This document shows, piece by piece, positions 1 through 64,000 of a DNA stretch of 64,000 bases (position 1 is the first letter of the stretch; every line of letters starts with the position of its first letter). The DNA is from an uncultured Gammaproteobacteria bacterium (lineage in GTDB: Bacteria > Patescibacteriota > Patescibacteriia > UBA9934 > GWF2-40-263). Under the pieces are notes generated by a model. It worked only from the letters and a program-made list of their open reading frames with translations, was not told the DNA's origin and searched no databases. The DNA lies in NCBI GenBank assembly GCA_964399675.1, contig CAYNRK010000004.1:12715-76714 (forward strand), read 5' to 3'. The position numbers and the translations under genes are program-made.

Positions 1-51
1 TTGGTTGAAAAAAAGTCTATTTTTGGCTAAACTACTATAAACTTACCTTGC

Positions 52-447
52 ATGAAATCCTACAAGTTTGCGTTTCGACAATCAGTCAAGACATTCAAAG
101 AAATGAGTAAGAAATCAAAGATGTTTAGACGGACAACGTTACTGTCTGTTCTTCTTCTTGCGCTCGCATTTGCACTTCCTATTTGGCGAGTTATCCCTCT
201 TGTTTCTGAGCAGCCATTCCTGCCACTTCATTACAATATTTATTTTGGTATTGATCGGTTTGGACCTTGGTATTACATTTTCATTCCCGCGATTCTGGGA
301 CTTGTTATTCTTCTCATTAATATTTTGTTTGAAATTCATTTTTATAAACGGGAAAAAATTCTCACGCAAATGTTTTTTGTTTTAACTGTCATTACTGAGC
401 TAACATTACTTGCAGCAACATTTTTCTCTGTTCTAGCCATTATCTAA
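52..447 (+). CDS. hypothetical small integral membrane protein
   Basis: ORF with several hydrophobic helices. No diagnostic motif. Confidence 0.35.
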   Translation: MKSYKFAFRQSVKTFKEMSKKSKMFRRTTLLSVLLLALAFALPIWRVIPLVSEQPFLPLHYNIYFGIDRFGPWYYIFIPAILGLVILLINILFEIHFYKREKILTQMFFVLTVITELTLLAATFFSVLAII

Positions 448-448
448 T

Positions 449-1504
449 ATGACTTTGGAATCATTTGAAATTGTTCGTGTCCTGCTTCTTAGTACAGTGG
501 CGTTTGTGGTTGCTTTTTTTTGGGCGCCTTTGCTTCTTAGAACACTTAGGTATTACAAAGTTGGAAAGTCAATTCGATCAGAAGCAACAGCTCCAATTTT
601 TGCCAAACTTCATGCAAAAAAGCGCGGCACTCCAACCATGGGAGGTATATTGATTTGGGGAACGGTTTTTGTGCTTGCAATTGTGCTTTCGCAAATAGCG
701 CCATTTTTTCAAGACGGGTCATTGTTGTCACGTCTTGATTTTTTATCCCGAGGAGAAACTTTGTTGCCACTTGGGGCATTGGTTGCGTCAGCTGTTGTTG
801 GGTTTGTAGATGATTATTTTGATGTAAAAGGTTTTGGAGCAAAAGGTGGAGGTTTACGAATGCGCCACAGACTTCTTATTTACACATTGATTGCAATAGT
901 TGGAGCCTGGTGGTTTCGAGTAAAACTTGACTGGGATCTTTTGCATGTTCCATTTTTTGGTGATTTTAATATTGGACTTTGGTATGTTCCGTTTTTTATT
1001 TTTGTAATTGTGGCAACAGCGTTTTCTGTAAATGAATCAGATGGACTTGATGGTTTAGCCGGCGGCACGCTTATGACAGCGTTTGGTGCATTTGCGCTTA
1101 TTGCTTTTGCACAAGGGAAATATGATTTGGCTGTGTTTTGTAGTGTAATTCTTGGTGCGCTTTTGGCCTTCTTGTGGTTTAACATTAATCCAGCTTCATT
1201 TTTTATGGGTGATACCGGATCAATGTCGCTTGGTGTAACGCTTGGAATTGTAGCCATGCTAACGAACTCTGCTTTATTATTGCCAATTATTGGATTTGTT
1301 TTTGTGCTTGAGTCTCTTTCTGTGATTGCTCAAATCTTTTCCAGAAAAGTTTTTAAGAAAAAGTTTTTAAAATCCGCACCATTTCATCACCATTTGGAAG
1401 CTATTGGTTGGCCAGAGCCTCAGATTGTGATGAGGCTTTGGGTTGTTTCTATTATTTTTGCATCCATTGGTGTTGCCCTTGCTTTACTTGATGCACTCTT
1501 ATAA
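449..1504 (+). CDS. mraY: phospho-N-acetylmuramoyl-pentapeptide transferase
   Basis: Multi-TM protein with MraY signature segments (..GLDGLAGG.., ..MGDTGS..). Confidence 0.9.
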   Translation: MTLESFEIVRVLLLSTVAFVVAFFWAPLLLRTLRYYKVGKSIRSEATAPIFAKLHAKKRGTPTMGGILIWGTVFVLAIVLSQIAPFFQDGSLLSRLDFLSRGETLLPLGALVASAVVGFVDDYFDVKGFGAKGGGLRMRHRLLIYTLIAIVGAWWFRVKLDWDLLHVPFFGDFNIGLWYVPFFIFVIVATAFSVNESDGLDGLAGGTLMTAFGAFALIAFAQGKYDLAVFCSVILGALLAFLWFNINPASFFMGDTGSMSLGVTLGIVAMLTNSALLLPIIGFVFVLESLSVIAQIFSRKVFKKKFLKSAPFHHHLEAIGWPEPQIVMRLWVVSIIFASIGVALALLDALL

Positions 1505-1506
1505 TC

Positions 1507-2613
1507 ATGCGTGGTTCAATCGGTTCAATCGATTATGTTTATTTGGGAATTATCATGGCGATAATTCTGTTTGGGTTTATCATGCTTTTGTCAGCTTCTT
1601 CACCAATTGGATACGATTCATTTGGCGACAGCTATTATTTCATCAAGCACCAAGTTATTTTCGGATTTATTCCAGGCCTTGCGGCATTGCTTGTGTTTAG
1701 TCGGGTTCCATATACTTTTTGGAAAAAGCATGCCTGGAACTTGTTGATTATTTCAATTGTTTTACTTGTTCTTGTTTTTATTCCAGGATTATCCGCGGGA
1801 ATTGGAACAGCACATAGTTGGATTTCAATTGGGGGAGTTTTTTCACTTCAGCCATCTGAGATTGTGAAATTAACTTTTTTGTTTTATTTGGCTGCGTGGT
1901 TGGGGCAACGCGGACGACATTCCGTAAGTAATGTGCAGGCAGGGTTTGTGCCATTTGTGTCTGTGCTTGGAACAATCATGATCCTCATGGTTTTGCAACC
2001 GGACATTGGAACAATGTTTATTATTGCTGCAATGTCGCTTGTTGTTTATTTTGTTGCCGGAGCGCCAATCACTTATATCATTGGTTTGGTTCTTGCCGGA
2101 GCAGCAGGCCTTGCAGCGCTTATTGGTTTTGCACCTTATCGCGCAGCACGGTTTACAACTTTTTTGCATCCTGAACTTGATCCGCAGGGAATTGGCTATC
2201 ACATTAACCAAGCGCTTTTAGCAATTGGATCAGGTGGAATATTTGGTTTGGGTTATGGTCACTCGCGACAAAAGTTTCAATATCTTCCAGAGGTTGCCGG
2301 AGATTCGATTTTTGCTATTATCGCTGAAGAAATGGGGTTGATTTTTTCTTTTTTGACAATTGGTCTGTTTTTGCTATTTTTGTGGAGAACTGTTGAGATT
2401 GCAAAGCAAGCGCCTGATAAGTTTGCAAAGTATGTGGTTGTCGGAGTTGGTGCATGGATTGCGATTCAAGCTTTTGTTAACATTGGATCAATGGTTGCAT
2501 TAATGCCAATTACCGGCGTGCCTCTTCCGTTTATAAGTTATGGCGGAACCTCACTCGCGGTTTCAATGGCAGCGGTTGGAGTGGTGTTAAATATATCGAA
2601 GTCATCAAAATAA
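1507..2613 (+). CDS. ftsW: SEDS-family peptidoglycan glycosyltransferase FtsW/RodA
   Basis: Polytopic membrane protein with C-terminal ..PFISYGGTSL.. motif. Lies between mraY and murG. Confidence 0.85.
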   Translation: MRGSIGSIDYVYLGIIMAIILFGFIMLLSASSPIGYDSFGDSYYFIKHQVIFGFIPGLAALLVFSRVPYTFWKKHAWNLLIISIVLLVLVFIPGLSAGIGTAHSWISIGGVFSLQPSEIVKLTFLFYLAAWLGQRGRHSVSNVQAGFVPFVSVLGTIMILMVLQPDIGTMFIIAAMSLVVYFVAGAPITYIIGLVLAGAAGLAALIGFAPYRAARFTTFLHPELDPQGIGYHINQALLAIGSGGIFGLGYGHSRQKFQYLPEVAGDSIFAIIAEEMGLIFSFLTIGLFLLFLWRTVEIAKQAPDKFAKYVVVGVGAWIAIQAFVNIGSMVALMPITGVPLPFISYGGTSLAVSMAAVGVVLNISKSSK

Positions 2614-2853
2614 ATTTCGTATGCGTCTTTGCGAGGAAGGAGGCGTTAGCCGACTGACGAAGTCGAGCTGAGCTCGACGAAGCAATCTCCATGTTATTAT
2701 GTCATCCCGACCGAGCGAAGCGAGCGGAGGGATCTCGAATATGCGAGATCTCTCCGTGCGCTCGCTTTGCTCGCTTAGTCGAGATGACAAAGCATGACCA
2801 CACGGAGATTGCTTCGTCGGCCTAGCGGCCTCCTCGCAACGACGCAGTGCTAT
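2614..2853. repeat. family-A nested palindromic element (modules gcgtctttgcgagg, gaagcaatctccgt, gtcatcccgaccgagcgaagcgagcggag, gatctcgaatatgcgagatc)
   Basis: Long imperfect hairpin read directly from the sequence. Same modules recur at 15 or more other places. Confidence 0.85.
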
Positions 2854-2854
2854 T

Positions 2855-3916
2855 ATGAAAATACTATTCACAGGCGGAGGAACGCTTGGGCCTGTCACAC
2901 CTCTTTTGGCAGTGATGGAAGCTTTTAAGAAACAAGACAAGTCTGTTGATTTTGTTTGGGTTGGAACAAAACATGGTCCTGAACAACGGTTGATTAAAAA
3001 GTTAAACGTTCGATTTTATTCATTACCAAAAGCGCGACTGCCTCGCCACTTTTCTCTTGAATGGCTTTTATTGCCAATAACTTTTTTGTCTGCATTTTTG
3101 GCAGCTATTCATATCTTGCATCAAGAAAAACCAAACGTAGTTGGATCTGCCGGTGGTTATACTGCAGTGCCGATTATTTATGCAGCAAAGTTTTTAAAGA
3201 TTCCGGTTTGGATTCATCAGCAAGATGTTCGTTTGCTTCTTACAAATAAGATTACGGCTTCCAAAGCAAAATTTATTACAGTTGCCTGGGAAGCATCAAA
3301 GAAAGATTTTTCTAGTCTGACAACCCAAGTGATTGGAAACCCTGTTAGGCAAAGTGTTATTGATGGTTTAAAAAAGAACGCGCAAGATCAATTTGAATTA
3401 AACAAAAACAAACCAACTGTTCTTGTGATGGGAGGAGGGTCCGGTGCGAAATGGTTGAATCAACAAATGGCAGAAATTGGCAAAAAGCTTGCCGGGAGCG
3501 CAAACGTTATTCATCTGACCGGTCGTGGGAAAATGATTGCAAGGCTCGAGGAGCTGCACGATGATTATCATGCTGTTGAATTTTTATCAGAAGGAATGGC
3601 TGATGTGCTGAATGCTGCAGATGTGATCGTTTCTCGTGCTGGCATGGGTGCGATTACTGAGTGCAGTGCTCTTTCAAAGGCTTGTGTTTTTGTGCCGCTT
3701 GTTGAATCGCATCAGGAGGATAATGCAAAAGCTTTGGGTGAGTCAGTGGTTGTTCTTGAACAAAAGAGCACAACAACATCTGTGTTGTTGAAGAGTGTTT
3801 TGGAATTGGTTGGTGATGAGAAAAAAAGAAAAGCACTTGGGAGTGCTCTTCATAATCGTTTGAGAACTGATTGTGTATCTGAGATTGTGCAAGTTTTGAA
3901 AACGATTGCAAAATAA
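2855..3916 (+). CDS. murG: UDP-GlcNAc:undecaprenyl-PP-MurNAc-pentapeptide GlcNAc transferase
   Basis: N-terminus MKILFTGGGTLGPVTPLLAV typical of MurG (GT28). Length about 350 aa. Confidence 0.9.
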   Translation: MKILFTGGGTLGPVTPLLAVMEAFKKQDKSVDFVWVGTKHGPEQRLIKKLNVRFYSLPKARLPRHFSLEWLLLPITFLSAFLAAIHILHQEKPNVVGSAGGYTAVPIIYAAKFLKIPVWIHQQDVRLLLTNKITASKAKFITVAWEASKKDFSSLTTQVIGNPVRQSVIDGLKKNAQDQFELNKNKPTVLVMGGGSGAKWLNQQMAEIGKKLAGSANVIHLTGRGKMIARLEELHDDYHAVEFLSEGMADVLNAADVIVSRAGMGAITECSALSKACVFVPLVESHQEDNAKALGESVVVLEQKSTTTSVLLKSVLELVGDEKKRKALGSALHNRLRTDCVSEIVQVLKTIAK

Positions 3917-3918
3917 TA

Positions 3919-3946
3919 CGCACCCAATGGGTGCGAATCATTTTTA
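3919..3946 (+). terminator. rho-independent terminator after murG
   Basis: Hairpin cgcaccc-aat-gggtgcg followed by a T-tract. Confidence 0.7.
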
Positions 3947-3955
3947 CTTTTCTGC

Positions 3956-4150
3956 TTATTCTGCTGGAACTGCTGGAGTTTCCTCAGCTGGTGCTTCGGC
4001 CGGTGCCTCAGCAGGAGCTTCGGCTGGTGCTTCGACTGGAGTTTCGACCGCTGCTTCAGGAGCAGCAGCTTCACCACCAGCACAACCAGGGCACTTGCTT
4101 TCCTCGTTGAGGTCTGCAGATGCACTGCAAGAAGTACATGTACCTTCCAT
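3956..4150 (-). CDS. small Cys4 zinc-ribbon-like protein with acidic (PAEA)n tail
   Basis: CxxC-x11-CPGC followed by AEAPAEAP repeats. Upstream on minus strand TTGCAA-17-TATACT promoter-like hexamers. The opposite-strand ORF 3906..4172 starts inside the murG terminator. Confidence 0.35.
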   Translation of the reverse strand: MEGTCTSCSASADLNEESKCPGCAGGEAAAPEAAVETPVEAPAEAPAEAPAEAPAEETPAVPAE

Positions 4151-4274
4151 AATAATGTTGTTAACTAATTAACGGAAATAGTATACACATACGGTTTGAT
4201 TCTTGCAATAGTTTCAAGAATTTGGTATATTCATCGCCGCGATCTTGTCAAATCAATTTATATTCCCAGTTTAT

Positions 4275-4349
4275 GCGCCGGTAGCTCAGTGGTAGAGCAG
4301 AGGCCTTTTAAGCCTAAGGTCGTGGGTTCGATCCCCACCCGGCGTACCA
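4275..4349 (+). tRNA. tRNA-Lys (anticodon TTT)
   Basis: Manual cloverleaf with GCTCAGTGGTAGAGC D-arm, loop CTTTTAA, GGTTCGATCC T-arm and encoded CCA. Confidence 0.85.
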
Positions 4350-4350
4350 C

Positions 4351-4385
4351 AAAAACACTCCAGCTTGCCTGGAGTGTTTTTGTTT
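4351..4385 (+). terminator. rho-independent terminator after tRNA-Lys
   Basis: acactccag / ctggagtgt stem followed by TTTTT. Confidence 0.7.
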
Positions 4386-4410
4386 TAAGTTATGATAAAC
4401 TCTACCTTGT

Positions 4411-5331
4411 ATGAAAATCATAACAACAACTTATAACGGCCCAGATCTGGATGGATATGGGTGTGCTGTTGCGTACGCGGAATTATTGCGCTCGCAGGGC
4501 AAGGATGCTCAGGCGCATGTGTGGGATGATCCACATATTGAGGTTCAGTGGCTTTTTGAAACTTTTAATTTACCACGTGCTTTGGGTCCGGTTGATGACA
4601 AAGATGCACAAACAGTTCTTCTTGATTGCAGTAGCCCTGAGGACATGCCAGGATCGTTTAATCTTGATCAAGTTGTTGAGATAATTGATCACAGAAAAGT
4701 TTTTAAAGTAGACGAATTTAAAAATGCAAAAGTTCAGATTGAGCCAGTTGGTGCTGCAGCAACACTTGTGGCCGAGCGGTTTAAAAAGTTAGGAATCAAT
4801 CCATCAAAAGAAAGCGCCTTATATTTGCTTGGAGGAATTATTTCCAATACACAAAATTTTACTGCTGTAGCAACTGATCGAGATCGTGAAATGGCTAAGT
4901 GGCTTAAAGAAATTTCAAACGCACCAGACGATCTTGCAAAACAAATGTTTATTGCAAAGTCAGATTTGTCTGGTGACAGACTTCAGCAAACTCTCAAAAA
5001 TGATTTTAAAGTCGTTCAAATTCAAAATATAACAGCGGCAATTACACAATTGGAAATTGTCGGAGTGTTGGATCTTGTTGCTCGCCGTCGAGATGAGCTT
5101 GAAGATTTTTTATTGGATCTTAAAAAACAACATGATTCTGATTTGACTTTTGTAAACATGAAGGAGTTGGAAACCGGTGAAAGTTATATTTTATGCGCTG
5201 ATGAAAAGACAAGAGACTTTTTAGCAAACATGCCAGATGTTGACTGGACAGATGGTCTGGGTCATTCAAAAACTTTGACACTTAGAAAACATATTGCCAA
5301 TTGGATTAAGAAAGAGTTGGACAAGAGTTGA
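4411..5331 (+). CDS. DHH-family phosphoesterase (family II inorganic pyrophosphatase-like)
   Basis: N-terminus NGPDLDGYGCAVAYAELL resembles the family II PPase N-term. IIDHRKV sits at the DHH position and a GGIISNTQNF motif is present. Confidence 0.55.
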   Translation: MKIITTTYNGPDLDGYGCAVAYAELLRSQGKDAQAHVWDDPHIEVQWLFETFNLPRALGPVDDKDAQTVLLDCSSPEDMPGSFNLDQVVEIIDHRKVFKVDEFKNAKVQIEPVGAAATLVAERFKKLGINPSKESALYLLGGIISNTQNFTAVATDRDREMAKWLKEISNAPDDLAKQMFIAKSDLSGDRLQQTLKNDFKVVQIQNITAAITQLEIVGVLDLVARRRDELEDFLLDLKKQHDSDLTFVNMKELETGESYILCADEKTRDFLANMPDVDWTDGLGHSKTLTLRKHIANWIKKELDKS

Positions 5332-5368
5332 AAGAGCTAATGAATCAGGATTAAACCAATATGATATA

Positions 5369-5413
5369 AAATTACTTATACCAACCGTGACGATCGTCAG
5401 TTATGGTATAAGT
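5369..5413. repeat. 44-bp perfect hairpin (cttatacca..tgacgatcgtca..tggtataag), copy 1
   Basis: Nested palindrome. Near-identical copies at 5948..5992 and 54185..54236. Confidence 0.8.
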
Positions 5414-5441
5414 AATTATTATCAATTCCGTAGTTTGAAAT

Positions 5442-5948
5442 ATGTCAGCTGATAAAAAACAACAAAAGCAAATCTCAAATCTTCTTGGTAAAATCAATAA
5501 CGAAGTGAACGCGTTGTTTTCAGCAAATTGGTCATATTGCGACAGGCGTCAGTGGATTGATATATCTGACGAAGACAAGGAAAGAATTTATCAATACAGA
5601 CGACTTCAGTATTTAAAAAGAAAAAAATGGATAAAAATTAAAAAAACTGAAGAGGGATTGCTTTGTTCATTAACTCAAGTAGGAAAGAAAGAATTACAAA
5701 GACGAGAAATTATTAAGAAAAAAGAAAAATTACCTGCAGGCCAAAAATGTCTTGTGATGTTTGACATTCCTGAAGATGCACGGTCGGGCAGACACGCACT
5801 TCGCCAGTTTCTTAAAAACGCTGACTTTAAAAGAATTCAACTCAGTGTTTGGGAAAGCGATCGTGATATTGGTGAGGAGGTGAAGAAATTTATAAAAAGA
5901 GCCGGTGTCAGCAAGTGGGTAATTGTGTTCGTTGGAAAGAAGTTATAA
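5442..5948 (+). CDS. hypothetical protein with C-terminal Cas2/VapD-like segment
   Basis: C-terminal CLVMFDIPEDARSGRHALRQFLKNADFKRIQLSVWES follows the Cas2 pattern hhhhYDI..R..L...G.R.Q.SVFE. No cas1 or CRISPR array in the window. Confidence 0.4.
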   Translation: MSADKKQQKQISNLLGKINNEVNALFSANWSYCDRRQWIDISDEDKERIYQYRRLQYLKRKKWIKIKKTEEGLLCSLTQVGKKELQRREIIKKKEKLPAGQKCLVMFDIPEDARSGRHALRQFLKNADFKRIQLSVWESDRDIGEEVKKFIKRAGVSKWVIVFVGKKL

Positions 5949-5992
5949 AACTTATACCAACCGTGACGATCGTCAATTATGGTATAAGTATT
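5948..5992. repeat. 44-bp perfect hairpin, copy 2 (direct repeat of 5369..5413)
   Basis: Sequence identity to copy 1 except one base in the loop. Confidence 0.8.
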
Positions 5993-6064
5993 TTTTTGAA
6001 ATTTTTTGGAGTGTTTTAGTTCTGTAACAAATTTATTCAGAGATTACAGTATTGATTGTCTTAG

Positions 6065-8743
6065 ATGTTAAAAAATCGTACAATACAATTGATGAACAGA
6101 AAATTTTTATGGCATTCGTTGTCTGTTGATGAGACTTTAAAAAAATTAAAGTCATCAATGGACGGACTGACAAAACGCGAAGTGGAGGAACGCCGCGAGC
6201 GTTTTGGTTTAAATGAATTACCAAAAGAAAAACCAGTGAAATGGTGGACAGTTCTTTTCGGTCAATTGTCCGGTCCAATGATTGTTATTCTGGCGATTGC
6301 TGCTTTTATAAGCGCTGGACTTCACGAGTGGGTTGATACTGGTGTTATTGTTGCTGCAATTGTTGTAAACACTGCCATTGGTTTTTTTCAGGAACTAAAA
6401 GCCAGTCGCGCACTTGAACATTTACAAGCTTTGGTTCAACCTCATGCTTTTGTTGTTCGTGATGGTAAAGAAGTATTTTTAACAGCCAAAGAAATTATTC
6501 CAGGAGACGTTTTGGTTTTGAAAACCGGAGACAGTATTACCGCAGACGCTCGTCTTATTGAATCAATTGATCTACAAGTAAACGAAGCGTCCCTTACCGG
6601 TGAATCAGTACCAATTTCAAAATCACTTGAGCCAAATAACCGCGGAACTGTTCTTGCTGAGCGAACCTGCATGGTTTTTGCCGGAACTGCAATAGTTGGT
6701 GGAAGAGGCCGTGCTGTTGTAGCTGCAACCGCAACCGACACAGAGCTTGGGTCAATTGCACAACTTGTTTCAGACACTAAAGAAACAAAAACACCACTGC
6801 AACACGAACTTGGTCGTCTGGCGCGATGGATTGCCGGCGCTGTTGTTTTTATAGTTGTAGCTCTTTTTTTTGCAGGGCTGTTTACCGGTCGAGATATAAC
6901 GGAAATGTTTGAGATTAGCGTTGCGCTTGCAGTGGCCGCTGTTCCTGAAGGATTAATTGTTTCTGTTACGATTATTTTGGCTATTGGAATGCAGAGGATT
7001 TTGCGTCGTAAATCTTTAGTACGTCGTCTTGTTGGTGCTGAAACTCTTGGGAGCGTGTCTGTTATTTGCACTGATAAAACAGGAACACTTACAGAGGGAG
7101 AAATGCAAGCCACGAAATTTTCGTTTCTTGATAAAGATGTTCAGTTGTCTGAAATGGTTGGTAAAACACTTACAGCTGGACCAAAAAAGATGGTAGAAAT
7201 TTCTGTTTTGTGTAATGACGCAAGTGTTGCTGAAACAGATGCAGAAGAAATCGAGCTTAGAGGAAGCCCAACTGAACGGGCGCTAATTGACGCAGCGCTT
7301 CGAGTAAACACTGATACAAAAAAGTTAATTGCATCACACAAGCGGCTTGCTGAGATTCCGTTTGATTCTGAGTACAAGTTTATGGTTACGCTGAATGAAT
7401 GGAAAGGAAAAGAGAATCGATTTTTATTAAAGGGCGCGCCGGATATAATTGTTGATTTTTGTGATCAAGTCGAAGTTGCTGGAAAAAAGAAAAAATTGAA
7501 TTCAACACAAAGGGCTTTGATTGATCAAAAGATAAAGGAGTTAACATCAGGTGGCATTAGATTGATAGCTTGCGCTTACAAGCCTTCAAAACAATCCCAG
7601 CCAGGTATTGATAAATCAAAGCTTGGTGGATTTATTTTTGTTGGATTTATTTGTTTACAAGATCCTTTGAGGCCGGATGTTAAGAAAAATATAATGGCAA
7701 CAAAAAAGGCTGGAGTGCAAACAGTTGTTATTACCGGCGATCATCCGCGCACAGCGCGGGCCATTGCAGAAGAGGCCGGGTTGTATTCGTCTGAAGAAAA
7801 TGTTGTAACAGGTGCTGAGATAGATTTGTGGTCTGATCAGGAGCTTGAAAAACGTGTTGGTAGGATTTCTGTTTATGCGCGTGTTGAGCCAGCACATAAG
7901 ATTCGTATTGTTCGCGCTTGGCAGGCTCGGGGCCATGTTGTTGCAATGACAGGCGATGGTGTTAACGATGCGCCAGCACTTAAAGCCGCGGATATTGGTT
8001 TGGCTTTGGGTTCAGGAACAGAGGTTGCCAAGCAAGCATCAGATGTTGTGATCATGAACAATAATCTTGGCACAATCTCAGCAGCGATTGAACAAGGGCG
8101 TGTGATTTTTGACAACATTAGAAAAGTCACTGTGTATTTAATGTCTGACAGTTTTACAGAAATTATTTTGATTGGTGGATCAATGATGCTTGGACTTCCA
8201 CTTCCACTTTTGCCAGCGCAAATTTTGTGGATCAATCTTGTTGCGGACAGTTTCCCGGGCGTAGGGCTCACGCTCGAACCCGGTGAAAGAGATACCATGA
8301 GTTTTCCTCCTCGGCCAAAGAATGAGCCGGTGTTGAACAAAGAAATGATTTCATTGATTTTTGTCATTGGAATTGTAACGGATGTTTTGTTGTTTGCTTT
8401 GTACTTCTGGCTTCTTGGTTCGTTTGATGATTTAAAGCTGGTTCAAACAATGATGTTTGCTGCGGTTGGAATTGATTCTTTGATGTACGTTTTTGCTGTT
8501 AAGAGTTTTAGAAAGCCGATTTTCAAGATCAATCCGTTTTCCAATAAATGGCTTATTTTAGGTATTTTGGTTGGTTTTGGGCTGATGTTGCTTGCAATTT
8601 TACATCCGTTTTTCCAGGAGATTTTTGAAGTCACATCCCTTGGCTTGTCGCACTGGGGTTTACTGCTTATGATAGGCTTGATAAAACTTATTGGTATTGA
8701 AGTTGCAAAGTGGTGGTTTATTCTTAAAAAGAAAAGAGCATAA
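6065..8743 (+). CDS. P-type cation-transporting ATPase (IIA-like, Ca2+/Mg2+ type)
   Basis: Phosphorylation motif CTDKTGTLT, hinge TGDGVNDAPALKAADIG, and 8-10 TM helices. Confidence 0.9.
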   Translation: MLKNRTIQLMNRKFLWHSLSVDETLKKLKSSMDGLTKREVEERRERFGLNELPKEKPVKWWTVLFGQLSGPMIVILAIAAFISAGLHEWVDTGVIVAAIVVNTAIGFFQELKASRALEHLQALVQPHAFVVRDGKEVFLTAKEIIPGDVLVLKTGDSITADARLIESIDLQVNEASLTGESVPISKSLEPNNRGTVLAERTCMVFAGTAIVGGRGRAVVAATATDTELGSIAQLVSDTKETKTPLQHELGRLARWIAGAVVFIVVALFFAGLFTGRDITEMFEISVALAVAAVPEGLIVSVTIILAIGMQRILRRKSLVRRLVGAETLGSVSVICTDKTGTLTEGEMQATKFSFLDKDVQLSEMVGKTLTAGPKKMVEISVLCNDASVAETDAEEIELRGSPTERALIDAALRVNTDTKKLIASHKRLAEIPFDSEYKFMVTLNEWKGKENRFLLKGAPDIIVDFCDQVEVAGKKKKLNSTQRALIDQKIKELTSGGIRLIACAYKPSKQSQPGIDKSKLGGFIFVGFICLQDPLRPDVKKNIMATKKAGVQTVVITGDHPRTARAIAEEAGLYSSEENVVTGAEIDLWSDQELEKRVGRISVYARVEPAHKIRIVRAWQARGHVVAMTGDGVNDAPALKAADIGLALGSGTEVAKQASDVVIMNNNLGTISAAIEQGRVIFDNIRKVTVYLMSDSFTEIILIGGSMMLGLPLPLLPAQILWINLVADSFPGVGLTLEPGERDTMSFPPRPKNEPVLNKEMISLIFVIGIVTDVLLFALYFWLLGSFDDLKLVQTMMFAAVGIDSLMYVFAVKSFRKPIFKINPFSNKWLILGILVGFGLMLLAILHPFFQEIFEVTSLGLSHWGLLLMIGLIKLIGIEVAKWWFILKKKRA

Positions 8744-8945
8744 CTCATCTTGCGTCGTTGCGAGGAGCGAAGCGACGAAGCAATCTCCGTGTTATTATGT
8801 CATCCCGACCGAGCGAAGCGAGCGGAGGGATCTCGCATATTCGAGATCTCTCCGTGCGCTCGCTTTGCTCGTTTAGTCGAGATGACAAAGCATGACTACA
8901 CGGAGATTGCTTCGTCAGTCGGCTTCGCCTCCTTCCTCGCAAAGA
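8744..8945. repeat. family-A nested palindromic element
   Basis: Same four modules as 2614..2853, almost base-for-base. Confidence 0.85.
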
Positions 8946-8961
8946 CGCGGGAAATACAAAT

Positions 8962-9567
8962 ATGAAAATTAAAAGACCGGCACTGTTTTCACAAATAAAA
9001 AAACAATATCAAACGCGTTCGCAAGCGCGGCGAGAAAACATTGGTAAGGCAAATGACGCGCTCAGTAAATCAAAGCGAGCAATTTTTGCTTTGCATCGAA
9101 ATGATCCTGCTGGTGCAGCAAAGTTGATTAAAGAGGCTGTGCAGTTGTTTGTTGTCTGTGAGAAAAAATTTATAAAGTTTCCAAATTTGATACACGAGGG
9201 AGCTTACAGAGCAGCGCTTGAGGAATATGCAGAGGCTCTTTTGTTTGATCAATATTTGAAAAAAGGATCAATTGGAAAAATTGATAAGCGTGCAATGGCT
9301 CCGGATATTTATTTGGCCGGACTTTCAGATACAACAGGTGAGATTGTTAGATATGCTATTCGCGAAGTTACGTCCGGGAATTTTGACCAGGTTAAAAAGG
9401 CAAAAGCTGCGGTTGAAATGATTATTGAGTTTTTGTTGGATTTGGATCTTACTGGTTATCAACGAACAAAATTTGATCAAGCAAAAAAGAATTTGCGTAG
9501 ACTTGAGGAAATAATTTATGACATATCAATCCGATCCACAGCATCCATGGATTTTTCATCGCGATGA
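8962..9567 (+). CDS. hypothetical protein
   Basis: ORF only. Helical and charged. No motif recognised. Confidence 0.4.
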   Translation: MKIKRPALFSQIKKQYQTRSQARRENIGKANDALSKSKRAIFALHRNDPAGAAKLIKEAVQLFVVCEKKFIKFPNLIHEGAYRAALEEYAEALLFDQYLKKGSIGKIDKRAMAPDIYLAGLSDTTGEIVRYAIREVTSGNFDQVKKAKAAVEMIIEFLLDLDLTGYQRTKFDQAKKNLRRLEEIIYDISIRSTASMDFSSR

Positions 9568-10192
9568 AGTTGATCTTTTAGAGGAGGACATTGAAGATAT
9601 CTATAGGGGTTATCAAGAGCAACCAAAAACTCAAACAGTGGTCGAGGATCAGGTCTTGAAAGAACAATTAGAAACAGAAGAATTATCAGACGCAGAGCTT
9701 GTGCTCAAAATGGGTTCGAAAATGTTTGATTTGGAAGATCGATCTTGTGGTGTTGATCACAATGATAATGAGTCATTTGCAGTTCCACTTAGACCGCATG
9801 TGAATCGCAATCCGCTTTATATCCATACGCGCACATGGGCACAGGAAGTGTATCGATTTGCAAAGGATACTTATCACAATAAACAAGTTCACTCCAGAGA
9901 TATTTTTCGTGTGTACATTAATGTCAACATGATTCCTATTAAATTATCGATTGCGCAAACAGAGGAGATGCAAGAAGATCCGCTTGCGTTTGAAATTGCA
10001 GAAAAGGAATACGTGCTTGTGCTTACATATTTAGATCGCGTGCTTGAGTCTCTTGAGAAAATTCAAATGCAATCGCTAACAGCACTTGATGAATTGATTA
10101 ATAAGGGGAAAATTATTAGAGCAGAAATATTTCGTGTGTATCAGCAACTCATTGATCGCAAAGATAAAAAGCGACCCGATAACTTTTTATGA
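9518..10192 (+). CDS. hypothetical protein (start uncertain, overlaps upstream ORF by 50 nt)
   Basis: ORF only. Confidence 0.35.
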   Translation: MTYQSDPQHPWIFHRDEVDLLEEDIEDIYRGYQEQPKTQTVVEDQVLKEQLETEELSDAELVLKMGSKMFDLEDRSCGVDHNDNESFAVPLRPHVNRNPLYIHTRTWAQEVYRFAKDTYHNKQVHSRDIFRVYINVNMIPIKLSIAQTEEMQEDPLAFEIAEKEYVLVLTYLDRVLESLEKIQMQSLTALDELINKGKIIRAEIFRVYQQLIDRKDKKRPDNFL

Positions 10193-10851
10193 AAAAACCC
10201 AAAGTCGCTGCTATTGTACCTGCTTTTAATGAAGAGAAAACCATTGCTGATGTGGTAAAAGTATTATGTTCATCAGAACTTATTGATAAGGTAATTGTGA
10301 TTTCTGATGGTTCAACTGACAAAACAAAAGAACGTGCTACAAAGGCGGGGGCAACAGTGTACGAGCTTCCAAAGACAACTGGAAAAGGTCAAGCAATGCT
10401 TCATGCCCTTAAACATACAAAAGCGTTGGTAATTGCTTTTTTTGATGCAGATCTTATTGGACTTACACAAGATCATGTTGAGCGATTACTTTTTCCGGTG
10501 ATAAATGGTGCGCGCATTATGAATGTTGGAGTGCGTGATAGAGGTCAGGTCATTAGTTTATTAACGCACAGAATGCCTCTTATTGGCGGCGAACGTGCTA
10601 TGATGAGACAAGTGATTGAAGGTGTGCCATCTGAATATTTGCAGGGATATATGATAGAATCAGCATTGAACTACTATTGTAGATCTAACAAATATCCATA
10701 TGGATCCGTGGATTTGCCCGGCCTTTCTATTCGCATGAAGTTTGATAAAGTAGGGGTTCCAACCGGAATGGTTCAATATATAAAAATGTATTTGCAGGTT
10801 TTTAAGGCGATGCTGATTGTGAGATTGGCACGATTATTTAGAAAGTTTTAA
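10189..10851 (+). CDS. family 2 glycosyltransferase
   Basis: KVAAIVPAFNEEKTI..ISDGSTDKT is the GT2 N-terminal signature. Following DAD motif present. Confidence 0.75.
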   Translation: MKKPKVAAIVPAFNEEKTIADVVKVLCSSELIDKVIVISDGSTDKTKERATKAGATVYELPKTTGKGQAMLHALKHTKALVIAFFDADLIGLTQDHVERLLFPVINGARIMNVGVRDRGQVISLLTHRMPLIGGERAMMRQVIEGVPSEYLQGYMIESALNYYCRSNKYPYGSVDLPGLSIRMKFDKVGVPTGMVQYIKMYLQVFKAMLIVRLARLFRKF

Positions 10852-10854
10852 GTA

Positions 10855-10930
10855 GTAGGAACTGGGAACTAGGAACCAGGACCTGGGATTAGTAGTCCCA
10901 GTCCCCAGTACCCAGTTCTCAGGCCCCAAA
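10855..10930. repeat. imperfect palindrome ggaactgggaactaggaaccagg..cccagtccccagtacccagttc
   Basis: Long hairpin in the GT2-murD spacer. Confidence 0.6.
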
Positions 10931-10933
10931 ACT

Positions 10934-12415
10934 ATGCCACTAAATTTATCTAAAATTGAAAATTTTCAGGATGCAATGGTGACTGTGATGGGGCTTGGTC
11001 GGTTTAAACAAGGAAGTGGTGTTGGTGCTGCAAAGTGGTTAATGCGTCACGGCGCTCAAATTGTGATTACAGATCTTAAAGATGAACTTGAACTAAAAGA
11101 ATCAGTTGATGAGATAACAAACTGGTATACAAAATACAAAGCTGAATATAAAGATCGAGAAATTTATCAGCCAATTTTCACTCTTGGTAAGCACGAAGAG
11201 GATGATTTTACAAATGTTGATCTTGTTGTACAAAATCCAGGTGTTGCTCGTGAAAGTGAGTTTGTTGTACTTGCAAAGGAGCAGGGAGTTCATGTTGAAA
11301 GTGATGTGTCGTTGTTTTTTAGATACTGTCCGTTTCCGATTTACAGCATTACAGGCACACGAGGAAAATCAACAACCACAGCATTGCTCGGAGAAATGCT
11401 TAAACACAAACATCCAAAAACAGTTGTGGCAGGAAATATTACTCGCTCACCGCTTGAGGATTTGGATTGGTTGTTAGAAGAAAAAGAACCCGTGCCAATT
11501 GTGCTTGAGCTTTCTTCTTGGTTGCTTGAGAGTTTAGAGGATTTAGGCATTGGTCCGGATATTGCGCTATTAACAAATGCATACAAAGATCATTTGGATC
11601 GATATGATTCATTTGAGCATTATGTTTGGGCAAAGGAGTTAATTTTTAAGATACAAAACGAAAATCAAATTGCAATTTTAAATGCTGATCAGGAAATCAT
11701 GGACGAGATTGCTTCTAGAACAAATGCAGGAAAGGTTTATTGGTTTTCTCAAAAAGGCTTGTCTGGTGACAAAGAGGGTGTGTATCAAGACAGCGATGAT
11801 TTGAAACGTCGCATAAGTGAAAGTGATGTGGTGTTTGGGCATGTGCATGATATTAAAATCGAAGGTGAACATAATATAATGAACGCATTGAGTGCATCGC
11901 TTATTGCACACTTGGCCGGTGTTTCAGATGATGACATTCATTCAACGCTTAAAACATTTATTGGCTTGCCGGGTCGACAACAGATTGTAGCTGAGATTGA
12001 GGGGGTATTATATGTTAATGACACAACCGCCACATCACCGGAAGGAGTATTGGCAGCTATTAAACGATTTGGAAAAGGAGGGAACATTGTTTTGTTAGCT
12101 GGCGGATCATCAAAAGGGTTGTCCTATGATGAGATGGGTAAGGCTGTTGGTGAACAATGTAAATTTGTTGTTTTGTTTGAGGGAACAGCCACTGAAGATA
12201 TTGCAAAAGCCATTGGCGATGGAGCACCGTCGGTTCGAGTTGATTCCATGGAAAAAGCCATGGAGGCTGCAGCTGATGTTGCTCAGCTTGGTGATGTTGT
12301 ATTACTTTCTCCCGGAACATCAAGTTTTGGAATGTTTAAAAATGAATTCGATCGGGGCGATCAGTTTGTGGAGATTGTAAAGAAAATAAAAAGAGAAGCA
12401 AAACCGCTGGAATAA
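10934..12415 (+). CDS. murD: UDP-N-acetylmuramoylalanine--D-glutamate ligase
   Basis: Rossmann-like N-domain (VMGLGRFKQGSGVGAAKWL) and Mur ligase P-loop ITGTRGKSTT. Confidence 0.85.
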   Translation: MPLNLSKIENFQDAMVTVMGLGRFKQGSGVGAAKWLMRHGAQIVITDLKDELELKESVDEITNWYTKYKAEYKDREIYQPIFTLGKHEEDDFTNVDLVVQNPGVARESEFVVLAKEQGVHVESDVSLFFRYCPFPIYSITGTRGKSTTTALLGEMLKHKHPKTVVAGNITRSPLEDLDWLLEEKEPVPIVLELSSWLLESLEDLGIGPDIALLTNAYKDHLDRYDSFEHYVWAKELIFKIQNENQIAILNADQEIMDEIASRTNAGKVYWFSQKGLSGDKEGVYQDSDDLKRRISESDVVFGHVHDIKIEGEHNIMNALSASLIAHLAGVSDDDIHSTLKTFIGLPGRQQIVAEIEGVLYVNDTTATSPEGVLAAIKRFGKGGNIVLLAGGSSKGLSYDEMGKAVGEQCKFVVLFEGTATEDIAKAIGDGAPSVRVDSMEKAMEAAADVAQLGDVVLLSPGTSSFGMFKNEFDRGDQFVEIVKKIKREAKPLE

Positions 12416-12430
12416 TCAGCGGTTTTTTAT
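12396..12430 (+). terminator. rho-independent terminator after murD
   Basis: ccgctg-gaataat-cagcgg followed by TTTTTT. Confidence 0.65.
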
Positions 12431-12442
12431 AAATATATCAAA

Positions 12443-13270
12443 ATGGAATTTGATTATTTTTTATACAATAAAAAAATTTTACCAATTTCAAAAGCGGTCG
12501 TTTCATTGTTTGATATTGAATATGCTTATGGATTCGGTGTTTACGAATCAGTTCGCGTTTCTAAAGGAGCAGTAAATTTTATTGATGACCATATTGAACG
12601 ATTGATTGAATCAGCAAAGGTAATCGGTTTAAAACACAACTTTTCGCAACCAGTGATTGAAAAAGGAATTTTGGGTTTAGTTGCGAAAACCCAATCACCA
12701 TCTTTCAACATAAAAATATTATTGATTGGTGCATCTGAAAAAGAGGATGCATCATTATTTGCTTTGTGTTTAAATCCATTTTTCCTTGATAAGAAATTAT
12801 ACAAAAATGGAGCTGACTTTATTACTTATAATCACGAAAGGGTTTTTCCTCATGCAAAAAGTTTGAACATGCTCCCAAGTTATGTCGCATATAAAAAAGC
12901 TAAGAGGGCTGGTGCTTATGATGCATTATTGATTAATCGGAATGGATTTATTACAGAAGGAACAAGAACAAATTTTTTCTGCATAAAAGACAAAATCATT
13001 TACACACCTCCGGATAAAGAAGTCTTGCTTGGTGTGACAAGAAAAGCATTGTTTAAAGTTGCTCAATTAAATGATTATGAAATCATTCAAAAGAATATCA
13101 GGTTTAGCGATGTTAAAAATTATGAAAATGCATTTGTATCTAGTACTTCAGCAAAAATCCTACCAATAAAAAAAATCAACACAACAATTTTTCAATCACC
13201 ATCAGAAGATCTTAAAAAGTTAATGAATTTGTTTGATGATTTTTTAACGAAGTGCAATGGAAAAATTTGA
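12443..13270 (+). CDS. class IV aminotransferase (D-amino acid / branched-chain type)
   Basis: Fold-type IV pattern (..YGFGVYESVRV.., ..EGTRTNFF..). Adjacent to murD, so a plausible D-Glu/D-Ala supplier. Confidence 0.6.
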   Translation: MEFDYFLYNKKILPISKAVVSLFDIEYAYGFGVYESVRVSKGAVNFIDDHIERLIESAKVIGLKHNFSQPVIEKGILGLVAKTQSPSFNIKILLIGASEKEDASLFALCLNPFFLDKKLYKNGADFITYNHERVFPHAKSLNMLPSYVAYKKAKRAGAYDALLINRNGFITEGTRTNFFCIKDKIIYTPPDKEVLLGVTRKALFKVAQLNDYEIIQKNIRFSDVKNYENAFVSSTSAKILPIKKINTTIFQSPSEDLKKLMNLFDDFLTKCNGKI

Positions 13271-13296
13271 GTTTTTGATAAAAAACGATTCGGAAA

Positions 13297-13330
13297 ATTT
13301 GACAAACAGGGAAAAATTTGGTTTAATATA
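13297..13330 (+). promoter_or_regulatory. sigma70-like promoter (TTGACA-18-TAATAT) of tRNA-like unit 1
   Basis: Hexamers read directly. The same layout is repeated at 15588..15622. Confidence 0.5.
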
Positions 13331-13427
13331 AATGCAGATGAGGGTTTAAAAACCTCCACCAACTGATGTCAATAAAATCTCCCTTCCAAATTTGTGATGG
13401 GAGATTTTATTTATTTCCCGAGTTCAT

Positions 13428-13504
13428 GGGCTTGTGGAGGTAATTGGTAACCTCATCTGCTTTGACATCAGAAGTTGCGGGTTCGAATCCCGTCGAGTCC
13501 ACCA
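13428..13504 (+). tRNA. tRNA-like gene with Val(GAC)-type loop TTGACAT inside a 9-nt loop closed by a 4-bp stem
   Basis: Good acceptor, D and T arms plus CCA. Anticodon arm is tctg/caga with loop cTTTGACAt. A 12-bp leader-trailer helix (cccgagttcatgg / ccatgactcggg) encloses the body, and a terminator follows. Confidence 0.5.
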
Positions 13505-13602
13505 TGACTCGGGTTCGAGCAAATCCACTTTTAATTAAGTGGATTTGTTTTTGTAAGAAATCAGCTGGAACAATAAGTGGTTTTTTGATAGTCTGGTTTG
13601 GT

Positions 13603-15582
13603 ATGGAGTTCATAAAAGATTTCAAAAATATTAATAAAGACAATGTAGAAATTGCCGGTGGCAAAGGTGCGTCTTTGGGAGAGATGACGCAAGCTGGGCT
13701 TCCAGTTCCGCCTGGTTTTGTTGTGTTAGCAGGCACCTTTGATTTTTTTCTTAAAGAAACAGACATAAATGTTGAGATTGATGCAGTGCTCGATACTGTT
13801 GATCACAAAGTGGTTCATACAGTCCAAGATGCATCTGAGAAAATTCAAGCAATGATTTTAAATGCAGTAATGCCAAAAGAGATCCAAGACACAATTCAAT
13901 CAAGTTTTGAAAAGCTGGATGCAGATTTGGTTGCTGTACGATCAAGTGCAACTTCTGAAGACAGCGCGACTGCTGCTTGGGCGGGGCAGCTGGATACTTT
14001 TTTGAACACGACTTCTGATGAATTGATCGAGAACATTAAGAAATGTTGGGCCTCGCTTTTTACACCAAGAGCGATTTTTTATCGATTTGAAAAAGAACTT
14101 CATCAGGAAAATATTTCTGTGGCAGTTGTTGTTCAGAAAATGATTGACAGTGACGTTTCTGGAATTGCTTTTTCAGTTCATCCTGTTACAGAAGATCCAA
14201 ATCAAATGATTATTGAAGCAGCATTTGGTCTTGGCGAGGCGATTGTTTCAGGACAAGTTACACCTGATGCTTATGTTGTTGATAAAGAAACATTTGAGAA
14301 TATTGATATTAATGTAAACCAAGAAAAACAAGTTTTGTCAGAAGACCAGATTCTGAACCTTGCCAAAGAGGTTGTGAAAATCGAATCACATTATGGCTTC
14401 CCGGTTGATGTTGAGTGGGCAATGAAAGATGGGGAGTTGTTTATTCTTCAAAGCAGACCGATTACGACTCTTTCACCAAAACTTAAGGATAAAGTACTTA
14501 ATATTGATGATTATTACCAGTGTTTGTTTCGTGTAATTGCAGGGGGTGTGGCCTTTCTTACATCTGATGTGTTTCGTAGGTATTACGAGACATTACAGGC
14601 AATTTTGACAGTTAAAGATGGGGTTTGGACAAGCTATATTCCAATTGCGGTACGTGATCAATTATTAGAAGAGGGGATTAAACTCTATTCGAATAGAAAA
14701 GCATTTGAAGAATATCAAACGGCTTTTAATACTTATATTAAATTTTCCGATACGTATTTTGACAAAATACTTAATAAAAAAAATCTAACAAAAAGTGATG
14801 TAAAAAAAGGTTACGAAACAGCAGATAAACATTTTTCATTTTATTCAAAAACTGAATTCTTTTATACAGACAAAGCGTATGAGTTATCTCTTGAGGCAAA
14901 CCAACAAGAGTTGAGGGAAAATCTGAGTCGTTTAGAAGAAGTTAAAAATAATGGTAGAGAACATCTGAACCGCATGTTTTTTGGAGGAGATGGGTATATT
15001 AGTAGAATGTCTGTGAAAGTTGCTCGGCAATTTGGTGTTTCAGAAGAAGATGTTTATTTGTACAAGGTTCAAGAAGTGATTGATTTGTTTGATCACAATA
15101 GAGTGTCTGCTAAGGAATTAAAGAGACGATTAGATTCATTTGTAACCATCAGCGATGGAGGTTCTACTAAGTATTTAGTCGGTGACGAGGCGATTGCATT
15201 CATCAATAAATTTGAAGAAAAACAAAATGTTAAAGGGGGTGTGTTGCGTGGCATGAGTGCTAATGTGGGTAAAGTAACGGGAAGAGTTAAGATTATACCA
15301 TCTGATTACTATTTTGATTTTTCAGTTCTTGATTCAATAATTGATTCAATGAATGAAGGAGATGTATTGGTTGCAGAAACAACATCTCCAGAATTAATGA
15401 GAGCTTGTAAAAAAGCATCTGCGATAATTACTGATCAGGGGGGGCTTCTATCACACGCTGCAATTGTAAGTCGGGAAATGGAAATACCGTGTATTGTTGC
15501 GGTTTCAAATGCAACTCAAGTTTTAAAAGACGGTGACGAGGTTGAGGTTGATGCAAACAATGGAGTGGTTCGCAAAATTTGA
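13603..15582 (+). CDS. PEP-utilising enzyme family protein (pyruvate,water dikinase / rifampicin-phosphotransferase-like)
   Basis: N-terminal PPDK-type ATP/PEP-binding domain (GGKGASLGEM, AVRSSATSEDSATAAWAG) and C-terminal mobile His domain (TDQGGLLSHAAIVSREMEIPCIV). Start moved from 13444 to the first Met downstream of the tRNA-like element. Confidence 0.75.
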   Translation: MEFIKDFKNINKDNVEIAGGKGASLGEMTQAGLPVPPGFVVLAGTFDFFLKETDINVEIDAVLDTVDHKVVHTVQDASEKIQAMILNAVMPKEIQDTIQSSFEKLDADLVAVRSSATSEDSATAAWAGQLDTFLNTTSDELIENIKKCWASLFTPRAIFYRFEKELHQENISVAVVVQKMIDSDVSGIAFSVHPVTEDPNQMIIEAAFGLGEAIVSGQVTPDAYVVDKETFENIDINVNQEKQVLSEDQILNLAKEVVKIESHYGFPVDVEWAMKDGELFILQSRPITTLSPKLKDKVLNIDDYYQCLFRVIAGGVAFLTSDVFRRYYETLQAILTVKDGVWTSYIPIAVRDQLLEEGIKLYSNRKAFEEYQTAFNTYIKFSDTYFDKILNKKNLTKSDVKKGYETADKHFSFYSKTEFFYTDKAYELSLEANQQELRENLSRLEEVKNNGREHLNRMFFGGDGYISRMSVKVARQFGVSEEDVYLYKVQEVIDLFDHNRVSAKELKRRLDSFVTISDGGSTKYLVGDEAIAFINKFEEKQNVKGGVLRGMSANVGKVTGRVKIIPSDYYFDFSVLDSIIDSMNEGDVLVAETTSPELMRACKKASAIITDQGGLLSHAAIVSREMEIPCIVAVSNATQVLKDGDEVEVDANNGVVRKI

Positions 15583-15587
15583 TAAAC

Positions 15588-15622
15588 AGACAAAAATTTG
15601 ATTTAATATAACTACGATCGAG
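15588..15622 (+). promoter_or_regulatory. sigma70-like promoter (TTGATA-18-TAATAT) of tRNA-like unit 2
   Basis: Paralogous to 13297..13330. Confidence 0.45.
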
Positions 15623-15705
15623 GTTATCCTCTGTAAATAAATCGGTATCAACCAAAAAGAACTCCCTAAAATTACGGGAGTTCTTTTTGTATAACCCGGG
15701 CTCAA

Positions 15706-15781
15706 GGGCCTGTGGGGGTAATGGTAACCCCGATCGAGTTGATACCGATAGCTGCCGGTTCGAATCCGGTCGGGTCCACCA
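15706..15781 (+). tRNA. tRNA-like gene with Ile(GAT)-type loop TTGATAC inside a 9-nt loop closed by a 4-bp stem
   Basis: Same architecture as 13428..13504 (stem atcg/cgat, loop agTTGATAc). Leader-trailer helix cccggg..cccggg and a downstream terminator hairpin. Confidence 0.5.
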
Positions 15782-15849
15782 TGACCCGGGACTAAACAAA
15801 CCCACCTTAGTTTAGGTGGGTTTGTTGTCTTAGAAATATTGTCCAGCAT

Positions 15850-16326
15850 TCATGTTCGTGACGACTTCTCCCATTCGCGGACAATTGTTAGCGATTCGTT
15901 TTCCAGTTCAGGTAAGTGGACTAATTCTATGGGTTGTGTCAGTTCAGAGTTAATGCTTGATAACTTGTAGTGTCCGCCGTAGTATTCATTTGACACTTTT
16001 TCTTTTTGACATGCAAAAACTATTTTTGGAATTGCACTCCAGCTAGAAGCGCCAAGGCACATAATGCAAGGTTGCATAGATGCATACAGCACCGCGTCAG
16101 ACAGATCACAAGATTGAAGATTTTTGCACGCTGCTCGAATCGCGGCCATCTCGCCATGATTGGTTGGGTCGTTCTGCTTGTTGCCGACGCTGATTCCTTC
16201 ACTAATAACTTTCTCGTTTTTTACGATAACCGCACCGGCAGGAAAGCCTCCTTGCGCTACTGATTCTTTTGCCTTTTCTATTGCTTGTTGTAAAAAATGT
16301 TTGTCTTTCATAGATAATAATTTCAT
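15850..16326 (-). CDS. CMP/dCMP-type zinc deaminase (TadA / guanine deaminase-like)
   Basis: HGEMAAI ... PCIMCLGA zinc-binding signature. Confidence 0.75.
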   Translation of the reverse strand: MKLLSMKDKHFLQQAIEKAKESVAQGGFPAGAVIVKNEKVISEGISVGNKQNDPTNHGEMAAIRAACKNLQSCDLSDAVLYASMQPCIMCLGASSWSAIPKIVFACQKEKVSNEYYGGHYKLSSINSELTQPIELVHLPELENESLTIVREWEKSSRT

Positions 16327-16478
16327 TACTTATGCGGAAGAATATCAACTTTTTATTTTTTTCACAATATTGACAAACATAATTTGACAAAACACAAAAA
16401 ATTTAATTTAATACAATTATCCAGTTGAGATATTATCTCCACGTCGGTGTCAACAAAAATCTCCCTTCCAAATTTATG

Positions 16479-16757
16479 TTAGGGGGTTTTTTGTTTGCCC
16501 CGGGCAAATTTTTTTTGCGCAGCAAGCGCTTTTTCAATACACTCATTTGGATCCAATCCAAGATCATCACACCAACGAATGGATGAGACAATCATATTGC
16601 CAAGTTCCTTTTTCAATTCATCATCCTCAACGCCATCGCGAGCCTGTCTACACAAATCACCATAAACAACACCCATTGCAACGACAATTTCATTAAGTGT
16701 CATTTTTTTATCTCCCCAAATATTTCTGCTTTGTAAAAGAAGTTCTTGAATGGTCAT
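16479..16757 (-). CDS. MazG-like nucleotide pyrophosphohydrolase (small single-domain)
   Basis: About 90-aa all-alpha protein with the MazG-type acidic motif E..E...D. Confidence 0.55.
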   Translation of the reverse strand: MTIQELLLQSRNIWGDKKMTLNEIVVAMGVVYGDLCRQARDGVEDDELKKELGNMIVSSIRWCDDLGLDPNECIEKALAAQKKFARGKQKTP

Positions 16758-16825
16758 ATGAGTTTATTATAGCTCGATTCCGTGCTAAAATGAATTTTGT
16801 CCAGGTAATCTGGATTTTTTAGCAT

Positions 16826-18142
16826 ATGATCAAAAGACTTCTTAAAAAATTGATTCCAGAAGTATTGATAAATTTTTATCATTTTTTATTAGCTCATCTT
16901 GCAGTAATAATCTATCGCCACCCATCTCGAAAAATGATTGTGATCGGTGTTACAGGAACTTCAGGGAAATCAACAACTTGTTATCTTCTTTCTCGCATGC
17001 TTGAGCAGATGGGTTATACAGTTGGGGTTGCTTCAACGATTCAATTTAAGATTGGTGAAAAGGAATGGATCAATGATCAAAAGATGACAATGGTCGGGCG
17101 GTTTCAGTTACAACGATTGCTTAGCGATATGGTAAATGCAAAATGTCGTTTTGCGATTGTTGAAACTACTTCAGAGGGAATTAAACAATCTCGGCACAAA
17201 GGAATCCATTACGATGTTGCAGTGTTAACGAATTTATATCCAGAGCATATTGAATCTCATGGAAGTTTTGAAAATTACAAAGCTGAAAAACTAAAGCTTT
17301 TTAAAAAACTCGAGCACGATAAGGTGAAAGTTATTAATGGAAAAGCTGTTGAAAAAACTATTATAGTAAACGCACAGGATGAACATGCAAACGACTTTTT
17401 GGATTTTAATGTTAAAATTAAATATACGTTCTCAATTGGCGATCAAATGAATGGCAACAATAAAGCAGTGATCGCAGATGAAATTACGAGCAATGCTCAA
17501 GGGCTCCGGTTTCGTGTAAACAGCGTGTTGTTCCAAGTGCCAATTCTTGGTCATCACAACATATCAAATTGTTTAGCGGCAATTTGTATTGGCCTTTCAC
17601 AAGGAATGAATCTTAATGAAATGGCCAAAGCGTTGAGGCGTGTTAAAGCAATTCCAGGAAGAATTGAGCGCATTGATGAAGGTCAGTCGTTTGTTGTAAT
17701 TGTTGATTATGCTTTTGAACCTCGGGCCATGTTAAAATTGTACGAGACAATCAAAGACTTAAAATGCAATCGTATTATCCACGTCTTTGGTGGAACCGGA
17801 GGTGGAAGAGATCGAAGTCATCATGAAAAGAACGGTTTGTTTGTTGGCCAACATGCAGACATTGCCGTTGTAACAGATGAAGATCCATACGATGATGATC
17901 CAATGGAAATTATCAATAGCGTGGCAAAGGGGGTGGAAGCTTCTGAAAAGTGTGAAGTAATTAAGATTCTTAATCGACAAGAAGCGATCAACAAGGCAGT
18001 GCAACTTGCACAGCCAAACGATATTGTTTTAATCACTGGAAAGGGAAGTGAACAAGCCATGGTTGTTGCACACGAAAAGCATGTTCCATGGGACGATCGG
18101 GTAGCAGCTCGGAAAGCACTCAAAAAGTATGGACATAAGTAG
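16826..18142 (+). CDS. Mur ligase family protein (MurE-like)
   Basis: P-loop VIGVTGTSGKSTT. C-terminal domain present. The DNPR-like region is degenerate, so MurE cannot be told from MurF. Confidence 0.65.
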   Translation: MIKRLLKKLIPEVLINFYHFLLAHLAVIIYRHPSRKMIVIGVTGTSGKSTTCYLLSRMLEQMGYTVGVASTIQFKIGEKEWINDQKMTMVGRFQLQRLLSDMVNAKCRFAIVETTSEGIKQSRHKGIHYDVAVLTNLYPEHIESHGSFENYKAEKLKLFKKLEHDKVKVINGKAVEKTIIVNAQDEHANDFLDFNVKIKYTFSIGDQMNGNNKAVIADEITSNAQGLRFRVNSVLFQVPILGHHNISNCLAAICIGLSQGMNLNEMAKALRRVKAIPGRIERIDEGQSFVVIVDYAFEPRAMLKLYETIKDLKCNRIIHVFGGTGGGRDRSHHEKNGLFVGQHADIAVVTDEDPYDDDPMEIINSVAKGVEASEKCEVIKILNRQEAINKAVQLAQPNDIVLITGKGSEQAMVVAHEKHVPWDDRVAARKALKKYGHK

Positions 18143-18617
18143 ACTTATTGAATTAAAACCCAACGAAGAAATTTTAGAGGTTGTGCACGAGTCTTTGGTT
18201 CCAAATTTGTTTAAGTTCTTAGGCTTAACCATTTGGCTTGTTGTTCCATTTTTCTTTTTGTTTCCATTGTTTGCTCTTGGAATTTTTGGAGTCATAATAT
18301 TTTTTGCGCTTGTGATCTCTGCGATTGTTGCAATTTTAAAAGCTTTTCTCCTGTGGTCCAGAACTGTGTTTGTGATTTCTGATAAAAGAGTGATTGATAT
18401 AAATCAAAAGAGTTTTTTTGATCGTGAAGTAACCGAGACTTCGTATAGACAAATTGATGAAGTGAGTTATCGGGTGAAAGGATTTGTGGCAACGATTTTT
18501 CGTTATGGATTTATTCGTTTGGATTTAAAGGGTTCATCTGCTGACATCGAGTTTGTTCATGTAAGTAGACCTGCGCGAATTCATAATCTTATTAATGACT
18601 TGCGAGACAATGCGTGA
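18129..18617 (+). CDS. membrane protein with bacterial PH (YdbS-like) domain
   Basis: Two TM helices followed by a short beta-rich domain. Confidence 0.4.
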   Translation: MDISRLIELKPNEEILEVVHESLVPNLFKFLGLTIWLVVPFFFLFPLFALGIFGVIIFFALVISAIVAILKAFLLWSRTVFVISDKRVIDINQKSFFDREVTETSYRQIDEVSYRVKGFVATIFRYGFIRLDLKGSSADIEFVHVSRPARIHNLINDLRDNA

Positions 18618-19077
18618 TTCTCAAAATTTATTTTTAAAAAGAATTTTAAAGTGGCGATTTTTGTTCGTTGTTAATTTGTTGTTGATTTTGTTTATATCTG
18701 TTTCATTGGGAAGAGAAATTTTTCGTAGTCAAGATATTCAAAAAGACATTGATGCTTTGCAGGTTGAGGCTGATGAACTTGCAACCAAGAATATGGCAAT
18801 TAAAGAATTTTATACTGCAATGCAAACTGAATCATATATTGAGCGAGAGGCGCGGTTGAAATTGGGTATGAAAAAGGAGGGGGAAGATGTGGTGATTGTT
18901 CAAAGGGCAGAAAAGGGAGAAGAGGTAGAAAAGGGAGAAGAGGGGGGGGATGAGAACGATCCACTTGGATTGATTATTAATGAAAATTCCACACAAAAGC
19001 TTGCTAATCCAACCAAGTGGTGGTATTACTTTTTCAATAAACCAGCGTTTGAAGATCAAAAGTCATATGAAAATTGA
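18595..19077 (+). CDS. septum formation initiator FtsB/DivIC-like
   Basis: Single TM helix, coiled coil, and conserved ..EREARLKLGMKKEGEDVV.. segment. Confidence 0.65.
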   Translation: MTCETMRDSQNLFLKRILKWRFLFVVNLLLILFISVSLGREIFRSQDIQKDIDALQVEADELATKNMAIKEFYTAMQTESYIEREARLKLGMKKEGEDVVIVQRAEKGEEVEKGEEGGDENDPLGLIINENSTQKLANPTKWWYYFFNKPAFEDQKSYEN

Positions 19078-20032
19078 ACATTTAGAACCTGAGCCTACAA
19101 ACGAGAACGAAACCAACTTACAAAAACCAAAATCTTCTTTATCAAATTTTTTTTCTACAAAGCGTGGAAAGCAAGTGATTGGAATTATTGTTGTTTTGGT
19201 GGTTGTTATAGGGCTTGTATTTTCGGTTTATAAACGAAGTCCTGATGACAAGCTTGTAAGGTTTGTGTCTGCAATTATTCCAATCCCTGCAATTAGCGTG
19301 GATTCACACTCGGTTCGGATGTCTGAATATTTGGTGGAATATGATGCTTTGATTAATTATTTTAATTCCATTGGAGAGGTTGATGAGATTCAAAAGGATC
19401 AAATTAAAGATACTATTGTTGAGACTTTGATTAATAAAGAGGTTGTTAATATTTTAACGGAGGAACACGGTATTTCCGTTGATGATGAAATAGTTGAAGC
19501 ATATTACAATGAAGTTGTTCTTGGTCAGGGAGGACAAGAGTCGTTTGAAACAGAGGCTCAAGAAATGTTTGGTTGGACAAATGAAGAGTTTAAAGAACGT
19601 ATTGTAGAGCCGATTGTGCTGGCACTTAAAATGAGTTCGTATGTGTTAAGCAATGTTGAGATCCAGTCGGGAAAGCGCAGCACTGTTGATAATGCACATG
19701 AGCGGATTATGAATGGGGAAGATTTTGTTTTAGTGGCAAAAGAGGTGCACACGCAAGAGCAGGTGATGTTTGAAACAGATCTTGGGTTTATCAAAATGTC
19801 TGAGTTACCAGAGGAGTTGGTTCATGTGATTGGTGTGCTTCAAGAAGATGAGGTTACAGATGTTATTGATATGTCAGATGCGTTTGTTATTTTCCAACTT
19901 AAAGAAAGAATTAAAACCGGCGATGATTCGCAATTGCATTTGTACTCGCTGACTGTGCCGAAAAAAACATTGGAGGATATGGCTAAAGAGTATTTGTTGA
20001 CGGCAAAGGTTAAAAGATACATCAAATCATAA
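19067..20032 (+). CDS. hypothetical membrane-anchored protein
   Basis: ORF with one N-terminal TM helix. Start set at the first Met after the upstream gene. Weak SurA/parvulin-like flavour only. Confidence 0.4.
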   Translation: MKIEHLEPEPTNENETNLQKPKSSLSNFFSTKRGKQVIGIIVVLVVVIGLVFSVYKRSPDDKLVRFVSAIIPIPAISVDSHSVRMSEYLVEYDALINYFNSIGEVDEIQKDQIKDTIVETLINKEVVNILTEEHGISVDDEIVEAYYNEVVLGQGGQESFETEAQEMFGWTNEEFKERIVEPIVLALKMSSYVLSNVEIQSGKRSTVDNAHERIMNGEDFVLVAKEVHTQEQVMFETDLGFIKMSELPEELVHVIGVLQEDEVTDVIDMSDAFVIFQLKERIKTGDDSQLHLYSLTVPKKTLEDMAKEYLLTAKVKRYIKS

Positions 20033-20066
20033 AAACAGACATGATAATTTTTTTTGGGGGACTCAT

Positions 20067-20142
20067 GCCACCGTAGCTCAGCTGGTAGAGCAATACTTTC
20101 GTAAAGTAGAGGTCAGCGGTTCGACTCCGCTCGGTGGCTCCA
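20067..20142 (+). tRNA. tRNA-Thr (anticodon CGT)
   Basis: Manual cloverleaf. Loop TTCGTAA, T-arm GGTTCGACTCC, encoded CCA. Confidence 0.85.
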
Positions 20143-20158
20143 GAAAGGATCATCTGTG

Positions 20159-20232
20159 GCGGATGTAGTTCAATGGTAGAATGTAAGCTTCCCAAGCTTG
20201 AGGCGGGGGTTCGATTCCCCTCATCCGCTCCA
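20159..20232 (+). tRNA. tRNA-Gly (anticodon CCC)
   Basis: Manual cloverleaf. Loop TTCCCAA, T-arm GGGGGTTCGATTCCCCT, encoded CCA. Confidence 0.85.
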
Positions 20233-20312
20233 AGGGGTCTTTTTTTGTTTGTAAACAGAAAACCCCCGCAGTCCAAGTCGGACTTTGGGGGCAGGGGGAG
20301 AAGTGGTTGTGG

Positions 20313-21620
20313 CTACTGACAGACGACGTTGAACTCGCCGCTGCCGAGACCACATTCGTTCCAGCGGGCCGAAGTGCAGGTGACCGTCTTGAATTCGTTG
20401 CCACCGGCCTGGGCTCGACCGACGAATGCTGCCACGTGCGTTTCGAACGGTCCTCCGCCTTCCACGCAGACTGCGTCACCGATTTCGTAGTTGGTGTGGA
20501 AGTAGACCTCGCGATTGGACGGGATCTCGAGCGGGATCTCGAGGTTCCAGATCATGAGGTACATGTGCGCTCGCTCCCGCGCCTCATCCAAATCCCGGAC
20601 GAGCGGAAGGTTCACGTACTCTACCCTGTCCTCGTACGGAACTGCCAGGTAGAGCTGGAAGGTTGTGTTGCGTCCCATTGCCCAGCTTGCACCTACCAGG
20701 ATTTCGATCGTGTCGATCGTCACCTGGTTGTACCTGGTCCTGACACGAACCGCCTGGGTGTCCAGACGGTTGTCCACTAGATCACTGCAATTGACCACCT
20801 CGGGCACGATGCGTTCGGGCTGGTCTGTGCAGAGAGCCTTGTTGCAGGGCTCGTTGGGTTCGTTGAGTTCCACACATTCGCCGTCCAGACAGAGACCGCT
20901 TTCACACGAGGAGAAGTCCTGCATTGCGCTGTGCACACATTCGCCGTCTGGCGTGCACCGATCCTGCGTGCACTCGTTGCTATCTCCGCAGTGATCGTTT
21001 CCGGTGCACTCCACGCAGCCGGTTGTTGATACTACTCCTTCGGTCTGTGAGATGCACCACCGTTCGGGCTCGTCACATACTCGAATGAGGTTCTCGCATC
21101 GGTTGTTGATGCAGAAGTACTCGCGACACGGCTCGCCTGTGATTGGGCAGTGACGGTCTTCGGTACAGTCCATGCCCGGATCCTCACCAAAGCAGACACC
21201 TTCCTCACACCGGCCATGCGTACCGCACGGCACGTTGTGGAGCGGGACACTCTCGCACCTACCGAAGTAGTTGCACTTGTCGAACGTGCACGGGTTGTTG
21301 TCCAGGCAATGCATCGGATCCGTGCATTCGATACAGCCCGGAACCTTGGTGTTGTAGGACGCGTGGGGCACGCACCACTCACCCTCGCCACAGAGGACCG
21401 ATGCCCACTCGCATCGGTTGTTGAGGCAGACCGGGATGAGACAGGCGTTGCCAGTCCCGCAGTCCAGATCCTCCCAACACTCGATGTTGGGATCGGTTGG
21501 TTGCGAACCCGCGTCCGTGTCGGAGTACGGAACTCCTGTGAACACGAGTTCACGTGTTCGTGCGTCATCGCATCCCCCGAGGAACACAACGAGCAGGGAA
21601 GCGATCATCAGCTTGTACAT
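20313..21620 (-). CDS. cysteine-rich secreted lipoprotein with Cys-repeat modules (GC-rich island)
   Basis: Signal peptide plus lipobox (..VVFLGGC). Many CxxDxxC / CTxDxC repeats. Strong SD aaggtgg. Composition about 60% GC against the AT-rich flanks. Confidence 0.7.
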   Translation of the reverse strand: MYKLMIASLLVVFLGGCDDARTRELVFTGVPYSDTDAGSQPTDPNIECWEDLDCGTGNACLIPVCLNNRCEWASVLCGEGEWCVPHASYNTKVPGCIECTDPMHCLDNNPCTFDKCNYFGRCESVPLHNVPCGTHGRCEEGVCFGEDPGMDCTEDRHCPITGEPCREYFCINNRCENLIRVCDEPERWCISQTEGVVSTTGCVECTGNDHCGDSNECTQDRCTPDGECVHSAMQDFSSCESGLCLDGECVELNEPNEPCNKALCTDQPERIVPEVVNCSDLVDNRLDTQAVRVRTRYNQVTIDTIEILVGASWAMGRNTTFQLYLAVPYEDRVEYVNLPLVRDLDEARERAHMYLMIWNLEIPLEIPSNREVYFHTNYEIGDAVCVEGGGPFETHVAAFVGRAQAGGNEFKTVTCTSARWNECGLGSGEFNVVCQ

Positions 21621-21824
21621 GTTTCCACCTTTGTGGATGACCGGCCATCGGCCTACCTTTTACGCTCGCGCGTCCGTTTGTCATTGCTGAAAATGACATT
21701 CGGAGGTCAAGATCTCTAAACAATTCAATCAGGTTGGCGCCTAATCAAACAGAGAAACAATATACCAGAAAATTAGGCTTTTGTCAACAGTTCTCGTATG
21801 GTAAAATGAATAAGCTTTTGGAAT

Positions 21825-22505
21825 ATGATCCGTCTTAAAAACGTTTCAAAATTTTATCTACCCAACATTGTTGGTGTGCAAGGTGTTAGTCTCCACATTC
21901 CGGCCGGGGAATTTGTTTCTATTGTGGGTCAAAGCGGAACCGGAAAAACCACACTTGCAAAGCTTTTGTTTGTTGAGGAGCGACCAAGTCGAGGGAAAAT
22001 TGAGATTGGTGGATGGGATATTAGTAAAATTGATGAGCGTGAGGTTCCACTTCTTCGCAGGCAAATGGGAGTTGTTTTTCAGGATTTTAAGTTGCTTCCC
22101 AAGAAAACCGTTTACGAAAATATTGCTTTTGCACTTCAGGTTGCGGGTGCCAGGCCAAAACGAATTCGAGAAGTTGTGCCACGCGTCTTAGATATTGTGG
22201 GGCTTTCAGATAAACACAATCGCTATCCAAAACAACTTTCAGGCGGGGAGGCACAGCGTGTTGCAATTGGAAGAGCGCTTGTTCATCAACCAAAATTGTT
22301 TGTAGCTGATGAGCCAACCGGAAATCTTGATACTTTAAACACGCTTGAAATAATTGATCTTCTTAAAAAAATAAATGAGTTTGGCACAACAGTTGTTTTG
22401 GTCACACACAACCGAGAGGTTGTTAATCGTTTGAAAAAAAGAGTCATCACATTAGATGACGGTCGGGTTGTTTCAGATGTGGAAGAGGGAAGATATAAAT
22501 TATAA
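21825..22505 (+). CDS. ftsE: cell-division ABC ATPase
   Basis: Walker A GQSGTGKTT, ABC signature LSGGEAQRVAIGRAL, Walker B LFVADEPTGNLD. Confidence 0.85.
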   Translation: MIRLKNVSKFYLPNIVGVQGVSLHIPAGEFVSIVGQSGTGKTTLAKLLFVEERPSRGKIEIGGWDISKIDEREVPLLRRQMGVVFQDFKLLPKKTVYENIAFALQVAGARPKRIREVVPRVLDIVGLSDKHNRYPKQLSGGEAQRVAIGRALVHQPKLFVADEPTGNLDTLNTLEIIDLLKKINEFGTTVVLVTHNREVVNRLKKRVITLDDGRVVSDVEEGRYKL

Positions 22506-22612
22506 TTGCTGTCATCCCGAGCGAAGGCCCGTCAGACGGGCCGAAGCCGAGGGATCTCGAATATTGCGAGATCTCTCCGCTCGCTTCGCTCGGTCGAGAT
22601 GACATCTAGTAT
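22505..22612. repeat. family-A palindromic element (modules 3 and 4 plus the ggcccgtcagacgggcc submodule)
   Basis: gtcatcccgagcgaag..gagggatctcgaatattgcgagatctctcc..tcgagatgac. Confidence 0.8.
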
Positions 22613-23525
22613 GTTTGTAAATTCATACAGAGTAACAAAATTCGCTTTCCAGAATTTCTGGAGAAATTTTTGGTTGTCCATAGTGACAATAAGCATGTTG
22701 ATTTTGACATTGCTTACAATTAATATTTTGCTTGTTCTGAATCATGTTACAAATCAGGCAATAGGGTTTGTTGAGGATCGGATTGAGGTGTCAGTGTATT
22801 TTCACGATTCAACTGAGGAAGAAACAGTAACATCAGCGGTTGATTATTTGCGATCATTAGCGCAGGTTAAAAATGTTGAAACGATTTCAGCTGGTGAAGC
22901 TTATGAACGATTTGTTGAACGACACCAAGACGAGCCGGCAATTATGGATTCGCTTGAAGAGTTGGGTGGTAATCCATTTGGTCCAACCCTAATAGTAAAA
23001 GCGTTTGCTGCCGAGGACTTTGATTTGATTATTGAGGCTTTGGATAATCCAAAGTTTAGAGATGATATTAGGGAAAAAGATTTTTCAGATTATGAGCAAA
23101 TAGTTGAAAAGATTCAATCAACAACCAGCAAGATTCGAACGTTTGGGGTTGTGTTATCTTTGATCTTTTTGTTTATTGCCACTTTGATTATTTTCAACAC
23201 AGTCCGAATGGGGGTTTTTGTACACAGAGAAGAAATTGGAATAATGAAATTGGTTGGAGCATCGAATTGGTTTGTAAGAGCACCGTTTATACTTGAGGCG
23301 ATTTTGCTTAGTTTGATCACAGTGGCACTTGTTGCAATTCTTGTTTATCCAACTATTTCAATTTTAGAACCAAAGTTTGATTTGTATTTTGGCGGACAGA
23401 GTTCAGAGGTGGTTGAGTATTTCAAACAAAACGGACTTAAGATTTTCGGCATTCAATTGCTTGTAATGATTGCCTTGACCATAATTTCAACAAGCATGGC
23501 TATAAGGAAGTATTTGAAGGTTTAG
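22601..23525 (+). CDS. ftsX: cell-division permease
   Basis: 4-TM FtsX-like permease following ftsE. The track ORF starts at 22506 because the repeat is open in frame. Start placed at the first Met after the repeat. Confidence 0.75.
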
Positions 23526-23568
23526 ACTTGAATTTTTTTCTATTGTCATTTACAATCCGCTCGTTCAC

Positions 23569-23642
23569 TCCCGGATCGTCTAATGGCAGGACACCTGGTT
23601 TTGGTCCAGGCAATCGGGGTTCGAATCCCTGTCCGGGAACCA
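23569..23642 (+). tRNA. tRNA-Gln (anticodon TTG)
   Basis: Manual cloverleaf. U1-A72 start, loop TTTTGGT, T-arm GGGGTTCGAATCCCTG, CCA. Confidence 0.8.
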
Positions 23643-23682
23643 AAGCAAAAACACCAGTCAAGCTGGTGTTTTTGCTTTGGAA
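23643..23682 (+). terminator. terminator hairpin after tRNA-Gln
   Basis: aaagcaaaaacaccag-tcaa-gctggtgtttttgcttt. Confidence 0.7.
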
Positions 23683-23803
23683 AAGTCCAGAATCCAGACC
23701 TGGCTCCTTTGTCCCTTTTCAAGCCGGTCAGAAATCAAGATTAAAATAAAAAAACAGCAAGTCATCCTTGCGTGCTTCTATCACAATTATCCATCCAGAT
23801 TGT

Positions 23804-24067
23804 TTATTTCAAGTGTTGGTCGAACTGATCTTTTGTACAAATTTCTGTTGCAACAACCCTCCTCATTAAATCTTTTATAATATATTTATTCACTGTATTG
23901 TGTTTGAAAGGTATCGGGAATGGTCTTGACCAAGAGTCGTGTTTAATTAGCCATTGATGTTTTCCTCCATTATCAACTGTAAATCCGGTTTGAGCCTCTA
24001 ACCATTTCAACAACTTTAATACCTTATTGCGCTTTACATCTGCATACTCTCCCATAGTTCTTTTCAT
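23804..24067 (-). CDS. hicA: HicA-family toxin (mRNA interferase)
   Basis: About 87 aa with ..GGKHQWLIKHD..PIPFKHNTVNKYIIKDL.., the HicA dsRBD-like signature. Confidence 0.7.
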   Translation of the reverse strand: MKRTMGEYADVKRNKVLKLLKWLEAQTGFTVDNGGKHQWLIKHDSWSRPFPIPFKHNTVNKYIIKDLMRRVVATEICTKDQFDQHLK

Positions 24068-24460
24068 TTAAGAAGCGGGTAACGCAACTTTGCCAAAATT
24101 AAAAGAAGATTTTTTAATTGCTGTATTGTTCAATTCATCAAATTCTTTTTGTGATGGTCTTACTCTGTAATGTCCACCTAATTCTTTTGCGTAATTAAGA
24201 GGGATTTTATAAACAGCATAAAGTACATCATTCACCATTTCAATAAACTCTTGAGCAGATTTGGCTTGAGTTATATAACGCTCACCATCAACATCAATAA
24301 AACCTATTATAAAGTCACCGTCTCTTTTCCAAGAAACACTGACTGGATTACTAAGTTTATGGGCGTTTGCTACCAAGACTTCAAATATAATTTCACTATC
24401 TCCAAAGATAGCTTCCTTTATTATTGACAGTTTGTATTTAAGTGGTGATAAAGCAGGCAT
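24068..24460 (-). CDS. hicB: HicB-family antitoxin
   Basis: Directly upstream of hicA in the same operon. UPF0150-like ..FEVLVANAHKL..SVSWKRDGDFIIGFIDVDGERY... Start set at the internal Met. Confidence 0.65.
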   Translation of the reverse strand: MPALSPLKYKLSIIKEAIFGDSEIIFEVLVANAHKLSNPVSVSWKRDGDFIIGFIDVDGERYITQAKSAQEFIEMVNDVLYAVYKIPLNYAKELGGHYRVRPSQKEFDELNNTAIKKSSFNFGKVALPAS

Positions 24461-24639
24461 AAAAAATTTGAAATTCAAAAGGAGAATTATCAATAAAACT
24501 CAATGTTGTCAATAATACTCATTCAATTTGATTATATCATTGAATTCTCAGCTTAGATACACTCTGGCAATTAAGGAGGTTCAAACGACTAAAACAAAAA
24601 CACCTTCAATTACAGCAAGGGTTTGTTGAGAACAAAAGA

Positions 24640-24690
24640 ATATACTTATAAAATACTTCGCGATCGCGAAGTATTTTATAACAACTTTTC
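24640..24690. terminator. perfect palindrome tacttataaaatacttcgcgatcgcgaagtattttataa (bidirectional terminator-like)
   Basis: Member of the TACTTATA..CGATCG..TATAAGTA hairpin family. Confidence 0.6.
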
Positions 24691-24776
24691 AAAAAGAAAA
24701 GCCGCCTGTACAAGAACGGAAACGTATCGGCATTTGAGTTATGCAAACAGTTTTTCTTGTATGGCGGTTGAGCAGC

Positions 24777-24983
24777 CTATGAGGAGGCCAGTCCGAGTTC
24801 CTCGAGGCTCTTGAACGGAACGACGGTGACCTGGTGATGCTTGTCATTGGAAGTGACACCAACATCGCTTCCGTCGTCTGGGTCACCTACTCGAAGTCGC
24901 TTCTGCCTGCACCATTCCATGGCGTTATCTATGGCGATCTGCTTGGTGAACGGCCCGTCTTCTGTGAAGCTCACTACGTGCAC
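24777..24983 (-). CDS. hypothetical small protein (GC-rich island)
   Basis: 68-aa ORF. Downstream motif gcggcttttcttttt is shared with the next gene. Confidence 0.35.
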   Translation of the reverse strand: MHVVSFTEDGPFTKQIAIDNAMEWCRQKRLRVGDPDDGSDVGVTSNDKHHQVTVVPFKSLEELGLASS

Positions 24984-25188
24984 GGCTCTTTGGTTTTCAT
25001 TACCCAGTCTCCTTTTCCTCGGTTCGAGAGTGTGGTCGATTTGGTTAAGGTTTTGTATCAGAAAACCAAAAGTCTGTCAATCCAAAACAACCTTATTATT
25101 AAAAGAGAATTTTTTACTCAAAAAGAAAAGCCGCGCCTTAGAGTAGACGGGCCGTGCGTGTGCTGCTCATGGCAGCTGGTTGCTGCGG

Positions 25189-25521
25189 TTAGGCAGCGAT
25201 CGGGACGATCTCGTAGCTTCCGAAGCGTCCGATACCACCGATGGCGGCCTTGTCAGCGCTTGTCAGGCCGAAGAGCTCGGTGTATCCCGCTGCCACGTTG
25301 GGGTGGAAGCCGGCGAGCAGTCTCGCGAGTGTTCCGGTTCTGGTGCCCATGCCGCCTTCGGGGCTGTCGAGGAAGGCCTCGAAGCTGCCATCGTCGCGAC
25401 GTTCGATGTGGTTATCCCACAGAGACCTGCCCCACATGATCCACCTCTCGACCCTGATCACTCTGCCATCTCTGACAGTGATCTTGTTCGGGGGAAGCTC
25501 GACGTTTGCTCGGCTGGCCAT
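25189..25521 (-). CDS. hypothetical protein (GC-rich island)
   Basis: 110-aa ORF in a roughly 60% GC block. Shares the downstream gcggcttttctttttga motif. Confidence 0.4.
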   Translation of the reverse strand: MASRANVELPPNKITVRDGRVIRVERWIMWGRSLWDNHIERRDDGSFEAFLDSPEGGMGTRTGTLARLLAGFHPNVAAGYTELFGLTSADKAAIGGIGRFGSYEIVPIAA

Positions 25522-25662
25522 GAAGCACCTTCCTTGTCGATGATCTGTTTCGGATGGAGTTAATTATTTTTACAGGTATGAAGTTGCATTGTCAACAAAA
25601 ACACCTTCATCAGAGAGAAGGGTTTGTTGATTTTTCTTTACACATGAGGAAGAATAAGATAT

Positions 25663-26352
25663 ATGCCTATTGACCAAAAAGAATGGGAACAGGAGGTTCG
25701 AGATGTATTTGAAAAAATGAAAACACATCAAGAACCGTACGATATTTCTGTTGATGGAGTTGATATTACAATTCTTCCAAATGTATTTTCACCCGCTTAC
25801 TTTACTGATAGCGCCTGGTTTACCAGACATGTTTCCAGAATTGCAAAAGATAAAACATTACTTGAGATTGGAACTGGCACTGGTATTGTTGCTTTGTTTG
25901 TAGCGCTTAATGGCGCGACAGTGACTGCAACAGATATAAGTCCGGATGCAGTTGAAAATGCAAAGCTTAATTTTGAAAAATACGGTATTGATGCAAGTGT
26001 GTATTTGGGAAACATGTACGAACCTATTCCAACAGATTCTCAATTTGATATAATTTTTTGGAACCATCCATTTAACAAAGGCGATAATCCAGACGAAGAA
26101 ATTTTGTTGCAATCCGGATTTGATTATAACTATAATTCGCTAAAACAATATCTTGGAAATGCAGAGCGCTTTTTAAAACCAAACGGTCAGTTGCTATTAG
26201 GAACAGGGAATTTTGCAAAGTTAGATGAAGTTGAAAAGATTGCCTCTGAGGCAGGTTATGAAATGGAGCTTCTTGTTAAAGAAGACATGCCTCTTGCTGC
26301 TTCAAGTGAAATTGACAACGATTATCGAATCTATTCATTTTTCAAAAATTAG
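25663..26352 (+). CDS. class I SAM-dependent methyltransferase (NPPY-type, HemK/RsmC-like)
   Basis: Motif I LEIGTGTGIVAL and motif IV IIFWNHPF. Confidence 0.7.
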   Translation: MPIDQKEWEQEVRDVFEKMKTHQEPYDISVDGVDITILPNVFSPAYFTDSAWFTRHVSRIAKDKTLLEIGTGTGIVALFVALNGATVTATDISPDAVENAKLNFEKYGIDASVYLGNMYEPIPTDSQFDIIFWNHPFNKGDNPDEEILLQSGFDYNYNSLKQYLGNAERFLKPNGQLLLGTGNFAKLDEVEKIASEAGYEMELLVKEDMPLAASSEIDNDYRIYSFFKN

Positions 26353-26378
26353 TAAGATCGTGTTATAGTTATCTCACT

Positions 26379-26852
26379 ATGCCAAACCCAACCGGACTAT
26401 TTATTGGGAAATTTCAACCATTTCATAATGGGCATTTTTTGGTGATTGGAGGAATGACAAAGGTGTGTGGAAAGATCCTTGTTGGTGTTGAAAAAGTTGA
26501 TAAACCGTTTACTTCACAAGAAAGGAAAGAAATGATGCAACGTGCGTTGCAGGCCAAGAATTTGATTCCAATGTTTGATATCAATTTTATTGATCTTCCA
26601 GAGCGATCTGCTGATTGGGCTGATAAGGTTTTGGAAGCCACTGGTCCGGTTGATAAACTTTGGTGTGGAGATGAGGAAACAAAAAAGTTGTTTGAAGGAA
26701 AAATTGAAGTGCAGAACATTGCAGAGGTTCCGGGGATTTCCTGTTCTGAAATTCAAGAGAAAATGAAAACAGGAGGGGATTGGCAATGGAATGTTCCAGA
26801 TGAGGTTGTGACGTATATAAGAGAGGTTGAAGGATTAAAAAGAATTACCTAA
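26379..26852 (+). CDS. nicotinamide-nucleotide adenylyltransferase (NadM-like cytidylyltransferase fold)
   Basis: GLFIGKFQPFHNGH is the (H/T)xGH nucleotidyltransferase motif in the NadM context. Confidence 0.7.
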   Translation: MPNPTGLFIGKFQPFHNGHFLVIGGMTKVCGKILVGVEKVDKPFTSQERKEMMQRALQAKNLIPMFDINFIDLPERSADWADKVLEATGPVDKLWCGDEETKKLFEGKIEVQNIAEVPGISCSEIQEKMKTGGDWQWNVPDEVVTYIREVEGLKRIT

Positions 26853-26885
26853 AAAACGCGAGCTGATAGCTCGCGTTTTTTTATT
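26852..26885. terminator. bidirectional rho-independent terminator
   Basis: aaaaaacgcgagc-tgata-gctcgcgtttttt between convergent genes. Confidence 0.75.
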
Positions 26886-26905
26886 CTCGTATTATTTTTT
26901 GTTCA

Positions 26906-27472
26906 TCATTTTACAATCAGAGCACCTTCCATTCCAAATGTTTGGTGACTTCCAACATCACAGTAAAAAGGATACTCGCCTGATTTTGTTGGCGCAGTAA
27001 ACGTCAGTGCTTCACCTTGCTTGATCGAGTAATCAAGATTAATCTCATCAATCACAAATGTATGGAAGCCGGCATTTTTTGTGAATGAGATTGTAATTTT
27101 TTCACCTGGGCTTGCATTAATAACATTTGGGGAAAAGAAGAAGTTTCCAGATTCCATATTCAAACTGTTACCGGTTGGATCGCCAAGAACAACATCTGTT
27201 ACTGGCACACCGTCTTCTTCATCAGGTAGATCTTCAGCCTCTGGTTCTTCTGTAATGGGTTTATAAGTAACATTCATGCCAGAATCAGTTTTAACAGTTA
27301 TTGTTTCAGAATCTTCTGCCTGGCTTTCTTGATCATCTGATCCGCCTTTAATAATATCCATTACATCTGAACGGCTGTCTGCTGATTTTGTTTCTGTTTG
27401 AGATTCTGTTGCAGATGCGCATCCTCCCCCAATAAGAACAAGAATTCCAAGACTTATAAGGGTTTTTTTCAT
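26906..27472 (-). CDS. cupredoxin-domain lipoprotein (plastocyanin/azurin-like)
   Basis: Lipobox ..IGGGC. C-terminal type 1 Cu ligands H..C....H....M (FYCDVGSHQTFGM). Confidence 0.7.
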   Translation of the reverse strand: MKKTLISLGILVLIGGGCASATESQTETKSADSRSDVMDIIKGGSDDQESQAEDSETITVKTDSGMNVTYKPITEEPEAEDLPDEEDGVPVTDVVLGDPTGNSLNMESGNFFFSPNVINASPGEKITISFTKNAGFHTFVIDEINLDYSIKQGEALTFTAPTKSGEYPFYCDVGSHQTFGMEGALIVK

Positions 27473-27477
27473 AATTT

Positions 27478-27605
27478 TTCCTTTGTCATCCCGAGCGAGC
27501 CCATTCGACTCACTTCGTTCGCTCAGGGCAGGCTCCGCGAGCCGAGGGATCTCGTATATTCGAGATCTCTCCGCTCGGCTGACGCCTCGGTCGAGATGAC
27601 ATTAG
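27478..27605. repeat. family-A palindromic element
   Basis: gtcatcccgagcgagcc..gagggatctcgtatattcgagatctctcc..tcgagatgac. Confidence 0.8.
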
Positions 27606-27726
27606 ATAGATAAAGGGGTTAATCTTTCTACGTTAAGATTAACGCGATTTCACTTAGATGACAAGATGATACCAAAGCTTAGCTTTGGTAAGAGGATTAT
27701 CCACAGTTTATTGTGGGTATTTTTGT

Positions 27727-27755
27727 TGACGAGTGTTTGTGTGTGGGATAGAATG
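27727..27755 (+). promoter_or_regulatory. sigma70-like promoter (TTGACG-17-TAGAAT) with about 145-nt structured leader upstream of mraZ
   Basis: Hexamers read directly. The leader contains several hairpins. Confidence 0.45.
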
Positions 27756-27906
27756 GTTGGGAGTGGAGAAAAGTGGGGATTAGCGAAGTTCTTCGCTGAT
27801 GCTCACTTTTGTTACTTGACCCAGGCTATCCACCTTCGCTAAAGCTTCGGTGGACAGGAAGCCTGGGGCTACCGGTTAATTCGTGAGCTTTCACTCAAGC
27901 GCCTCT

Positions 27907-28338
27907 ATGTTTATTGGAGAATATAAACATGCCATAGATGAGAAGGGACGTCTTGCGATTCCCAAAAAATTTCGAAAGAAATTAGAAAAAGGCGCTGTTG
28001 TTACAAGAGGATTGGACACAGCTCTTTTCCTGTTTCCCAAGGAGGAGTGGGACAAGCTCGCGGAAAAACTCGCAAGTTTGCCCCTGGGGCAATCCAATAG
28101 CCGTGCATTCGCCCGACTCATGCTTGCGGGCGCAATGGACGTGGCTTTGGACAAACAGGGGAGGGTTGTGATTCCGGAATATTTACGCTCATACGCAACA
28201 CTAAAAAAGAACGTTATTGTTGCCGGACTTTTTACGCGCCTTGAACTTTGGGATGAAAAGAAATGGGAGGCGTATAAGAAAAAGGTTGAAGGCGATGCAG
28301 AAAGTGTTGCTGAGAAATTAGGAGAGTTAGGGTTTTAG
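27907..28338 (+). CDS. mraZ: transcriptional regulator MraZ
   Basis: MFIGEYKHAIDEKGRLAIPKKFR and a second ..DKQGRVVIPEYLR repeat (two MraZ/SpoVT-AbrB-like halves). Start at the Met matching the canonical MraZ N-terminus. Confidence 0.85.
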   Translation: MFIGEYKHAIDEKGRLAIPKKFRKKLEKGAVVTRGLDTALFLFPKEEWDKLAEKLASLPLGQSNSRAFARLMLAGAMDVALDKQGRVVIPEYLRSYATLKKNVIVAGLFTRLELWDEKKWEAYKKKVEGDAESVAEKLGELGF

Positions 28339-28429
28339 AAAATTCAGGATTCCAGGTCGCGCGGAGGAGAAGCGGCCCGGCATCCTGAAGTAAGTCCGTG
28401 TGACCCATTGTATGGAAAATTTTAACCAT

Positions 28430-29299
28430 ATGATCACACATGTACCTGTCTTACTTCATGAAGTGATTGAGTACTTCAATCCAAAGCCGAACCAATTGTT
28501 TATTGACGGCACTGTGGGGCAGGGAGGACACGCTGAGGTTATCCTTGAGCGTATCCTTCCTCGGGGCCGTCTGCTCGGAATCGATCGTGATTCTGAAAGT
28601 CTGGGAGTCGCAAAGAAGCGACTTTTATCATCGCAGGATCGAGTTGTCTTTGTAGAGGACTCGTTTGCGAACACAAAATCCCACGCCTATGTTCATCAAT
28701 TCACTCATGTTAACGGAATCCTATTGGATCTTGGCTTTGCTTCTCATCACGTTGATGTGGCAAGCCGCGGTTTCACGTTCAAGAACAATGGCCCGTTTGA
28801 CATGCGTTATGACCGATCTCAGAAGCTCAGTGCACAGGAGATAGTTAATACTTGGTCTGAAGATGAATTGGCACGGATTTTTCGTATCTACGGTGAAGAG
28901 AAAAAGGCACGTGAGATTGCAAAAGCGATTGTGCGCGCCAGAAAAACCAAACCTCTTAAAAGTACAACCCAGCTGGCTGATTTAGTTGAGCAGGTTGTAA
29001 AACGAAGAGGGAAAATTCATCCAGCCACAAAAGTGTTTCAAGCAATCAGAATTGCTGTGAACACTGAGCTTGATGAGTTGGAGAAAGCACTTCCAGATCT
29101 CATTGAACTGCTGGAACCAAAAGGTCGAATAGCGATAATCACTTTTCATTCGCTTGAAGATCGAATGGTCAAACGCTTTTTTGCAAACAGTGATCAGTTA
29201 ACGCTGGTAAACAAAAAAGTGATTAAGCCGTCACAAAAAGAGATCAAAGCAAACCCAAGAGCACGAAGTGCAAAATTACGCATTGCAGAGAAAGTCTAA
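28430..29299 (+). CDS. rsmH: 16S rRNA m4C1402 methyltransferase
   Basis: HVPVLLHEVIEYF..FIDGTVGQGGHAE is the RsmH/MraW signature. Follows mraZ. Confidence 0.85.
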   Translation: MITHVPVLLHEVIEYFNPKPNQLFIDGTVGQGGHAEVILERILPRGRLLGIDRDSESLGVAKKRLLSSQDRVVFVEDSFANTKSHAYVHQFTHVNGILLDLGFASHHVDVASRGFTFKNNGPFDMRYDRSQKLSAQEIVNTWSEDELARIFRIYGEEKKAREIAKAIVRARKTKPLKSTTQLADLVEQVVKRRGKIHPATKVFQAIRIAVNTELDELEKALPDLIELLEPKGRIAIITFHSLEDRMVKRFFANSDQLTLVNKKVIKPSQKEIKANPRARSAKLRIAEKV

Positions 29300-29323
29300 A
29301 TCATATAGACCTCCCCACAGTCT

Positions 29324-29677
29324 ATGACTCCTCACGCACAGTCTTTTACAACACAACAAGTCAACACAAGATCTGTGCGCGATTTTTTTGCAGCAAAGGT
29401 TGGTTGGCTTAATGTTGTTACTTTGGGAGTTTTGTTTGTTCTTTGCTTGTCATATATCTTTTACGTGAACAGTGTCATTTCTCAAGGTTATAAAATGCGT
29501 GAACTTGAAACTAGAATTAACAATCTTACACTTTCAAATCAAGAGATTGAACTTGATTCAAGAAAAGCACAGTCTTTAAAAAATGTTGAGCGAAGTGTAA
29601 AAATGCTTGGTCTTGTAAAAGCTGATGGTCCGGTTTATGTAAAATCAACTGAACCAAGCTACGCACTTGCGGATTAG
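29324..29677 (+). CDS. FtsL-like cell division protein
   Basis: Small bitopic coiled-coil protein in the canonical position after rsmH. Confidence 0.5.
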   Translation: MTPHAQSFTTQQVNTRSVRDFFAAKVGWLNVVTLGVLFVLCLSYIFYVNSVISQGYKMRELETRINNLTLSNQEIELDSRKAQSLKNVERSVKMLGLVKADGPVYVKSTEPSYALAD

Positions 29678-29732
29678 TTAAAAGACGGACATAAGGGTCT
29701 GTTTTTTGTTTGTGATATAATTATTCCTGTCA

Positions 29733-29885
29733 TCTCGACCAAGGCGTTACTTACCCTTGTCATCTCGACCAAGGTGCTACTTACCCTTGTCATCTCGACC
29801 AAGGTGCTACTTACCCTTGTCATCTCGACCAAGGTGCTACTTACCCTTGTCATCTCGACCGAGCGAAGCGAGCGGAGAGATCTTG
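29733..29885. repeat. tandem array of four and a half 30-bp units (ccttgtcatctcgaccaaggtgctacttac) running into a family-A module
   Basis: Direct tandem copies with no spacers. The unit equals the gtcatctcgacc end of family A. Confidence 0.85.
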
Positions 29886-29889
29886 CATT

Positions 29890-30180
29890 ATGGAAGAAAA
29901 ATTTTACTACATTTATATACTTACCAACTCCTCCGAGGCGGTTCTATATGTTGGAGTCACGAATAATTTGATTAGAAGAATGCATGAGCATCAAAATAAA
30001 CTGATAGAAGGTTTTACGAAAAAGTATAACTGTACGAAACTTATTTACTATGAGGTCACCAACGATGTGTACGCTGCGCTAGAAAGAGAAAAACAAATAA
30101 AAAAATGGAATAGAAAAAAGAAGGAACATCTTGTTAATTTAGATAATCCCGAGTGGAAAGACTTGTCAGTCGATTTTTGA
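29890..30180 (+). CDS. GIY-YIG nuclease domain protein (small stand-alone)
   Basis: FYYIYILTN..VLYVGVTNNLIRRMHEH is GIY-YIG with the conserved R and E. The start codon abuts the repeat. Confidence 0.75.
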   Translation: MEEKFYYIYILTNSSEAVLYVGVTNNLIRRMHEHQNKLIEGFTKKYNCTKLIYYEVTNDVYAALEREKQIKKWNRKKKEHLVNLDNPEWKDLSVDF

Positions 30181-30184
30181 TAAT

Positions 30185-30535
30185 TCGAGATTTCTCGCGT
30201 AAAGCGACGTGCCACGTAAAAGCTCAAGCACTCTACGTGGTGTGGTCGCCACGCGACTTTGCGTCGGCTTCGCTCGGGATGACAAAAAAGAAATAATTGT
30301 CATCTCGACCGGAGGCCCGTCAGACGGGCCGGAGCGGAGAGATCTCGAATATGCGAGATTTCTCCGCTCGCTGTGCTCGGTCGAAATGACATAATAATAA
30401 TTGGTCGAAATGACATGTATCGGTTGTCATCCCGAGCGAAGCCGAGGGATCTCGAATATTGGAACAACACGATTCGAGATTTCTCCGCTCGCTTCGCTCG
30501 GTCGAAATGACAGAAACGGCACTGACACATAGAAT
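30185..30535. repeat. cluster of family-A modules, including the cgcgtaaagcgacgtg..cacgcgactttgcg palindrome and three gtcat..gatctcgaatat..atgac units
   Basis: Read directly from the sequence. Confidence 0.85.
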
Positions 30536-30541
30536 GTAACT

Positions 30542-31915
30542 ATGCTTAAACTCTACAACACATTAACACGCAAAAAGGAGGAGTTTCAGCCGCTTAAAAA
30601 AGGCAAGGTTGGTTTGTATGTTTGCGGGCCAACAGTTTATTGGTTTGCACATGTTGGGAACTTTCGAACCTATTTGTTTGCTGATGTTTTATGCCGCGCG
30701 CTTGAGATGAACGATTACTCGTTAACAACGGTTGTGAACATTACAGACGTTGGACATCTAACCGATGATGAAGATCAAGGTGAAGATAAAATGTTGGTTG
30801 CAATGCGTCGTGAAGGCAAAACGGCTTTTGAGATTGCTGAGTTTTATACGCAAGCATTCATGAAAGATGTTGAACAACTTAATATCAAGCCGGCTCAGGA
30901 ATTTCCAAAAGCAACTGATCATATTCAAGAACAGATCAACATGATTAAGCTTATTGAGAAAAATGGTTTTGCTTATACAACATCAGACGGTGTGTATTTT
31001 GATACAAGCAAGCTGCCAGAATACGGAGTTCTTTCAGGACAAAAAGCTGAGGACAAAAAAGCTGGCGCGCGCGTTGAGATGAAAGAGAAAAAAAATCCAA
31101 CGGATTTTGCATTGTGGAAGTTCTCACCTAAAGACCAGCAGCGAGACATGGAATGGGAATCGTCTTGGGGAAAGGGTTTCCCAGGTTGGCACATTGAATG
31201 TTCGGCAATGGCTGAAAAATATTTAGGGCCAACATTTGATATTCACACAGGCGGGGTTGATCACATTGCGGTGCATCATGAAAATGAGATTGCACAGGCT
31301 GTTGGCGCGAACCATGCTCAGCAGGCTAGGTTTTGGATGCATGGTGAGTATTTAACAGTTGATAACGGTAAGATGAGCAAGTCGCTTGGCAACTTGTATA
31401 CCATCGATGATTTGGTTGAAAAAGGAATTGATCCATTGTCATTTAGATATTTTGTTTTAGGAGCGCATTATCGAACCAAATTGAATTTTACTTGGGAGGC
31501 GCTTGAAGCTGCACAGAATGCTTTGTTTAGATTGCGAGATATTGTTCGAGATTGGGAAGCTCCAAAAGATGAATGTGATAAATGTGGAAAACGTTTTAAG
31601 GATGCAATCAATGATGATTTGAATACACCACAAGCGCTTGCGATTGTGTGGGAACTTGTTGACTCTGATAAACCATCACACACAAAAGCCCAGACACTTT
31701 TGAAGTTTGATGAGGTTCTTGGGCTTGGACTAAAGGAATACATTGCAAAACCGTTGTTGATTCCAGACGAAATAAGTGCTTTGCTTGTTGAACGAGAAAA
31801 GGTTCGTAAAGAAAAAGATTGGAAAGCATCAGATGAAATAAGAGAACAAATTAAAACAAAAGGATTTCTGGTTGAGGACACTGATCAGGGACAAAAACTT
31901 CGGGAGAAAAGATAG
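30542..31915 (+). CDS. cysS: cysteinyl-tRNA synthetase
   Basis: HIGH-type CGPTVYWFAHVGN and KMSKSLGN motifs. Confidence 0.9.
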   Translation: MLKLYNTLTRKKEEFQPLKKGKVGLYVCGPTVYWFAHVGNFRTYLFADVLCRALEMNDYSLTTVVNITDVGHLTDDEDQGEDKMLVAMRREGKTAFEIAEFYTQAFMKDVEQLNIKPAQEFPKATDHIQEQINMIKLIEKNGFAYTTSDGVYFDTSKLPEYGVLSGQKAEDKKAGARVEMKEKKNPTDFALWKFSPKDQQRDMEWESSWGKGFPGWHIECSAMAEKYLGPTFDIHTGGVDHIAVHHENEIAQAVGANHAQQARFWMHGEYLTVDNGKMSKSLGNLYTIDDLVEKGIDPLSFRYFVLGAHYRTKLNFTWEALEAAQNALFRLRDIVRDWEAPKDECDKCGKRFKDAINDDLNTPQALAIVWELVDSDKPSHTKAQTLLKFDEVLGLGLKEYIAKPLLIPDEISALLVEREKVRKEKDWKASDEIREQIKTKGFLVEDTDQGQKLREKR

Positions 31916-31982
31916 AGGACAGTAAAAACCGTGACTGTGGGAAACGTGCCCCAATAGTCGCGGTTTTATGATAAAATAAGAC

Positions 31983-32564
31983 TTGCATATGCCAACAGAT
32001 AAAAATAAACCAACACGAGAACCTGTGGAACCAACAGGTTTTTCAGAGGTTCAGGAAGAACCGGTTGAAAAAGAGTTGCCTGTAGAACAAGAACAGGCTG
32101 GTGTTGGGGTTGAGGGAGAAGAAGTGGGAGAGGTAAAAGAGGTCCGAGAGGTGGAAGAGGTAGAGGAAGTAAAAGAGGTGGAAGATGGCGAAGTGGTGGC
32201 TGATGAGTCTGTTCAAGGCACAGCGCAAGTGGTTGTTGATCCGCTTGTTGCAGAAGACGATCGATTAACCAAAGAGGTTGAGTCTATTATGGAAGAGGAT
32301 TTTACAGATATATTTCTTTCCATGCCCCCTGACAAGCAGCAGGAGTTTAAAGAGACAGGAGAAGAAACACTTTCGAAAATTAGGCAGTTACTTGAATCAA
32401 CAAAGATAAACGCAAAAAAGATTTTTCAACTGTTGCGTGATTGGATGAAAATTATTCCTGGAGTGGACAGATTTTTTCTTGAGCAGGAGGCAAAGATAAA
32501 AACAGACAAAATTTTGTTTATCAGTGAAGAGGAAAAGAAACGTTCGCTTGATGAGATTGAATAA
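31983..32564 (+). CDS. hypothetical acidic protein with (EVEEVKEV)n repeats
   Basis: Low-complexity N-terminal half and helical C-terminal half. Confidence 0.4.
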   Translation: MHMPTDKNKPTREPVEPTGFSEVQEEPVEKELPVEQEQAGVGVEGEEVGEVKEVREVEEVEEVKEVEDGEVVADESVQGTAQVVVDPLVAEDDRLTKEVESIMEEDFTDIFLSMPPDKQQEFKETGEETLSKIRQLLESTKINAKKIFQLLRDWMKIIPGVDRFFLEQEAKIKTDKILFISEEEKKRSLDEIE

Positions 32565-32595
32565 AGGAACAGTCCCATAAAATCTAATTGAATTT

Positions 32596-35139
32596 GTGTT
32601 CTATTTACTTCAATTAGGATTGCAGCCTGAACAAGAACCGATGCAAGCATTTGCAGCCGGGGATTTGGGATACATGAAATGGATCCTTATCGTAGTGATT
32701 ATTTTGGCTGTTATTGCAGGCCTTGTTTTTTTAGCCAGGTTTTTTGTGATTAGGATTGCAAGTGCACGACACGCAACGTTTGGGCGTGTTGTTTTATTGA
32801 TTACATTGCCAAAGTTTCGTCGTGAAGAAGAAAGTGAGCGTGGCCCACAAAAAGAACAGGTGCACGAAGCAATTGCCGCTGCTGAGACGGTTTTTAGTTC
32901 AATTGGAGGACTAAAGGCTGAGCGTGGATTTAATGCATGGTTTTTTGGTCGAAATGATGAGGTTTCTTTTGAAATAATTGTTCAGAAAAAGTTGATTGAG
33001 TTTAAAATTAGTGTTCCAAAACACATGCGTGTGTTTTTGGAGCAGCAACTTTCAGCGGCTTATCCGGATGCATATCTGGAAGAAGTAGAAGACTATAATT
33101 TGTTTCAACCGGATGGGACCATTCTTGGCGCCCATCTTGTGTTTAAAAGACAAAGTTCTTTTCCAATAAAAACTTATCGTAAACTTGATAAAGATCCGCT
33201 TAATGCAATAACAAACGTTTTAACACAAGTTGATGAAGAGGATGGTGCGGCTTTCCAGTTTTTGGTTCGTTCGTCTTATGCAAAATGGCGTAAGAAAGGT
33301 ATTGCAATTGCATCTCGCATGCAGCAAGGAATGAAATTGGAAGAGGCAATTAAAGGTCACAAAAAATCAAAAATGTCACTTGGTGAACTGGCCGGTACTT
33401 CAGAAGCAAAGCCGGAAAAGGATTATCGTCTTTCACCGCTTGAGGAAGAGATTATAAAAGGTCTTGAGGAAAAGGCCAGCAAAGGAGGAATGGATGTTTG
33501 TGTTCGTGTTATTGCTTCATCAAAAAATCCTGCGCGCGCACAAAGTATTTTAGCTAACATGCTTAATGCATTTGCACAATATAACATTTATCAATACGGC
33601 AATTCTTTTACAAAAGTTGTTCCAGGTTCTAAAAAGAAAATCATTCGCAAGTTTATTTATCGAATATTTTCTCCTCGTAACACTGTTGTGATGAACTCTG
33701 AAGAAGTGGCAAGCTTGTGGCATCTTCCATTGCCGTGGACTGAAACTCCAAATATCAAATGGTTGGGTGCGAGAAAGGCTGCTGCGCCAGCCTCGATTCC
33801 GGATGAAAACGAAGGATCAATTGAACTTGGATACAACACATATCGCGGTATTCATACGCCTGTTTGGATGAAAGAAAAGGATCGAACACGGCACATGTAC
33901 ATTGTGGGTAAATCCGGAACCGGTAAATCTCAATTGATCGCAAATTTGGCAATACAAGATATTATTAATGGTCATGGTGTTGCTGTTGTAGAACCTCACG
34001 GAGATTTGATAGAACAGATTCTTGGAAACATTCCGCGAGAACGTGTGGACGATGTGGTTCATTTCAACCCTTCGGATCTAGAGCGTCCAGTGGGTCTTAA
34101 TATGCTTGAGACCAAAGATGAAGCAATGAAAGATTTTGCTGTTCAGGAAATGATTTCCATTTTTTACAAACTCTTTCCGCCGGAAATGATTGGTCCAATG
34201 TTTGAGCACCACATGCGAAACGTGATGCTTACGCTAATGTCAGATCCGGAAAATCCAGGGTCTATTATTGAAATTCCACGCATGTTCTCTGACGAAGATT
34301 TCCAAAAGAAATGGCGTGCAAAGGTGAAGGATCCGGTTGTTCAATCGTATTGGGTTAATGAAGTTGACAAGACTTCAGATTTTCATAAGTCAGAAATGCT
34401 TGGTTATTTGATTTCCAAAGTTGGTCGTTTTGTAGAAAACGAGATGATGCGAAATATTATTGGTCAACAAAAGTCTGCTTTTGATTTTAGAGAAATAATG
34501 GACAATAAGAAGATTTTGCTTGTGAACTTGTCTAAGGGAAAAACAGGGGATGTTAACTCTGAGCTTTTGGGTCTTATCATTGTTTCAAAATTACAAATGG
34601 CCGCGCTTGCACGTGCTGACATGCCAGAGGAAAAACGTCACGACTTTTTCTTATACATTGACGAGTTCCAAAACTTTATCACTGATTCGATTGCAACTAT
34701 TTTATCTGAGGCACGAAAGTACCGCTTGAACCTAATTATTGCTCACCAGTACATTGGTCAGCTTGTTAAGAACGGTGACACGCAAATTAAAGAAGCTGTG
34801 TTTGGAAACGTTGGAACAAACTTTGTTGCGCGTGTTGGTCCAGAGGATGTGGAAACTCTTGGCAAAATTTACTCACCGGATTTTTCCGGATATGATCTGA
34901 TCAACTCAGATAAATTTACCTGGTATGTGAAAATGATTGTGGATAACACACAGGAGAAACCATTCACACTTAACTTTAATCAACCTCCAAACGGTGATCA
35001 TGAGTTGGCATCTGCAATTAAAGAGTTGTCCAGATTGAAATTCGGTCGTGATCAGGCTATTGTAGAGGCGGATATTTTGGAACGTACCACTCTTGTTGGA
35101 GGAACATCACAACCAACACCTCCTCCATCAACTAAATAA
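32596..35139 (+). CDS. TraD/TraG/VirD4-like (type IV coupling-protein family) P-loop ATPase
   Basis: N-terminal TM helix, Walker A GKSGTGKS, Walker B LYIDEFQNF, IIAHQ motif. Start could be 32674 (MKWIL). Confidence 0.55.
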   Translation: MFYLLQLGLQPEQEPMQAFAAGDLGYMKWILIVVIILAVIAGLVFLARFFVIRIASARHATFGRVVLLITLPKFRREEESERGPQKEQVHEAIAAAETVFSSIGGLKAERGFNAWFFGRNDEVSFEIIVQKKLIEFKISVPKHMRVFLEQQLSAAYPDAYLEEVEDYNLFQPDGTILGAHLVFKRQSSFPIKTYRKLDKDPLNAITNVLTQVDEEDGAAFQFLVRSSYAKWRKKGIAIASRMQQGMKLEEAIKGHKKSKMSLGELAGTSEAKPEKDYRLSPLEEEIIKGLEEKASKGGMDVCVRVIASSKNPARAQSILANMLNAFAQYNIYQYGNSFTKVVPGSKKKIIRKFIYRIFSPRNTVVMNSEEVASLWHLPLPWTETPNIKWLGARKAAAPASIPDENEGSIELGYNTYRGIHTPVWMKEKDRTRHMYIVGKSGTGKSQLIANLAIQDIINGHGVAVVEPHGDLIEQILGNIPRERVDDVVHFNPSDLERPVGLNMLETKDEAMKDFAVQEMISIFYKLFPPEMIGPMFEHHMRNVMLTLMSDPENPGSIIEIPRMFSDEDFQKKWRAKVKDPVVQSYWVNEVDKTSDFHKSEMLGYLISKVGRFVENEMMRNIIGQQKSAFDFREIMDNKKILLVNLSKGKTGDVNSELLGLIIVSKLQMAALARADMPEEKRHDFFLYIDEFQNFITDSIATILSEARKYRLNLIIAHQYIGQLVKNGDTQIKEAVFGNVGTNFVARVGPEDVETLGKIYSPDFSGYDLINSDKFTWYVKMIVDNTQEKPFTLNFNQPPNGDHELASAIKELSRLKFGRDQAIVEADILERTTLVGGTSQPTPPPSTK

Positions 35140-35400
35140 CCACCCAGTGCGTCATTGCGAGGAGGTCAAAGGCCGACGAAGTCGAGCTCAGCTCGACGAA
35201 GCAATCTCCGTGTAGAGTCATACTTTGTCATCTCGACTAAGCGAGCAAAGCGAGCGCACGGAGAGATCTCGCATATTCGAGATCTCTCGCGTAAAGCGAC
35301 GTGGTCGCCACGCGACTTTACGTCGGCAAGCTCGAGATGACATAATAACACGGAGATTGCTTCGGCCCGTCTGACGGGCCTCGCAAAGACGCAAGTGAAC
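35140..35400. repeat. family-A module cluster
   Basis: gcgtcattgcgagg, the acgtaaagtcgcgtggcgaccacg palindrome, and gatctcgcatattcgagatc. Confidence 0.85.
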
Positions 35401-35402
35401 AT

Positions 35403-36014
35403 ATGAATGAGTTAAACGAACAATTTGAAATTGAGGAAGAGGCAGAGGCTCATGCCAATAGAATTGAAAATGGTGATGCCAGACATCGCCTGGCTATTCA
35501 AATGCTCAAACAAACGCGAGATAGTTTGAATCATGTAATCAATTTGCTTGAAGATGGTGATACTTCGCGTGCCACAAGACACATGGTTGATCTTGTAACA
35601 AATCGTAAAGGCAGCATGGAGGAGTTTGAGTCTGAGTCTGGTGCAGCAATGATTGAAGGGGTTTTTGACGGACAGACAATGGTTGGTGCAGATGGCATTA
35701 GTTATCCAATTCCTGAGAACTATGCATCAAAATCTCAATTGGTTGAGGGTGACATGTTAAAACTATTTTTACGACCAGATGGCACACACGTTTTTAAACA
35801 AATCGGGCCGGTTGATAGACAACGTGTTGTTGGTAAGCTTGAGCATGATTCTCAAACAGCAGAGTATGTTGTCATTCACGATGACAGCATGTATAAAGTA
35901 CTTGATGCAAGCGTTAGTTATCACAAAGGAGTGCCTGGTGATGAAGTGGCAATCTTGATTCCAAAAGGAGGGAAAAGCCGTTGGGCGGCTGTTGAAAGAA
36001 TTATCAATCTATGA
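35403..36014 (+). CDS. hypothetical protein (co-oriented with and overlapping dnaX start)
   Basis: ORF only. Confidence 0.4.
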   Translation: MNELNEQFEIEEEAEAHANRIENGDARHRLAIQMLKQTRDSLNHVINLLEDGDTSRATRHMVDLVTNRKGSMEEFESESGAAMIEGVFDGQTMVGADGISYPIPENYASKSQLVEGDMLKLFLRPDGTHVFKQIGPVDRQRVVGKLEHDSQTAEYVVIHDDSMYKVLDASVSYHKGVPGDEVAILIPKGGKSRWAAVERIINL

Positions 36015-37666
36015 GCCAAACATTATATAGAAGATATCGACCGGAAAAGTTTAAGGATATTTCAGGTCAGGAACATGTTGTTAAAACCCTGCAGAATCAG
36101 CTAAAAGCTGGTTCTGTTGCTCATGCATATCTGTTTACAGGGCCACGTGGGATTGGGAAAACCACAATTGCGCGTTTGGTTGCAAAGGCTATTAATTGCG
36201 AGAAAGTAAAAGAAAGCGAGCCATGCGGAAAATGTTCGTCATGTACAGAGATTACTACTGGAAATGCGCTGGATGTTTTTGAGATTGACGCGGCATCTCA
36301 CACTGATGTTGAAAACGTTCGTGAGAACATTATTAAAAATGTTCGATTTGCACCAAACAAGTTGAATCGAAAAGTTTATATTATAGATGAGGTTCACATG
36401 CTTTCAACCTCTGCTTTTAACGCGCTGTTAAAAACACTTGAAGAACCCCCAGAGCACGCATTATTTATTCTTGCAACAACTGAGATTCATAAAGTTCCTG
36501 AGACGATTATTAGTCGTTGTCAGCGTTTTGATTTTGCAAGGATTGACAAAGCAGAGCTTGTTAAGCGAATGAAAAGGATTTTGAAAAAAGAAGGGGTGGT
36601 TGTGGCTGATGATGTGCTTGCAGAGATTGCACGACACAGCGGTGGATTTGCGCGCGATGCGGAAAGCATGCTTGGCCAAGTGCTGGCATTGGGAGAAAAG
36701 GAGATCAGTATGGATCAGGCAATGCTTGTGCTTCCGGCAACCACAGCAATTATTGTTGAACAATTTATTGATTCAATGTTTTCCAAAGGAGCAGGGGAGA
36801 CAATCAAGCTTTTGAATCAGAATCTTGAGCAGGGAGTTGACCTTAAACATTTTTTGGATGATGTTATTTCAAAGTTGCGCGACCAGCTTCTTGAAACTGT
36901 TTCAGAAGGAAAGGCTTTAGTTTCTGTTGATCAGCTTCGGTTTGCAATTGAGAAATTTTTAAAAGCCCGCAGACATATTAATGTTGATCACTTGCCACAG
37001 CTTCCGCTTGAATTGGCTATTGTGGAGATTGTAAGTGAAGGAGCCAGGGATCAGGAGCTGGCTGTCGGGAATAGCACATCTGCGTCATTGCGAGGAGCCG
37101 AGGGCGACGACGTAAAGTCGCGTGGCAACCACGTTGCTTTACGCAAAGCAGTCTCCGTGGAAAAAAAAATTGAAAAATCGGATTTTAAGAAACAGGAGGT
37201 TGATTTGGATATCCAAGAAACACAACCCCTGTCATCTCGACCGAGCGAAGCGAGCGGAGAGATCTCGCATATTCGAGATCTCCCGGCTTCGTCCAACAAC
37301 AGCGAGGCTTTGCTTGAGACAGTACAAGAGGAGACTGTGTTCGATTCCGTCCCAGTCATATCACTCGAGGAAGTCAAAGAAAAATGGCCAACCGTGTTTG
37401 AGCAAATTCAAGAGTGCAATGCATCCTTGCCGTTATTTATGGAGTCCTGTGAGATTTGTGGAGTAAAAGACGATCATGTTGAGCTTGCGTTTGAATACGA
37501 TTTGCACGTTCAGGCAGTGAACAAAGAAAAGAACCGTGTGTTAATTGAAAAGGTGTTGGAAAAGGTTTTGGGTAAGAAAGTTAAGGTGAGGGCTTTGAAA
37601 ACAGAAAAAAAGGAATCAGATTCGGTCAAAGATTTGCTTGAAGAGTTTGGTGGGAGTGTAGTGTAA
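36011..37666 (+). CDS. dnaX: DNA polymerase III subunit tau/gamma
   Basis: YRPEKF..GQEHVV..AYLFTGPRGIGKTT clamp-loader AAA+ module. Carries an in-frame family-A repeat insertion at 37075..37300. Confidence 0.9.
   Translation: MSQTLYRRYRPEKFKDISGQEHVVKTLQNQLKAGSVAHAYLFTGPRGIGKTTIARLVAKAINCEKVKESEPCGKCSSCTEITTGNALDVFEIDAASHTDVENVRENIIKNVRFAPNKLNRKVYIIDEVHMLSTSAFNALLKTLEEPPEHALFILATTEIHKVPETIISRCQRFDFARIDKAELVKRMKRILKKEGVVVADDVLAEIARHSGGFARDAESMLGQVLALGEKEISMDQAMLVLPATTAIIVEQFIDSMFSKGAGETIKLLNQNLEQGVDLKHFLDDVISKLRDQLLETVSEGKALVSVDQLRFAIEKFLKARRHINVDHLPQLPLELAIVEIVSEGARDQELAVGNSTSASLRGAEGDDVKSRGNHVALRKAVSVEKKIEKSDFKKQEVDLDIQETQPLSSRPSEASGEISHIRDLPASSNNSEALLETVQEETVFDSVPVISLEEVKEKWPTVFEQIQECNASLPLFMESCEICGVKDDHVELAFEYDLHVQAVNKEKNRVLIEKVLEKVLGKKVKVRALKTEKKESDSVKDLLEEFGGSVV
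37075..37300. repeat. family-A repeat inserted in frame inside dnaX (about 75 codons)
   Basis: gcgtcattgcgagg..acgtaaagtcgcgtggcaaccacg..gtcatctcgaccgagcgaagcgagcggagagatctcgcatattcgagatctc lies within the ORF and translates as ..SLRGAEGDDVKSRGNHVALR..SSRPSEASGEISHIRDL... Confidence 0.8.
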
Positions 37667-37748
37667 CAAATTTTTGCACGTCTTGATTAGACAGTTTAAG
37701 GTAGCTTTGTTAGTATAATCTTAACGTAATTTAGTAAATATAGAATCT

Positions 37749-38012
37749 ATGCGCGAAACAACACCAACTCCAGAACCAACCCCAGAACAAGTAGCCAACA
37801 ACGAGGTTGGTGTAGAGGAGGCATTGAAGACCTTTGTAATTCCTGAAACAATGAGTGAGCTTGCCAGCGTAAAAGTGATAGAACGAGCCGAACAAGGCGA
37901 AACATTTTGGGTGCCTTCCGAGCTACATGTTGGAGTATACGAAGCGCGTGCAAAAGGACTTGACAGAGGTGATTTAAAATTCCTTGTTGAAGAAGGTAAG
38001 GGTGGTGAGTAA
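37749..38012 (+). CDS. hypothetical small acidic protein
   Basis: ORF only. Confidence 0.35.
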   Translation: MRETTPTPEPTPEQVANNEVGVEEALKTFVIPETMSELASVKVIERAEQGETFWVPSELHVGVYEARAKGLDRGDLKFLVEEGKGGE

Positions 38013-38085
38013 ATTATCCTGAATTTTTAAGCGACAAAAAACTGAAACAGGGCAGCGGTAATGTTGTCTGGAAAAATTTCCTAGA

Positions 38086-38142
38086 AAAAAATACTTATAA
38101 AATACTTCTCGATCGAGAAGTATTTTATAAGTATTTTTTTGG
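38086..38142. terminator. 54-bp perfect palindrome (A-tract tacttataaaatacttctcgatcgagaagtattttataagta T-tract)
   Basis: Bidirectional terminator-like. Same family as 24640..24690, 5369..5413 and 54185..54236. Confidence 0.7.
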
Positions 38143-38225
38143 TTCCCAATAAAGTTAACAGAAAAACCGCCAGAACTTCCTTGGGATGGGAAGGTGGCGG
38201 CTTGAGAATCGTGTGGTTGGTTAGC

Positions 38226-38672
38226 TCACACGCGCGTGCAGGTTTTGGCCTCGCAGTCAATGTGACATGCATCGCCCTTTTCGATTTCTTGTCCCCTGAA
38301 GTTGGCACCAAGCACGTCTTCTCCGTAGTCCTCAGGGAACCACCTCGTATACTCGAAGTGGGTTACCAGGATCAGGAAATCGGCTTGATCCGCATGCTCC
38401 TGGATCAGGGCAATGGCAGCGTCTGAGTCCATTGGATGGCTGGCTTCCGACCAGAGCACCTCGTGTTCGGTGAAGCTGACACCGAACAGGTCGGCCAGGA
38501 TCTGGGCGCTCTCGCTTGCTCGATCCTTGGTCGATGAGAGTATGCACACGGAAGCGTTGCCGATGCGCTCCTTCAGCCTAGCGTGCAGTGCGCGAATCTG
38601 CTCGGTACCGCGTTTGGAGAGGTGGTCATCGGCTTTGTAGTGACCGTGCCGGACCACAATCAGACTCTTCAT
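38226..38672 (-). CDS. histidine phosphatase family protein (SixA / phosphoglycerate-mutase-like), GC-rich island
   Basis: N-terminal LIVVRHGHY (RHG catalytic motif). SD ggagga. Followed by ccgccag..ctggcgg hairpin and T-tract. Confidence 0.7.
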   Translation of the reverse strand: MKSLIVVRHGHYKADDHLSKRGTEQIRALHARLKERIGNASVCILSSTKDRASESAQILADLFGVSFTEHEVLWSEASHPMDSDAAIALIQEHADQADFLILVTHFEYTRWFPEDYGEDVLGANFRGQEIEKGDACHIDCEAKTCTRV

Positions 38673-38916
38673 ATTCTTCCTCCAACATGGAGATCAAGGC
38701 TCCGTTCTCACCATCTCATCGATATGAGAGCTGGGGAGAATTTAGGCTTGTTTCTAGCTGAATATTAGTAAGAAAAATTATCATAAAAAGACTTTTTTGT
38801 CAACACAAAATCGTCAGCTTTCGCTGAGCGCATGTGGCTTGCCACGTGAACACCGACGTTGTACTACACTACAGCCCCGTAAAATTGACATACCGACATG
38901 GTCAATCACGTGGCAC

Positions 38917-38949
38917 GTAAAAACACCAACTAGAGTTGGTGTTTTTACG
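38917..38949. terminator. perfect palindrome acgtaaaaacaccaactagagttggtgtttttacgt
   Basis: Terminator at the 3' end of the minus-strand tRNA-Gln. Confidence 0.7.
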
Positions 38950-39023
38950 TGGTTCCCGGGCAGGGACTCGAACCCCGATTTAGTGGACCAGAACCACTCG
39001 TCCTGCCGTTAGACGACCCGGGA
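38950..39023 (-). tRNA. tRNA-Gln (anticodon CTG)
   Basis: Reverse complement folds as a canonical cloverleaf with loop TTCTGGT, T-arm GGGGTTCGAGTCCCTG and CCA. Confidence 0.8.
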
Positions 39024-39039
39024 ATAAATTGCCTGGCAA

Positions 39040-39105
39040 AATATACCTTTAATATTCCCAAAAGTCAATCGAATCTTGACAAAATCACTAAAAAATGCTA
39101 TCATG
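39040..39105. promoter_or_regulatory. divergent promoter pair: minus-strand TTGACT-17-TATATT for tRNA-Gln(CTG), plus-strand TTGACA-18-TATCAT for the small GC-rich ORF
   Basis: Hexamers read directly on both strands. Confidence 0.5.
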
Positions 39106-39153
39106 GTTTCTTGTTGTTTCGCAATGGTGCGGACAACACTCCGGGGAGAGGAT

Positions 39154-39255
39154 CATGCCCGCGAAGCACCGATGCGGTCACAACCGCTGCCAGTTCTCCA
39201 CGTCGCAGGCGCACCGCAGCGCCAAGGACATGGGCGGCGGCTCCAAGAAGAAGTA
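39154..39255 (+). CDS. 33-aa basic peptide MPAKHRCGHNRCQFSTSQAHRSAKDMGGGSKKK (GC-rich micro-island)
   Basis: Preceded by RBS ggagagg. Has its own promoter and a downstream terminator. Not in the ORF track because it is shorter than 60 aa. Confidence 0.4.
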
Positions 39256-39270
39256 GCCCAACAACTCGAA

Positions 39271-39315
39271 CTCACCCTGCGGGGCGCCTACTCTAGGGCG
39301 CCCCGTGTTCGTTTT
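39271..39315. terminator. GC-rich hairpin cggggcgcc-tactcta-gggcgcccc followed by T-tract
   Basis: Bidirectional. Also the 3' end of the minus-strand RimK-like gene. Confidence 0.7.
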
Positions 39316-40207
39316 AAAAATTTATTGAAAATTCGATTATTTTTTTGGCAATGTCTTTGCCGGTAACTTCCTCCAAGGCTTTAAATCCAGGATTGGCATT
39401 TACTTCCAAAACAAGCGGTCCACTTTCAGATCTAATAAGATCAACTCCTGCAATTTCAAGGTTAACTGATTTTGCAACTTTTACTGCAAGTTGTTTTTCC
39501 TGATCTGATAATTCAATTTCTTTTCCTGTTCCACCTGTTGAAGTGTTTGCTCTAATGTCTCCAGAAGACGCTGATCGTTCCATTGCGGCAATTACTTTAT
39601 TTCCAATCACAAACGCACGCACATCTTTTCTTTCTGCCTCTTTGACAAATCGTTGAACAATAATTGGATTGTGATCTCGGATTGCTAAGTATTCAGCAAT
39701 TGGCTGAAAAGTCTCTTTGTCTGGCGCATAAAATACACCCTTACCATGAGTTCCAAATGCAATTTTGATAATCACAGGAAAACCAAGTTGATTTGCAAAC
39801 ACTAAAGCTTGTTCAGGATTTTTTGTGATTGCTGATTCAGGATGAGGAATGTCATTATTTTGAAAATGTAGTAATTGTCTAATTTTGTTTTTTGATAAAC
39901 CAAGATGATGCTTGCTGTTTATCAATTTAAATCCAGATTGATTTAAATAATGAATCGGATGCATGTGCAAGCTTGGCTCTTCAATAAAGTTTGGTCTTGG
40001 AAGAATTACATCAAGTTTTGGAAGTGGTTTTCCATCATAAAGATAACCCCCCCTAACCCCCCCTTGAAAGGGGGGGGAACAAAACAAAAAGTTTGGTTCG
40101 TACAATCGAACTGTTTCATGTCCAAGCTCTTTTGCAGCTTCTTCAAGTCGATCAACACTTGAATATTGCTCCCAGGATTGTTTTGAAATAAGAATTCCAA
40201 TTTTCAT
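39314..40207 (-). CDS. RimK-family ATP-grasp ligase (alpha-L-glutamate ligase-like)
   Basis: ATP-grasp C-terminal half (..AGVDLIRSESGPLVLEVNANPGF..). Contains an in-frame family-C element (..[12 protein letters not shown]..). The track N-terminus 40208..40321 is read-through of a family-A repeat. Confidence 0.7.
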   Translation of the reverse strand: MKIGILISKQSWEQYSSVDRLEEAAKELGHETVRLYEPNFLFCSPPFQGGVRGGYLYDGKPLPKLDVILPRPNFIEEPSLHMHPIHYLNQSGFKLINSKHHLGLSKNKIRQLLHFQNNDIPHPESAITKNPEQALVFANQLGFPVIIKIAFGTHGKGVFYAPDKETFQPIAEYLAIRDHNPIIVQRFVKEAERKDVRAFVIGNKVIAAMERSASSGDIRANTSTGGTGKEIELSDQEKQLAVKVAKSVNLEIAGVDLIRSESGPLVLEVNANPGFKALEEVTGKDIAKKIIEFSINF

Positions 40208-40325
40208 ATTATTTCTATATGTCATCTCGACCGGAGACCCGTCTGACGGGCCGGAGCGGAGAGATCTCGAACACGAATATGCGAGATCCCTCGACTCACT
40301 GTCGTTCGCTCGGGATGACACAGTG
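40208..40325. repeat. family-A palindromic element
   Basis: gtcatctcgaccggagacccgtctgacgggccggagcggagagatctcgaacacgaatatgcgagatccctcg..gggatgac. Confidence 0.8.
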
Positions 40326-40330
40326 TTTCA

Positions 40331-41362
40331 TTATTTTGTCATTTGAATTCGGCCGGATGCTTTTGGATGAAGCGCATCCCGAGTTGATAATGCACCATCT
40401 TTGAGTCCATCAGCTAGCATTTCATCTAAGATAGCATGTACTTCTTCTTTTGTAGATGTTGTGTGCAATCGTTGTCTAAATCGTTTAGCTCCATCGATTC
40501 CCTTAAAGTACCAACTTAAATGTTTCCTAAATGTTACAACCCGATTATCGCCATACTGCGCGATGTGAAGATCTAAATGTTGCTTTATTGTTTTAACCCT
40601 TTGTTCAAGTGAAATTTGGGTTGGCTCTTTACCACTAATTATTTCTTCAATCTGAGAAAAGATCCAAGGGTTGCCAAGAGCACCGCGGGCAATTAAGACG
40701 CCATCACATCTGGTCTCTTTAAGCGCTTGAAAAGTCAACAAGGCTGTGTGGATATCTCCGTTGGCAAGAACGGGGATAGAAACTTTTTCTTTTGCTTGCT
40801 TGATTATCTCCCAGTCGGCTTTTCCAGCATAGCCTTGTTTTTTTGTTCGACCATGAATTGTAATAAGATCTGCGCCAGCTTGTTCAAGAATTTTTACAAA
40901 TTCAAAGCATTCTGTTGGATTTTCCCAGCCTGTTCGAATTTTTACAGACAAGGGAACTGTGATAACTTTTTTTACTGCTTGAACAATTTTTGTGGCCAGG
41001 TCTGGATCTTTCATCAAGGCTGCTCCGTTGAAATGATTTACAACTTTGTAAACAGGACAGCCCATGTTGATATCAAACCCTTCTGGGTTATGTGATTCCT
41101 CAATCAAATTCGCGGCCTCGGCCATCACCTCAGGGTCGCTTCCGAAAATTTGTTGAACAATTGGTCGCTCACTTTTATGAATTTCTGTCATGCCAAGCGT
41201 TTTATGATTACCACGAACAACTGCTTCTGAAGAAACCATCTCTCGAAAAACAACAGGAGACGCCATGGTCTTAACCAACTGACAAAAAGCCGAGTCAGTC
41301 ATGTCTGCCATTGGCGACAATGCAACAATGGGTCGTTTGATTGAATTCCAGTTTAGTTTCAT
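40331..41362 (-). CDS. tRNA-dihydrouridine synthase
   Basis: ..ALSPMADMTD.. plus an FMN-binding TIM barrel (Dus family). Start placed at MKLNWNS. Confidence 0.8.
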   Translation of the reverse strand: MKLNWNSIKRPIVALSPMADMTDSAFCQLVKTMASPVVFREMVSSEAVVRGNHKTLGMTEIHKSERPIVQQIFGSDPEVMAEAANLIEESHNPEGFDINMGCPVYKVVNHFNGAALMKDPDLATKIVQAVKKVITVPLSVKIRTGWENPTECFEFVKILEQAGADLITIHGRTKKQGYAGKADWEIIKQAKEKVSIPVLANGDIHTALLTFQALKETRCDGVLIARGALGNPWIFSQIEEIISGKEPTQISLEQRVKTIKQHLDLHIAQYGDNRVVTFRKHLSWYFKGIDGAKRFRQRLHTTSTKEEVHAILDEMLADGLKDGALSTRDALHPKASGRIQMTK

Positions 41363-41429
41363 AAGTAAAAGGAGGATATAGGAAAAAGTTAATTGAAGCA
41401 AGAATGGGATCAGTGTATAATCTTCTCAT

Positions 41430-41813
41430 GTGAAAAAAGAATCTTCATCAATCTACTTGTATGGCGCAGCAGTTTTAGTTGTTGTGATTATTGGTTTTGT
41501 TGTTCTAAAAAACAGCACACCATCAGTGCACACATCGTTTGCAGAATGTTTAGCTGAAAATGATGTAAAAATGTATGGTGCATGGTGGTGTTCACATTGC
41601 GAGAATCAGAAAACAATATTTGGTAATGCGTTTGATCAAATTGAATATATTGAATGCTCAGACTCCGGATCTCGTGCAATTAATGAAACTTGCAAAGACA
41701 TTGGACTTAAAGGATATCCAACTTGGGAATTTTCAGATGGAAGTCGGCTTGCAGGCGAAGTTACGCTTGAGGTTTTAGCGGAAAAGACTGGATGTGAATT
41801 ACCAACACAATAA
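41430..41813 (+). CDS. membrane-anchored thioredoxin-like protein (CxxC: WCSHC)
   Basis: N-terminal TM helix followed by a Trx-fold CxxC. Immediately upstream of VKOR. Confidence 0.6.
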   Translation: MKKESSSIYLYGAAVLVVVIIGFVVLKNSTPSVHTSFAECLAENDVKMYGAWWCSHCENQKTIFGNAFDQIEYIECSDSGSRAINETCKDIGLKGYPTWEFSDGSRLAGEVTLEVLAEKTGCELPTQ

Positions 41814-41824
41814 ATATCCCCCGA

Positions 41825-41866
41825 GCCTGTCGAGGGGCGCAGGCCTTCGACAGGCTCGGGCAATAT
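41825..41866. repeat. perfect GC-rich hairpin cccgagcctgtcgaagg...ccttcgacaggctcggg
   Basis: 17-bp stem between the Trx-like gene and VKOR. Confidence 0.7.
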
Positions 41867-41871
41867 CATTT

Positions 41872-42309
41872 ATGAAAAAAATCATCACAACACTTATTAT
41901 ATTATCACTGATCGGTGTGGCCATTTCCACTTATTCCTTTTTGCACAACAAAGGTTTTGTGTCTGGTGAAATTTGTGTAATCGGTGAATCATTGGATTGT
42001 GATGTTGTAAACCAAGGACCTTACTCAAAACTGTTTGGTATTCCTGTTTCATTGATAGGGATTATTGGATACGCTTTTCTTTTTGTTGGATCTGTAATGA
42101 AGCGTAACGACCAAAAAGACGAGGGGCTTACCAGATTTTTGTTATTAGCATCTTTGGGAGGTCTGTTGTTCAGCTTTTATTTATCCGGAATTGAGGCGTT
42201 TATTTTGCAGACTTGGTGTTTGGTTTGTTTGATATCTCAGTTGGTAATTTTGCTCATTACTATTCTGGCTGGTAAGGTTTATTTATTGGAGAAAAAGTCA
42301 GAGAAATAA
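41872..42309 (+). CDS. vitamin K epoxide reductase family protein (VKOR, DsbB analogue)
   Basis: Loop cysteine pair (C..C) and TM4 CLVC redox motif. Four TM helices. Confidence 0.75.
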   Translation: MKKIITTLIILSLIGVAISTYSFLHNKGFVSGEICVIGESLDCDVVNQGPYSKLFGIPVSLIGIIGYAFLFVGSVMKRNDQKDEGLTRFLLLASLGGLLFSFYLSGIEAFILQTWCLVCLISQLVILLITILAGKVYLLEKKSEK

Positions 42310-42322
42310 AAGTTTAAAATAT

Positions 42323-42631
42323 ATGGATAAACAAAAAGCAATTATAATAGGTTTTTTACAGGCAGTTGCAATGACTGTATATGTTTTTTTGGTTTCAGCT
42401 TTAATGATGAGTCTTGATAATATTTTGCCAAACATGCCAGCATTTGGTATTGCCAGCTTTTTACTCCTCTTTGTTTTATCTGCTGCATTTATGGCTCTGA
42501 TTTTTGCAGGTTATCCGGTTTCATTGTTTTTCAAAAAAGATACAAAAAGAGGATTGCACATAATGGGATTCACAGTTCTTTTTTTAGCATTATTTTTTCT
42601 AGCATTCATTATTATCCAGGCTTCAGTTTAA
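42323..42631 (+). CDS. hypothetical small membrane protein
   Basis: Three hydrophobic helices. Confidence 0.35.
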   Translation: MDKQKAIIIGFLQAVAMTVYVFLVSALMMSLDNILPNMPAFGIASFLLLFVLSAAFMALIFAGYPVSLFFKKDTKRGLHIMGFTVLFLALFFLAFIIIQASV

Positions 42632-42637
42632 ATCGAT

Positions 42638-44005
42638 ATGTTGCTTTCTTTTCATGGGGCGGCGCGGGGGGTAACCGGATCTTGTCATTTATTAAAATTA
42701 AAAGACGCTGATGGCAAAGATCATCAGCTTCTTTTTGATTGTGGAATGTTTCAAGGCGAAAATTTGTGTGGATCAAAAAACTTGGAAGACTTTGGTTTTG
42801 ATCCAAAACAAGTTGATGCGTTATTTATCACACACCCTCATGTGGATCACACCGGACGAATACCAAAGTTGGTCAAGGAAGGTTTTTCCGGTTCGATTTA
42901 TATGACGCATCCGTGCCATGGATTATCAAAGCTTGTTTTGGAAGATGCGTATCATATTATGACAGAAGATGCTGAAAAGTGTGGAAGTTCTGTTTTGTAT
43001 GAATTGAAAGATTTAATGAAATCATTTGAACAAATAAAAACAGTTTCATATCACGAGCAGGTGGATGTTGCTCCAGGTGTTAGTATCATGTTCCATGATG
43101 CAGGGCATGTGTTAGGCTCCTCGTTTATTTCTGTTGAAGCAGAAGGTAAGCGTGTTGTTTTTTCAGGTGATATTGGAAACGACAATGTGCCAATATTGCC
43201 GGACACAGAGGCCCTTTCAAAAGCTGATGTTGTTATTTGTGAAGCAACATATGGACATAGAGTTCATGAGGAAAGGTCTGAGAGGTCAAAAAAGCTGAAA
43301 GAGGCTTTGGAGGAAACAATAAAAAATAAATCGGTTTTGATGATTCCGGCTTTTTCAATTGAGCGAACCCAAGAATTGTTATACGAGATTGACAGGATTC
43401 TTTTGAATGAACTTAAAACAAAGATTCCGATTTTTCTTGATAGTCCAATGGCAATAAAGGCTACTCAGCTTTATCGAGATTTTAAACAGTTTTTACAATT
43501 TGATGTTTCAATTTTAAGCGAACCGGATCGGGACTTTTTTACTTTTAAGAATCTGCGTGAGACTCTTTCAAGAGATGAATCAAAAGAGATTAACTATACA
43601 AAACCACCAAAGGTTATTATTGCCGGCTCTGGCATGATGTCTGGGGGACGAATTATGCATCATTTGATTCGTTATCTTCCTGATTCAAAAAATCAAGTTT
43701 TGATTATTGGTTTTCAGGCCAAAGGAACACTTGGGCGAAAGATTTTTGAGGGAGAAAAAAAGGTGCACATATTTCGAGAGGAGGTTGAAGTAAAAGCAAA
43801 GGTGTCAGCCATTGGCGCGTTTTCAGCGCATGGTGACATGAACAAACTTACAAAATGGCTTAAGCCGGAAGATGGGAAAGTGCCTGAACAGATTTTCCTT
43901 GTGCATGGGGATCCTGAAGCAAAAGAATTATTTGCAACTCATCTAAGACACAAATTACGAACTGACGTGATTGTGCCCGGGTATCATAGCGAACACGAAA
44001 TTTAA
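42638..44005 (+). CDS. beta-CASP metallo-beta-lactamase family ribonuclease (RNase J / CPSF-like)
   Basis: HxHxDH (ITHPHVDHTG) plus beta-CASP motifs. Length about 455 aa. Confidence 0.7.
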   Translation: MLLSFHGAARGVTGSCHLLKLKDADGKDHQLLFDCGMFQGENLCGSKNLEDFGFDPKQVDALFITHPHVDHTGRIPKLVKEGFSGSIYMTHPCHGLSKLVLEDAYHIMTEDAEKCGSSVLYELKDLMKSFEQIKTVSYHEQVDVAPGVSIMFHDAGHVLGSSFISVEAEGKRVVFSGDIGNDNVPILPDTEALSKADVVICEATYGHRVHEERSERSKKLKEALEETIKNKSVLMIPAFSIERTQELLYEIDRILLNELKTKIPIFLDSPMAIKATQLYRDFKQFLQFDVSILSEPDRDFFTFKNLRETLSRDESKEINYTKPPKVIIAGSGMMSGGRIMHHLIRYLPDSKNQVLIIGFQAKGTLGRKIFEGEKKVHIFREEVEVKAKVSAIGAFSAHGDMNKLTKWLKPEDGKVPEQIFLVHGDPEAKELFATHLRHKLRTDVIVPGYHSEHEI

Positions 44006-44032
44006 AACACCCGCCTTGAGCGGGTGTTTTTG
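44006..44032 (+). terminator. rho-independent terminator
   Basis: cacccgc-cttga-gcgggtg followed by TTTTT. Confidence 0.75.
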
Positions 44033-44130
44033 TCACCCCCCTCTTTTTGCGTCTTTGCGAGCCCCCTTTCGCGGAAAGGGGCGAAGCCCGTCCGAACGGC
44101 CGCAAGGCCGGGCGGGCAATCTCCGTTGAG
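44033..44130. repeat. GC-rich family-A variant (gcgtctttgcgagccccctttcgcggaaaggggcgaagcccgtccgaacgg..)
   Basis: Module 1 plus a cccctttcgcggaaagggg hairpin. Confidence 0.6.
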
Positions 44131-44245
44131 AACTATGTAGGACAGTCACGTTGTATAATTTCGGCAGACTCGCTTCGCTCGTGCTGGCGAAATTATACAA
44201 TATACCTGTTGATGGCGTCCTGGAGGTTCGTTGGAGGATTGTGGG
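44131..44245 (+). repeat. family-B repeat (about 110 bp), copy 1
   Basis: gacagtcacgttgtataatttcggcag..ctggcgaaattatacaa..cctgttgatgg..ttcgttggaggattgtg. Near-identical to 45412..45530 and 56521..56635. Confidence 0.85.
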
Positions 44246-44462
44246 GGACAGTCATGTTGTTTCACATGCACACAGGAAAAATTTTCTTGCTGCGGAACTC
44301 GTGCTCTTTGTTGTTTATTTTAAAGGTAAGCACTCAGACAGTCCTCGCTGCAAAAATTTTCCCTGTGTGCATGTGAAACAAATCCGAGGGCATTATTAAA
44401 TAGAAAAACCGCCAGAGCTTTCAGTGAAAGATGGCGATCTGATTGCTTGCTGAGTTCGTGGC

Positions 44463-45296
44463 CTAGGCCGCGAGCGGGAAGCGGTCGTGAAGGAGCTTCA
44501 TGGCGTTGAGCCCGATGAGTGCGGCTTCTTCGTCGCCGGTGACCTCGAACGTGTTGGTCTGGCGATTGCCGTAGATGGCGTTGACCGAGCCGGCCCAGTA
44601 GCCGCCATGGGTCATGCACCAGACGTAGATCGTTGCCGACTCCATGGAGTAGAGCAATACACCGCGTTGGGTCAGCTCGTCGTGGAGCATTTGCAAGCGC
44701 GGAGGGATGTAGCCCATGTCGTCCGGTCGTGCCTGGCCTTCGTTGAAGCACGTGGTTGTTGCCTCAATGCCGACGTGGTGCGGCAGGCTGAGAGTCTCGG
44801 CAGCCTCGATGAGCGCAGCGATCACTCGGTGGTCAGCGAATGCAGGATACTCGATCGGCGCCCAGTTGGTGCTGGCGCCATCCAGTCGAACAGCCCCGCT
44901 TGCGATGGCTGATTCACCGACGTTCGGCTCTCTCTGGAGCGTGGAGCATGAGCCCACACGGATAAAGCGCTCTGCTCCCGAACGCACTGCCTCGGGCAGC
45001 ACAATGCCCGTGGATGCGCTGCCCATGCCGGTTGTGACCACAGACATGGGAACGCCCTGGAATTCGCCGGTGAAGCTCCTGAGCCCCCGGTGATCACCGA
45101 CCTTGATCGCCCCGGGACCGAAGAAGCGGCTCACCAACTCCTCAGCATCCTTGATCGGATCTGTTCCGGCGATCAGCTCTGCCCGTTCGGGTGAGCCCAC
45201 CAACAGGCAGTGGGGCGCCAGATCGTGTGCGTCTGTGTGGAGATGGTATTGCTTGCCACCTGCAGAGGTTGGGGCGTCAGCCTTTCTATCGCTCAT
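44463..45296 (-). CDS. nucleoside phosphorylase, PNP/UDP family 1 (purine/uridine phosphorylase-like), GC-rich island
   Basis: ..HCLLVGSPERAELIAG.. N-terminal fold and ..TGMGSASTGIVLPE.. segment typical of PNP_UDP_1. Confidence 0.7.
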   Translation of the reverse strand: MSDRKADAPTSAGGKQYHLHTDAHDLAPHCLLVGSPERAELIAGTDPIKDAEELVSRFFGPGAIKVGDHRGLRSFTGEFQGVPMSVVTTGMGSASTGIVLPEAVRSGAERFIRVGSCSTLQREPNVGESAIASGAVRLDGASTNWAPIEYPAFADHRVIAALIEAAETLSLPHHVGIEATTTCFNEGQARPDDMGYIPPRLQMLHDELTQRGVLLYSMESATIYVWCMTHGGYWAGSVNAIYGNRQTNTFEVTGDEEAALIGLNAMKLLHDRFPLAA

Positions 45297-45411
45297 GAAA
45301 CCCTCCTGGTTTCGCAGAGGTTCAAAAACAAAAACCGTTCGTATATTTACAACGGTTTAAGTGTTCTGTCAACCATGTCGCTTTATACGAAGCAATCTCC
45401 GGGAGACTTTT

Positions 45412-45530
45412 GGGGGACAGTCACGTTGTATAATTTCGGCAGACTCGCTTCGCTCGTGCTGGCGAAATTATACAACGTACCTGTTGATGGTGGCTTGGGG
45501 GTTCGTTGGAGGATTGTGTGAGTGCGGGTG
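45412..45530 (+). repeat. family-B repeat, copy 2 (direct repeat of copy 1)
   Basis: Over 90% identity by eye. Confidence 0.85.
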
Positions 45531-45576
45531 TTTAATAATGGACAGTCTGTTAATTTTATTTTAGTATGATCTCGTT

Positions 45577-47433
45577 ATGACCGATCAAAAGCAAATTCGG
45601 AATTTTTGCATTATTGCACACATTGATCATGGTAAGTCGACCCTTTCGGATCGGCTTCTTGAATTTACCGGCACAGTTGAAAAGAGAAAAATGCAAAATC
45701 AGATTTTGGATACAATGGAGCTGGAAAGGGAGAAAGGAATTACAATAAAGCTTGCGCCGGCAAGGATGGAGTATGACTACACACCAATAACCCCCCCTAA
45801 CCCCCCCTTGAAAAGGGGGGGAACTTACGTTCTCAATCTAATTGATACTCCGGGTCATGTTGATTTTAATTATGAAGTTTCTCGATCATTGGCAGCTGTT
45901 GAGGGCGCAATACTTTTAGTTGATGCAACTCAAGGTGTGCAAGCGCAAACCATTGCAAATCTTTTTTTGGCCATTGAAGAGGATTTAGAAATTATCCCTG
46001 TTCTTAATAAGATCGATCTTCCGGCAGCAGATGTTCCAGCACGAACAAAAGAAATTGTGAAACTTATTGGATGTGATCCAAAAGAGGTTTTGGCTGTAAG
46101 TGGAAAAACAGGCGAAGGTGTTGAAGCGCTTCTTGATGCAATTGTTAAGCGCATTCCAGCACCAAAAGGAAATACAGATGCGAATCCTCGAGCTTTGATT
46201 TTTGATTCTTTTTATGATGACTACCGTGGAGTCATGGCTTATATTCGCATGGTAGATGGTTTGCTTGAGAAAGGTTCAAAAATTGAAATGATTGGAACAA
46301 GTGCGCGCGCTGAAGTGTTGGAAATAGGGGCTGTTACTCCAAATGGACTAAAACCAAGTCCTGAATTTTCAACCGGGCAAATCGGTTATGTTGTCACAGG
46401 GCTTAAAGATATTTCCGCATGTCGAGTTGGTGATACTATAACTTCGGGAACCCCCCCTAACCCCCCCTTGAAAAGGGGGGGAACGTCACCGCTTCCGGGC
46501 TATAAAGATGTAAAGCCAATGGTTTTTGCTGGAATGTTTCCGCAAGAAGGTAATGACTTTCAAAAGTTAAGAGAAGCAATTGAAAGGCTAAAATTAAATG
46601 ATTCAGCGTTGATTTATGAACCAGAACACTCACCGGCGCTTGGTTATGGATTTCGGTGTGGGCTTTTGGGAATGTTGCATTTGGAGATTTTAAAAGAACG
46701 ACTTGAGCGTGAGTTTAATTTGGAACTTGTTGTTACTGTTCCATCAGTTGCGTATCAGGTTCATCAGCGTTCCAAAGAAATGATTATAATCAAGAGTCCG
46801 CTTGATCTTCCGGATCCGTCACATATTGATTTTATTGAAGAGCCATGGGTAAAATTAGATATTGTTACACCAACGGATTATGTTGGTGCTGTAATGCAGT
46901 TGGTGCAGGATAGGCGCGGTACTTACAAGAACACAGAATACCTTTCTGAGAATCGGGCGATTTTGCATTACGAGATTCCGCTTTCAATGATCATTGTTGA
47001 TTTTTACGATAAACTTAAAGGAGTAACAGCCGGATACGCATCAATGAATTATGAGGTCATTGATTATCGTGAAGCAAATGTTGTGCGTATGAATATTTTA
47101 GTGGCTGAGGATACTGTTGATGCGTTTGCTACACTTGTCTATCGAGATGAGGCGGATAAGGCTGGACGGAGAATTGTGAAGTCACTTAAAGAATCAATTC
47201 CGCGAGCAAACTTTGTAATCAAACTGCAAGCCGCTGTTGGTGGTAAGATTGTTGCAAGTGAAAGAATTTCCGCAGTTCGAAAAGACGTGACTGCAAATTT
47301 GTATGGAGGTGACGTAACACGGAAGCGCAAACTGCTTGAAAAGCAAAAGAAAGGAAAAGCTAAAATGCTAGCTCATGGAAAAGGAAAGGTAAATATTCCA
47401 ACGAATGCATATTTGAATGTTTTAAAAAGATAG
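45577..47433 (+). CDS. lepA: elongation factor 4
   Basis: FCIIAHIDHGKSTLSDRLL G1 motif and LepA-specific C-terminal domain. Two in-frame family-C insertions (PPNPPLKRGGT) at 45789..45825 and 46449..46485. Confidence 0.9.
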   Translation: MTDQKQIRNFCIIAHIDHGKSTLSDRLLEFTGTVEKRKMQNQILDTMELEREKGITIKLAPARMEYDYTPITPPNPPLKRGGTYVLNLIDTPGHVDFNYEVSRSLAAVEGAILLVDATQGVQAQTIANLFLAIEEDLEIIPVLNKIDLPAADVPARTKEIVKLIGCDPKEVLAVSGKTGEGVEALLDAIVKRIPAPKGNTDANPRALIFDSFYDDYRGVMAYIRMVDGLLEKGSKIEMIGTSARAEVLEIGAVTPNGLKPSPEFSTGQIGYVVTGLKDISACRVGDTITSGTPPNPPLKRGGTSPLPGYKDVKPMVFAGMFPQEGNDFQKLREAIERLKLNDSALIYEPEHSPALGYGFRCGLLGMLHLEILKERLEREFNLELVVTVPSVAYQVHQRSKEMIIIKSPLDLPDPSHIDFIEEPWVKLDIVTPTDYVGAVMQLVQDRRGTYKNTEYLSENRAILHYEIPLSMIIVDFYDKLKGVTAGYASMNYEVIDYREANVVRMNILVAEDTVDAFATLVYRDEADKAGRRIVKSLKESIPRANFVIKLQAAVGGKIVASERISAVRKDVTANLYGGDVTRKRKLLEKQKKGKAKMLAHGKGKVNIPTNAYLNVLKR

Positions 47434-47534
47434 TATGAAAAAGAAAACAAAGTTCCGAATCTTTTGGGGTGTTGTTGGGGGAATGGTGATCATCAGCATG
47501 GTCATGTTTACGGTTGCTATTGGTTTTGGGCTCT

Positions 47535-47615
47535 AGTTGTCATCCCGAGCGAGGCGCAGCCAAGCCGAGGGATCTCGCATATTCGAGATTTCTCCGCTCG
47601 CTGTGCTCGGTCGAA
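47535..47615. repeat. family-A palindromic element
   Basis: gtcatcccgagcgaggcgcagccaagccgagggatctcgcatattcgagatttctcc..tcgaaatgac. Confidence 0.8.
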
Positions 47616-49355
47616 ATGACAAAAAGAATGCAGTGGCGTGTTGCTGAGAAAATTTTAGAGGAAATCAAAAAACAGTTTCCGGAGATTGATCCGGCTGTTT
47701 TGCAATTATTGTTTAATCGCAACATTAAAACACAAGAAGAGATTGATGTTTATTTAAGTCCGGATTGGAGCCGAGACACTTTTTCACCTCATCTGTTTAA
47801 CAACATGAGTGAGGCGATCAAAAGAGTGTTTGATTCACTTGAGGCCGGTGATGTTATTACTGTTCATGGAGATTATGATGCAGACGGCGTATGCGCTTCG
47901 GCAATTCTAATATCAACACTTAAAGAAATTTGTCGAGAATTTGATTTTGATAAATTAAAAATCACTTCATATATTCCGCATCGCGAAAAAGAGGGTTATG
48001 GCATGTCTGTGGAAACGATTGAGCATCTTCATGAACACGACAAGACAAAACTTGTAATTGCTGTTGATTGCGGAATTAGCAACAAGCCGGCGGTTGATCG
48101 CGGAAAAGAACAGGGAATGGATACGATTATTTGTGATCACCACACAATGCCGGAAGAATTACCTGATCAAGCAATTCTGATTCATCCGTTGGTTCCAGGT
48201 GAAAAGTTTCCAAACAAGCATCTTTGTGGCACAAGTGTGGCGTTTAAGCTTGCAAGCGCTTTGTTGGATGAGGCGCGAACACGCGGGGCATCGTTTCCGG
48301 CGGGTTATGAAAAGTGGCTTTTAGATTTGGTTGCAATCGCAACTGTGACAGATGTTATGCCGCTAACAGGAGAGAATCGTGTGCTTGAAAAGTATGGTCT
48401 TTTGGTTTTGAATAAAACACGAAGAAAAGGCATTCAGAAACTTATTGATATTGCAGGTTCAAAAAAGGGCAAGCTTGATACTGTTTCGATTGGTTTCCAA
48501 CTTGGTCCTCGGATTAACGCAGCCGGAAGAATGACGCATGCCAATGAGGCGCTTGCGCTTATGGTTGAGGAAGATGATTTGCAAGCAACAAAGTTTGCAA
48601 TGCAATTGAATGATCGAAATAAAGAACGACAAGCAGCTTCTCAACAAATGTATTTGCAAGCAAAAAAACTTGTAAAAGACCCTGGCGATCAAAAGTTGTT
48701 GATTGTGTGTCAACAAGGTTGGCCAGCAGGGCTTGTGGGTTTGGTTGCCGGAAAGCTTGTGAATGAGTTTCATGTACCAACGTTTGTTGTTGGACAAGAT
48801 GGTGAAAAATTTGTTGGCTCAGGTAGGAGTATTAAAGGATTTGATATTACAAAGGCCATGCATGCAGCATCGGAACATCTTGATCGATTTGGTGGACATC
48901 CGGAAGCGTGCGGCTTTTCAACCACTGGTCAGGATCGATTTGAAAAAGCAAAAAGTGTAATGCTTGAATATGCTCAAACACAGATTAAAGATGAAATGCT
49001 TTTGCCAATCCTAAATATTGACGCAGAAATTGATTTTAAAGATGTTACATGGGATTTGCAAAAAGAGCTTGAAAAGTTTGAGCCATTTGGTAAGGGGAAT
49101 CCGCAGCCGATTTTTGCCAGCAAACAAGTTGAGGTTGTAGACAAAAGATATGTTGGGGCTGATGGAAAACATTTACGACTGACGGTTCGTTCACCGCGTG
49201 GTACCATAATGAAAATGATTGGGTTTCGATTTGGTGAAATGTTTGATCAACTCGAAATCGGAAAACCAATAGACGTTGCTTATGAGATTGGTGTTAATGA
49301 GTGGAATGGTAATAGGGAATTGCAATTAAAGATTGTGGATATTAAATTGAGGTAG
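47616..49355 (+). CDS. recJ: single-stranded-DNA-specific exonuclease
   Basis: DHH motifs (VHGDYDADGVCA; CDHH), DHHA1 and an OB-fold C-terminus. Track start 47514 is repeat read-through. Confidence 0.85.
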   Translation: MTKRMQWRVAEKILEEIKKQFPEIDPAVLQLLFNRNIKTQEEIDVYLSPDWSRDTFSPHLFNNMSEAIKRVFDSLEAGDVITVHGDYDADGVCASAILISTLKEICREFDFDKLKITSYIPHREKEGYGMSVETIEHLHEHDKTKLVIAVDCGISNKPAVDRGKEQGMDTIICDHHTMPEELPDQAILIHPLVPGEKFPNKHLCGTSVAFKLASALLDEARTRGASFPAGYEKWLLDLVAIATVTDVMPLTGENRVLEKYGLLVLNKTRRKGIQKLIDIAGSKKGKLDTVSIGFQLGPRINAAGRMTHANEALALMVEEDDLQATKFAMQLNDRNKERQAASQQMYLQAKKLVKDPGDQKLLIVCQQGWPAGLVGLVAGKLVNEFHVPTFVVGQDGEKFVGSGRSIKGFDITKAMHAASEHLDRFGGHPEACGFSTTGQDRFEKAKSVMLEYAQTQIKDEMLLPILNIDAEIDFKDVTWDLQKELEKFEPFGKGNPQPIFASKQVEVVDKRYVGADGKHLRLTVRSPRGTIMKMIGFRFGEMFDQLEIGKPIDVAYEIGVNEWNGNRELQLKIVDIKLR

Positions 49356-49378
49356 ATACCGAACGTCCCCCTTTTCAA

Positions 49379-49475
49379 GAAATACTAACCACCCCTAACC
49401 CCTCCTTGAAAAGGAGGGGAATAATGCATGTCGGTTGAAAGTTCTCCCCCTTTTTAAGGGGGAGTTAGAGGGGGT
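49379..49475. repeat. family-C palindromic element (aaccacccctaacccctccttgaaaaggaggggaa) plus second hairpin tctccccctttttaagggggag
   Basis: Direct repeat of 49852..49892. The same core sits in frame inside lepA, ligA, pilD and the RimK-like gene. Confidence 0.85.
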
Positions 49476-49488
49476 TATGATTTTGGAT

Positions 49489-49848
49489 ATGTATAACGAA
49501 CTTTTCAATAAAAAAGAAAAGAAAACTTTCAGACAAAAATTACGAACTGATCCAACAGCAGCAGAAAAACAGTTGTGGCCACATCTGCAAGGTAGACAAA
49601 TAGAAGGATTGAAGTTTCGGCGTCAGCATGGAATCGGAAAGTATGTCGTCGATTTCTATTGTCCTGAAATCAAACTTATTATAGAGGTTGATGGTGATTC
49701 ACATTTTGAACCTGGAGCTCAAGAAAAAGATGTTGAACGAGAGAGAAGTCTTATTAATAGTGGTTTTCGAGTTTTGCGCTTTACCGATCGTGACATTTTT
49801 GATTCGATGGAAGATGTGATTGAAATTATAAAATCAAATTTATACTAG
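49489..49848 (+). CDS. DUF559 / Vsr-like (PD-(D/E)xK fold) endonuclease-domain protein, copy 1
   Basis: ..KFRRQHGIGKYVVDFYCPEIKLIIEVDGDSH..RVLRF.. pattern of the very-short-patch-repair-like DUF559 family. Start set after the repeat-derived 18 codons. Confidence 0.7.
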   Translation: MYNELFNKKEKKTFRQKLRTDPTAAEKQLWPHLQGRQIEGLKFRRQHGIGKYVVDFYCPEIKLIIEVDGDSHFEPGAQEKDVERERSLINSGFRVLRFTDRDIFDSMEDVIEIIKSNLY

Positions 49849-49851
49849 AAA

Positions 49852-49892
49852 TACTAACCACCCCTAACCCCTCCTTGAAAAGGAGGGGAACT
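49852..49892. repeat. family-C palindromic element
   Basis: gaaatactaaccacccctaacccctccttgaaaaggaggggaa. Confidence 0.85.
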
Positions 49893-49903
49893 TTCCAAAA
49901 ACT

Positions 49904-50302
49904 ATGAAACTAACTATTTTTACTGACGGTGGTTCAAGAGGGAATCCCGGACACGCGGCTTCTGCTGCTGTGTTAAAAAATTCTGCTGGAGAAACAGTTG
50001 CAACCGTATCAAAGTACCTTGGTAAAACAACAAACAACCAGGCTGAATACACTGCAATTGTTTTGGGTCTTCAAAAAGCAAAGAAAATGAAAGCCACAGA
50101 AGTGCAGGTTTATATGGACTCAGAACTTGCTACAAAACAGCTCAATGGTCAGTACAAGGTGAAGAATCCCGGTATTGCTGAGCGGTTTTTGGAAGTTAAA
50201 AATCTTATGCACGCTTTTAAACGTGTGAAGTTTTCACATGTAAGACGTGAAAAAAATAAGGAATCCGATGCTTTAGTAAACAAAGTTTTGGACGAATTGT
50301 GA
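49904..50302 (+). CDS. rnhA: ribonuclease HI (small RNase H-like)
   Basis: IFTDGGSRGNPG..TNNQAEY..D(S)..D catalytic DEDD arrangement. Confidence 0.75.
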   Translation: MKLTIFTDGGSRGNPGHAASAAVLKNSAGETVATVSKYLGKTTNNQAEYTAIVLGLQKAKKMKATEVQVYMDSELATKQLNGQYKVKNPGIAERFLEVKNLMHAFKRVKFSHVRREKNKESDALVNKVLDEL

Positions 50303-50317
50303 TATAATAATTCCATT

Positions 50318-51433
50318 ATGGGATTGTTTGGAGGTAAAAAATCAAATACGTTTTTAGGCGTTGATGTTGGGGCAAGCAGCATCAAAATTATTGAATTTGC
50401 AAATGTAAAGGGTCGTGCCAAACTAATGACTTATGGTTATGTTGAAGTTCCTGTTGCTGAGTCTGGCGAGTCTTTGTTGGATACTCCAAAACGAACAGGG
50501 GAGTTGCTTCAAAAGGTTTGCAAAGATTCCGGATGTAAATCAACCAGTGCAATGGCAGCACTTGCTTCATCAGCTGTGTTTTCAACAATCCTTTCTATTC
50601 CAAAAGCAAAGGATAAAAAAATGATGAAACCGCTTATTGATGCAGAGCTTGAAAAGCTCACCCCGCTTCCTTTGACTGAAATGATTACGTATTCGACATT
50701 TTTAGATGAAGAGAAAGAAAAAAAACCAGAAGGAAAAAAGAAGGAAGTTGAGAAAGTTGAAAAGAAAGATGAGACAAAACACTCGCGCGTACTTGTCACA
50801 GCTGCGGCAAAAACATTGGTTCAAAAATATATTGAAATTTTCCGTGTTGCAAAACTTGAGCTTCAGGCTTTGGATACAGAATCGTTTGCGCTTATTAGAT
50901 CGCTTATTGGAAAAGACAAAGGATCAATCATGATTATTGATCTTGGGTCCAAACGAACAAATCTAACAGTTGTTGAAAAAGGAATTCCTTTTATTTCACG
51001 TAGCATCAACATTGGGGGCGACTCAGTCACAAGAAAGATAATGGAAACAATGCAACTTTCAGAGACTGATGCAGAGCGAATGAAACGTGATCTTGGTCAA
51101 ATGAGCGGAGAAGGTTCTGATCTTCCAGGAGGCTTGCCAAAAATTTTAGAGTTTTTTATCCAGCCATTAGTAAATGAGATTCGATACACGTTTGAGCTTT
51201 ATGCAAACACAGAGCTTACAGACAGAAAGTCGATTGATAAAATTGTTCTAACCGGTGGTGCATCAAACTTGCCGCGCGTCCCAGAGTATTTGGCTGAGGC
51301 TCTGAATTTAAATGTATATCGCGGTGATCCATGGGCACGTGTTGTTTTTCCAAATGATCTGGCATCTGTTTTGGAAGAGATTGGTCCAAGGATGAGTATT
51401 TCAATAGGACTCGCAATGCGAGACATAGAATGA
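50318..51433 (+). CDS. pilM: type IV pilus assembly ATPase-like protein PilM
   Basis: Actin-like fold. N-terminus LGVDVGASSIKII. Followed by pilin and prepilin peptidase genes. Confidence 0.75.
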   Translation: MGLFGGKKSNTFLGVDVGASSIKIIEFANVKGRAKLMTYGYVEVPVAESGESLLDTPKRTGELLQKVCKDSGCKSTSAMAALASSAVFSTILSIPKAKDKKMMKPLIDAELEKLTPLPLTEMITYSTFLDEEKEKKPEGKKKEVEKVEKKDETKHSRVLVTAAAKTLVQKYIEIFRVAKLELQALDTESFALIRSLIGKDKGSIMIIDLGSKRTNLTVVEKGIPFISRSINIGGDSVTRKIMETMQLSETDAERMKRDLGQMSGEGSDLPGGLPKILEFFIQPLVNEIRYTFELYANTELTDRKSIDKIVLTGGASNLPRVPEYLAEALNLNVYRGDPWARVVFPNDLASVLEEIGPRMSISIGLAMRDIE

Positions 51434-51447
51434 TAGAATCTAATAGT

Positions 51448-51960
51448 ATGAAAAACAAAAAAGGCTTTACTTTAGTAGAAATTTTAGTGGTTGTTGCCAT
51501 TATTGCGCTTGTTGGAACAATGGCAGCTGTTGCTGTTAATTCAGCGCGGTCAAAACAAAGAGACGCAACTAGGCTTTCAAATGTAAGACAGCTTCAGTCA
51601 GCAATGGAAGATTTCTTTAATGAAAGCAATCATTATCCAAACGGCGATCTAACTCCACTTGGGGACGCCTCAATCAGTTCTTGTTTGAGTACAACTGGAT
51701 TCCATGGAGACTGTTCACTTGATTCCGCCGTGTTTCTTAGAGTGGTTTCCGGTACATATGAAAAAGGTCTTGATGGTGTTGTTACCTGCGGTGATCCGGC
51801 ACGAAATGCACTTTGTTACACACAACTCAAAGAAGGTGATGCATATGTAATTCATTTTGAACTGGAGAATGGTTTGGCTGCAGTTGGATTGCAGCAAGGT
51901 GTGAACTGTGCAACACCAAACGGAATGTTTGCCGGTGTGTGTGCTGAAGAAGTTGAATAA
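51448..51960 (+). CDS. type IV pilin / pseudopilin with prepilin N-terminal methylation domain
   Basis: MKNKKG|FTLVEILVVVAIIALV is a class III signal peptide. Confidence 0.8.
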   Translation: MKNKKGFTLVEILVVVAIIALVGTMAAVAVNSARSKQRDATRLSNVRQLQSAMEDFFNESNHYPNGDLTPLGDASISSCLSTTGFHGDCSLDSAVFLRVVSGTYEKGLDGVVTCGDPARNALCYTQLKEGDAYVIHFELENGLAAVGLQQGVNCATPNGMFAGVCAEEVE

Positions 51961-51963
51961 AAT

Positions 51964-52734
51964 ATGACACTCTTCATACTTTTTCTTTTAGGAATTTGTG
52001 TGGGGAGTTTTTTAAATGTTGCGATTTTTAGAGCGCATGAAGACGAGAAGTTGCGTGGGCGTTCAAAGTGCATGAAATGTGAGATTCCAATCGGTGCTAA
52101 AGATTTGGTGCCGGTTTTAAGCTACTTGTTGCTAAAAGGTAGGTGTAGAAATTGCAAACAAGTTTTCTCATGGCAATACCCAGCAGTTGAGCTTGCAACC
52201 GGATTGCTTTTTATAATTCCCCCCCTTATCAAGGGGGGGTTAGGGGGGGTTAGCTTTGATTTATTGCCGATCCTAATCCGCGACTGGGTTTTCATTTCTT
52301 TTCTAATAATCATTTTTGTTTACGATCTAAAGCACATGTTGATTTTGGATCGTTTTACAATTCCAGCAATGATATTTGCTTTGATCGCAAACCTTTGGAT
52401 TGGAATCATTCCAGCATGGTTATTGTTGCTTGGGGCAGTTGTGTTAGCAGGATTTTTTTACATTCAGTTTTTGATTTCAAAAGGCAAATGGATTGGAGGG
52501 GGAGATATTCGACTTGGAGCACTCATGGGATTTATGCTTGGACTCCAGTATGGATTGGTTGCTTTGTTTTTAGGATATGTATTTGGTGCTGTGTTTGGTT
52601 TGATTTTGATGGCGCTTAATAAAGCCAATAAAAAAACAATGATTCCTTTGGGAACATTTTTAACCATTTCAACGCTCATAACTCTTTTTTACGGGCACAA
52701 CATTCTTGATTGGTATTTAGGGTTTTTCGTCTGA
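51964..52734 (+). CDS. pilD: prepilin peptidase (A24 family)
   Basis: N-terminal CxxC..CxxC zinc module (CMKC..CRNC) and a polytopic A24 domain. In-frame family-C insertion at 52218..52253 (..PPLIKGGLGGV..). Confidence 0.8.
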   Translation: MTLFILFLLGICVGSFLNVAIFRAHEDEKLRGRSKCMKCEIPIGAKDLVPVLSYLLLKGRCRNCKQVFSWQYPAVELATGLLFIIPPLIKGGLGGVSFDLLPILIRDWVFISFLIIIFVYDLKHMLILDRFTIPAMIFALIANLWIGIIPAWLLLLGAVVLAGFFYIQFLISKGKWIGGGDIRLGALMGFMLGLQYGLVALFLGYVFGAVFGLILMALNKANKKTMIPLGTFLTISTLITLFYGHNILDWYLGFFV

Positions 52735-52740
52735 TACTGA

Positions 52741-52890
52741 ATGTCCCCCTTTTCAAGGGGGACTACAGGGGGTTAGCATTTCATAAGCATAACCACCCCT
52801 AACCCCTCCTTGAAAAGGAGGGGAATAATGCATGTCGGTTGAAAGTTCTCCCCCTTTTTAAGGGGGAGTTAGAGGGGGTTAGCATTTTGA
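52741..52890. repeat. family-C element cluster (gtcccccttttcaagggggac; aaccacccctaacccctccttgaaaaggaggggaa; tctccccctttttaagggggag)
   Basis: Paralogous to 49379..49475. Confidence 0.85.
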
Positions 52891-52892
52891 AT

Positions 52893-53252
52893 ATGTATAA
52901 CGAACTATTTAATAAAAAAGACAAGAAAACTTTTAGACAAAAATTACGTACTGATCCAACAGCAGCAGAAAAGTTGTTATGGTTGCATTTGCAGGGTAAG
53001 CAAATGGAAGGATTAAAGTTTCGGCGGCAGCACGGAATCGGAAAGTATGTCGTTGATTTCCATTGTCCTAAAATTAAACTTGTTATTGAGGTTGATGGTG
53101 ATTCGCATTTTGAATCAGGAGCTCAGCAAAAAGATTCCGAACGAGAGCAATATCTAATCAACAAAGGTCTTCGAGTTTTACGGTTTACTGATCGTGACAT
53201 TTTTGATTCGATGGAGGACGTTGTTGAAATTATTCAATCAAACTTATACTAA
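52893..53252 (+). CDS. DUF559 / Vsr-like endonuclease-domain protein, copy 2
   Basis: About 90% identical to copy 1 at protein level (alignment by eye). Confidence 0.7.
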   Translation: MYNELFNKKDKKTFRQKLRTDPTAAEKLLWLHLQGKQMEGLKFRRQHGIGKYVVDFHCPKIKLVIEVDGDSHFESGAQQKDSEREQYLINKGLRVLRFTDRDIFDSMEDVVEIIQSNLY

Positions 53253-53285
53253 CCACCCCTAACCCCTCCTTGAAAAGGAGGGGAA
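53245..53285. repeat. family-C palindromic element
   Basis: tactaaccacccctaacccctccttgaaaaggaggggaa. Confidence 0.85.
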
Positions 53286-53456
53286 GAATGCGAGATCTTC
53301 AATCAACTATTGACATTTTAGTCTTTTTTTGTTAATTTATTTTTCTCTTTGCCACAGTGTTTAGTGCACCAACTTGATGCCTTAAACGTTGTGGCAAAGG
53401 GCGCTGCTTGCGCATATCGCGTAGGAGTTTGTTGGTTGCCATGGCAAAGGAACACA

Positions 53457-54044
53457 ATGGCTGCAAGTATTGGTCAGGCATTGGAGCTCATGACAAAGCT
53501 CGCAACAGCAGTCCCGTGGGGCGAGCTGGACAAACAGTTCGTTCAAGGTCTCATCGCTGACCCAGAGATCGGTTCTGAGTTCGTCTACTTCCTTCGAAAC
53601 TGGGGCGGGTCGGTCGTCGGTGAGCAGATCATCGACCTCGAAGTCAATCCGTTCATTCCGGATGGTTCTGAGATCTGCCCCAAGGACCAGATCGACAGCA
53701 GCGTTTGCGGCAAGTTCATCTTCGACCCCGATCAGATCGAGCTACATCTCGATTCGGGTCAGGAAGACGAGGAGTCGATCCAAGGCTATGACCTGCGCAG
53801 AGCCCTTGAGGGTCAGCCGGTTTTGCCCGCACATGTTCTCGACTTCCTGCTCGAGAACCCGCACTTCATCCCGGAGAGCTGGGAGGACAAGGGGGTGTTC
53901 TTCTGGGGCACCATCTACCGCTGCTCGGGCGGCAGCCTGTATGTCCGTTGCCTCCGCTGGCGCGGTGCTAGGTGGTGCTGGCGCTACGGCTGGCTTGGCG
54001 ATCACTGGGGCTCCGACGATCCTGCTGCGGTTTCCGCAAGCTAG
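53457..54044 (+). CDS. hypothetical protein (GC-rich island)
   Basis: ORF in a roughly 60% GC block. Preceded by TTGACA-like promoter elements and a 5' hairpin ctttgccacag..ctgtggcaaag. Confidence 0.45.
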   Translation: MAASIGQALELMTKLATAVPWGELDKQFVQGLIADPEIGSEFVYFLRNWGGSVVGEQIIDLEVNPFIPDGSEICPKDQIDSSVCGKFIFDPDQIELHLDSGQEDEESIQGYDLRRALEGQPVLPAHVLDFLLENPHFIPESWEDKGVFFWGTIYRCSGGSLYVRCLRWRGARWCWRYGWLGDHWGSDDPAAVSAS

Positions 54045-54184
54045 GATCTGGGAATCTGGAGCTCTGGTTACTAAGCTCTTTGAACTCTTGACTCCTAGCT
54101 CTCAACGGCCAATCACACTCGTGAACGGTCGTTTTTCAATTTAATTATTGATTTTTAAATTATCGAAAAACTTTTTAGAAAAAA

Positions 54185-54236
54185 TACTTATACCATTCGT
54201 GACGATCGTCAGTTTTGGTATAAGTATTTTTTAGTA
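54185..54236. terminator. perfect hairpin acttatacca..tgacgatcgtca..tggtataagt flanked by A-tract and T-tract
   Basis: Third copy of the 5369/5948 element. Confidence 0.7.
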
Positions 54237-54323
54237 TCCAATAAACAGCTTGCTGTTATAGTTACAAATTGTTGGCAATAATTTTTTGTTTTTTTCGTTT
54301 TCTCAACAAGTTTTTTGTGTTAA

Positions 54324-56348
<2,025 letters not shown>

Positions 56349-56379
56349 TTTCAATCTCACTCGCGTCTTTGCTCCGTTC

Positions 56380-56520
56380 CTTCATCCTGTGTCATTGCTC
56401 TCCCCTGCGTCGTTGCGAGCCCCCTTTCGTGAAACGGGGCGAAGCAATCTCCGTAAAGAATTCCCTCGTGTCCTGCACCTTGTGTCATTGCGAGCGAAGC
56501 GAAGCAATCTTCGTAAAGAA
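56380..56520. repeat. family-A module cluster
   Basis: gtcattgc..gcgtcgttgcgagccccctttcgtgaaacggggcgaagcaatctccgt.. repeated twice. Confidence 0.8.
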
Positions 56521-56635
56521 TTATGGGGGACAGTCACGTTGTATATAATTTCGGCAGTACTCGCTTTGTTCCGTGCTGGCGAAATTATATACAACGTACC
56601 TGTTGATGGCAGACTGAGTGTTCGTCGGAGGATTG
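56521..56635 (+). repeat. family-B repeat, copy 3
   Basis: gacagtcacgttgtatataatttcggcag..ctggcgaaattatatacaa..cctgttgatgg..ttcgtcggaggattgtg. Confidence 0.8.
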
Positions 56636-56656
56636 TGGATTTTTTTAAATAGATTT

Positions 56657-56962
56657 ATGTCTTTATCAAAAAACGAAGTTAAACACATTGCAAAATTGGC
56701 TCGGCTTTATATTTCTGAGGAAGAGCTTGAAACTTATCGTGAACAGCTTGGATCGATTTTGGAGTATGTGGAAAAGTTGCAAGAGGTGGATACAGAAGGT
56801 GTGCCGGAATTGCGGCATGCAGCTGATGTTGAGAATGTGTTTCGAGAAGATGTTGAGCAGGGATGTGATGATGGTGTGAGAAAGCGAGCGCTGGATAATT
56901 TTTCAAATCGTGAAGGTGACCTCTTGGAAGTTCAATCGGTTTTTGAAGAAAGAACAGAATAA
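56657..56962 (+). CDS. gatC: Asp/Glu-tRNA amidotransferase subunit C
   Basis: MSLSKNEVKHIAKLARLYISEEE.. is the GatC N-terminus. Precedes gatA. Confidence 0.8.
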   Translation: MSLSKNEVKHIAKLARLYISEEELETYREQLGSILEYVEKLQEVDTEGVPELRHAADVENVFREDVEQGCDDGVRKRALDNFSNREGDLLEVQSVFEERTE

Positions 56963-56964
56963 GT

Positions 56965-58410
56965 ATGGATGTATCATCAATAACAATCAAAGAAGCAAAG
57001 CAGAAAATGGAAGCAAAAGAAATCTCAAGTGAAGAGCTTGTATCTAGTTATGTTTCTGCAATTGAATCATCAAACGATTCAATGAATGCAATGTTGGATG
57101 TTTCTAAAACAGTAATTAAGGAAGCAAAAGAGATTGATAAAAAACGCGCAGCAGGTGAAAGTCTTGGACTACTTGCCGGAGTACCGATTGCGATTAAGGA
57201 TAATATTTTGGTTCAAGATTGGGGATCAACAGCAGGTTCACAGATTTTAGAAGGCCATAAAGGCGCTTACAATGCAACTGTTATTGAAAGATTAAAAATT
57301 GCTGGAGCAATTTTATTAGGGCGCGCGAACATGGATGAGTTTGCAATGGGATCGTCAAATGAAACATCTCATTATGGTCCAACAAAAAATCCTTGGGATC
57401 AGACAAAAATCCCTGGAGGTTCAAGTGGTGGACCGGCAGCAGCGGTTGCGGCTGGATATGTGCCTTGTGCACTTGGATCAGATACTGGTGGGTCTGTTCG
57501 TCAGCCAGCATCGTTGTGTGGTGTTGTTGGACTAAAGCCGACTTATGGACGAGTTTCCAGATATGGACTAATGGCAATGGCATCAAGTTTTGATCAGATT
57601 GGGCCTCTTACGAGAACTGTTGAAGATGCAGCGCTTGTAATGGAAACAATCGAAGGTATTGATCCAAAAGACGGAACATCGTTTGATCTTTCAAGCACAA
57701 CAATTCCCGAGCTTTTAGAAAAAGATGTTCAGGGCTTAAAAATTGGATTACCAAAAGAGTATTTTGTAGAACAAATGGATCCAGCGATTAAAAAGTCTGT
57801 AATGGATGCTGTGAAAGTTTTTGAGTCAGCCGGAGCAGCTGTACAGGAAGTGTCTTTACCGCATGCTGAATACGCGCTTGCAGCGTACTACATCATCATG
57901 CCATCAGAAGCAAGTTCAAATTTGGGGCGTTATGACGGATTAAGATATGGATATCACTCAAGCGGTTCAAACTTAATCGATACATACGCACGTACACGCG
58001 GGGAAGGTTTTGGAAGGGAAGTACAGCGCAGAATTATGCTTGGTTCATATACATTGTCAGCCGGTTATTACGATGCATATTATCGAAAAGCACTTCAAAT
58101 ACGTTCGCTTATTAAACAAGATTTTGATAAGGCTCTAAAAGAAGTTGATGTGATTTTAACTGCAACATCCCCGTCTGTTGCTTGGGGGCTTGGAGAAAAG
58201 TTTGATGATCCAATTACAATGTATCTTTCTGACATTTATACAGTTACTGCCAATTTAGCGACGATTCCGGCGATGTCTGTTCCGTGTGGATTTGTTGAAA
58301 ATTTGCCGGTTGGACTTCAGTTAATGGGGCGACCGTTTGATGAGCATACGCTTTATCGCATGGGCGCGTATTATCAATCTGTTACAGATTGGCACAATAA
58401 GACTCCTTAA
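56965..58410 (+). CDS. gatA: Asp/Glu-tRNA amidotransferase subunit A
   Basis: Amidase signature GGSSGGPAAAVAAG with Ser-cisSer-Lys triad context. Confidence 0.9.
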   Translation: MDVSSITIKEAKQKMEAKEISSEELVSSYVSAIESSNDSMNAMLDVSKTVIKEAKEIDKKRAAGESLGLLAGVPIAIKDNILVQDWGSTAGSQILEGHKGAYNATVIERLKIAGAILLGRANMDEFAMGSSNETSHYGPTKNPWDQTKIPGGSSGGPAAAVAAGYVPCALGSDTGGSVRQPASLCGVVGLKPTYGRVSRYGLMAMASSFDQIGPLTRTVEDAALVMETIEGIDPKDGTSFDLSSTTIPELLEKDVQGLKIGLPKEYFVEQMDPAIKKSVMDAVKVFESAGAAVQEVSLPHAEYALAAYYIIMPSEASSNLGRYDGLRYGYHSSGSNLIDTYARTRGEGFGREVQRRIMLGSYTLSAGYYDAYYRKALQIRSLIKQDFDKALKEVDVILTATSPSVAWGLGEKFDDPITMYLSDIYTVTANLATIPAMSVPCGFVENLPVGLQLMGRPFDEHTLYRMGAYYQSVTDWHNKTP

Positions 58411-58495
58411 TTTGTGTCATTGCGAGCGAAGCGAAGCAATCCTCGTATACGAAGATTGCCGCGTCGGCCTTCGGCCTCCTCGCAATGACACGGGA
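58411..58495. repeat. family-A palindromic element
   Basis: gtcattgcgagcgaagcgaagcaatcctcgtatacgaagattgccgcgtcggccttcggcctcctcgcaatgac. Confidence 0.8.
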
Positions 58496-58499
58496 AAAG

Positions 58500-59258
58500 A
58501 TGATTCCTTATTTTCAATTAACAACCATTCAATTAGGCCCCATTCCGATTCAGGTATGGGGTCTTATGGTTGCTTTGGGAATTGTTGCAGCAACTTTGGT
58601 TGCAGCCAAGATGGCAAAGAAGAGGGGACAGGATTCACAAATGTTTTGGGATCTTGCAGCTTGGGTAATTTTGGGTGCTGTTGTTATGTCTCGGTTGTTT
58701 TATGTTTTGTATGAACCAGGATTCTATTTTGAAAGTCCGCTTGAGATTTTTAAGATTTGGCATGGTGGGTTATCTATCATGGGTGGATTTGTTGGAGCGA
58801 TTATTGTTGGGATTTGGTTTTTACGAAAAAAGAAAGTTGATGTCTTTGCATATTCTGACACTGCGGTTTTTGGTTTACCACTTGGATTATTTATTGGTCG
58901 GCTTGGTTGTTTTTTAATTCACGACCACCCAGGAACTCTTACTGACTTTTCATTGGGTGTTAAATACATGGATGGCATTAGACATGATCATGGTTTGTAT
59001 CTGGCAATCAACGGATTGATTCTGTTTTTGGTTTTTCTTTGGCTTGCAAAAAGGAAAGTCAAGACTGGAACTTATATTGTTGTATTTTTGATTTGGTATG
59101 GAGTAATACGTTTCTTTTTAGATTTTTTACGAGCAACAGACGGCGCAATCGTAGATACTAGATATTTCAACTTAACCCCTGCTCAGTATTTTTCAATTGT
59201 TATGGTTGCAGCAGGAGTATATTTTTTCTCAAAAAGAAAAATATTGTTTAAGCCCTAA
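58500..59258 (+). CDS. lgt: prolipoprotein diacylglyceryl transferase
   Basis: Multi-TM. Lgt signature ..FIGRLGCFL.. with G..GG motifs. Confidence 0.8.
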   Translation: MIPYFQLTTIQLGPIPIQVWGLMVALGIVAATLVAAKMAKKRGQDSQMFWDLAAWVILGAVVMSRLFYVLYEPGFYFESPLEIFKIWHGGLSIMGGFVGAIIVGIWFLRKKKVDVFAYSDTAVFGLPLGLFIGRLGCFLIHDHPGTLTDFSLGVKYMDGIRHDHGLYLAINGLILFLVFLWLAKRKVKTGTYIVVFLIWYGVIRFFLDFLRATDGAIVDTRYFNLTPAQYFSIVMVAAGVYFFSKRKILFKP

Positions 59259-59264
59259 AATCTG

Positions 59265-59335
59265 TGGATCTGTGGGGAATCGAACCCCAGTCGCATAGGT
59301 TGATAATCCTTGCGACGCACCTGCCAGACCCACAG
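59265..59335 (-). ncRNA. tRNA-like element (acceptor, T-arm and CCA intact; D and anticodon arms non-canonical) inside an 18-bp inverted repeat
   Basis: The reverse complement has an 8-bp acceptor atctgtgg/ccacagat, T-arm tggggttcgattcccca and CCA. No 5-bp/7-nt anticodon hairpin could be found. Flanked by aagccctaaaatctgtgg / ccacagattttagggctt. Confidence 0.3.
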
Positions 59336-59602
59336 ATTTTAGGGCTTAAATTAAAACACTCCCAACCGAAATTTTGGAAGGGAGCATTTTTATTATCACA
59401 AGGATTATCAACCTGAGTTTATTAAATCAAATTTTTTCGATTATGTCAAATTAAAAACTTTTTTAAAAGTTATTTTTTTAGAAGTTAGTAGCCGAATTTA
59501 GATTGTTGACGAAAAAAAATTGACAAAAGTGTGTTAAGATATGACTTGAAAAATAGGTCATTTTTTATTTATCCACAATTCTGTTTACTAATTTTGTGAC
59601 AT

Positions 59603-60358
59603 ATGGAAAAAGCACATAAAATATCTGAGAAGACACTCGATGCAATTGGGCTTAAGAAAAAAGACATCGATGTCTATACAGCGCTTGTAAAGCTTGGAAC
59701 AGCTCCGCTTCGCAAAATTGCTGATGAAAGCGGTCTGAATCGTGGAACAACTTACGACACAATTAAACATCTAATGCACCTGGGTCTTGTAAGTTATGTT
59801 GATGCAAAAACGCATCGTTACTTTTCAGCAGAGGATCCGCGTAAACTTACAGGTGTTGCAACGCGTAAGGAAGTCGCACTCGAACAAGCTCGCGAGGATC
59901 TTAAAAAAGCGATTCCGCATTTTCAGGAACTTCTAGGCTGGAGTAAACATCGACCAACTGTTCGATACTACGAAGGCGAGACAGGTGTGCATGATATCCT
60001 GCAAGACGTTTTGGATGTATGTGATAAATCCAAGTCTCGGACTTTCAATGTGTATTCCTCTGCTGGCATCCGTGATCTGATTGCAAACGCTTGGCCTGGA
60101 TTTGTAAAAAGACGTATTAGAATGAAAGTGCACTGTAACGCGATTGCTATTGGTGAAGGAGGTAGAACAGCAGGACTTGACGAGCGCAAGTGGTTAAGTC
60201 AAGATCATCGCGCTCCAACTTACATCTTTGTTTATCCAGGAAAGACAGCATACGTTTCTATTGACGAAAAAAGACAACTGTTTGGAGTGATAATTGACGA
60301 CAAAGCAATTGCTTCAACGCAAAAAATGATATTTGAATCCCTTTGGGAGCATCTTTAA
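59603..60358 (+). CDS. TrmB-like winged-helix transcriptional regulator
   Basis: N-terminal ..LGLKKKDIDVYTALVKLGTAPLRKIADESGLNRGTTYDTIKHL.. wHTH. C-terminal TrmB-like effector-domain length. Confidence 0.55.
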   Translation: MEKAHKISEKTLDAIGLKKKDIDVYTALVKLGTAPLRKIADESGLNRGTTYDTIKHLMHLGLVSYVDAKTHRYFSAEDPRKLTGVATRKEVALEQAREDLKKAIPHFQELLGWSKHRPTVRYYEGETGVHDILQDVLDVCDKSKSRTFNVYSSAGIRDLIANAWPGFVKRRIRMKVHCNAIAIGEGGRTAGLDERKWLSQDHRAPTYIFVYPGKTAYVSIDEKRQLFGVIIDDKAIASTQKMIFESLWEHL

Positions 60359-60464
60359 ATCCCGCGCTCTAGGCGCGCGCCTTGGGTGCTGGAAATTTGT
60401 GAAGAGATGTGGCGAGTGGTATGACCAAGAGTCATCCGACTTGCCGCAACCTCTTCAGAAATTT

Positions 60465-60545
60465 CTCATGTCATCCCGAGCGAGCGCAGCGAGCCGAGGG
60501 ATCTCGCATATCCGAGATTTCTCCACTCGCTGCGCTCGGTCGAAA
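60465..60545. repeat. family-A palindromic element
   Basis: gtcatcccgagcgagcgcagcgagccgagggatctcgcatatccgagatttctcc..tcgaaatgac. Confidence 0.8.
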
Positions 60546-60563
60546 TGACAAGGAAGTAAGGAG

Positions 60564-61124
60564 GTGCGAATGCACAACTCGGTTGTTGCCATGTTCTGTG
60601 GCCCGCACGAGGACGGAAGGCCTACCTCCCGTCGCATCAACGCAGCGATCCAGACGGCCATGGGTCTGAAGGCACCGTTGATGATCGCCGGGGACGCGAA
60701 CGATGGCAAGGACCTGGAGTTGTTTGCCGGTCGCGCACACCGCCGTTCTCCCGCCCTGGATGTTGTCAAGCTCTACGACGAGCGCGCCAACACGCTCGCT
60801 GACGTCCAGATTCTCATCGAAGAGCTTCGCGAGCACAGGCATCGCGGAGTCACCACGATCTACCTGGTCACGGACTGGTGGCACATGCCCCGTTCGTTCG
60901 TGATGCTCGCCCTGGAGCTTCAGAACTTGATGCCAGAGCGTCGCTTTGACATCCAGATCGTGAACGTGCGGTGTCCTGAGCCGCCTCATGAAGAGCTTCT
61001 CGGAGAGCGGCAGGGAATCATGCACTACCTTGCTGGCACTTACGGCAGCCACGAGCTCACACGAAAGCCGTACGGAAAGCCAGCACAGGAACGTGCACTC
61101 GCGGCTCCTGTAGCCGCGAACTAA
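60564..61124 (+). CDS. DUF218 (YdcF/SanA-like) domain protein, GC-rich island
   Basis: ..IYLVTDWWHMPRSFVML.. matches the conserved DUF218 core. Strong SD aggaggt. Confidence 0.6.
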   Translation: MRMHNSVVAMFCGPHEDGRPTSRRINAAIQTAMGLKAPLMIAGDANDGKDLELFAGRAHRRSPALDVVKLYDERANTLADVQILIEELREHRHRGVTTIYLVTDWWHMPRSFVMLALELQNLMPERRFDIQIVNVRCPEPPHEELLGERQGIMHYLAGTYGSHELTRKPYGKPAQERALAAPVAAN

Positions 61125-61179
61125 AGAGCGCCAGACCATCTACTCGGTCCAGCGCTCATTTCTTTTTATTATTTTGCGT

Positions 61180-61262
61180 CTTTGCGAGAAAGCCCGTCAG
61201 ACGGGCTGACGAAGCAATCCCCGTAACAACGGAGATTGCTTCACCCCCACTTTTTTCAGAAG
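61180..61262. repeat. family-A palindromic element
   Basis: gcgtctttgcgagaaagcccgtcagacgggctgacgaagcaatccccgt..acggagattgcttc..cgcaacgacgca. Confidence 0.8.
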
Positions 61263-61286
61263 TGGGGGTTCGCAACGACGCAATGA

Positions 61287-61658
61287 TTACCTAAACAAAT
61301 TACCCCAAAATCCTTTTTTAGATTTACTGTCAGTTGTATCTTGGGAGTCGTTTGCAGGTTTTAGATTTTTAATAAATTGCGCAAGTCGTTCCATCTCTTT
61401 TTCAACAAGCACACCTTCATATTCGCCGCCATGTGCGCTTGTGCCTTCGTATGTTGCTGCCTTTTGATCTAAGTGTAGATTTATTTGCATTCCATTATCT
61501 CGATCTTCAACGTATGCGTGATAGCGAGGAAATCGTTCAGATGCCACACGTTTAACATAACTGATTTGTCCTTGCCGAGTGCGCTGTTCACCATAACCAA
61601 GACGTCTTAAGATGTTGCGCGAATGGTCAGCAAGCGGCCCTGAAAAAAATTGTTTCAT
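61287..61658 (-). CDS. hypothetical protein, paralogue A (..FPRYHAYV..INLHLDQ..YEG..EMERL..)
   Basis: Tandem paralogue of 61765..62166 (shared motif string). Family not recognised. Confidence 0.45.
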   Translation of the reverse strand: MKQFFSGPLADHSRNILRRLGYGEQRTRQGQISYVKRVASERFPRYHAYVEDRDNGMQINLHLDQKAATYEGTSAHGGEYEGVLVEKEMERLAQFIKNLKPANDSQDTTDSKSKKGFWGNLFR

Positions 61659-61664
61659 ATCTGT

Positions 61665-61750
61665 TATCCTGCGTCATTGCGAGGAGGCCGAAGGCCGACG
61701 AAGCAATCTCCGTACACGGGGATTGCTTCGGTCGCAAAGCTCCCTCGCAA
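61665..61750. repeat. family-A palindromic element
   Basis: gtcattgcgaggaggccgaaggccgacgaagcaatctccgtacacggggattgcttcggtcgcaaagctccctcgcaaagacgc. Confidence 0.8.
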
Positions 61751-61764
61751 AGACGCAGAGGCAA

Positions 61765-62166
61765 TTATGATTTGAAAATAAGGTCAAAGAGATTTTTTTT
61801 GCGCTTTGGTTTTTCTGTTGCCGGATTGTTAAGTGAGTGTTTTGGTTGATTAACTTTTTTGCCACCGCGAGCTCCACTAATAATTCCGATTAAGCGATTC
61901 ATTTCTGTTCGAACCCGTCCACCTTCATATGCCCATTCATGCTGATGATTACCTGAATGGTCAAGATTTAGTTGGTCAATATGAAGATCGATTTCCATGC
62001 CTTGATTATTGGTTGTGACGTATGCGTGAAATCGTGGAAAAGGCTCGTTACTTATTTGCCGATGATAGCACGGTTTACCATCCTCTGTGCAATGAAAAAC
62101 ATAGCCAGCGTTTTGCATAAGTTTATCCGGTCGATCTAAAAGCGGTCCTGGGATAAGAGTTTTCAT
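61765..62166 (-). CDS. hypothetical protein, paralogue B (..FPRFHAYV..IDLHIDQ..YEG..EMNRL..)
   Basis: See paralogue A. Confidence 0.45.
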   Translation of the reverse strand: MKTLIPGPLLDRPDKLMQNAGYVFHCTEDGKPCYHRQISNEPFPRFHAYVTTNNQGMEIDLHIDQLNLDHSGNHQHEWAYEGGRVRTEMNRLIGIISGARGGKKVNQPKHSLNNPATEKPKRKKNLFDLIFKS

Positions 62167-62244
62167 AAAACAACCTACTTCTATAGTAGGTCATTTTTTT
62201 GTTGCAAAGTCAAATGTTTTTATGTGAATAAAAGAAAGAGCATT

Positions 62245-62273
62245 GACAATTAGAACACTTTGTAGTATATTTT
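62245..62273 (+). promoter_or_regulatory. sigma70-like promoter TTGACA-17-TAGTAT upstream of the GC-rich lipoprotein gene
   Basis: Hexamers read directly. RBS aaggagg follows. Confidence 0.5.
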
Positions 62274-62308
62274 TTTCTTGTCAGAGTCTGGGGAACCAAG
62301 GAGGCACA

Positions 62309-62761
62309 ATGAGACTGCAAGGCATTCTGACACTGATCGCACTGCTTTTCCTGTCGGTGGTGGCTTGCAGACCGCCGCTCGAGTTCCTGCGTGGCGATGA
62401 TCACCTTTCCGATCAGAAAGAGTCCGAGCTCGATATGAGCCGTGCCGATCCGATCGTCAAGACAGTCGCCAAGATCTACAAGGGCAAGGAGGAGCTTCGA
62501 CAAGACGACATGGTCGATCTTTCCTGCGACGATCTCTACTTGCTCTGGCGAGCACTCTTCAGCAAGTACTTTCACTCAAACCTCGGCACCTGTCTGAAGG
62601 AGGGTGAGATCTGTTTGCGTCGGGAGGGTGTGGCCTGGATCGCAGAGGACGATCATGGTTTCAAGGACGACCCGCATACCATCAAGAGGTTCACCAAGGT
62701 CGACCGGAGCAATCGGCGTGCAATCGCCGCAATGAGATCTGAGAGTGGTTGTACTGACTAG
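62309..62761 (+). CDS. hypothetical lipoprotein (GC-rich island)
   Basis: Signal peptide with lipobox ..SVVAC. About 60% GC. Confidence 0.5.
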   Translation: MRLQGILTLIALLFLSVVACRPPLEFLRGDDHLSDQKESELDMSRADPIVKTVAKIYKGKEELRQDDMVDLSCDDLYLLWRALFSKYFHSNLGTCLKEGEICLRREGVAWIAEDDHGFKDDPHTIKRFTKVDRSNRRAIAAMRSESGCTD

Positions 62762-62898
62762 GGCATCACATGGCCCCAGGAACACGATCTGATCGCTTTC
62801 ACACTAGCTGCCCACTGGGCGGCTCTTTCGTTTGACAAAAATAGGCTTTTGGTGTAGGGTATTCACTCGGAAAAAGATGAACCGAGAGGAGGAAAACG

Positions 62899-63684
62899 AT
62901 GAGAAATCGTACGAGCACTGCGGCGAGCTGGATGGCAATCGCCATCGTGTTCGCCTTCTCCGTTCCCATGGTCGCAACAGCTGAGGAATCCGACACCGAA
63001 GCCGGAGCCGAAGGCGAAGGTGAGGGCGAAGGTGAGGGCGAGGACGGAGCCGAACCCGCCGAGGTGGTCTTGACAGGGGGAGGAACGGACGACGTCGTTC
63101 TGTCGAACACCGGCGGTGGTGGCAAGAAGGCCAAGAAGAAGGTCAAGAAGGGCAAGTGCGCTGACGGGAGCGACTGCGACTGTCGGAAGGCGGTCAGAGT
63201 CGCGCTCAAGGAAGCACGCGACGGATTCAAGAAGGCCAAGAAGAAGGCCAAGAAGGCCGCTGGAGAGCAGCAAGAGGCAGCCATCAGGGCTGCGGTCGAG
63301 AAGGCCGAGACAGCACTTCGCGCAGAGCTTCACAAGGGCGAAGAGGAGCGAGCCGAGGAAAAGGTCAAGAGGGCTCTCGCAGGCAGGCGTTCAGAGTTCC
63401 ACCTGGAGTGGATCCTCGAGGGCATGTTCGCGGGAACCGAGCTCACAGACCACGTGCTCGCCGAGCTGGATTGTGCACAACTGGGCATGCTCAAGATCAT
63501 GCCGCGTGCACGTCACGGATATGTCCCGGAAGACATGGAAGTGCGCAGGAAGCTCCTTGCTCAGGAGTGGTACAAGCCGAATCCTGCAGTCGACGACGCA
63601 GCTCTGCCCAGCCGCATGACCTCGGCGGATCAGCTCAACGAGCTCCGGATCAACAAGGCGCTCACTGCCAAGGAATGCGAGTAG
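62899..63684 (+). CDS. secreted protein with acidic (EGEG)n and Lys-rich regions and C-terminal YARHG-like domain (GC-rich island)
   Basis: Signal peptide. C-terminal ..[28 protein letters not shown].. matches the YARHG motif. SD gagaggagg. Confidence 0.55.
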
Positions 63685-63779
63685 TACAACAACTACCCGC
63701 AAGTCCACCACGACCGCTCAGCAATGGGCGGTTTTCAAATTGAAAAAAAAGTTTGAATGTTGTATATTCCGATGGTTGT

Positions 63780-63867
63780 GGTGAGGTGGCCGAGTGGTCG
63801 AAGGCGCACGCTTGGAAAGCGTGTAAACCGAAAGGTTTCCAGGGTTCGAATCCCTGTCTCACCGCCA
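63780..63867 (+). tRNA. tRNA-Ser (anticodon GGA)
   Basis: Type II tRNA with long variable arm. Loop CTTGGAAAG, T-arm GGGTTCGAATCCCTG, CCA. Confidence 0.85.
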
Positions 63868-63887
63868 TACTTATTAAATATTTTTTT

Positions 63888-64000
63888 ATGAAAAGCCTAG
63901 AAGGAACTCAAACCGAGAAAAATTTATTAAAATCTTTTGCCGGGGAATCACAAGCAAGAATGAGATATGATTATTTTTCCAAACAAGCGAAAAAAGACGG
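63888..64000 (+). CDS. rubrerythrin (5' partial, runs off window)
   Basis: [38 protein letters not shown] is the rubrerythrin N-terminal diiron-helix signature. Confidence 0.7.

Follow-up and report, generated by a model that had tools for sequence, protein, structure and literature searches.

The 36-nt segment that lies within a rimK-like gene of the window, the whole 64-kb stretch of Candidatus Uhrbacteria (CPR) DNA analyzed here, is very probably (probability approximately 0.8) a REP-like mobile hairpin element present as a solo copy. This element, AACCCCCCCTAACCCCCCCTTGAAAGGGGGGGGAAC, occupies positions 40045-40080 on the plus strand and was assigned to the all-C ("C7") type of repeat family C on the basis of its sequence, a repeat search, and its hairpin fold. 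It comprises AA, a C7 run (40047-40053), TAA, a second C7 run that serves as a stem arm (40057-40063), the loop TTGAAA, a G8 stem arm (40070-40077), and a terminal AAC; the GC-only stem is predicted to form a hairpin of approximately -18 kcal/mol. The initial annotation had described an in-frame palindrome at 40046-40082. The in-frame location was correct, whereas the coordinates were off by one to two bases and the first C run had been written with eight bases instead of the actual seven. The further claim that the segment belongs to a repeat family and is read in reverse orientation was borne out by the minus-strand frame of the RimK ORF, in which the element is translated as 11 residues between C and Y. 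The 20-mer core of the element matched the window at 14 positions with up to three mismatches, whereas none of 100 dinucleotide-preserving shuffles contained a match.

The host gene (39314..40207, minus strand) encodes a RimK-family alpha-L-glutamate ligase of 297 aa, as determined through profiles, a PDB match, an alignment, and an AlphaFold model. The protein exceeded the curated cut-offs of Pfam PF08443 (8e-49, 166 bits, cut-off 21) and TIGR00768 (223 bits, cut-off 143), matched the RimK structure 5zct in the PDB (1.7e-41), and carried the family-invariant residues; in a 30-sequence alignment that included it, all invariant columns were intact. Public gene callers disagree on its length (297, 303, or 335 aa). 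The true start is the ATG at 40207, and RimK homologues with a complete N-terminus begin at the Met of MKIGILI. The homologue starts, the start calls, and the G+C content (54% versus 35% in the RimK gene) indicate that the N-terminal extension on the ORF track (40208..40321, minus strand, from a GTG at 40321) is spurious and noncoding. The spacer between the Dus and RimK genes is entirely taken up by a GC-rich palindromic repeat of family A (40220..40325, TGTCATCTCGACCGG...GGGATGACA), found through the repeat search. The suspicion that the extension is read-through of this repeat proved justified, since it overlaps a copy whose stretch 40220-40271 is 96% identical to 30298-30349.

Comparison with homologues revealed that the segment is an insertion, as had been proposed, and is not native. 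The closest homologues (58-60% identity) have CGD-ELLY at this position, without the segment. The insert spans residues 43-54 or thereabouts, and approximately three native residues were exchanged for eleven, a net gain of 8 aa in alignment A1. Of the 120 closest homologues, 112 have no insert in this loop, and the corresponding stretch is 23 or 27 residues long in 99, versus 31 in the window gene. In the AlphaFold model (mean pLDDT 89), strands 40-42 and 55-57 are joined by the insert block (pLDDT 70-77), a low-confidence coil that forms the tip of the beta-hairpin. The RimK product is thus predicted to have a longer, disordered hairpin tip, with no new function implied. Twelve contigs from JGI, ENA, NCBI, and Logan assemblies encode this protein with the identical insert, and no variant neighbourhood was found among them; samples that contain the organism include JGI 3300009374 and ENA ERZ23499079. 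Its 90% cluster yielded no empty-site allele and contains this protein alone, under three different start calls. Because all public copies of this RimK are identical and lack an empty-site allele, mobility in this lineage is deduced from comparison rather than seen.

Five 36-nt coding copies, each within an ORF, are present in the window (starting at 40045, 45789, 46449, and 54815 on the plus strand and located at 52216-52251 on the minus strand) and differ from one another at 0-3 positions, in agreement with the earlier count of the RimK copy as the fifth coding insertion. Repeat searches and homologue comparison placed two C7 copies in LepA, one in a beta-hairpin of the G domain (site 1, 45789..45824, plus strand, an 11-residue peptide) and one, identical to it in 36/36 nt, at site 2 (46449..46484, plus strand). 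The NAD-dependent DNA ligase LigA contains a further C7 copy, also encoding an 11-residue peptide (54815..54850, plus strand). In the prepilin peptidase A24, repeat and domain searches located a C7 copy (52216..52251, minus strand; peptide PPLIKGGLGGV) between the A24_N and Peptidase_A24 domains. All of the window coding copies occupy loop or inter-domain sites. Relative to solved or syntenic homologues, LepA contains 10 and 7 extra residues at its two sites, LigA contains 7, and A24 contains 8; the net gain per coding copy is therefore 7-10 codons rather than 12. That the segment is native, or an assembly or sequencing artefact at homopolymers, is scarcely credible. Loops rich in Pro and Gly are found in native proteins and homopolymer runs are prone to errors, but such an origin is contradicted by the empty shuffles, by the near-identity of five copies in unrelated genes, by the homologues without the segment, by the 12 contigs from different sources, and by the related copies in isolate and complete genomes.

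The 36-nt unit corresponds to exactly 12 codons, and three of its six reading frames are open; these three are the frames in actual use by the coding copies. No target-site duplication could be demonstrated, as the AAC/AAT common to both ends is indistinguishable from the element's own termini. Each host gene receives three tracts of 7-8 identical bases, and the homopolymers (C7, C7, G8) might on that account act as a contingency switch through slippage phase variation. Alternatively, the G-rich strand, G7TTAG7, would fit a three-tetrad quadruplex motif (G3N1G3N3G3N1G3), and a G-quadruplex or i-motif could throttle the host genes. We consider both roles very improbable. One host gene, ligA, is essential in the bacteria that have been studied; the 12 public contigs encode exactly the same in-frame RimK; tract lengths vary between orthologous copies without loss of frame; and a cosmopolitan subtype of the family contains no long homopolymers.

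Four RimK genes (that of the window and those of loci L205, L206, and L001) carry the element with codon position and frame in common, as do four LepA genes at site 1 and two LepA genes at site 2. Same-codon copies in distant homologues could reflect one old insertion and not repeated mobility. Such a history, with one ancient insertion per site kept similar by gene conversion or hairpin selection and its loop or RNA co-opted (for translational pausing, mRNA stability, or a protein loop), would explain the shared codon and frame and would also accommodate the fact that each coding copy bears the subtype of its own genome. It would further fit the synonymous sites, which are far more conserved in the element than in the gene: third-position identity to orthologous copies at LepA site 1 is 8/9, versus 36% and 28% in the gene remainder. 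Outside the elements, none of the 28 prolines of the window LepA is encoded by CCC; this foreign composition, together with the nucleotide-level constraint, speaks for an inserted mobile repeat. We nevertheless regard this history as improbable. In a quick NJ tree of LepA, the element carriers lie scattered, a pattern that repeated gain, repeated loss, or recombination at site 1 would each fit; the RimK insert is predicted to be disordered; and the 112 of 120 RimK homologues without an insert would require many precise losses. In other genomes, moreover, the same RimK codon is occupied by family A, an unrelated repeat with the peptide CHPERSEGS, a pattern better explained by a hot or permissive site than by common descent.

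The family unit comprises a C-rich tail, TAA, a C/G stem of 7-9 bp, and a TTGAAAA loop, with the consensus AACCNCCCCTAACCCCNCC-loop-GGNGGGGAA. For all-C copies, whose C and G runs survive dinucleotide shuffling, fold z-scores carry no information, and the stem was assessed through family-wide covariation instead. In the stem, 98.6% of the cells pair, double-sided changes number 145 versus 33 in shuffles (0/500 attain the observed value), and the covariation score is 0.37, whereas slid partners reach no more than 0.13. Compensatory changes throughout the family maintain the stem. The core is near-identical in many phyla, with at least 113 loci that include isolates and complete genomes, and near-same sequences range from CPR bacteria to cyanobacteria, Bacteroidota, and Gammaproteobacteria; in-domain coding copies were found in cyanobacterial, Bacteroidota, and CPR genes. 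The core is present in the genomes of Abditibacteriota IAD-21 (AP024152.1), Crocosphaera WH 8501, and Nitrospinaceae OZ250172.1, among other complete ones. A search of viral contigs yielded no copy of the core. At the gathering threshold of Rfam, only tRNAs passed in the window, and a permissive Rfam scan of 49300-49950 gave nothing near gathering scores. The all-C subtype is located in ORFs in 11 of 15 copies, versus 1 of 112 for the other subtypes. The pan-bacterial range of the family and its tie to DUF559 nuclease genes, described below, go beyond the initial annotation.

Among the 12 family-C copies in the 64 kb, the seven outside genes are more diverged and bracket two genes for DUF559, a Vsr-like PD-(D/E)xK nuclease; all seven were located through the repeat search. 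At the first cassette, the left outer repeat is a copy of the cosmopolitan subtype, AACCACCCCTAACCCCTCCTTGAAAAGGAGGGGAA (49387..49422, plus strand), which is followed by an inverted C5-type copy directly upstream of the gene start (49444..49476, minus strand; search D16) whose second G-run is located at the expected position of the ribosome-binding site. DUF559 gene 1 (49477..49848, plus strand) was identified through Pfam PF04480 (1.5e-32), the PDB entries 3hrl and 3r3p, and synteny, and another family-C copy lies just past its stop codon (49856..49891, plus strand). The gene stands between those of RecJ and RNase H and is absent there in syntenic relatives (L199, L200, and L201); in L199, this spacer contains a gene-less doublet. 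At the second cassette, an inverted C5-type copy (52744..52774, minus strand) forms an inverted doublet with the left outer repeat (52791..52826, plus strand), and a second inverted C5-type copy (52848..52880, minus strand) precedes DUF559 gene 2 (52893..53252, plus strand). Profile search and comparison revealed that the product of gene 2 is 85% identical in amino acid sequence to that of gene 1. Its stop codon is overlapped by a family-C copy (53251..53286, plus strand), the first TAA of which is the stop TAA.

Both window DUF559 proteins belong to the nuclease family, with 112 and 110 bits against PF04480 (cut-off 20.6) and a match to PDB 3hrl at 5.8e-25; the putative nuclease-core residues D59, E70, D72, and H76 are invariant in alignment A2. 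An IS200/RAYT-type gene was initially suspected between the flanking copies and was rejected once the ORFs there proved to be DUF559. A scan of window ORFs detected neither a Y1 nor any other transposase. The ORFs of the GC-rich islands of the window likewise included no transposase, and one of them encodes a PNP_UDP_1 phosphorylase.

The association with DUF559 was also found beyond the window. When ORFs within 600 bp of 113 element copies were clustered, only DUF559 recurred beside the element. A DUF559 gene was nearby in only 4 of the 113 loci, so most copies lie far from any nuclease gene, and all four such genes were within 70 bp of an element. In 80 unrelated metagenomic loci selected for DUF559, the hairpin was present upstream in 60/77 and downstream in 46/73 cases, versus 2/89 controls; the orientation was inverted in 38/48 upstream and 40/45 downstream cases, and the ends of the same locus matched as inverted repeats (p = 9e-11). 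Isolates exhibit the same arrangement. The family thus forms the inverted ends of cassettes of approximately 0.45 kb that encode a DUF559 nuclease alone, in which the nuclease gene starts shortly after the left end and, at many loci, terminates with a stop codon inside the right end. Gene-less doublets with a 9-27 nt spacer exactly where DUF559 would sit were found at L028, L032, L059, L070, and L199. A full-text literature search for the element sequence and for links of DUF559 to palindromes or of Vsr-like nucleases to inverted repeats returned nothing relevant, and the literature found contained neither a description of the hairpin-DUF559 association nor a report of biochemical activity for stand-alone DUF559 proteins.

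On the basis of this arrangement, we tentatively propose, at somewhat less than even odds, that DUF559 nucleases recognise and nick the hairpin ends. The ends would then spread as whole cassettes, gene-less inverted doublets, or single ends through nick- or break-primed copying from another copy, and a few target bases would be lost per event. Copies in ORFs would survive only where length, frame, and a tolerant loop that accepts Pro and Gly coincide. A different possibility is that the hairpins are targets of DUF559 and not its products, the nuclease being a free-standing homing endonuclease that invades the centre of pre-existing inverted doublets. The hairpins would then have spread otherwise (through an unseen transposase, a RAYT-like enzyme, host recombination, or replication slippage), and the RimK copy would be independent of DUF559. 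The PD-(D/E)xK Vsr/DUF559 clade, to which the family-C-bracketed nuclease belongs, includes the proven homing endonuclease I-Bth0305I (Steczkiewicz et al. 2012, PMC3424549; PDB 3r3p, 3hrl). I-Bth0305I is located in a phage group I intron, whereas the window nuclease is free-standing between hairpin inverted repeats, without an intron.

The homing scenario would be consistent with 3r3p, a known homing endonuclease, being the closest match to the DUF559 fold, with the gene-less doublets, with the many copies that have no DUF559 nearby, and with the difference between the ORF-borne all-C subtype and the subtypes flanking both window DUF559 genes. However, no other neighbour gene recurs in the 113 loci, the window ORFs that were scanned include no Y1 or other transposase, and the left and right ends co-vary per locus, although invasion of a palindromic doublet would also produce such covariation. 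Overall, we judge it unlikely. In a wider and rather speculative proposition, DUF559 genes with hairpin inverted ends would form a class of pan-bacterial, minimal selfish elements (approximately 0.45 kb) not described before, similar to REPtrons but with a Vsr-type nuclease instead of a Y1 transposase. Single 36-nt ends would be mobile, and the all-C subtype would be specialised for genes, repeatedly hitting the same codons (the RimK hairpin tip, two LepA loops, and the prepilin peptidase linker) in different lineages.

Repetitive extragenic palindromes (REPs) are tagged by GTAG or CGTC, many of their families are species-specific, and in REPtrons they are paired with RAYT transposases; a minority are in frame within genes, DNA ligase included, with two in one ORF or a shared site among related species in some cases (Di Nocera et al. 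2013, PMC3733652; Bertels and Rainey 2011, PMC3116915). The enzyme that mobilises CGTC REPs was left open (PMC3733652). REPs and family C are both stem-loops of 20-40 bp in which the stem measures 6-9 bp and one end bears a short conserved tail; both occur as singlets and inverted doublets, include subfamilies with compensatory stem changes, and flank a small nuclease or transposase gene with inverted copies. Family C has the corresponding features, with 36 nt, a 7-9 bp stem, 12 copies in 64 kb, and inverted dimers at 52744-52826 and at loci L199, L028, L032, and L070. In contrast to the REP tail of GTAG or CGTC, the family-C tail is (T)AAC...TAA, and neither tetranucleotide is present in the family-C consensus. 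The flanked genes encode the Vsr-like PD-(D/E)xK nuclease DUF559, whereas REPtrons flank an HUH/Y1 RAYT; neither a Y1 gene in the scanned window ORFs nor another recurrent neighbour in the 113 loci was found. Family C also differs from REPs in that one subtype is near-identical across many phyla and the all-C subtype is almost confined to ORFs.

In Rickettsia, palindromic elements (RPEs) are found in frame in many unrelated housekeeping genes, and the host proteins were judged able to keep their fold and function with these insertions (Ogata et al. 2000, 2002; summary in PMC10969869). The five window copies resemble the RPEs of that summary, in that they are inserted in frame in unrelated genes at fold-compatible positions. 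RPE-1-type elements are approximately 100-150 bp long, restricted to Rickettsia, and without a known partner enzyme, whereas family C is a pan-bacterial 36-bp unit with a link to DUF559, and its stems here are GC-only although the CPR genome is AT-rich. The length of family C and its Candidatus Uhrbacteria host set it apart from the RPE sequence families. Intragenic REPs and Rickettsia RPEs are precedents for the RimK element.

Other short repeats were compared by description. The SDRs of Nostocaceae are hairpin repeats of 21-27 nt for which, according to secondary accounts, independent mobility was proposed (Elhai et al. 2008, Genome Res 18:1484, via PMC5861425 and PMC3116915). As described there, SDRs and family C are both hairpins below the usual MITE size, but SDRs are reported only from Nostocaceae. 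We know of no nuclease partner or ORF-dwelling habit of SDRs. The GC clusters of yeast mitochondria are short GC-rich mobile palindromes that are occasionally in frame in a coding gene (var1). They share with family C the character of short GC-rich palindromes in an AT-rich genome, but they are organellar, presumably unrelated in sequence, and presumed to follow a different mechanism.

Three further classes were rejected. MITEs are defined by a length of 70-300 bp, terminal inverted repeats of 15-30 bp, and a target-site duplication, whereas the solo unit is a single 36-nt hairpin whose AAC/AAT ends are not separable from the element; the family-C doublets of approximately 80 nt are MITE-like. 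An integron attC site was considered in view of the TAAC...GTTA cores and the layout of an ORF plus a palindrome, and the symmetric copies (L089 and L111) contain CCCTAAC...GTTAGGG. An attC site is an imperfect palindrome of 57-141 bp with R''(RYYYAAC)...R'(GTTRRRY) cores, extrahelical bases, and an adjacent integrase or attC array, whereas the family-C unit is a perfect hairpin of 36-41 nt and no integrase was found in the scanned window ORFs; the layout resembles that of an integron cassette and no more. An intrinsic terminator does not fit either, as the hairpin is followed by AAC/AAT in plus orientation or TTAGGGG in minus orientation instead of a T run.

These findings describe a unit of only 12 codons that is near-same across many bacterial groups, unlike the known in-frame palindromes of Rickettsia and REP-rich bacteria. 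Such copies lengthen conserved proteins (LepA, LigA, DnaX, and restriction enzymes) and create false N-terminal extensions; gene calling and alignment should allow for such copies. For DUF559, a very large family of unknown function, a testable function is offered by the close bracketing with hairpins, which also makes DUF559 a testable candidate enzyme for moving REP-like hairpins without a RAYT. The recurrence at identical codons in distant homologues raises the question of whether targeting extends to very short elements or a protein simply offers no more than one or two truly permissive sites.

The sequence AACCCCCCCTAACCCCCCCTTGAAAGGGGGGGGAAC lies at window positions 40045-40080, and translation of this interval confirmed that the palindrome is in frame within the minus-strand RimK open reading frame (ORF; 39314-40207, 297 aa). 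The string reported by the initial annotation was correct apart from one C too many, and its coordinates were off by one to two bases. The element comprises, in order, a C7 run, TAA, a second C7 run, a TTGAAA loop and a G8 run; pairing of the G run with the second C run gives a hairpin computed at approximately -18 kcal/mol. Its 20-nt core had 14 window matches at no more than 3 mismatches, compared with 0 in 100 shuffles. Five 36-nt copies were identified in the 64 kb of this genome that were analysed, with pairwise differences at 0-3 positions and the two LepA copies identical to each other, and all five reside within ORFs (RimK, LepA twice, LigA and prepilin peptidase); the RimK copy is indeed one of five coding insertions, as first described. 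The window contains 7 more-diverged family-C members, all intergenic, and 4 of the 7 carry a compensatory C-to-T/G-to-A stem change. Of the six reading frames of a family-C unit, three are open, and each of these is in actual use.

The host ORF encodes a RimK-family ATP-grasp ligase (PF08443, 8e-49; TIGR00768, 223 bits against a cut-off of 143) that matches the E. coli RimK structures (1.7e-41), and the source organism is a relative of Candidatus Uhrbacteria (CPR/Patescibacteria). Because the invariant columns of a 30-sequence RimK alignment are all intact in the window protein, the gene looks functional. Public calls for this gene give 297, 303 and 335 aa. The suspicion that the N-terminal extension in the ORF track (40208-40321, 114 nt) is read-through of the adjacent family-A repeat proved well founded: RimK homologues with a complete N-terminus begin at the Met of MKIGILI, and the extension has a G+C content of 54% versus 35% in the RimK gene and passes through a family-A palindromic repeat 96% identical to the copy at 30298-30349.

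The closest RimK homologues (58-60% identity) have NFSL-CGD-ELLYDGK at the insert position, and alignment with them revealed 11 residues in place of approximately 3, a net gain of 8. The stretch from LYEP to PLP comprises 23 or 27 residues in 99 of the 120 closest homologues versus 31 in the window protein. These findings indicate that the segment was inserted; the possibility of native sequence or an artefact was excluded, because no shuffle out of 100 matched the core and the closest homologues lack the segment. In the AlphaFold model of the window RimK (mean pLDDT 89), the insert forms a coil between strands 40-42 and 55-57, and the two 10-residue blocks covering it have pLDDT values of 70 and 77. 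The RimK insert represents one copy of a dispersed hairpin repeat under structural constraint; it is absent from most homologues and tolerated in a loop. No empty allele of the window RimK was found in the data examined. The sister copies likewise lengthen their hosts: the net gain was +10 at LepA site 1 (45789-45824) and +7 at site 2 (46449-46484) relative to Aquifex LepA, about +10 at site 2 relative to Uhrbacteria LepA without the insert, +7 in LigA relative to E. coli LigA, and +8 in the A24 peptidase relative to L199, a syntenic relative. Since a 12-codon element has added only 7-10 codons net, insertion seems to have cost each site one to four native codons.

A family-C element occupies the same codon, orientation and frame in four RimK genes, those of the window and of three loci from other genomes (L205, L206 and L001; 51-55% identity), and the four copies differ from one another in stem, spacer and loop. 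Four lineages carry an element at LepA site 1 and two at site 2, with the carriers scattered in a quick neighbour-joining tree; in the prepilin peptidase of another genome (L047), the element lies between the domains at the position it occupies in the window gene. Such recurrence may reflect repeated hits at one site, gene-converted old insertions or recombination. An ancient, co-opted insertion would be compatible with other readings, but we disfavour it as unlikely because the distribution is patchy and because an unrelated palindrome of family-A type (peptide CHPERSEGS) occupies the shared RimK codon in other Uhrbacteria. At LepA site 1 (alignment A3; window residues ~66-85), most Uhrbacteria have a very short turn (MEHK-GH), and all carriers have in common, ahead of the insert, additional residues that are not part of the element (YDYTPI, YEYTTVA, YEYSPKA); the gain relative to sister sequences is therefore ~17 aa, exceeding the element alone, and may point to recombinational exchange of the loop or to recurrent deletion.

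Outside its two elements, the window LepA uses CCC for 0 of 28 prolines. Orthologous site-1 elements are present in three other Uhrbacteria (L199, L200 and L201), and third codon positions at identical amino acids matched the window element in 8/9, 4/8 and 8/9 cases, as against 36%, 35% and 28% elsewhere in the gene. The segment is foreign, with constraint acting at the level of its DNA. In the family-C alignment, which was fitted to a model and therefore leans towards structure, 98.6% of stem cells pair, 145 double-sided changes occur versus 33 in shuffles (0 of 500 shuffles reached the observed value), and the covariation score is 0.37 versus at most 0.13 with slid partners. Compensatory changes maintain the stem across the family.

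A scan for CCNCCCCTAACCCCNCCTTGANNNNNNGGG over one genome per species yielded at least 113 loci, complete genomes among them. These include Abditibacteriota, Armatimonadota, Bacteroidota, Gammaproteobacteria and Nitrospinota, and those listed also include Cyanobacteria, Ignavibacteria, Acidobacteriota and several CPR groups, with the proviso that some MAG taxonomy labels may be wrong. Family C is pan-bacterial. Among the matches listed, the 35-nt core AACCACCCCTAACCCCTCCTTGAAAAGGAGGGGAA was almost invariant and the flanks were lineage-specific. No copy was found in viral contigs, and a search of Rfam revealed no family matching the element. In-frame copies were located within Pfam-supported genes for cyanobacterial Type ISP/Eco57I enzymes, a Bacteroidota N6 methylase, CPR DnaX, a DHFR-like protein and a prepilin peptidase. 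Among the copies listed, 12 were verified as coding and 11 of these belong to the all-C subtype; 11/15 all-C copies versus 1/112 copies of other subtypes lay in ORFs (Fisher p = 7e-12). The G7-TTA-G7 tract of all-C copies (e.g. 52233-52249, and the minus strand of 40047-40063) fits the three-tetrad G-quadruplex motif G3-N1-G3-N3-G3-N1-G3; an i-motif is possible on the C strand, and a quadruplex would form in competition with the hairpin. This potential is absent from the cosmopolitan CCACCCC/CCCCTCC subtype. Phase variation or quadruplex regulation is a possible but unsupported explanation of the element. Several different Pro/Gly-coding palindromic inserts, for example the repeated PLPQGEGRMLPSPPA, are in frame within single large ORFs of cyanobacterial Type ISP/Eco57I restriction-modification genes (loci L037, L078 and L089), and defence genes seem to be frequent hosts of palindromic inserts.

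Other repeats were also observed in the window. Family A is a ~100-nt GC-rich palindrome with ends TGTCATC(C/T)CGA...TCGAGATGACA and core GAGATCTCG, present in at least 10 copies (2694-2762, 8792-8860, 22510-22608, 27477-27581, 29841-29910, 30298-30516, 35228-35298, 37224-37294, 40220-40325, 47531-47625 and 60462-60554); a tandem array of approximately five 30-nt units (TACTTACCCTTGTCATCTCGACCAAGGTGC) at 29718-29867 derives from its left end. In other Uhrbacteria (sequences P0086, from locus L207, and P0058), the RimK loop contains a translated, in-frame element of family-A type, as probably does the LepA of P0142, and family A adjoins family-C cores in two Nitrospinaceae loci (L028 and L070). 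AT-rich palindromes with a CGATCG centre (e.g. ACTTATACCAACCGTGACGATCGTCAGTTATGGTATAAGT; 5366-5427, 5942-6003, 24636-24689, 38085-38138 and 54178-54239) are all intergenic and may therefore be terminators or another repeat family. Islands of 50-57% G+C in this ~39% G+C genome lie at 20250-21700, 44036-45521, 53300-54150 and 60400-64000. The island at 44036-45521, between the beta-CASP gene and LepA, contains a PNP_UDP_1 phosphorylase gene (44463-45296, minus strand) with a 116-nt direct repeat on either side (44128-44243 and 45403-45518, 91% identical; third partial copy at 56504-56637); L199 lacks the island, and its beta-CASP and LepA genes are 72 nt apart. Two tRNA-like Rfam hits (13429-13501 and 15706-15778; 32 and 40 bits) flank a PPDK_N/PEP-utilising enzyme ORF (13444-15582) and fall on the two copies of a 105-nt direct repeat (13445-13549 and 15722-15826; 72% identity), possibly a tRNA gene duplicated by insertion.

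The window contains two DUF559 genes (49477-49848 and 52893-53252, plus strand; 85% identical; PF04480, 1.5e-32), each bracketed by family-C copies: an inverted copy directly upstream of the start, a direct copy at or overlapping the stop, and another direct copy upstream. A DUF559 gene was present in 4 of the at least 113 element-selected loci, in all 4 within 70 bp of an element, and no other recurrent neighbour was found among those listed. In a converse test, we examined 80 metagenomic loci selected solely for a DUF559 relative (43-56% identity), the listed relatives closest to the element-associated queries. A perfect C-arm hairpin of at least 6 bp occurred within 130 nt upstream in 60/77 and within 100 nt downstream in 46/73, compared with 2/89 control windows. 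The left and right ends matched as inverted repeats better within a locus than between loci (median 19 vs 11, p = 9e-11); the nearest upstream copy was inverted in 38/48 and the nearest downstream copy direct in 40/45. At many loci, the left-end G-run lies a few bases 5' of the ATG, at the expected ribosome-binding-site position; at many, the gene ends on the TAA or TGA that opens the right end. The same layout was found in isolates (Picosynechococcus PCC 7002 pAQ6 and a Photobacterium replicon). Family C forms the inverted ends of DUF559 cassettes.

The RecJ-RNase H spacer of syntenic relatives lacks the DUF559 gene, and that of L199 (GCA_016205995.1, 7270-7383) has a gene-less inverted family-C doublet where the window has a cassette. 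The L199 RecJ ORF runs into the inverted copy (CCCCTCCTTTTTAAGGAGGGGTTGGGGGTGG), and the element therefore supplies the final codons and stop of RecJ; a direct C5-type copy follows 27 nt after the inverted copy. The nearest structure to the window protein is the DUF559 entry 3hrl; the Vsr-like homing endonuclease I-Bth0305I (3r3p) is a more distant match. In the main rival explanation, which we consider doubtful, DUF559 would be a homing parasite, and the hairpin doublets it exploits would spread by some other route.

Genes described as containing GTAG/CGTC REPs include uvrA, recB and DNA ligase; some ORFs have two, some REPs recur at one position across related species, and RPE-4 and RPE-6 have been equated with REPs (Di Nocera et al. 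2013, PMC3733652); RPEs are the classic in-frame palindromes (Ogata et al., as summarised in PMC10969869). The bare RimK observation is therefore of a known kind. Family C differs from REPs in its tag, which is neither GTAG nor CGTC, and in its partner gene, DUF559 instead of RAYT; unlike REPs and RPEs, it has one subtype near-identical across phyla and an ORF-restricted all-C subtype. Our literature search, of incomplete coverage and hence yielding absence of evidence only, turned up no report that connects DUF559 with palindromes at its flanks. We assign a probability of roughly 0.4 to the inference that DUF559 nucleases nick the family-C ends and thereby drive the copying of cassettes, doublets and single ends to new sites. 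Each event would bring small target losses, and selection would retain only in-frame copies in permissive loops.

Follow-up and report, generated by a model that had tools for sequence, protein, structure and literature searches.

The window, that is, the whole 64-kb stretch of DNA analysed here (positions 1–64000), is assigned by its sequence to a lineage of Candidatus Uhrbacteria (CPR) without a close sequenced relative. The spacer between its genes for a beta-CASP RNase and LepA (44006–45576) holds a minus-strand gene of the PNP/UDP family together with two direct copies, B1 and B2, of a repeat designated family B. A third copy, B3, is located between ligA and gatC, 19 nt ahead of the gatC start (56657), with no foreign gene attached. 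The features of the locus and of B3 are the following.

42638–44005, plus strand: beta-CASP/metallo-beta-lactamase RNase gene, the left conserved flank, 455 aa (Pfam Beta-Casp, Lactamase_B, RMMBL)
44008–44038, plus strand: intrinsic terminator of the beta-CASP gene (terminator-like stem and T run, 44012–44026 and following)
44040–44138, plus strand: C arm, of the abundant TGCGTCTTTGCGAG...GCAATCTCCGT palindrome family, with nested GC-rich mini-hairpins
44116–44243, plus strand: B1, the left B copy, type I (hairpin arms 44142–44167 and 44184–44209; covariance model, 133.7 bits, E 2e-33)
44244–44385, plus strand: H2, a long hairpin (29-bp arms, 44257–44285 and 44353–44381)
44404–44436, minus strand: intrinsic PNP terminator (CGCCA...TGGCG and then TTTTT; read from the sequence)
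44463–45296, minus strand: PNP/UDP-family gene, uridine-phosphorylase-like, 277 aa (PF01048)
45302–45372, minus strand: putative PNP expression signals (RBS AGGAGG, 45302–45307; -10 TAAATA, 45344–45349; 17-nt spacer; -35 TTGACA, 45367–45372)
45392–45518, plus strand: B2, the right B copy, type I (hairpin arms 45417–45442 and 45459–45484; covariance model, 139.3 bits, E 8e-35)
45539–45567, plus strand: predicted lepA promoter, TGGACA-17-TAGTAT (its -35 overlaps the fifth copy of the motif GGACAGTC)
45577–47433, plus strand: lepA, the right conserved flank, 618 aa (Pfam GTP_EFTU, LepA_C; synteny)
about 56504–56637, plus strand: B3, the third B copy, type II with TA added in both hairpin arms (covariance model, 119.1 bits)

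The putative PNP promoter, TTGACA-17-TAAATA, was read by eye and is absent from the consensus promoter scan; its -35 falls in the 5' end of a degenerate C arm preceding B2. The terminator of the same gene was missed by a simple terminator scan because its loop is longer than 8 nt. The same B1–PNP–B2 arrangement was found in contigs of many samples from three data sources, and the junctions are therefore no assembly artefacts.

A foreign gene in the beta-CASP–lepA interval

The PNP protein matched the PNP_UDP_1 family (PF01048) with an E-value of 1.6e-22 and 80.5 bits against a cutoff of 25.1, and it matched E. coli-type UDP structures with an E-value of 3e-33. It is like the bacterial Udp proteins (TIGR01718, PDB 1k3f and relatives) in belonging to this fold family and in having uridine phosphorylases as its best matches. 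It differs from them in about 15 additional N-terminal residues and in its score against the uridine phosphorylase equivalog TIGR01718, which at 179.6 bits is under the cutoff of 280.3. Judged by these matches, the product is closest to the uridine phosphorylases, with a putative substrate specificity.

The gene had been called compositionally foreign in the preliminary description of this DNA, and the base composition bears this out. The GC content of the PNP gene is 0.622 and its GC3 is 0.745, compared with about 0.42 and 0.31 in the surroundings (GC3 of 0.316 and 0.309 in the two adjoining genes; GC content of 0.418 for the window). The top homologues of the protein all come from Patescibacteria; among the non-self homologues the nearest has 74% identity and falls into one cluster with a Magasanikbacteria uridine phosphorylase. 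In both homologue loci examined, the PNP homologue is the most GC-rich gene of its locus. The PNP gene is a single-gene horizontal acquisition, and a recent one whose composition is still unameliorated. The donor was probably a GC-richer Patescibacterium.

The gene order VKOR–beta-CASP–lepA–recJ is kept in 30 Uhrbacteria loci. The beta-CASP orthologues in Uhrbacteria MAGs show 57–75% identity, with lepA as the next gene in the 30 loci, and the gap between the two genes is only 21–72 bp in 8 of these. None of the 30 loci has a PNP homologue between beta-CASP and lepA. As the flanking synteny is conserved without the PNP gene, we conclude that this gene is a true insertion. A closer relative was sought with the beta-CASP protein: no match exceeded 76% amino acid identity among 5.8 billion proteins, and none exceeded 75% in a collection of genome contigs. 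The occupants of the beta-CASP–lepA interval in other lineages were a Cys/Met PLP enzyme, a ZIP transporter, an SNF2 helicase, MetRS and GCS2. Because the occupants differ across lineages, the interval is a plastic slot, and the PNP gene is the occupant found in this lineage.

Anatomy, dispersal and folding of family B

The three B copies of the window are 110–135 nt long and lie on the same strand. B1 and B2 are 89.8% identical over 128 nt (blastn, 44116–44243 vs 45392–45518, E 1e-44); a repeat search gave 116 nt at 91% identity with a spacing of 1275 nt. B3 is 83–85% identical to both (blastn). An unfiltered covariance model run over the 64 kb returned exactly B1, B2 and B3, with E-values of 1e-29 to 1e-35, and the next match (E 0.012) was an unrelated AT-rich palindrome. 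It is thus confirmed that the copies are real, in one orientation and far beyond chance. The preliminary description had placed same-orientation repeats on both sides of the minus-strand gene and a third copy at 56521–56635, and it was right on both counts. Its direct repeats are real, but the unit begins about 23 nt earlier than it had supposed, at GCAATCTCCG, in the tail of another repeat family. The inverted repeat, which it had put at 16 bp, actually spans 26 bp (88% complementary) and 31 bp in B3. It had also pointed to a likeness between the loop and another repeat module, and this likeness holds: the loop CTCGCTTCGCTCG matches, reversed, the core of the abundant ...GCGAGCGAAGCGA... family, and 13 nt recur exactly at six other places in the window.

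Further B copies were reached by a protein search with six-frame B peptides, which returned two ORF calls running into B. The contigs of these calls (L102 and L103) come from the same sample series, contain the same repeat families and hold three more B copies. From the shared samples and shared repeats, we infer that both contigs and the window come from one genome. The evidence on B comprises six copies in approximately 105 kb, namely the window, its extension L094, L102 and L103.

The alignment of the six copies shows that a B unit consists of GCAATCTCCGT, a near-invariant hairpin of 26–31 bp, ACCTGTTG, a hypervariable patch of 14–16 nt and a conserved GTTCGTTGGAGGATTGTG. Its left part belongs to an arm of an abundant palindrome (GCAATCTCCGTAAAGAA...): the tail of the C arm at 44116–44138 is the opening part of the B unit and aligns in all six copies. 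The C arm recurs near B3 (44048–44087 vs 56406–56445, 90% identity). An imperfect outer stem of 10 bp, GCAATCTCCG/TGGAGGATTGT, is kept in the six copies, and its left arm belongs to the other repeat family. The last block of B resembles the start of the opposite arm in complete C-type palindromes (e.g., 8752–8948 and 61668–61757), so that B has the appearance of a C-type palindrome whose apex holds a specific insert and whose right arm is cut short. Two subtypes were distinguished, type I (B1, B2 and B5) and type II (B3, B4 and B6), the latter with TA added in both arms and with another loop. The hairpin H2 behind B1 opens with 17 nt identical to the start of B (GGGGACAGTCATGTTGT), and the remainder of H2 is unique within the window; a comparable hairpin comes after B4 on L102. 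The 8-mer GGACAGTC occurs five times in the window (expected, 1.1), always at these elements, and it is found after B1 and again after B2.

A coding function of B was considered and rejected. The subtypes shift the reading frame, B3 doing so midway, and no conserved peptide is present; B is therefore non-coding. The "proteins" that hold B peptides are N-terminal over-extensions of real genes.

On L103, a single copy (B6) lies between dnaK and a NUDIX gene. On L102, two copies, with B4 after uvrD, lie 1104 nt apart around a 186-aa gene (g186) of native GC content (0.40–0.42), which is syntenic (uvrD ... g186 ... lexA) in the only relatives found. One copy of this pair is type II, with TA in both arms, and the other is type I. 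A pair around a native syntenic gene, made up of two subtypes, indicates that B pairs arise without gene insertion. The variable patch of B4 (after uvrD) is identical to that of B6 (after dnaK), and since the patch is common to unrelated loci, B has been copied between non-homologous loci. All six copies, at five intergenic sites, are co-oriented with the neighbouring genes, and in five of them a start codon follows 7–300 nt downstream. B1 is the exception: no gene on its strand follows it, and it appears to be either a remnant of an earlier arrangement or a side effect of the insertion.

B was found in none of 60 relatives' loci with the covariance model, nor by blastn of the same loci. The exact pattern ACAGTCACGTTG N40-70 ACCTGTTGATGG had 0 matches in the collections of viral contigs and of metagenome contigs; as this pattern does recover the copies of the window, the source population is evidently missing from the contig collection searched. 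The Rfam search gave nothing at the gathering threshold, only chance-level miRNA or leader matches with E-values up to 10, and a literature search for these repeats in CPR gave nothing relevant. As far as the Rfam and literature searches show, B is an undescribed repeat family.

All six copies fold better than their shuffles (z -3.1 to -6.3). The fold predicted on the six-copy alignment is a rod that includes the outer stem, where the first and last blocks of B pair, with several G–U pairs on the sense strand. This fold, together with the orientation of all six copies along their neighbours and the position of five of them close upstream of a start codon, would fit B as primarily a functional RNA element and not selfish DNA, for example a stem-loop of the RNase III type that serves processing or stabilisation, or a structure of the 5'-UTR, punctuating the long same-strand transcription units. 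B1 and B2 would then serve the 3' end of beta-CASP and the 5' end of lepA. In favour of this reading, the conserved blocks beside the hypervariable patch point to constraint and not merely to young copies, and the TA of type II is inserted in both arms with the stem retained. The sense strand also folds 6–16 kcal/mol lower than the antisense strand. However, this advantage vanishes against shuffles: the shuffle means differ by about 12 kcal/mol between the strands as well, and the z-scores are similar on both, so that the asymmetry of folding is one of base composition. Moreover, 20 of the 23 hairpin pairs never vary and no two-sided substitution occurs, which leaves the stem without covariation support. 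The lack of an Rfam match also counts against an RNA element, as does the absence of B from all relatives examined, an unusual pattern for an RNA that the cell requires. The genes downstream have no function in common, and their start codons lie anywhere from 7 to about 300 nt away. The orientation bias of six copies has a p-value of only about 0.03, and as the GC skew is positive throughout, it is at the same time a bias relative to the direction of replication. No sigma-70-like promoter was found within B on the sense strand, the TATAAT of the stem having no usable -35. On balance, we regard a primarily RNA-based function of B as improbable. It would overlap with the explanation preferred below as to how B brackets the PNP gene and differ from it as to the purpose of B.

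Cassette models of the insertion

The preliminary description had interpreted the locus as an attC-like or IS-less cassette. The insertion part of that proposal stands, given the comparison with 30 syntenic Uhrbacteria loci, and so does the bracketing by direct repeats; the site-specific or attC-like boundary does not. In a site-specific model, B would be an attC- or att-like site on which a dedicated recombinase of the tyrosine or serine type acts, as in integrons. The locus does resemble an integron cassette in having a single ORF between direct imperfect palindromes, whose length of 110–130 nt is within the range of attC sites (57–141 nt). However, a search with Pfam for an integrase, transposase, RT or other recombinase, which included the integrase or tyrosine recombinase that the proposal had called for, found none on any gene of the window or of the 7 kb beyond (71 kb). 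B carries GTTGTAT in its 5' arm and ATACAAC in its 3' arm, which is the reverse of the attC order R'' (RYYYAAC) ... R' (GTTRRRY), with one mismatch each. Unlike an integron cassette, the PNP gene stands single between housekeeping genes, with no IntI, array, attI or Pc at the locus and with a putative promoter and a terminator of its own.

The distribution of B also speaks against a dedicated recombination site. B occurs away from foreign genes, singly at housekeeping junctions (B3 at gatC, B6 at the NUDIX gene) and around a native gene. The suggestion that other GC-rich islands might be flanked by family B did not hold either: none of the six other single-gene GC-rich islands of the window has B or comparable direct repeats. 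Common cassette ends were sought in the flanks of all seven islands, and the only match was a terminator-like one of 15 nt, shared by two islands. The failure to find the B pattern in the viral and metagenome contig collections likewise counts against a cassette site. In our judgement, a site-specific cassette is extremely improbable, and B does not serve a cassette system as its recombination site.

Two other known arrangements were rejected. A DGR with a TR/VR pair does not fit, as the window contains no RT, the differences between B1 and B2 include C/T and T/G, and the differing sites are not all A in either copy. A tRNA-targeted island does not fit either: the PNP gene lacks a tRNA within 5 kb, and the 71 kb contain no integrase.

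Homologous recombination, the other route named in the preliminary description, would give a cassette of the RecA type. Such a cassette needs no site-specific att, and B would serve in it as portable homology. A circular or episomal molecule with the PNP gene and one B would have entered a resident C–B module upstream of lepA by a single crossover, duplicating B, and recombination between B1 and B2 could excise the 1275-bp unit again. The core of B1 and B2 is identical at 61 of 62 positions, with diverged segments on either side, and the 61 nt of uninterrupted identity are enough for homologous recombination. Removal of one repeat unit gives the order gene–C–B–lepA, the same architecture as ligA–C–C–B3–gatC. 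Both copies are of type I, and both are followed by the motif GGACAGTC.TGTT, so that the duplicated segment may reach past B as in a Campbell-type event. A local process of duplication or recombination would also fit the clustering of B: two of the four B-bearing loci are pairs 1.1–1.3 kb apart, more than expected if one copy occurs in about 20 kb (combined p roughly 0.01).

The comparison of the copies by segments, however, does not support such an event. With B3 as the reference, B1 and B2 gave no signal of a native/incoming chimera: outside the core, they are no more similar to each other than either is to B3, and the flanks of all three copies are about equally diverged (0.66–0.75 and 0.82–0.86). 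The hairpin core of B5, on another contig and also of type I, differs from that of B1 and B2 by 1 nt, which makes the identity of the B1/B2 core a family-wide property and no sign of local duplication. The L102 pair surrounds a native syntenic gene with two subtypes. In addition, a lineage-specific repeat is not expected in a foreign GC-rich donor.

The hope of finding an empty site or a circular form came to nothing. In three exact-protein look-ups (PNP, beta-CASP and LepA), in which 20, 14 and 9 contigs were read, all contigs from several samples that were long enough to span the site were filled. The short contigs from these look-ups end inside B. Breaks of several assemblies within B1 or B2 could be taken in favour of recombination there, but k-mer assembly is expected to break off at a repeat of 61 nt. 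One contig of 1341 bp (L010) spans exactly B1 to B2 and then runs on into B2-specific sequence, so it closes no circle. Having weighed these points, and with no positive evidence from the spanning contigs, we consider insertion through B homology possible but unlikely.

Preferred explanation and relation to known repeats

The explanation that we prefer, with a probability of roughly 0.6, is that two separate things coincide: a foreign gene was inserted into a plastic intergenic slot, and REP/BIME-like mosaic repeats populate that slot. The PNP gene would have arrived in the beta-CASP–lepA interval with its own promoter, RBS and terminator, and it may have been taken up as DNA and then integrated by illegitimate or homology-facilitated recombination. 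B may spread as a selfish or structural element, via a trans-acting function or recombination. The insertion made two spacers, and one B module in each of them would explain why B copies lie on both sides of the PNP gene.

Family B, with units of about 130 nt, looks like a non-coding repeat that is dispersed over intergenic spacers and specific to one lineage, a new family of the known REP/BIME/MITE-like type. Its copies are dispersed extragenic palindromes in a mosaic, each fused to the tail of a C-type arm. With REP/BIME and REPIN–RAYT elements, B shares imperfect extragenic palindromes with long hairpins, a purely intergenic location, mosaic arrangement, restriction to a lineage, vertical carriage and copying within the genome. 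A further likeness is to the position of BIMEs, which lie between genes of one strand and can influence the ends of mRNAs. B differs from these elements in having no GTAG-type 5' tetranucleotide, in being longer (about 130 nt) and asymmetric, in its single orientation and in its sequence, which forms a new family. Its density is low, 3 copies per 71 kb. The REP/REPIN class usually reaches tens to hundreds of copies per genome. RAYT is a Y1 HUH transposase whose gene is usually flanked by REP repeats; no RAYT or IS200-like gene was found in the approximately 105 kb of the window, the L094 extension, L102 and L103.

Like MITEs, B is short, non-coding, multi-copy and foldable and is nested in other repeats; its outer stem (GCAATCTCCG/TGGAGGATTGT) may be an imperfect terminal inverted repeat. 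Unlike MITEs, it has a left end fused to another repeat family, and no related autonomous element is known. No target-site duplication is recognisable, and no short direct repeat flanking B is visible in the six-copy alignment, in which the left boundary is buried in C-type arrays.

Another comparison is offered by Neisseria. The NIME/Correia repeats and "minimal mobile elements" of this genus involve variable single genes between conserved flanks, which are swapped by transformation and homologous recombination without a transposase. The mosaic intergenic repeats and the variable beta-CASP–lepA slot of the present locus are alike in this respect. In Neisseria, the homology for exchange lies in the conserved flanking genes, and the exchange is documented between strains.

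A wider reading is that family B, perhaps together with the tRNA-like pair around a PPDK-like gene in the window, represents a new structured intergenic module of CPR, which would serve in transcript punctuation or processing and/or as portable homology for single-gene exchange. We hold this to be improbable. If true, it would mean that single genes are inserted, swapped or excised between housekeeping genes by an IS-less, repeat-driven route, with neither transposase nor integrase, in genomes poor in classical mobile elements. As it stands, B is an ordinary kind of element with a new sequence family. Dense intergenic mosaic repeats alone can mimic the architecture of a cassette, which calls for caution in scans based on sequence only.

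CPR/Patescibacteria have tiny genomes and rely on nucleotide salvage. To our knowledge, the gain of single metabolic genes by these bacteria is poorly documented. The present locus offers a clean case, with an unameliorated udp-like salvage gene in a conserved housekeeping junction, one that shows plasticity throughout the class. In another Uhrbacteria genome, a PNP homologue adjoins a cytidine deaminase gene at an unrelated location, in a context of pyrimidine salvage.

GC-rich islands and the interval between the beta-CASP RNase gene and lepA

The interval between the beta-CASP RNase gene and lepA is a class-wide plasticity hot spot. The comparison of the Uhrbacteria loci L012-L050 showed that 8 MAGs have no gene in it and a spacing of just 21-72 bp, and that others of this set carry 0.35-7 kb of differing genes. 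Its occupants include a Cys/Met PLP enzyme (at least 4 loci), ZIP, an SNF2 helicase, MetRS, and GCS2.

The homologues of the udp-like gene occupying this interval in the window were examined at two loci of other Patescibacteria (L099, 6001-6801; L100, 6001-6810). In both of these lineages, the gene is again the most GC-rich of its locus, with a GC3 of 0.78 vs. 0.38-0.74 in one and 0.63 vs. 0.41-0.58 in the other, which hints that it was transferred repeatedly among Patescibacteria.

The window contains six further single-gene GC-rich islands:

20173-21713
25097-25567
38266-38727
53528-54140
60449-61243
62475-63757

The GC3 of those measured is 0.65-0.73 compared with about 0.31, and several of them lie on the minus strand amid plus-strand housekeeping genes. 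The hairpin-forming intergenic repeat B flanks none of the six, as checked within the window. A 15-nt terminator-like string, AGAAAAACCGCCAGA, is common to the island at 38 kb and the one at 44 kb.

Nested and AT-rich palindromes

The abundant nested-palindrome family is represented by TGCGTCRTTGCGAG...CGAAGCAATCTCCGT and ACGGAGATTGCTTCG...CTCGCAAAGACGCA. One of its arms is the base on which B is built, and other mini-hairpins are inserted in its arms and apex. The perfect AT-rich palindromes of 48-56 nt (AAAAAATACTTATAAAATACTTCTCGA followed by TCGAGAAG...) are positioned 3' of genes and probably serve as bidirectional terminators; one of them is identical in the window and in L103, another contig of the same sample series.

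8752-8948, 47480-47570, 56390-56520, 60469-60550, 61172-61290, 61668-61757, and others: nested palindromes
5370-5417, 5947-5992, 38085-38140, 54179-54232: AT-rich palindromes, window
11018-11069, 11502-11553: AT-rich palindromes, L103

A C-run/G-run element inside and outside genes

Another palindromic element is 36-46 nt long and has the form TAACCCCCCCTAACCCCCCCTTGAAAAGGGGGGGAA.

45784-45829, 46444-46489: copies within lepA
54810-54855: copy within ligA
40040-40085: further copy
49382, 49851, 52210, 52786, 53246: non-coding copies

Inside the conserved housekeeping genes the element is in frame and adds an extra 12-letter peptide, in which it resembles the Rickettsia palindromic elements. 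Between conserved GTPase motifs, the first lepA copy inserts 16 aa that the five Uhrbacteria lepA orthologues compared lack.

Copies of the element also stand on both sides of each of two small DUF559/Vsr-like endonuclease genes. Each gene lies in one copy of a 505-bp repeat (49386-49890 and 52790-53285, 87% identity), which may be a selfish endonuclease unit.

A lone Cas2-like protein and a tRNA-like pair

5442-5948: Cas2-like/PaaX_M domain protein, 168 aa
13428-13504, 15706-15781: tRNA-like sequences, tRNA-Ser(tga) according to ARAGORN
13444-15582: PPDK_N/PEP-utilizer gene

The gene for the Cas2-like protein is solitary: its neighbourhood has neither a CRISPR array nor further cas genes. The tRNA-like sequences, merely 76-77 nt long and scoring 32 and 40 bits with Rfam, are 84% identical with their flanks included and have compensatory changes in their stems. 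They bracket the PPDK_N/PEP-utilizer gene, which is a second gene of the window located between direct structured repeats.

Follow-up and report, generated by a model that had tools for sequence, protein, structure and literature searches.

A dispersed 36-nt repeat of predicted triplex-motif architecture inside lepA and other genes, and around DUF559 genes, of Candidatus Uhrbacteria

By architecture, the closest described counterparts of the repeat analysed here are the BoxC, PIT or TM motifs, TMECO in Escherichia coli (Bergler, 1992 and Hoyne and Maher, 2000, both as cited in PMC4666352; Holder et al., NAR 2015). A class II intrastrand triplex motif is defined by a pyrimidine stem, a loop of 3-6 nt, a purine stem, a 3-nt loop and a purine-rich stem that runs antiparallel to the central purine block, and by folding of the single strand into a stable triplex in vitro, as judged by CD and NMR; triplex motifs are located in unstable genomic regions (Holder et al., PMC4666352). 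In E. coli K-12, TMECO, of which E. coli has 23 copies, is described as "always" intergenic, of unknown origin and without link to mobile elements (PMC4666352); one example is placed between fabI and ycjD in the table of Holder et al. (PMC4666352). Two further systems are of interest. Rickettsia palindromic elements (RPE) are palindromic repeats of about 100-150 bp found in Rickettsia only (PMC10969869). REP and REPIN sequences are extragenic, carry a GTAG or CGTC head, and have as partner RAYT, a Y1 (IS200-like) transposase (PMC3116915; PMC3733652).

The window, i.e., the whole 64-kb stretch of DNA that was analysed, contains 12 copies of a short repeat within 17 kb, five inside four genes and seven around two DUF559 genes (Table 1). 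As in BoxC/PIT/TM motifs, a C stem, a loop, a G stem, a 3-nt loop (TTA, their "type A") and a second G stem follow one another over about 36-37 nt, inverted pairs are frequent, conservation within a genome is high, and the motif occurs in Proteobacteria and, in great numbers, in Cyanobacteria. The differences from TMECO concern the sequence, with pure C7/G7 runs that do not fit the CCCTCNCCC..GGGNGAGGG pattern and a triplex predicted from them, the stems, of 7 nt instead of 9, and the location: unlike the intergenic TMECO, 5/12 window copies lie in frame in genes and the rest bracket DUF559 genes.

A first-pass annotation, which had noticed two copies in lepA, likened them to RPEs. As an analogy of outcome the comparison is fair, with in both cases a selfish repeat in frame in unrelated housekeeping genes, a recurrent tolerated peptide and additional intergenic copies. 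Relatedness does not follow: the window repeat has 36 nt, a BoxC/PIT/TM-type triplex layout, a candidate nuclease partner and a Candidatus Uhrbacteria host, it is near-identical across phyla whereas RPEs are confined to Rickettsia, and no sequence relationship is apparent. With REP/REPIN it has in common short GC-rich hairpins, often forming inverted doublets about a short spacer, on either side of a presumed mover gene, and its clusters recall BIMEs. However, it starts with (T)AACC, it has a third block, five of its copies are intragenic, and the flanked gene encodes a DUF559 PD-(D/E)XK nuclease; neither a transposase, Y1 or other, nor a RAYT was found among about 60 ORFs of the 64-kb window. 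MITEs, usually of 50-500 bp, have terminal inverted repeats and a target-site duplication, whereas the 36-nt repeat shows no such duplication at the five intragenic sites and lacks clean junctions. A TAC(A/G) repeat at lepA site 1 was considered as a possible duplication and found unconvincing. Finally, the small dispersed repeats (SDRs) of heterocystous cyanobacteria, reportedly described by Elhai et al. in 2008 as eight sequence families, are said to be 21-27 nt long, hairpin-associated, seemingly mobile and nested in one another. By this description they resemble the window element, also a very short hairpin repeat common in cyanobacteria; in-frame copies in essential genes and a link with DUF559 are reportedly not part of it.

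Table 1. Genes and repeat copies in the window.
Feature	Coordinates	Strand	Remarks
RimK-like ATP-grasp gene	39314..40321	-	Pfam PF08443, E = 1e-48
Repeat in RimK-like gene	40045..40080	+	1 mismatch; read from G-rich strand, 12 residues
lepA (EF4)	45577..47433	+	618 aa, intact, all G motifs conserved; Pfam, PDB alignments
lepA copy 1	45789..45824	+	residues 72-83; C-rich strand is sense
lepA copy 2	46449..46484	+	residues 292-303, past last strand of domain II
Variant repeat, CCACCCC / CCCCTCC / GGAGGGG	49387..49422	+	intergenic, upstream of DUF559 gene 1
Variant repeat, CCCCCTC / CTCCCCC / GGGGGAG	49442..49476	-	inverted, abuts start of DUF559 gene 1
DUF559 gene 1 (Vsr-like PD-(D/E)XK endonuclease)	49477..49848	+	123 aa; Pfam PF04480, E = 1.5e-32
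Variant repeat	49856..49891	+	immediately 3' of DUF559 gene 1; direct repeat of copy at 49387
Prepilin (type IV leader) peptidase gene (pilD)	51964..52734	+	Pfam A24_N_bact and Peptidase_A24
Repeat in prepilin peptidase gene	52216..52251	-	loop variant TTGATAA; read as IPPLIKGGLGGV
Degenerate variant repeat	52743..52772	-	shortly past prepilin peptidase stop codon
Variant repeat	52791..52826	+	upstream of DUF559 gene 2
Inverted variant repeat	52846..52880	-	abuts start of DUF559 gene 2
DUF559 gene 2	52881..53252	+	86% aa identity to gene 1; stop codon within downstream repeat
Variant repeat	53251..53286	+	immediately 3' of DUF559 gene 2
ligA (NAD-dependent DNA ligase)	54336..56348	+	Pfam; PDB alignment
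Repeat in ligA	54815..54850	+	2 mismatches; 12 residues

The repeat unit and its predicted fold

The unit is the 36-mer AACCCCCCCTAACCCCCCCTTGAAAAGGGGGGGAAC, found on the + strand at both lepA sites with 36/36 positions the same; 100 dinucleotide shuffles gave an expectation of 0 chance matches. The first-pass annotation had the two starts right and a length of 37 bp, its string containing eight G at a place where the DNA has seven. Because of this extra G, and because the 37th base is unlike in the two copies (T vs G), the unit is 36 nt, and each copy encodes the same peptide from 12 codons (residues 72-83 and 292-303), where about 11 residues had been proposed. As claimed, both copies are read in one frame without stops, being in the same phase of the ORF 45577..47433. 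Intergenic copies had also been announced; they exist, with starts at 49387, 49856, 52791 and 53251 and not at 49379, 49852, 52790 and 53245, and form a variant subfamily, AACCACCCCTAACCCCTCCTTGAAAAGGAGGGGAA, with 33/36 identity to the lepA 36-mer. The resemblance goes beyond G/C-tract low complexity, as a TAA spacer, a TTGAAAA loop and AA..AA(C/T) ends are common to the copies. The case of the two lepA copies is thus real and broader than first described, with three more in-frame copies, each having at most two mismatches to the lepA 36-mer, and three reverse variants. All five solo (intragenic) copies are in the 17 kb that contain both DUF559 genes, and none in the remaining 47 kb. As for the term "mobile palindrome" used at the time, a dispersed repeat in unrelated genes and intergenic positions is what is observed; mobility itself is what we infer.

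This repeat had been called a palindrome. [quoted passage not shown] A finder for class II triplex motifs that follows the published definition (PMC4666352) returned exactly the 12 copies in the window and 0 in 20 shuffles. The three blocks covary. In 7/9 variant types, the T or A that interrupts the outer run mirrors the stem interruption in position, and the base changes of the third block obey the G.G-C, A.A-T and T.A-T triads of class II motifs (PMC4666352); a direct-repeat model of the interruptions fits 0 variant types. The mirrored, not direct, placement of the variant interruptions led us to reject an alternative hairpin between the first C-run and the G-run. A pyrimidine-motif triplex on the C strand was also discarded because it leaves the A-for-T variants unexplained, whereas the purine-motif class II fold on the G strand explains them. 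The TMECO consensus CCCTCNCCC N3-6 GGGNGAGGG N3 GGGNGAGGG has no match on either strand of the window and two exact matches beside E. coli ycjD, just downstream. The window repeat is a different sequence variant of the TMECO architecture and, judging by the fold predicted from its sequence, very probably a member of the BoxC/PIT/TM class of class II triplex motifs.

In-frame copies in lepA and three other genes

LepA comprises the Pfam domains GTP_EFTU, EFG_C and LepA_C. Copy 1 encodes the loop of the beta2-beta3 hairpin of the G domain, immediately N-terminal to DTPGH; in the AF2 model, it links strands 61-67 and 83-90 as a loop whose residues 73-78 have a pLDDT below 50. Copy 2 is modelled as a coil at a domain boundary, with pLDDT below 50 at residues 293-301. 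According to PDB alignments, the Aquifex, Thermus and E. coli proteins have gaps at both sites, with a 10-aa gap in solved LepA structures opposite copy 1. The alignments and the AF2 model agree with the original proposal that both inserts occupy loops between conserved segments.

Alignment with orthologues also upheld the idea that the inserts are not ancestral. LepA is 80-82% identical to orthologues of 597-606 aa. The site 1 insert is missing in the three closest orthologues with DNA (L034, L052 and L053; 80-82% aa identity), and the site 2 insert in L052, L053 and L035; L034 has at site 2 a variant repeat with a compensatory change. Both inserts are missing in about 110 of 120 Uhrbacteria LepA sequences. 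Not all of the insertions are recent, since these loops also contain related inserts, patchily distributed, in some related Uhrbacteria. The net gain compared with orthologues is +16 aa at site 1, where a 5-aa non-repeat prefix stands beside the repeat, and +7 aa at site 2. The site-1 carriers have this prefix in common, yet an unbootstrapped NJ tree scatters them over at least four separate clades. Instead of repeated insertion, loss or lateral conversion could account for this. The distribution of the inserts involves recurrent gain, loss or lateral conversion.

One may ask whether these segments are an ancestral or lineage-specific loop, G/C low complexity or an assembly artefact. The loops concerned vary in length, homopolymer runs are error-prone, and the single residue by which the window LepA differs from its database representative falls inside copy 2. 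However, the 36/36 identity of the lepA copies includes non-homopolymer positions, the same repeat is present in unrelated genes and phyla, finished genomes included, the locus is found in independent assemblies from ENA (SUTE22/SCRA20 series) and JGI (3300009405 and related), and the closest orthologues do not have the segments. This explanation is effectively refuted, and we hold with high confidence that the copies are insertions of a dispersed repeat and not ancestral sequence.

Three other genes host copies. In the RimK-like gene, translation probably begins at the Met located at about 40207. In the prepilin peptidase, the insert is in a loop between transmembrane segments and changes the net length by about 0 relative to L053; the site is filled in L006, L029 and L032, and L053 and L035 have no repeat there. 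In LigA, the insert is in an adenylation-domain loop ahead of EVRGE, where the E. coli enzyme has a 7-aa gap (PDB alignment; net +7 in the window); L053 has no insert there, L035 has a variant, and in L025 the insert is in the opposite orientation. A LigA that is 8 aa shorter (P0241, 99% identity) was considered as an empty allele; the insert is present in it and the deletion is unrelated. Over all insert sites, net length changes relative to orthologues lie between about 0 and +16 aa. L053 is syntenic with the window over 12 kb and has 0 motifs vs 12 in the window. The phenomenon spans at least four genes in the window and other phyla too. The 21-mer core of the repeat is present in Cyanobacteria, Thiomargarita/Beggiatoa, other Patescibacteria and others, including finished genomes, and about 28 of 38 non-redundant copies are inside ORFs of at least 190 aa, among them dnaX, restriction-modification enzymes and a NACHT protein. 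No copy of this core was found in viral contigs. A full-text literature search for the repeat sequence and its peptides retrieved no mention, nor did searches on in-frame palindromic elements of Patescibacteria, on DUF559 with repeats or on Thiomargarita MITEs turn up an account of the element.

How the repeat can be housed in genes is suggested by its own composition. Stops occur in three frames, TAA and TGA in two of the forward ones and TAG in a single reverse one, leaving 3/6 frames free of stops. The 5/5 intragenic copies use these three open frames and give three recurrent peptides in four genes, with either strand of the repeat serving as sense strand depending on the host gene. The unit has 12 codons, and its C- and G-runs would give structure-breaking Pro-Pro and Gly-Gly; a copy would thus persist only where its frame is open and the surface loop that receives it is tolerant, and it would then simply be read as an added Pro/Gly-rich loop, for example xPPLxKGGLGGV. 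Frame and loop tolerance would then explain the survival of the copies in genes.

The alternative is that the repeat is removed before or during protein synthesis, as a mini-intron, by RNA editing, or by bypassing of the type known in T4 gene 60 and mitochondrial byp. The repeat would form a stable 9-bp hairpin in the mRNA, with a computed energy of -18 kcal/mol, and DNA is unusually conserved at the orthologous pilD sites. Nonetheless, as far as stop codons and Rfam matches go, this hairpin is the sole bypass- or ribozyme-like feature seen. Programmed bypass involves an in-frame stop after take-off, matched take-off and landing codons, and a length free of the multiple-of-three rule; all intragenic copies are 36 nt in a stop-free frame, with no stop codon after the repeat start, and both repeat strands are used as sense. 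An Rfam search at gathering and permissive thresholds returned only tRNAs and chance matches. In addition, decayed copies in relatives, in which the hairpin is gone, still keep the reading frame, as expected if they are translated. Removal is thus very improbable, and reading of the intragenic repeats as part of the protein is, judging from the DNA, quite likely.

Copies could also be kept because they are useful in place, as a translational pause that lets domains fold, a hairpin acting on mRNA stability or regulation, a signal for replication or recombination, or a Pro/Gly linker in the protein. Between the window, L029 and L032, the pilD copies have 32 identical nt in common despite diverged flanking protein, stems are preserved through compensatory changes, and lepA site 2 is at a domain boundary. 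Against this, the closest relatives thrive without any copy, host genes and sites are unrelated, copies are decaying in many lineages, and PIT elements have neither promoter nor terminator activity in E. coli, according to summarised literature. We regard such a use as improbable. Taken as a whole, the reading of the repeat as a selfish, dispersed 36-nt element of triplex-motif architecture that survives in genes as translated, tolerated loops is a likely one. Triplex-motif copies in frame inside housekeeping genes, apparently translated as loops, appear to be new.

DUF559 genes and the proposed spread of the repeat

The recJ-rnhA and pilD-ligA pairs are adjacent in the P0004 contig, L035 and L053; in the window, each is split by a DUF559 cassette. 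DUF559 gene 1 is an insertion between recJ and rnhA, missing from the three syntenic relatives, and gene 2, also missing from syntenic relatives, is an insertion that separates the prepilin peptidase gene from ligA. The closest solved structure to the gene 1 product is 3HRL. A third DUF559 paralogue, in another genomic context, has the same repeat architecture, and the recJ-rnhA spacer of L035 contains an inverted motif pair with no gene between the halves. PADLOC defence libraries gave only weak nuclease-domain matches for DUF559.

The association extends beyond the window. A first strict hairpin test covered four independent loci and missed significance (p = 0.076), and the claim of enrichment rests on later tests on 14 independent loci drawn from many phyla, E. 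coli ycjD included. There, pyrimidine-run/purine-run (Y/R) hairpins reach 5.06/kb within 200 nt of the gene ends vs 1.02/kb elsewhere (p = 6e-11; 14/14 loci), and full triplex motifs number 20 near vs 22 far (p = 4e-8; 11/14 loci). This significant enrichment of triplex motifs beside DUF559 genes also appears to be new. Motif-like termini are found in 37/120 DUF559 homologues vs 0/120 LepA controls, with patterns that were chosen after seeing the data, and 8/120 DUF559 homologues end in "PP".

The uniformity of the repeats within a genome, or their spread, could come about through DNA breakage followed by repair or copying, with the small Vsr-like PD-(D/E)XK endonuclease as a hypothetical driver. 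The bracketing of DUF559 genes by motifs in many phyla would then be comparable to that of RAYT genes by REP or of homing-endonuclease genes by target sites. As the nuclease that would mobilise or homogenise the repeats, DUF559 is a plausible candidate. Adjacency of repeat and DUF559 gene does not show causation, and the flanking subfamily differs from that of the five intragenic copies, so the window contains no cognate pair. A causal role in repeat spread is therefore put forward tentatively, and we lean slightly against it. The wider conjecture, that BoxC/PIT/TM motifs serve DUF559 (YcjD-like) endonucleases as non-autonomous partners or as recognition sites, and that the two together form a cross-phylum class of tiny selfish elements spreading by nuclease-driven copying or conversion, is doubtful; in such a scheme the motif, with 12 codons, half of its frames stop-free and Pro/Gly-coding, can live in frame in essential genes.

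No dedicated enzyme is needed if the copies are patches templated by repair. Triplex- or hairpin-prone DNA would stall replication and break, loops with microhomology would be patched from other copies, gene conversion would keep the copies alike, and DUF559 genes would be co-located since both gather in unstable, permissive spots. Several observations are in line with this. Holder et al. tie the motifs to local genomic instability, with no mobile-element association (PMC4666352). Empty sites hold AAAGGG (lepA site 1) or ACCCCC (lepA site 2, L035), and the usual ligA loop is ..P-KG..; these microhomologies (e.g., ACCCC, AAAGG) are, however, short and were spotted post hoc. Target-site duplications are lacking and net length changes are variable, the window copies resemble each other more than the orthologous L035 copies resemble them, and the same loops have been filled repeatedly, in ligA in both orientations. 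Nevertheless, repair alone leaves unexplained why motifs abut the start and stop codons of DUF559 genes, on both sides and in many phyla, and why the same bracket surrounds three DUF559 paralogues in different contexts. This explanation seems rather unlikely to us.

Whatever spreads it, a structured repeat class studied so far as intergenic "instability" motifs can occupy conserved housekeeping genes such as lepA, ligA, dnaX and that of the prepilin peptidase, in hosts that are genome-reduced bacteria of the Candidate Phyla Radiation (CPR) and whose surface loops are presumably reshaped by it. Such inserts can inflate apparent protein divergence and break assemblies. They also suggest a rule for selfish DNA in coding sequence: a unit whose length is a multiple of three, frames without stops and residues that form loops. 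Two questions are joined here, that of what spreads BoxC/PIT/TM motifs and that of the role of DUF559 proteins such as E. coli YcjD; as the original BoxC locus adjoins ycjD, the joint question is testable in E. coli.

A final parallel concerns the nuclease gene. I-Bth0305I (PDB 3r3p), a Vsr-like homing endonuclease, has been grouped with VSR/DUF559 proteins (PMC3424549). Like Vsr-fold homing endonuclease genes, the DUF559 gene is a small nuclease ORF that some genomes have and others lack at one and the same site between conserved genes; unlike them, it comes without intron or intein, and its flanks are repeats, not split host sequence. The nuclease ORF may also, like homing endonuclease genes and like the repeat itself, reside in frame within another gene, an example being the DUF559 domain of L017, which is nested within an MmeI methyltransferase domain.

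A repeat in frame in four genes

An exact 36-mer, AACCCCCCCTAACCCCCCCTTGAAAAGGGGGGGAAC, occurs twice in the window, both times in lepA and in a common phase, encoding one identical 12-residue peptide; dinucleotide shuffles give zero expected occurrences. The first-pass annotation had described a 37-bp palindrome read twice in frame in lepA as one peptide, with four intergenic copies. The in-frame pair was borne out as an exact 36-nt match; the proposed string has one G in excess, and the 37th base is not common to both copies. The four intergenic copies exist as a variant, AACCACCCCTAACCCCTCCTTGAAAAGGAGGGGAA (33/36 identical to the lepA 36-mer), not as the same sequence. A search allowing up to three mismatches added three copies, each intragenic and in frame. 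The window's 12 copies are confined to 39-56 kb, with none in the remaining 47 kb. By the source names of its best LepA and LigA hits, the organism belongs to Candidatus Uhrbacteria (Patescibacteria/CPR). The overall reading of the lepA repeats stands, and the phenomenon is wider than first described.

Features of the window, with positions in nucleotides
Feature	Position	Description
lepA	45577..47433	618-aa ORF; GTP_EFTU, EFG_C, LepA_C domains
Repeat, lepA site 1	45789-45824	residues 72-83
Repeat, lepA site 2	46449-46484	residues 292-303
Repeat, RimK-like ATP-grasp gene	40045-40080	minus-strand gene; 12-residue peptide
Repeat, prepilin peptidase gene	52216-52251	peptide IPPLIKGGLGGV
Repeat, ligA	54815-54850	12-residue peptide
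Variant repeat	49387, 49856, 52791, 53251	intergenic
DUF559 gene 1	49477..49848	123 aa; PF04480, Vsr-like PD-(D/E)XK
DUF559 gene 2	52881..53252	123 aa; PF04480, Vsr-like PD-(D/E)XK
Second palindrome (~68 nt)	44142-44209, 45417-45484, 56530-56603	ACAGTCACGTTGTATAATTTCGGCAG ... CTGGCGAAATTATACAACGTACCTGT
Third palindrome family	2712-2773, 8810-8871, 30268-30489, 37253-37288, 60469-60550	GC-rich; TGTCATCCCGAGCGA...TCGGTCGAAATGACA
Fourth palindrome family	5370-5417, 5947-5992, 24646-24681, 38085-38140, 54179-54232	AT-rich; AAAAATACTTATA...TCGA...TATAAGTATTTTT
High-GC islands	20313-21620, 24834-25439, 38226-38672, 44463-45296, 53349-54044, 60471-61139, 62243-62761, 62899-63684	single genes

Three of the repeat's six frames are open, TAA and TGA closing two forward frames and TAG one reverse frame, and the five intragenic copies occupy exactly these three. 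In any open frame, the C-runs encode Pro-Pro and the G-runs Gly-Gly.

Codon alignments used the closest orthologues with obtainable DNA, in stretches L052, L034, and L053 of other genomes (82, 81, and 80% amino acid identity). The insert of lepA site 1 is missing in all three. That of site 2 is missing in L052, L053, and a further stretch, L035; L034 carries a variant copy there, in which a stem C:G pair has become T:A, both sides being altered. Of 120 related LepA sequences, about 110 have neither insert. Opposite inserts 1 and 2, LepA of Aquifex, Thermus, and E. coli is gapped by 10 and by 5-7 residues, respectively, and E. coli LigA has a 7-residue gap opposite the ligA copy. L053 is syntenic with the window over 12 kb (lepA-recJ-rnhA-pilM..pilD-ligA-gatCA-lgt), and this stretch contains zero motifs and zero DUF559 genes. 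A triplex-motif repeat is in frame in four genes and missing from close orthologues. With the closest orthologues and E. coli lacking the inserts, the alignments uphold the non-ancestral origin proposed for the lepA segments.

In an AlphaFold model of LepA with a mean pLDDT of 68.7, in which the G domain and domain II are predicted well, insert 1 forms the loop joining strands 61-67 and 83-90, and insert 2 a coil following strand 287-290. Both have pLDDT below 50, and the model agrees with the loop placement first suggested for them. The element might be removed from the mRNA or skipped by ribosomal bypass. This is unlikely, and probable translation of the intragenic copies has good support: each comprises 12 codons in an open frame within a loop, and decayed copies in relatives have kept the frame where the hairpin is gone. 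The sole difference between the window LepA and its database representative P0001, G302V, falls inside repeat copy 2 (window 46479-46481) and reflects either variation in the population or an error in sequencing a homopolymer.

Architecture and occurrence of the element

The repeat folds to a hairpin of 9 bp, with an RNA folding energy of -18 kcal/mol, which bears out part of the palindrome description, and a second C-run 5' of the hairpin makes it more than a plain palindrome. In 7 of 9 variant types, the interruption of this outer run mirrors that of the stem, with base T or A. Given these mirrored interruptions, the repeat has the predicted signature of a purine-motif intrastrand triplex, the G-rich strand supplying in order C stem, loop, G stem, TTA, and G stem. 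A tandem-duplication layout was rejected; the interruption position it predicts was never seen among the variants.

This architecture is known from BoxC, PIT elements, and the 'TM/TMECO' class II intrastrand triplex motifs (Holder et al., 2015; PMC4666352). TMECO has 37 nt with TTA as second loop ('type A') and was counted 3610 times in 262 proteobacterial genomes; cyanobacteria are very rich in the motif. TM forms a stable triplex in vitro, and earlier work cited there found no promoter or terminator activity (PMC4666352). A class II finder built on the published criteria picks out precisely the 12 window copies and 0 in shuffles. The TMECO sequence pattern itself is not matched by the window element. 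Thus, judged by its sequence, it is a C7/G7 variant of the BoxC/PIT/TM architecture, and this kind of element is already known. [quoted passage not shown] Such residence in housekeeping genes of a CPR bacterium, and in cyanobacterial restriction-modification and other genes, is apparently new.

Among species-representative genomes, 11 contain the 21-mer core of the repeat, in 21 stretches: several Cyanobacteria (the finished genomes of Crocosphaera and Scytonema among them), Thiomargarita, two Patescibacteria-like MAGs, and one MAG of Thermodesulfobacteriota. A further 12 metagenome contigs have it, Beggiatoa included; viral contigs searched with it gave no match. About 28 of 38 non-redundant copies lie inside open frames of at least 190 aa. 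Host genes elsewhere encode DnaX, a DHFR-like protein, a GH57 enzyme, a NACHT protein, and restriction-modification enzymes (Type ISP, Eco57I, MmeI).

Patchy occupancy and association with DUF559 genes

Some Uhrbacteria have related inserts (TPPSPPLVRGG and others) in the same lepA loop as site 1, after a similar 5-6-aa prefix. Carriers of inserts in this loop fall in at least four clades with empty nearest neighbours, and the two site-2 carriers are not sisters (NJ tree without bootstrap). At the ligA loop, many Uhrbacteria LigA have a variant peptide, TTP(N/S)PSLKRRG, some with additional nested inserts, and stretch L025 has the element in reverse orientation relative to the window copy. The window ligA copy is of the C7 type, as are the other in-gene copies; that of L035 is of the variant type. 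The prepilin-peptidase site is occupied in L006, L029, and L032, with 32 identical nucleotides despite diverged flanks. Net length against orthologues ranges from about 0 (pilD vs. L053) to +16 aa (lepA site 1). Target-site duplications are not seen at intragenic copies. Together, the patchy carriers, variable lengths, missing duplications, and within-window uniformity indicate that a small number of tolerant loops repeatedly underwent gain, loss, or lateral conversion, with within-genome homogenisation, and speak against one simple, recent hop.

Two other CPR-like contigs (L029:2565-2783 and L032) encode prepilin peptidases with two in-frame copies each. Their common second site, after ..NAIT, is partly decayed in L032, and both L029 copies are lengthened towards a full four-block palindrome. 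P0241, a 99% identical LigA from another sample, has the repeat but, at another place in the adenylation domain, near window LigA residue 255 (about 55100), is eight residues (CSVPESKC) shorter; the population is thus polymorphic for an in-frame indel.

Seven intergenic copies surround the two DUF559 genes of the window. The two cassettes have about 505 bp in common at 87% identity, their leading repeat region being identical, and both are insertions relative to three syntenic relatives. Motif copies are clustered with DUF559 cassettes, themselves insertions. The same motif bracket surrounds a third paralogue, which lies in a different genomic context. The recJ-rnhA spacer of L035 holds an inverted motif pair with halves 23 nt apart, as would be expected of an empty site or of a derivative lacking the gene. 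Of the approximately 60 window ORFs, none was recognised as a transposase or RAYT.

The association was tested independently on a sample of 14 DUF559 loci, drawn from Photobacterium, Pseudanabaena, Azospirillum, Sinorhizobium, E. coli, Deinococcus, Neisseria, Sphingomonas, Synechocystis, Picosynechococcus, Desulfotalea, Komeilibacteria, Aquimarina, and another Uhrbacteria. Pyrimidine-run/purine-run hairpins number 5.06/kb within 200 nt of DUF559 gene ends vs. 1.02/kb elsewhere (p = 6e-11; 14/14 loci), and full class II motifs 20 near vs. 22 far (p = 4e-8; 11/14 loci). An earlier strict test on four loci only was not significant (p = 0.076). In E. coli, the DUF559 gene is ycjD, with two exact TMECO matches directly downstream; the chance expectation of TMECO so near is about 0.004 (estimated from 23 copies in 4.6 Mb). 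BoxC was reportedly first described downstream of envM, which is fabI. The supplementary table of Holder et al. has TMECO between fabI and ycjD, uncommented, and the paper mentions neither DUF559 nor any endonuclease (PMC4666352). A literature search found no later paper on the link, and a consistent motif-DUF559 association appears to be new.

In the cyanobacterial Synechococcales MAG S06 (L017:2-2926), a complete DUF559 domain (residues 376-483), accompanied by triplex motifs on its flanks and by three VGGVQSSNLDRG repeats in tandem, lies in frame within the MmeI_Mtase domain, between HGNALRLDW and FIFGNPPFVG. The MmeI-family enzyme that hosts it is complete in other respects. A Synechocystis sp. 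B12 plasmid (L062; CP101716.1, 13242-17547) has a DUF559 gene in a fragmented pglX region, possibly a second case in which a DUF559 cassette has split or invaded a methyltransferase gene. The gene lies between 'hypothetical' ORFs and the BREX pglX methyltransferase ORF, all on one strand. Around the DUF559 gene of a Photobacterium sp. GJ3 replicon (L054; NZ_CP073579.1, 1650021-1654353), 12-18 triplex-type hairpins in 4 kb, one with a TTGAAAA loop as in the window element, look like a dense motif array.

We hypothesize that DUF559 would nick or cut at or near the motif, and that repair would copy motif-bearing DNA into or between sites. Such cutting and copying could explain the gene bracket, the gene-less motif pairs, the local clustering, and the within-genome uniformity. 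The main rival starts from the motif itself, which has been linked to local genomic instability (PMC4666352): breaks caused by its structure would be patched from other copies, DUF559 genes merely gathering in the same unstable spots.

Other repeats and high-GC islands

Two copies of the ~68-nt palindromic repeat flank a PNP_UDP phosphorylase gene (44463..45296; GC 0.62). Since it is absent in syntenic L035 and the P0004 contig, this gene looks like a cassette insertion. It belongs to a set of eight single-gene islands with a GC content of 53-62%, against about 40% for the genome. Pfam gives no match for most of them, which may therefore be orphan genes or recent foreign acquisitions; that at 53349 is immediately 3' of the second DUF559 cassette.

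Where third-family copies precede recJ and the RimK-like gene, they create false N-terminal extensions (..HPERGAAKPRDLAY..) in mechanically called ORFs. In P0020, from another Uhrbacteria, a peptide related to this family, GHPERAKRVEGS, occupies the lepA site-1 loop; thus other repeat families also enter it. The fourth family, perfect or near-perfect palindromes in intergenic spacers, may be terminators or another repeat. Finally, an 847-aa protein encoded at 32596-35139 has weak TrwB/VirD4-type coupling-protein domains, in a small-genome CPR bacterium.
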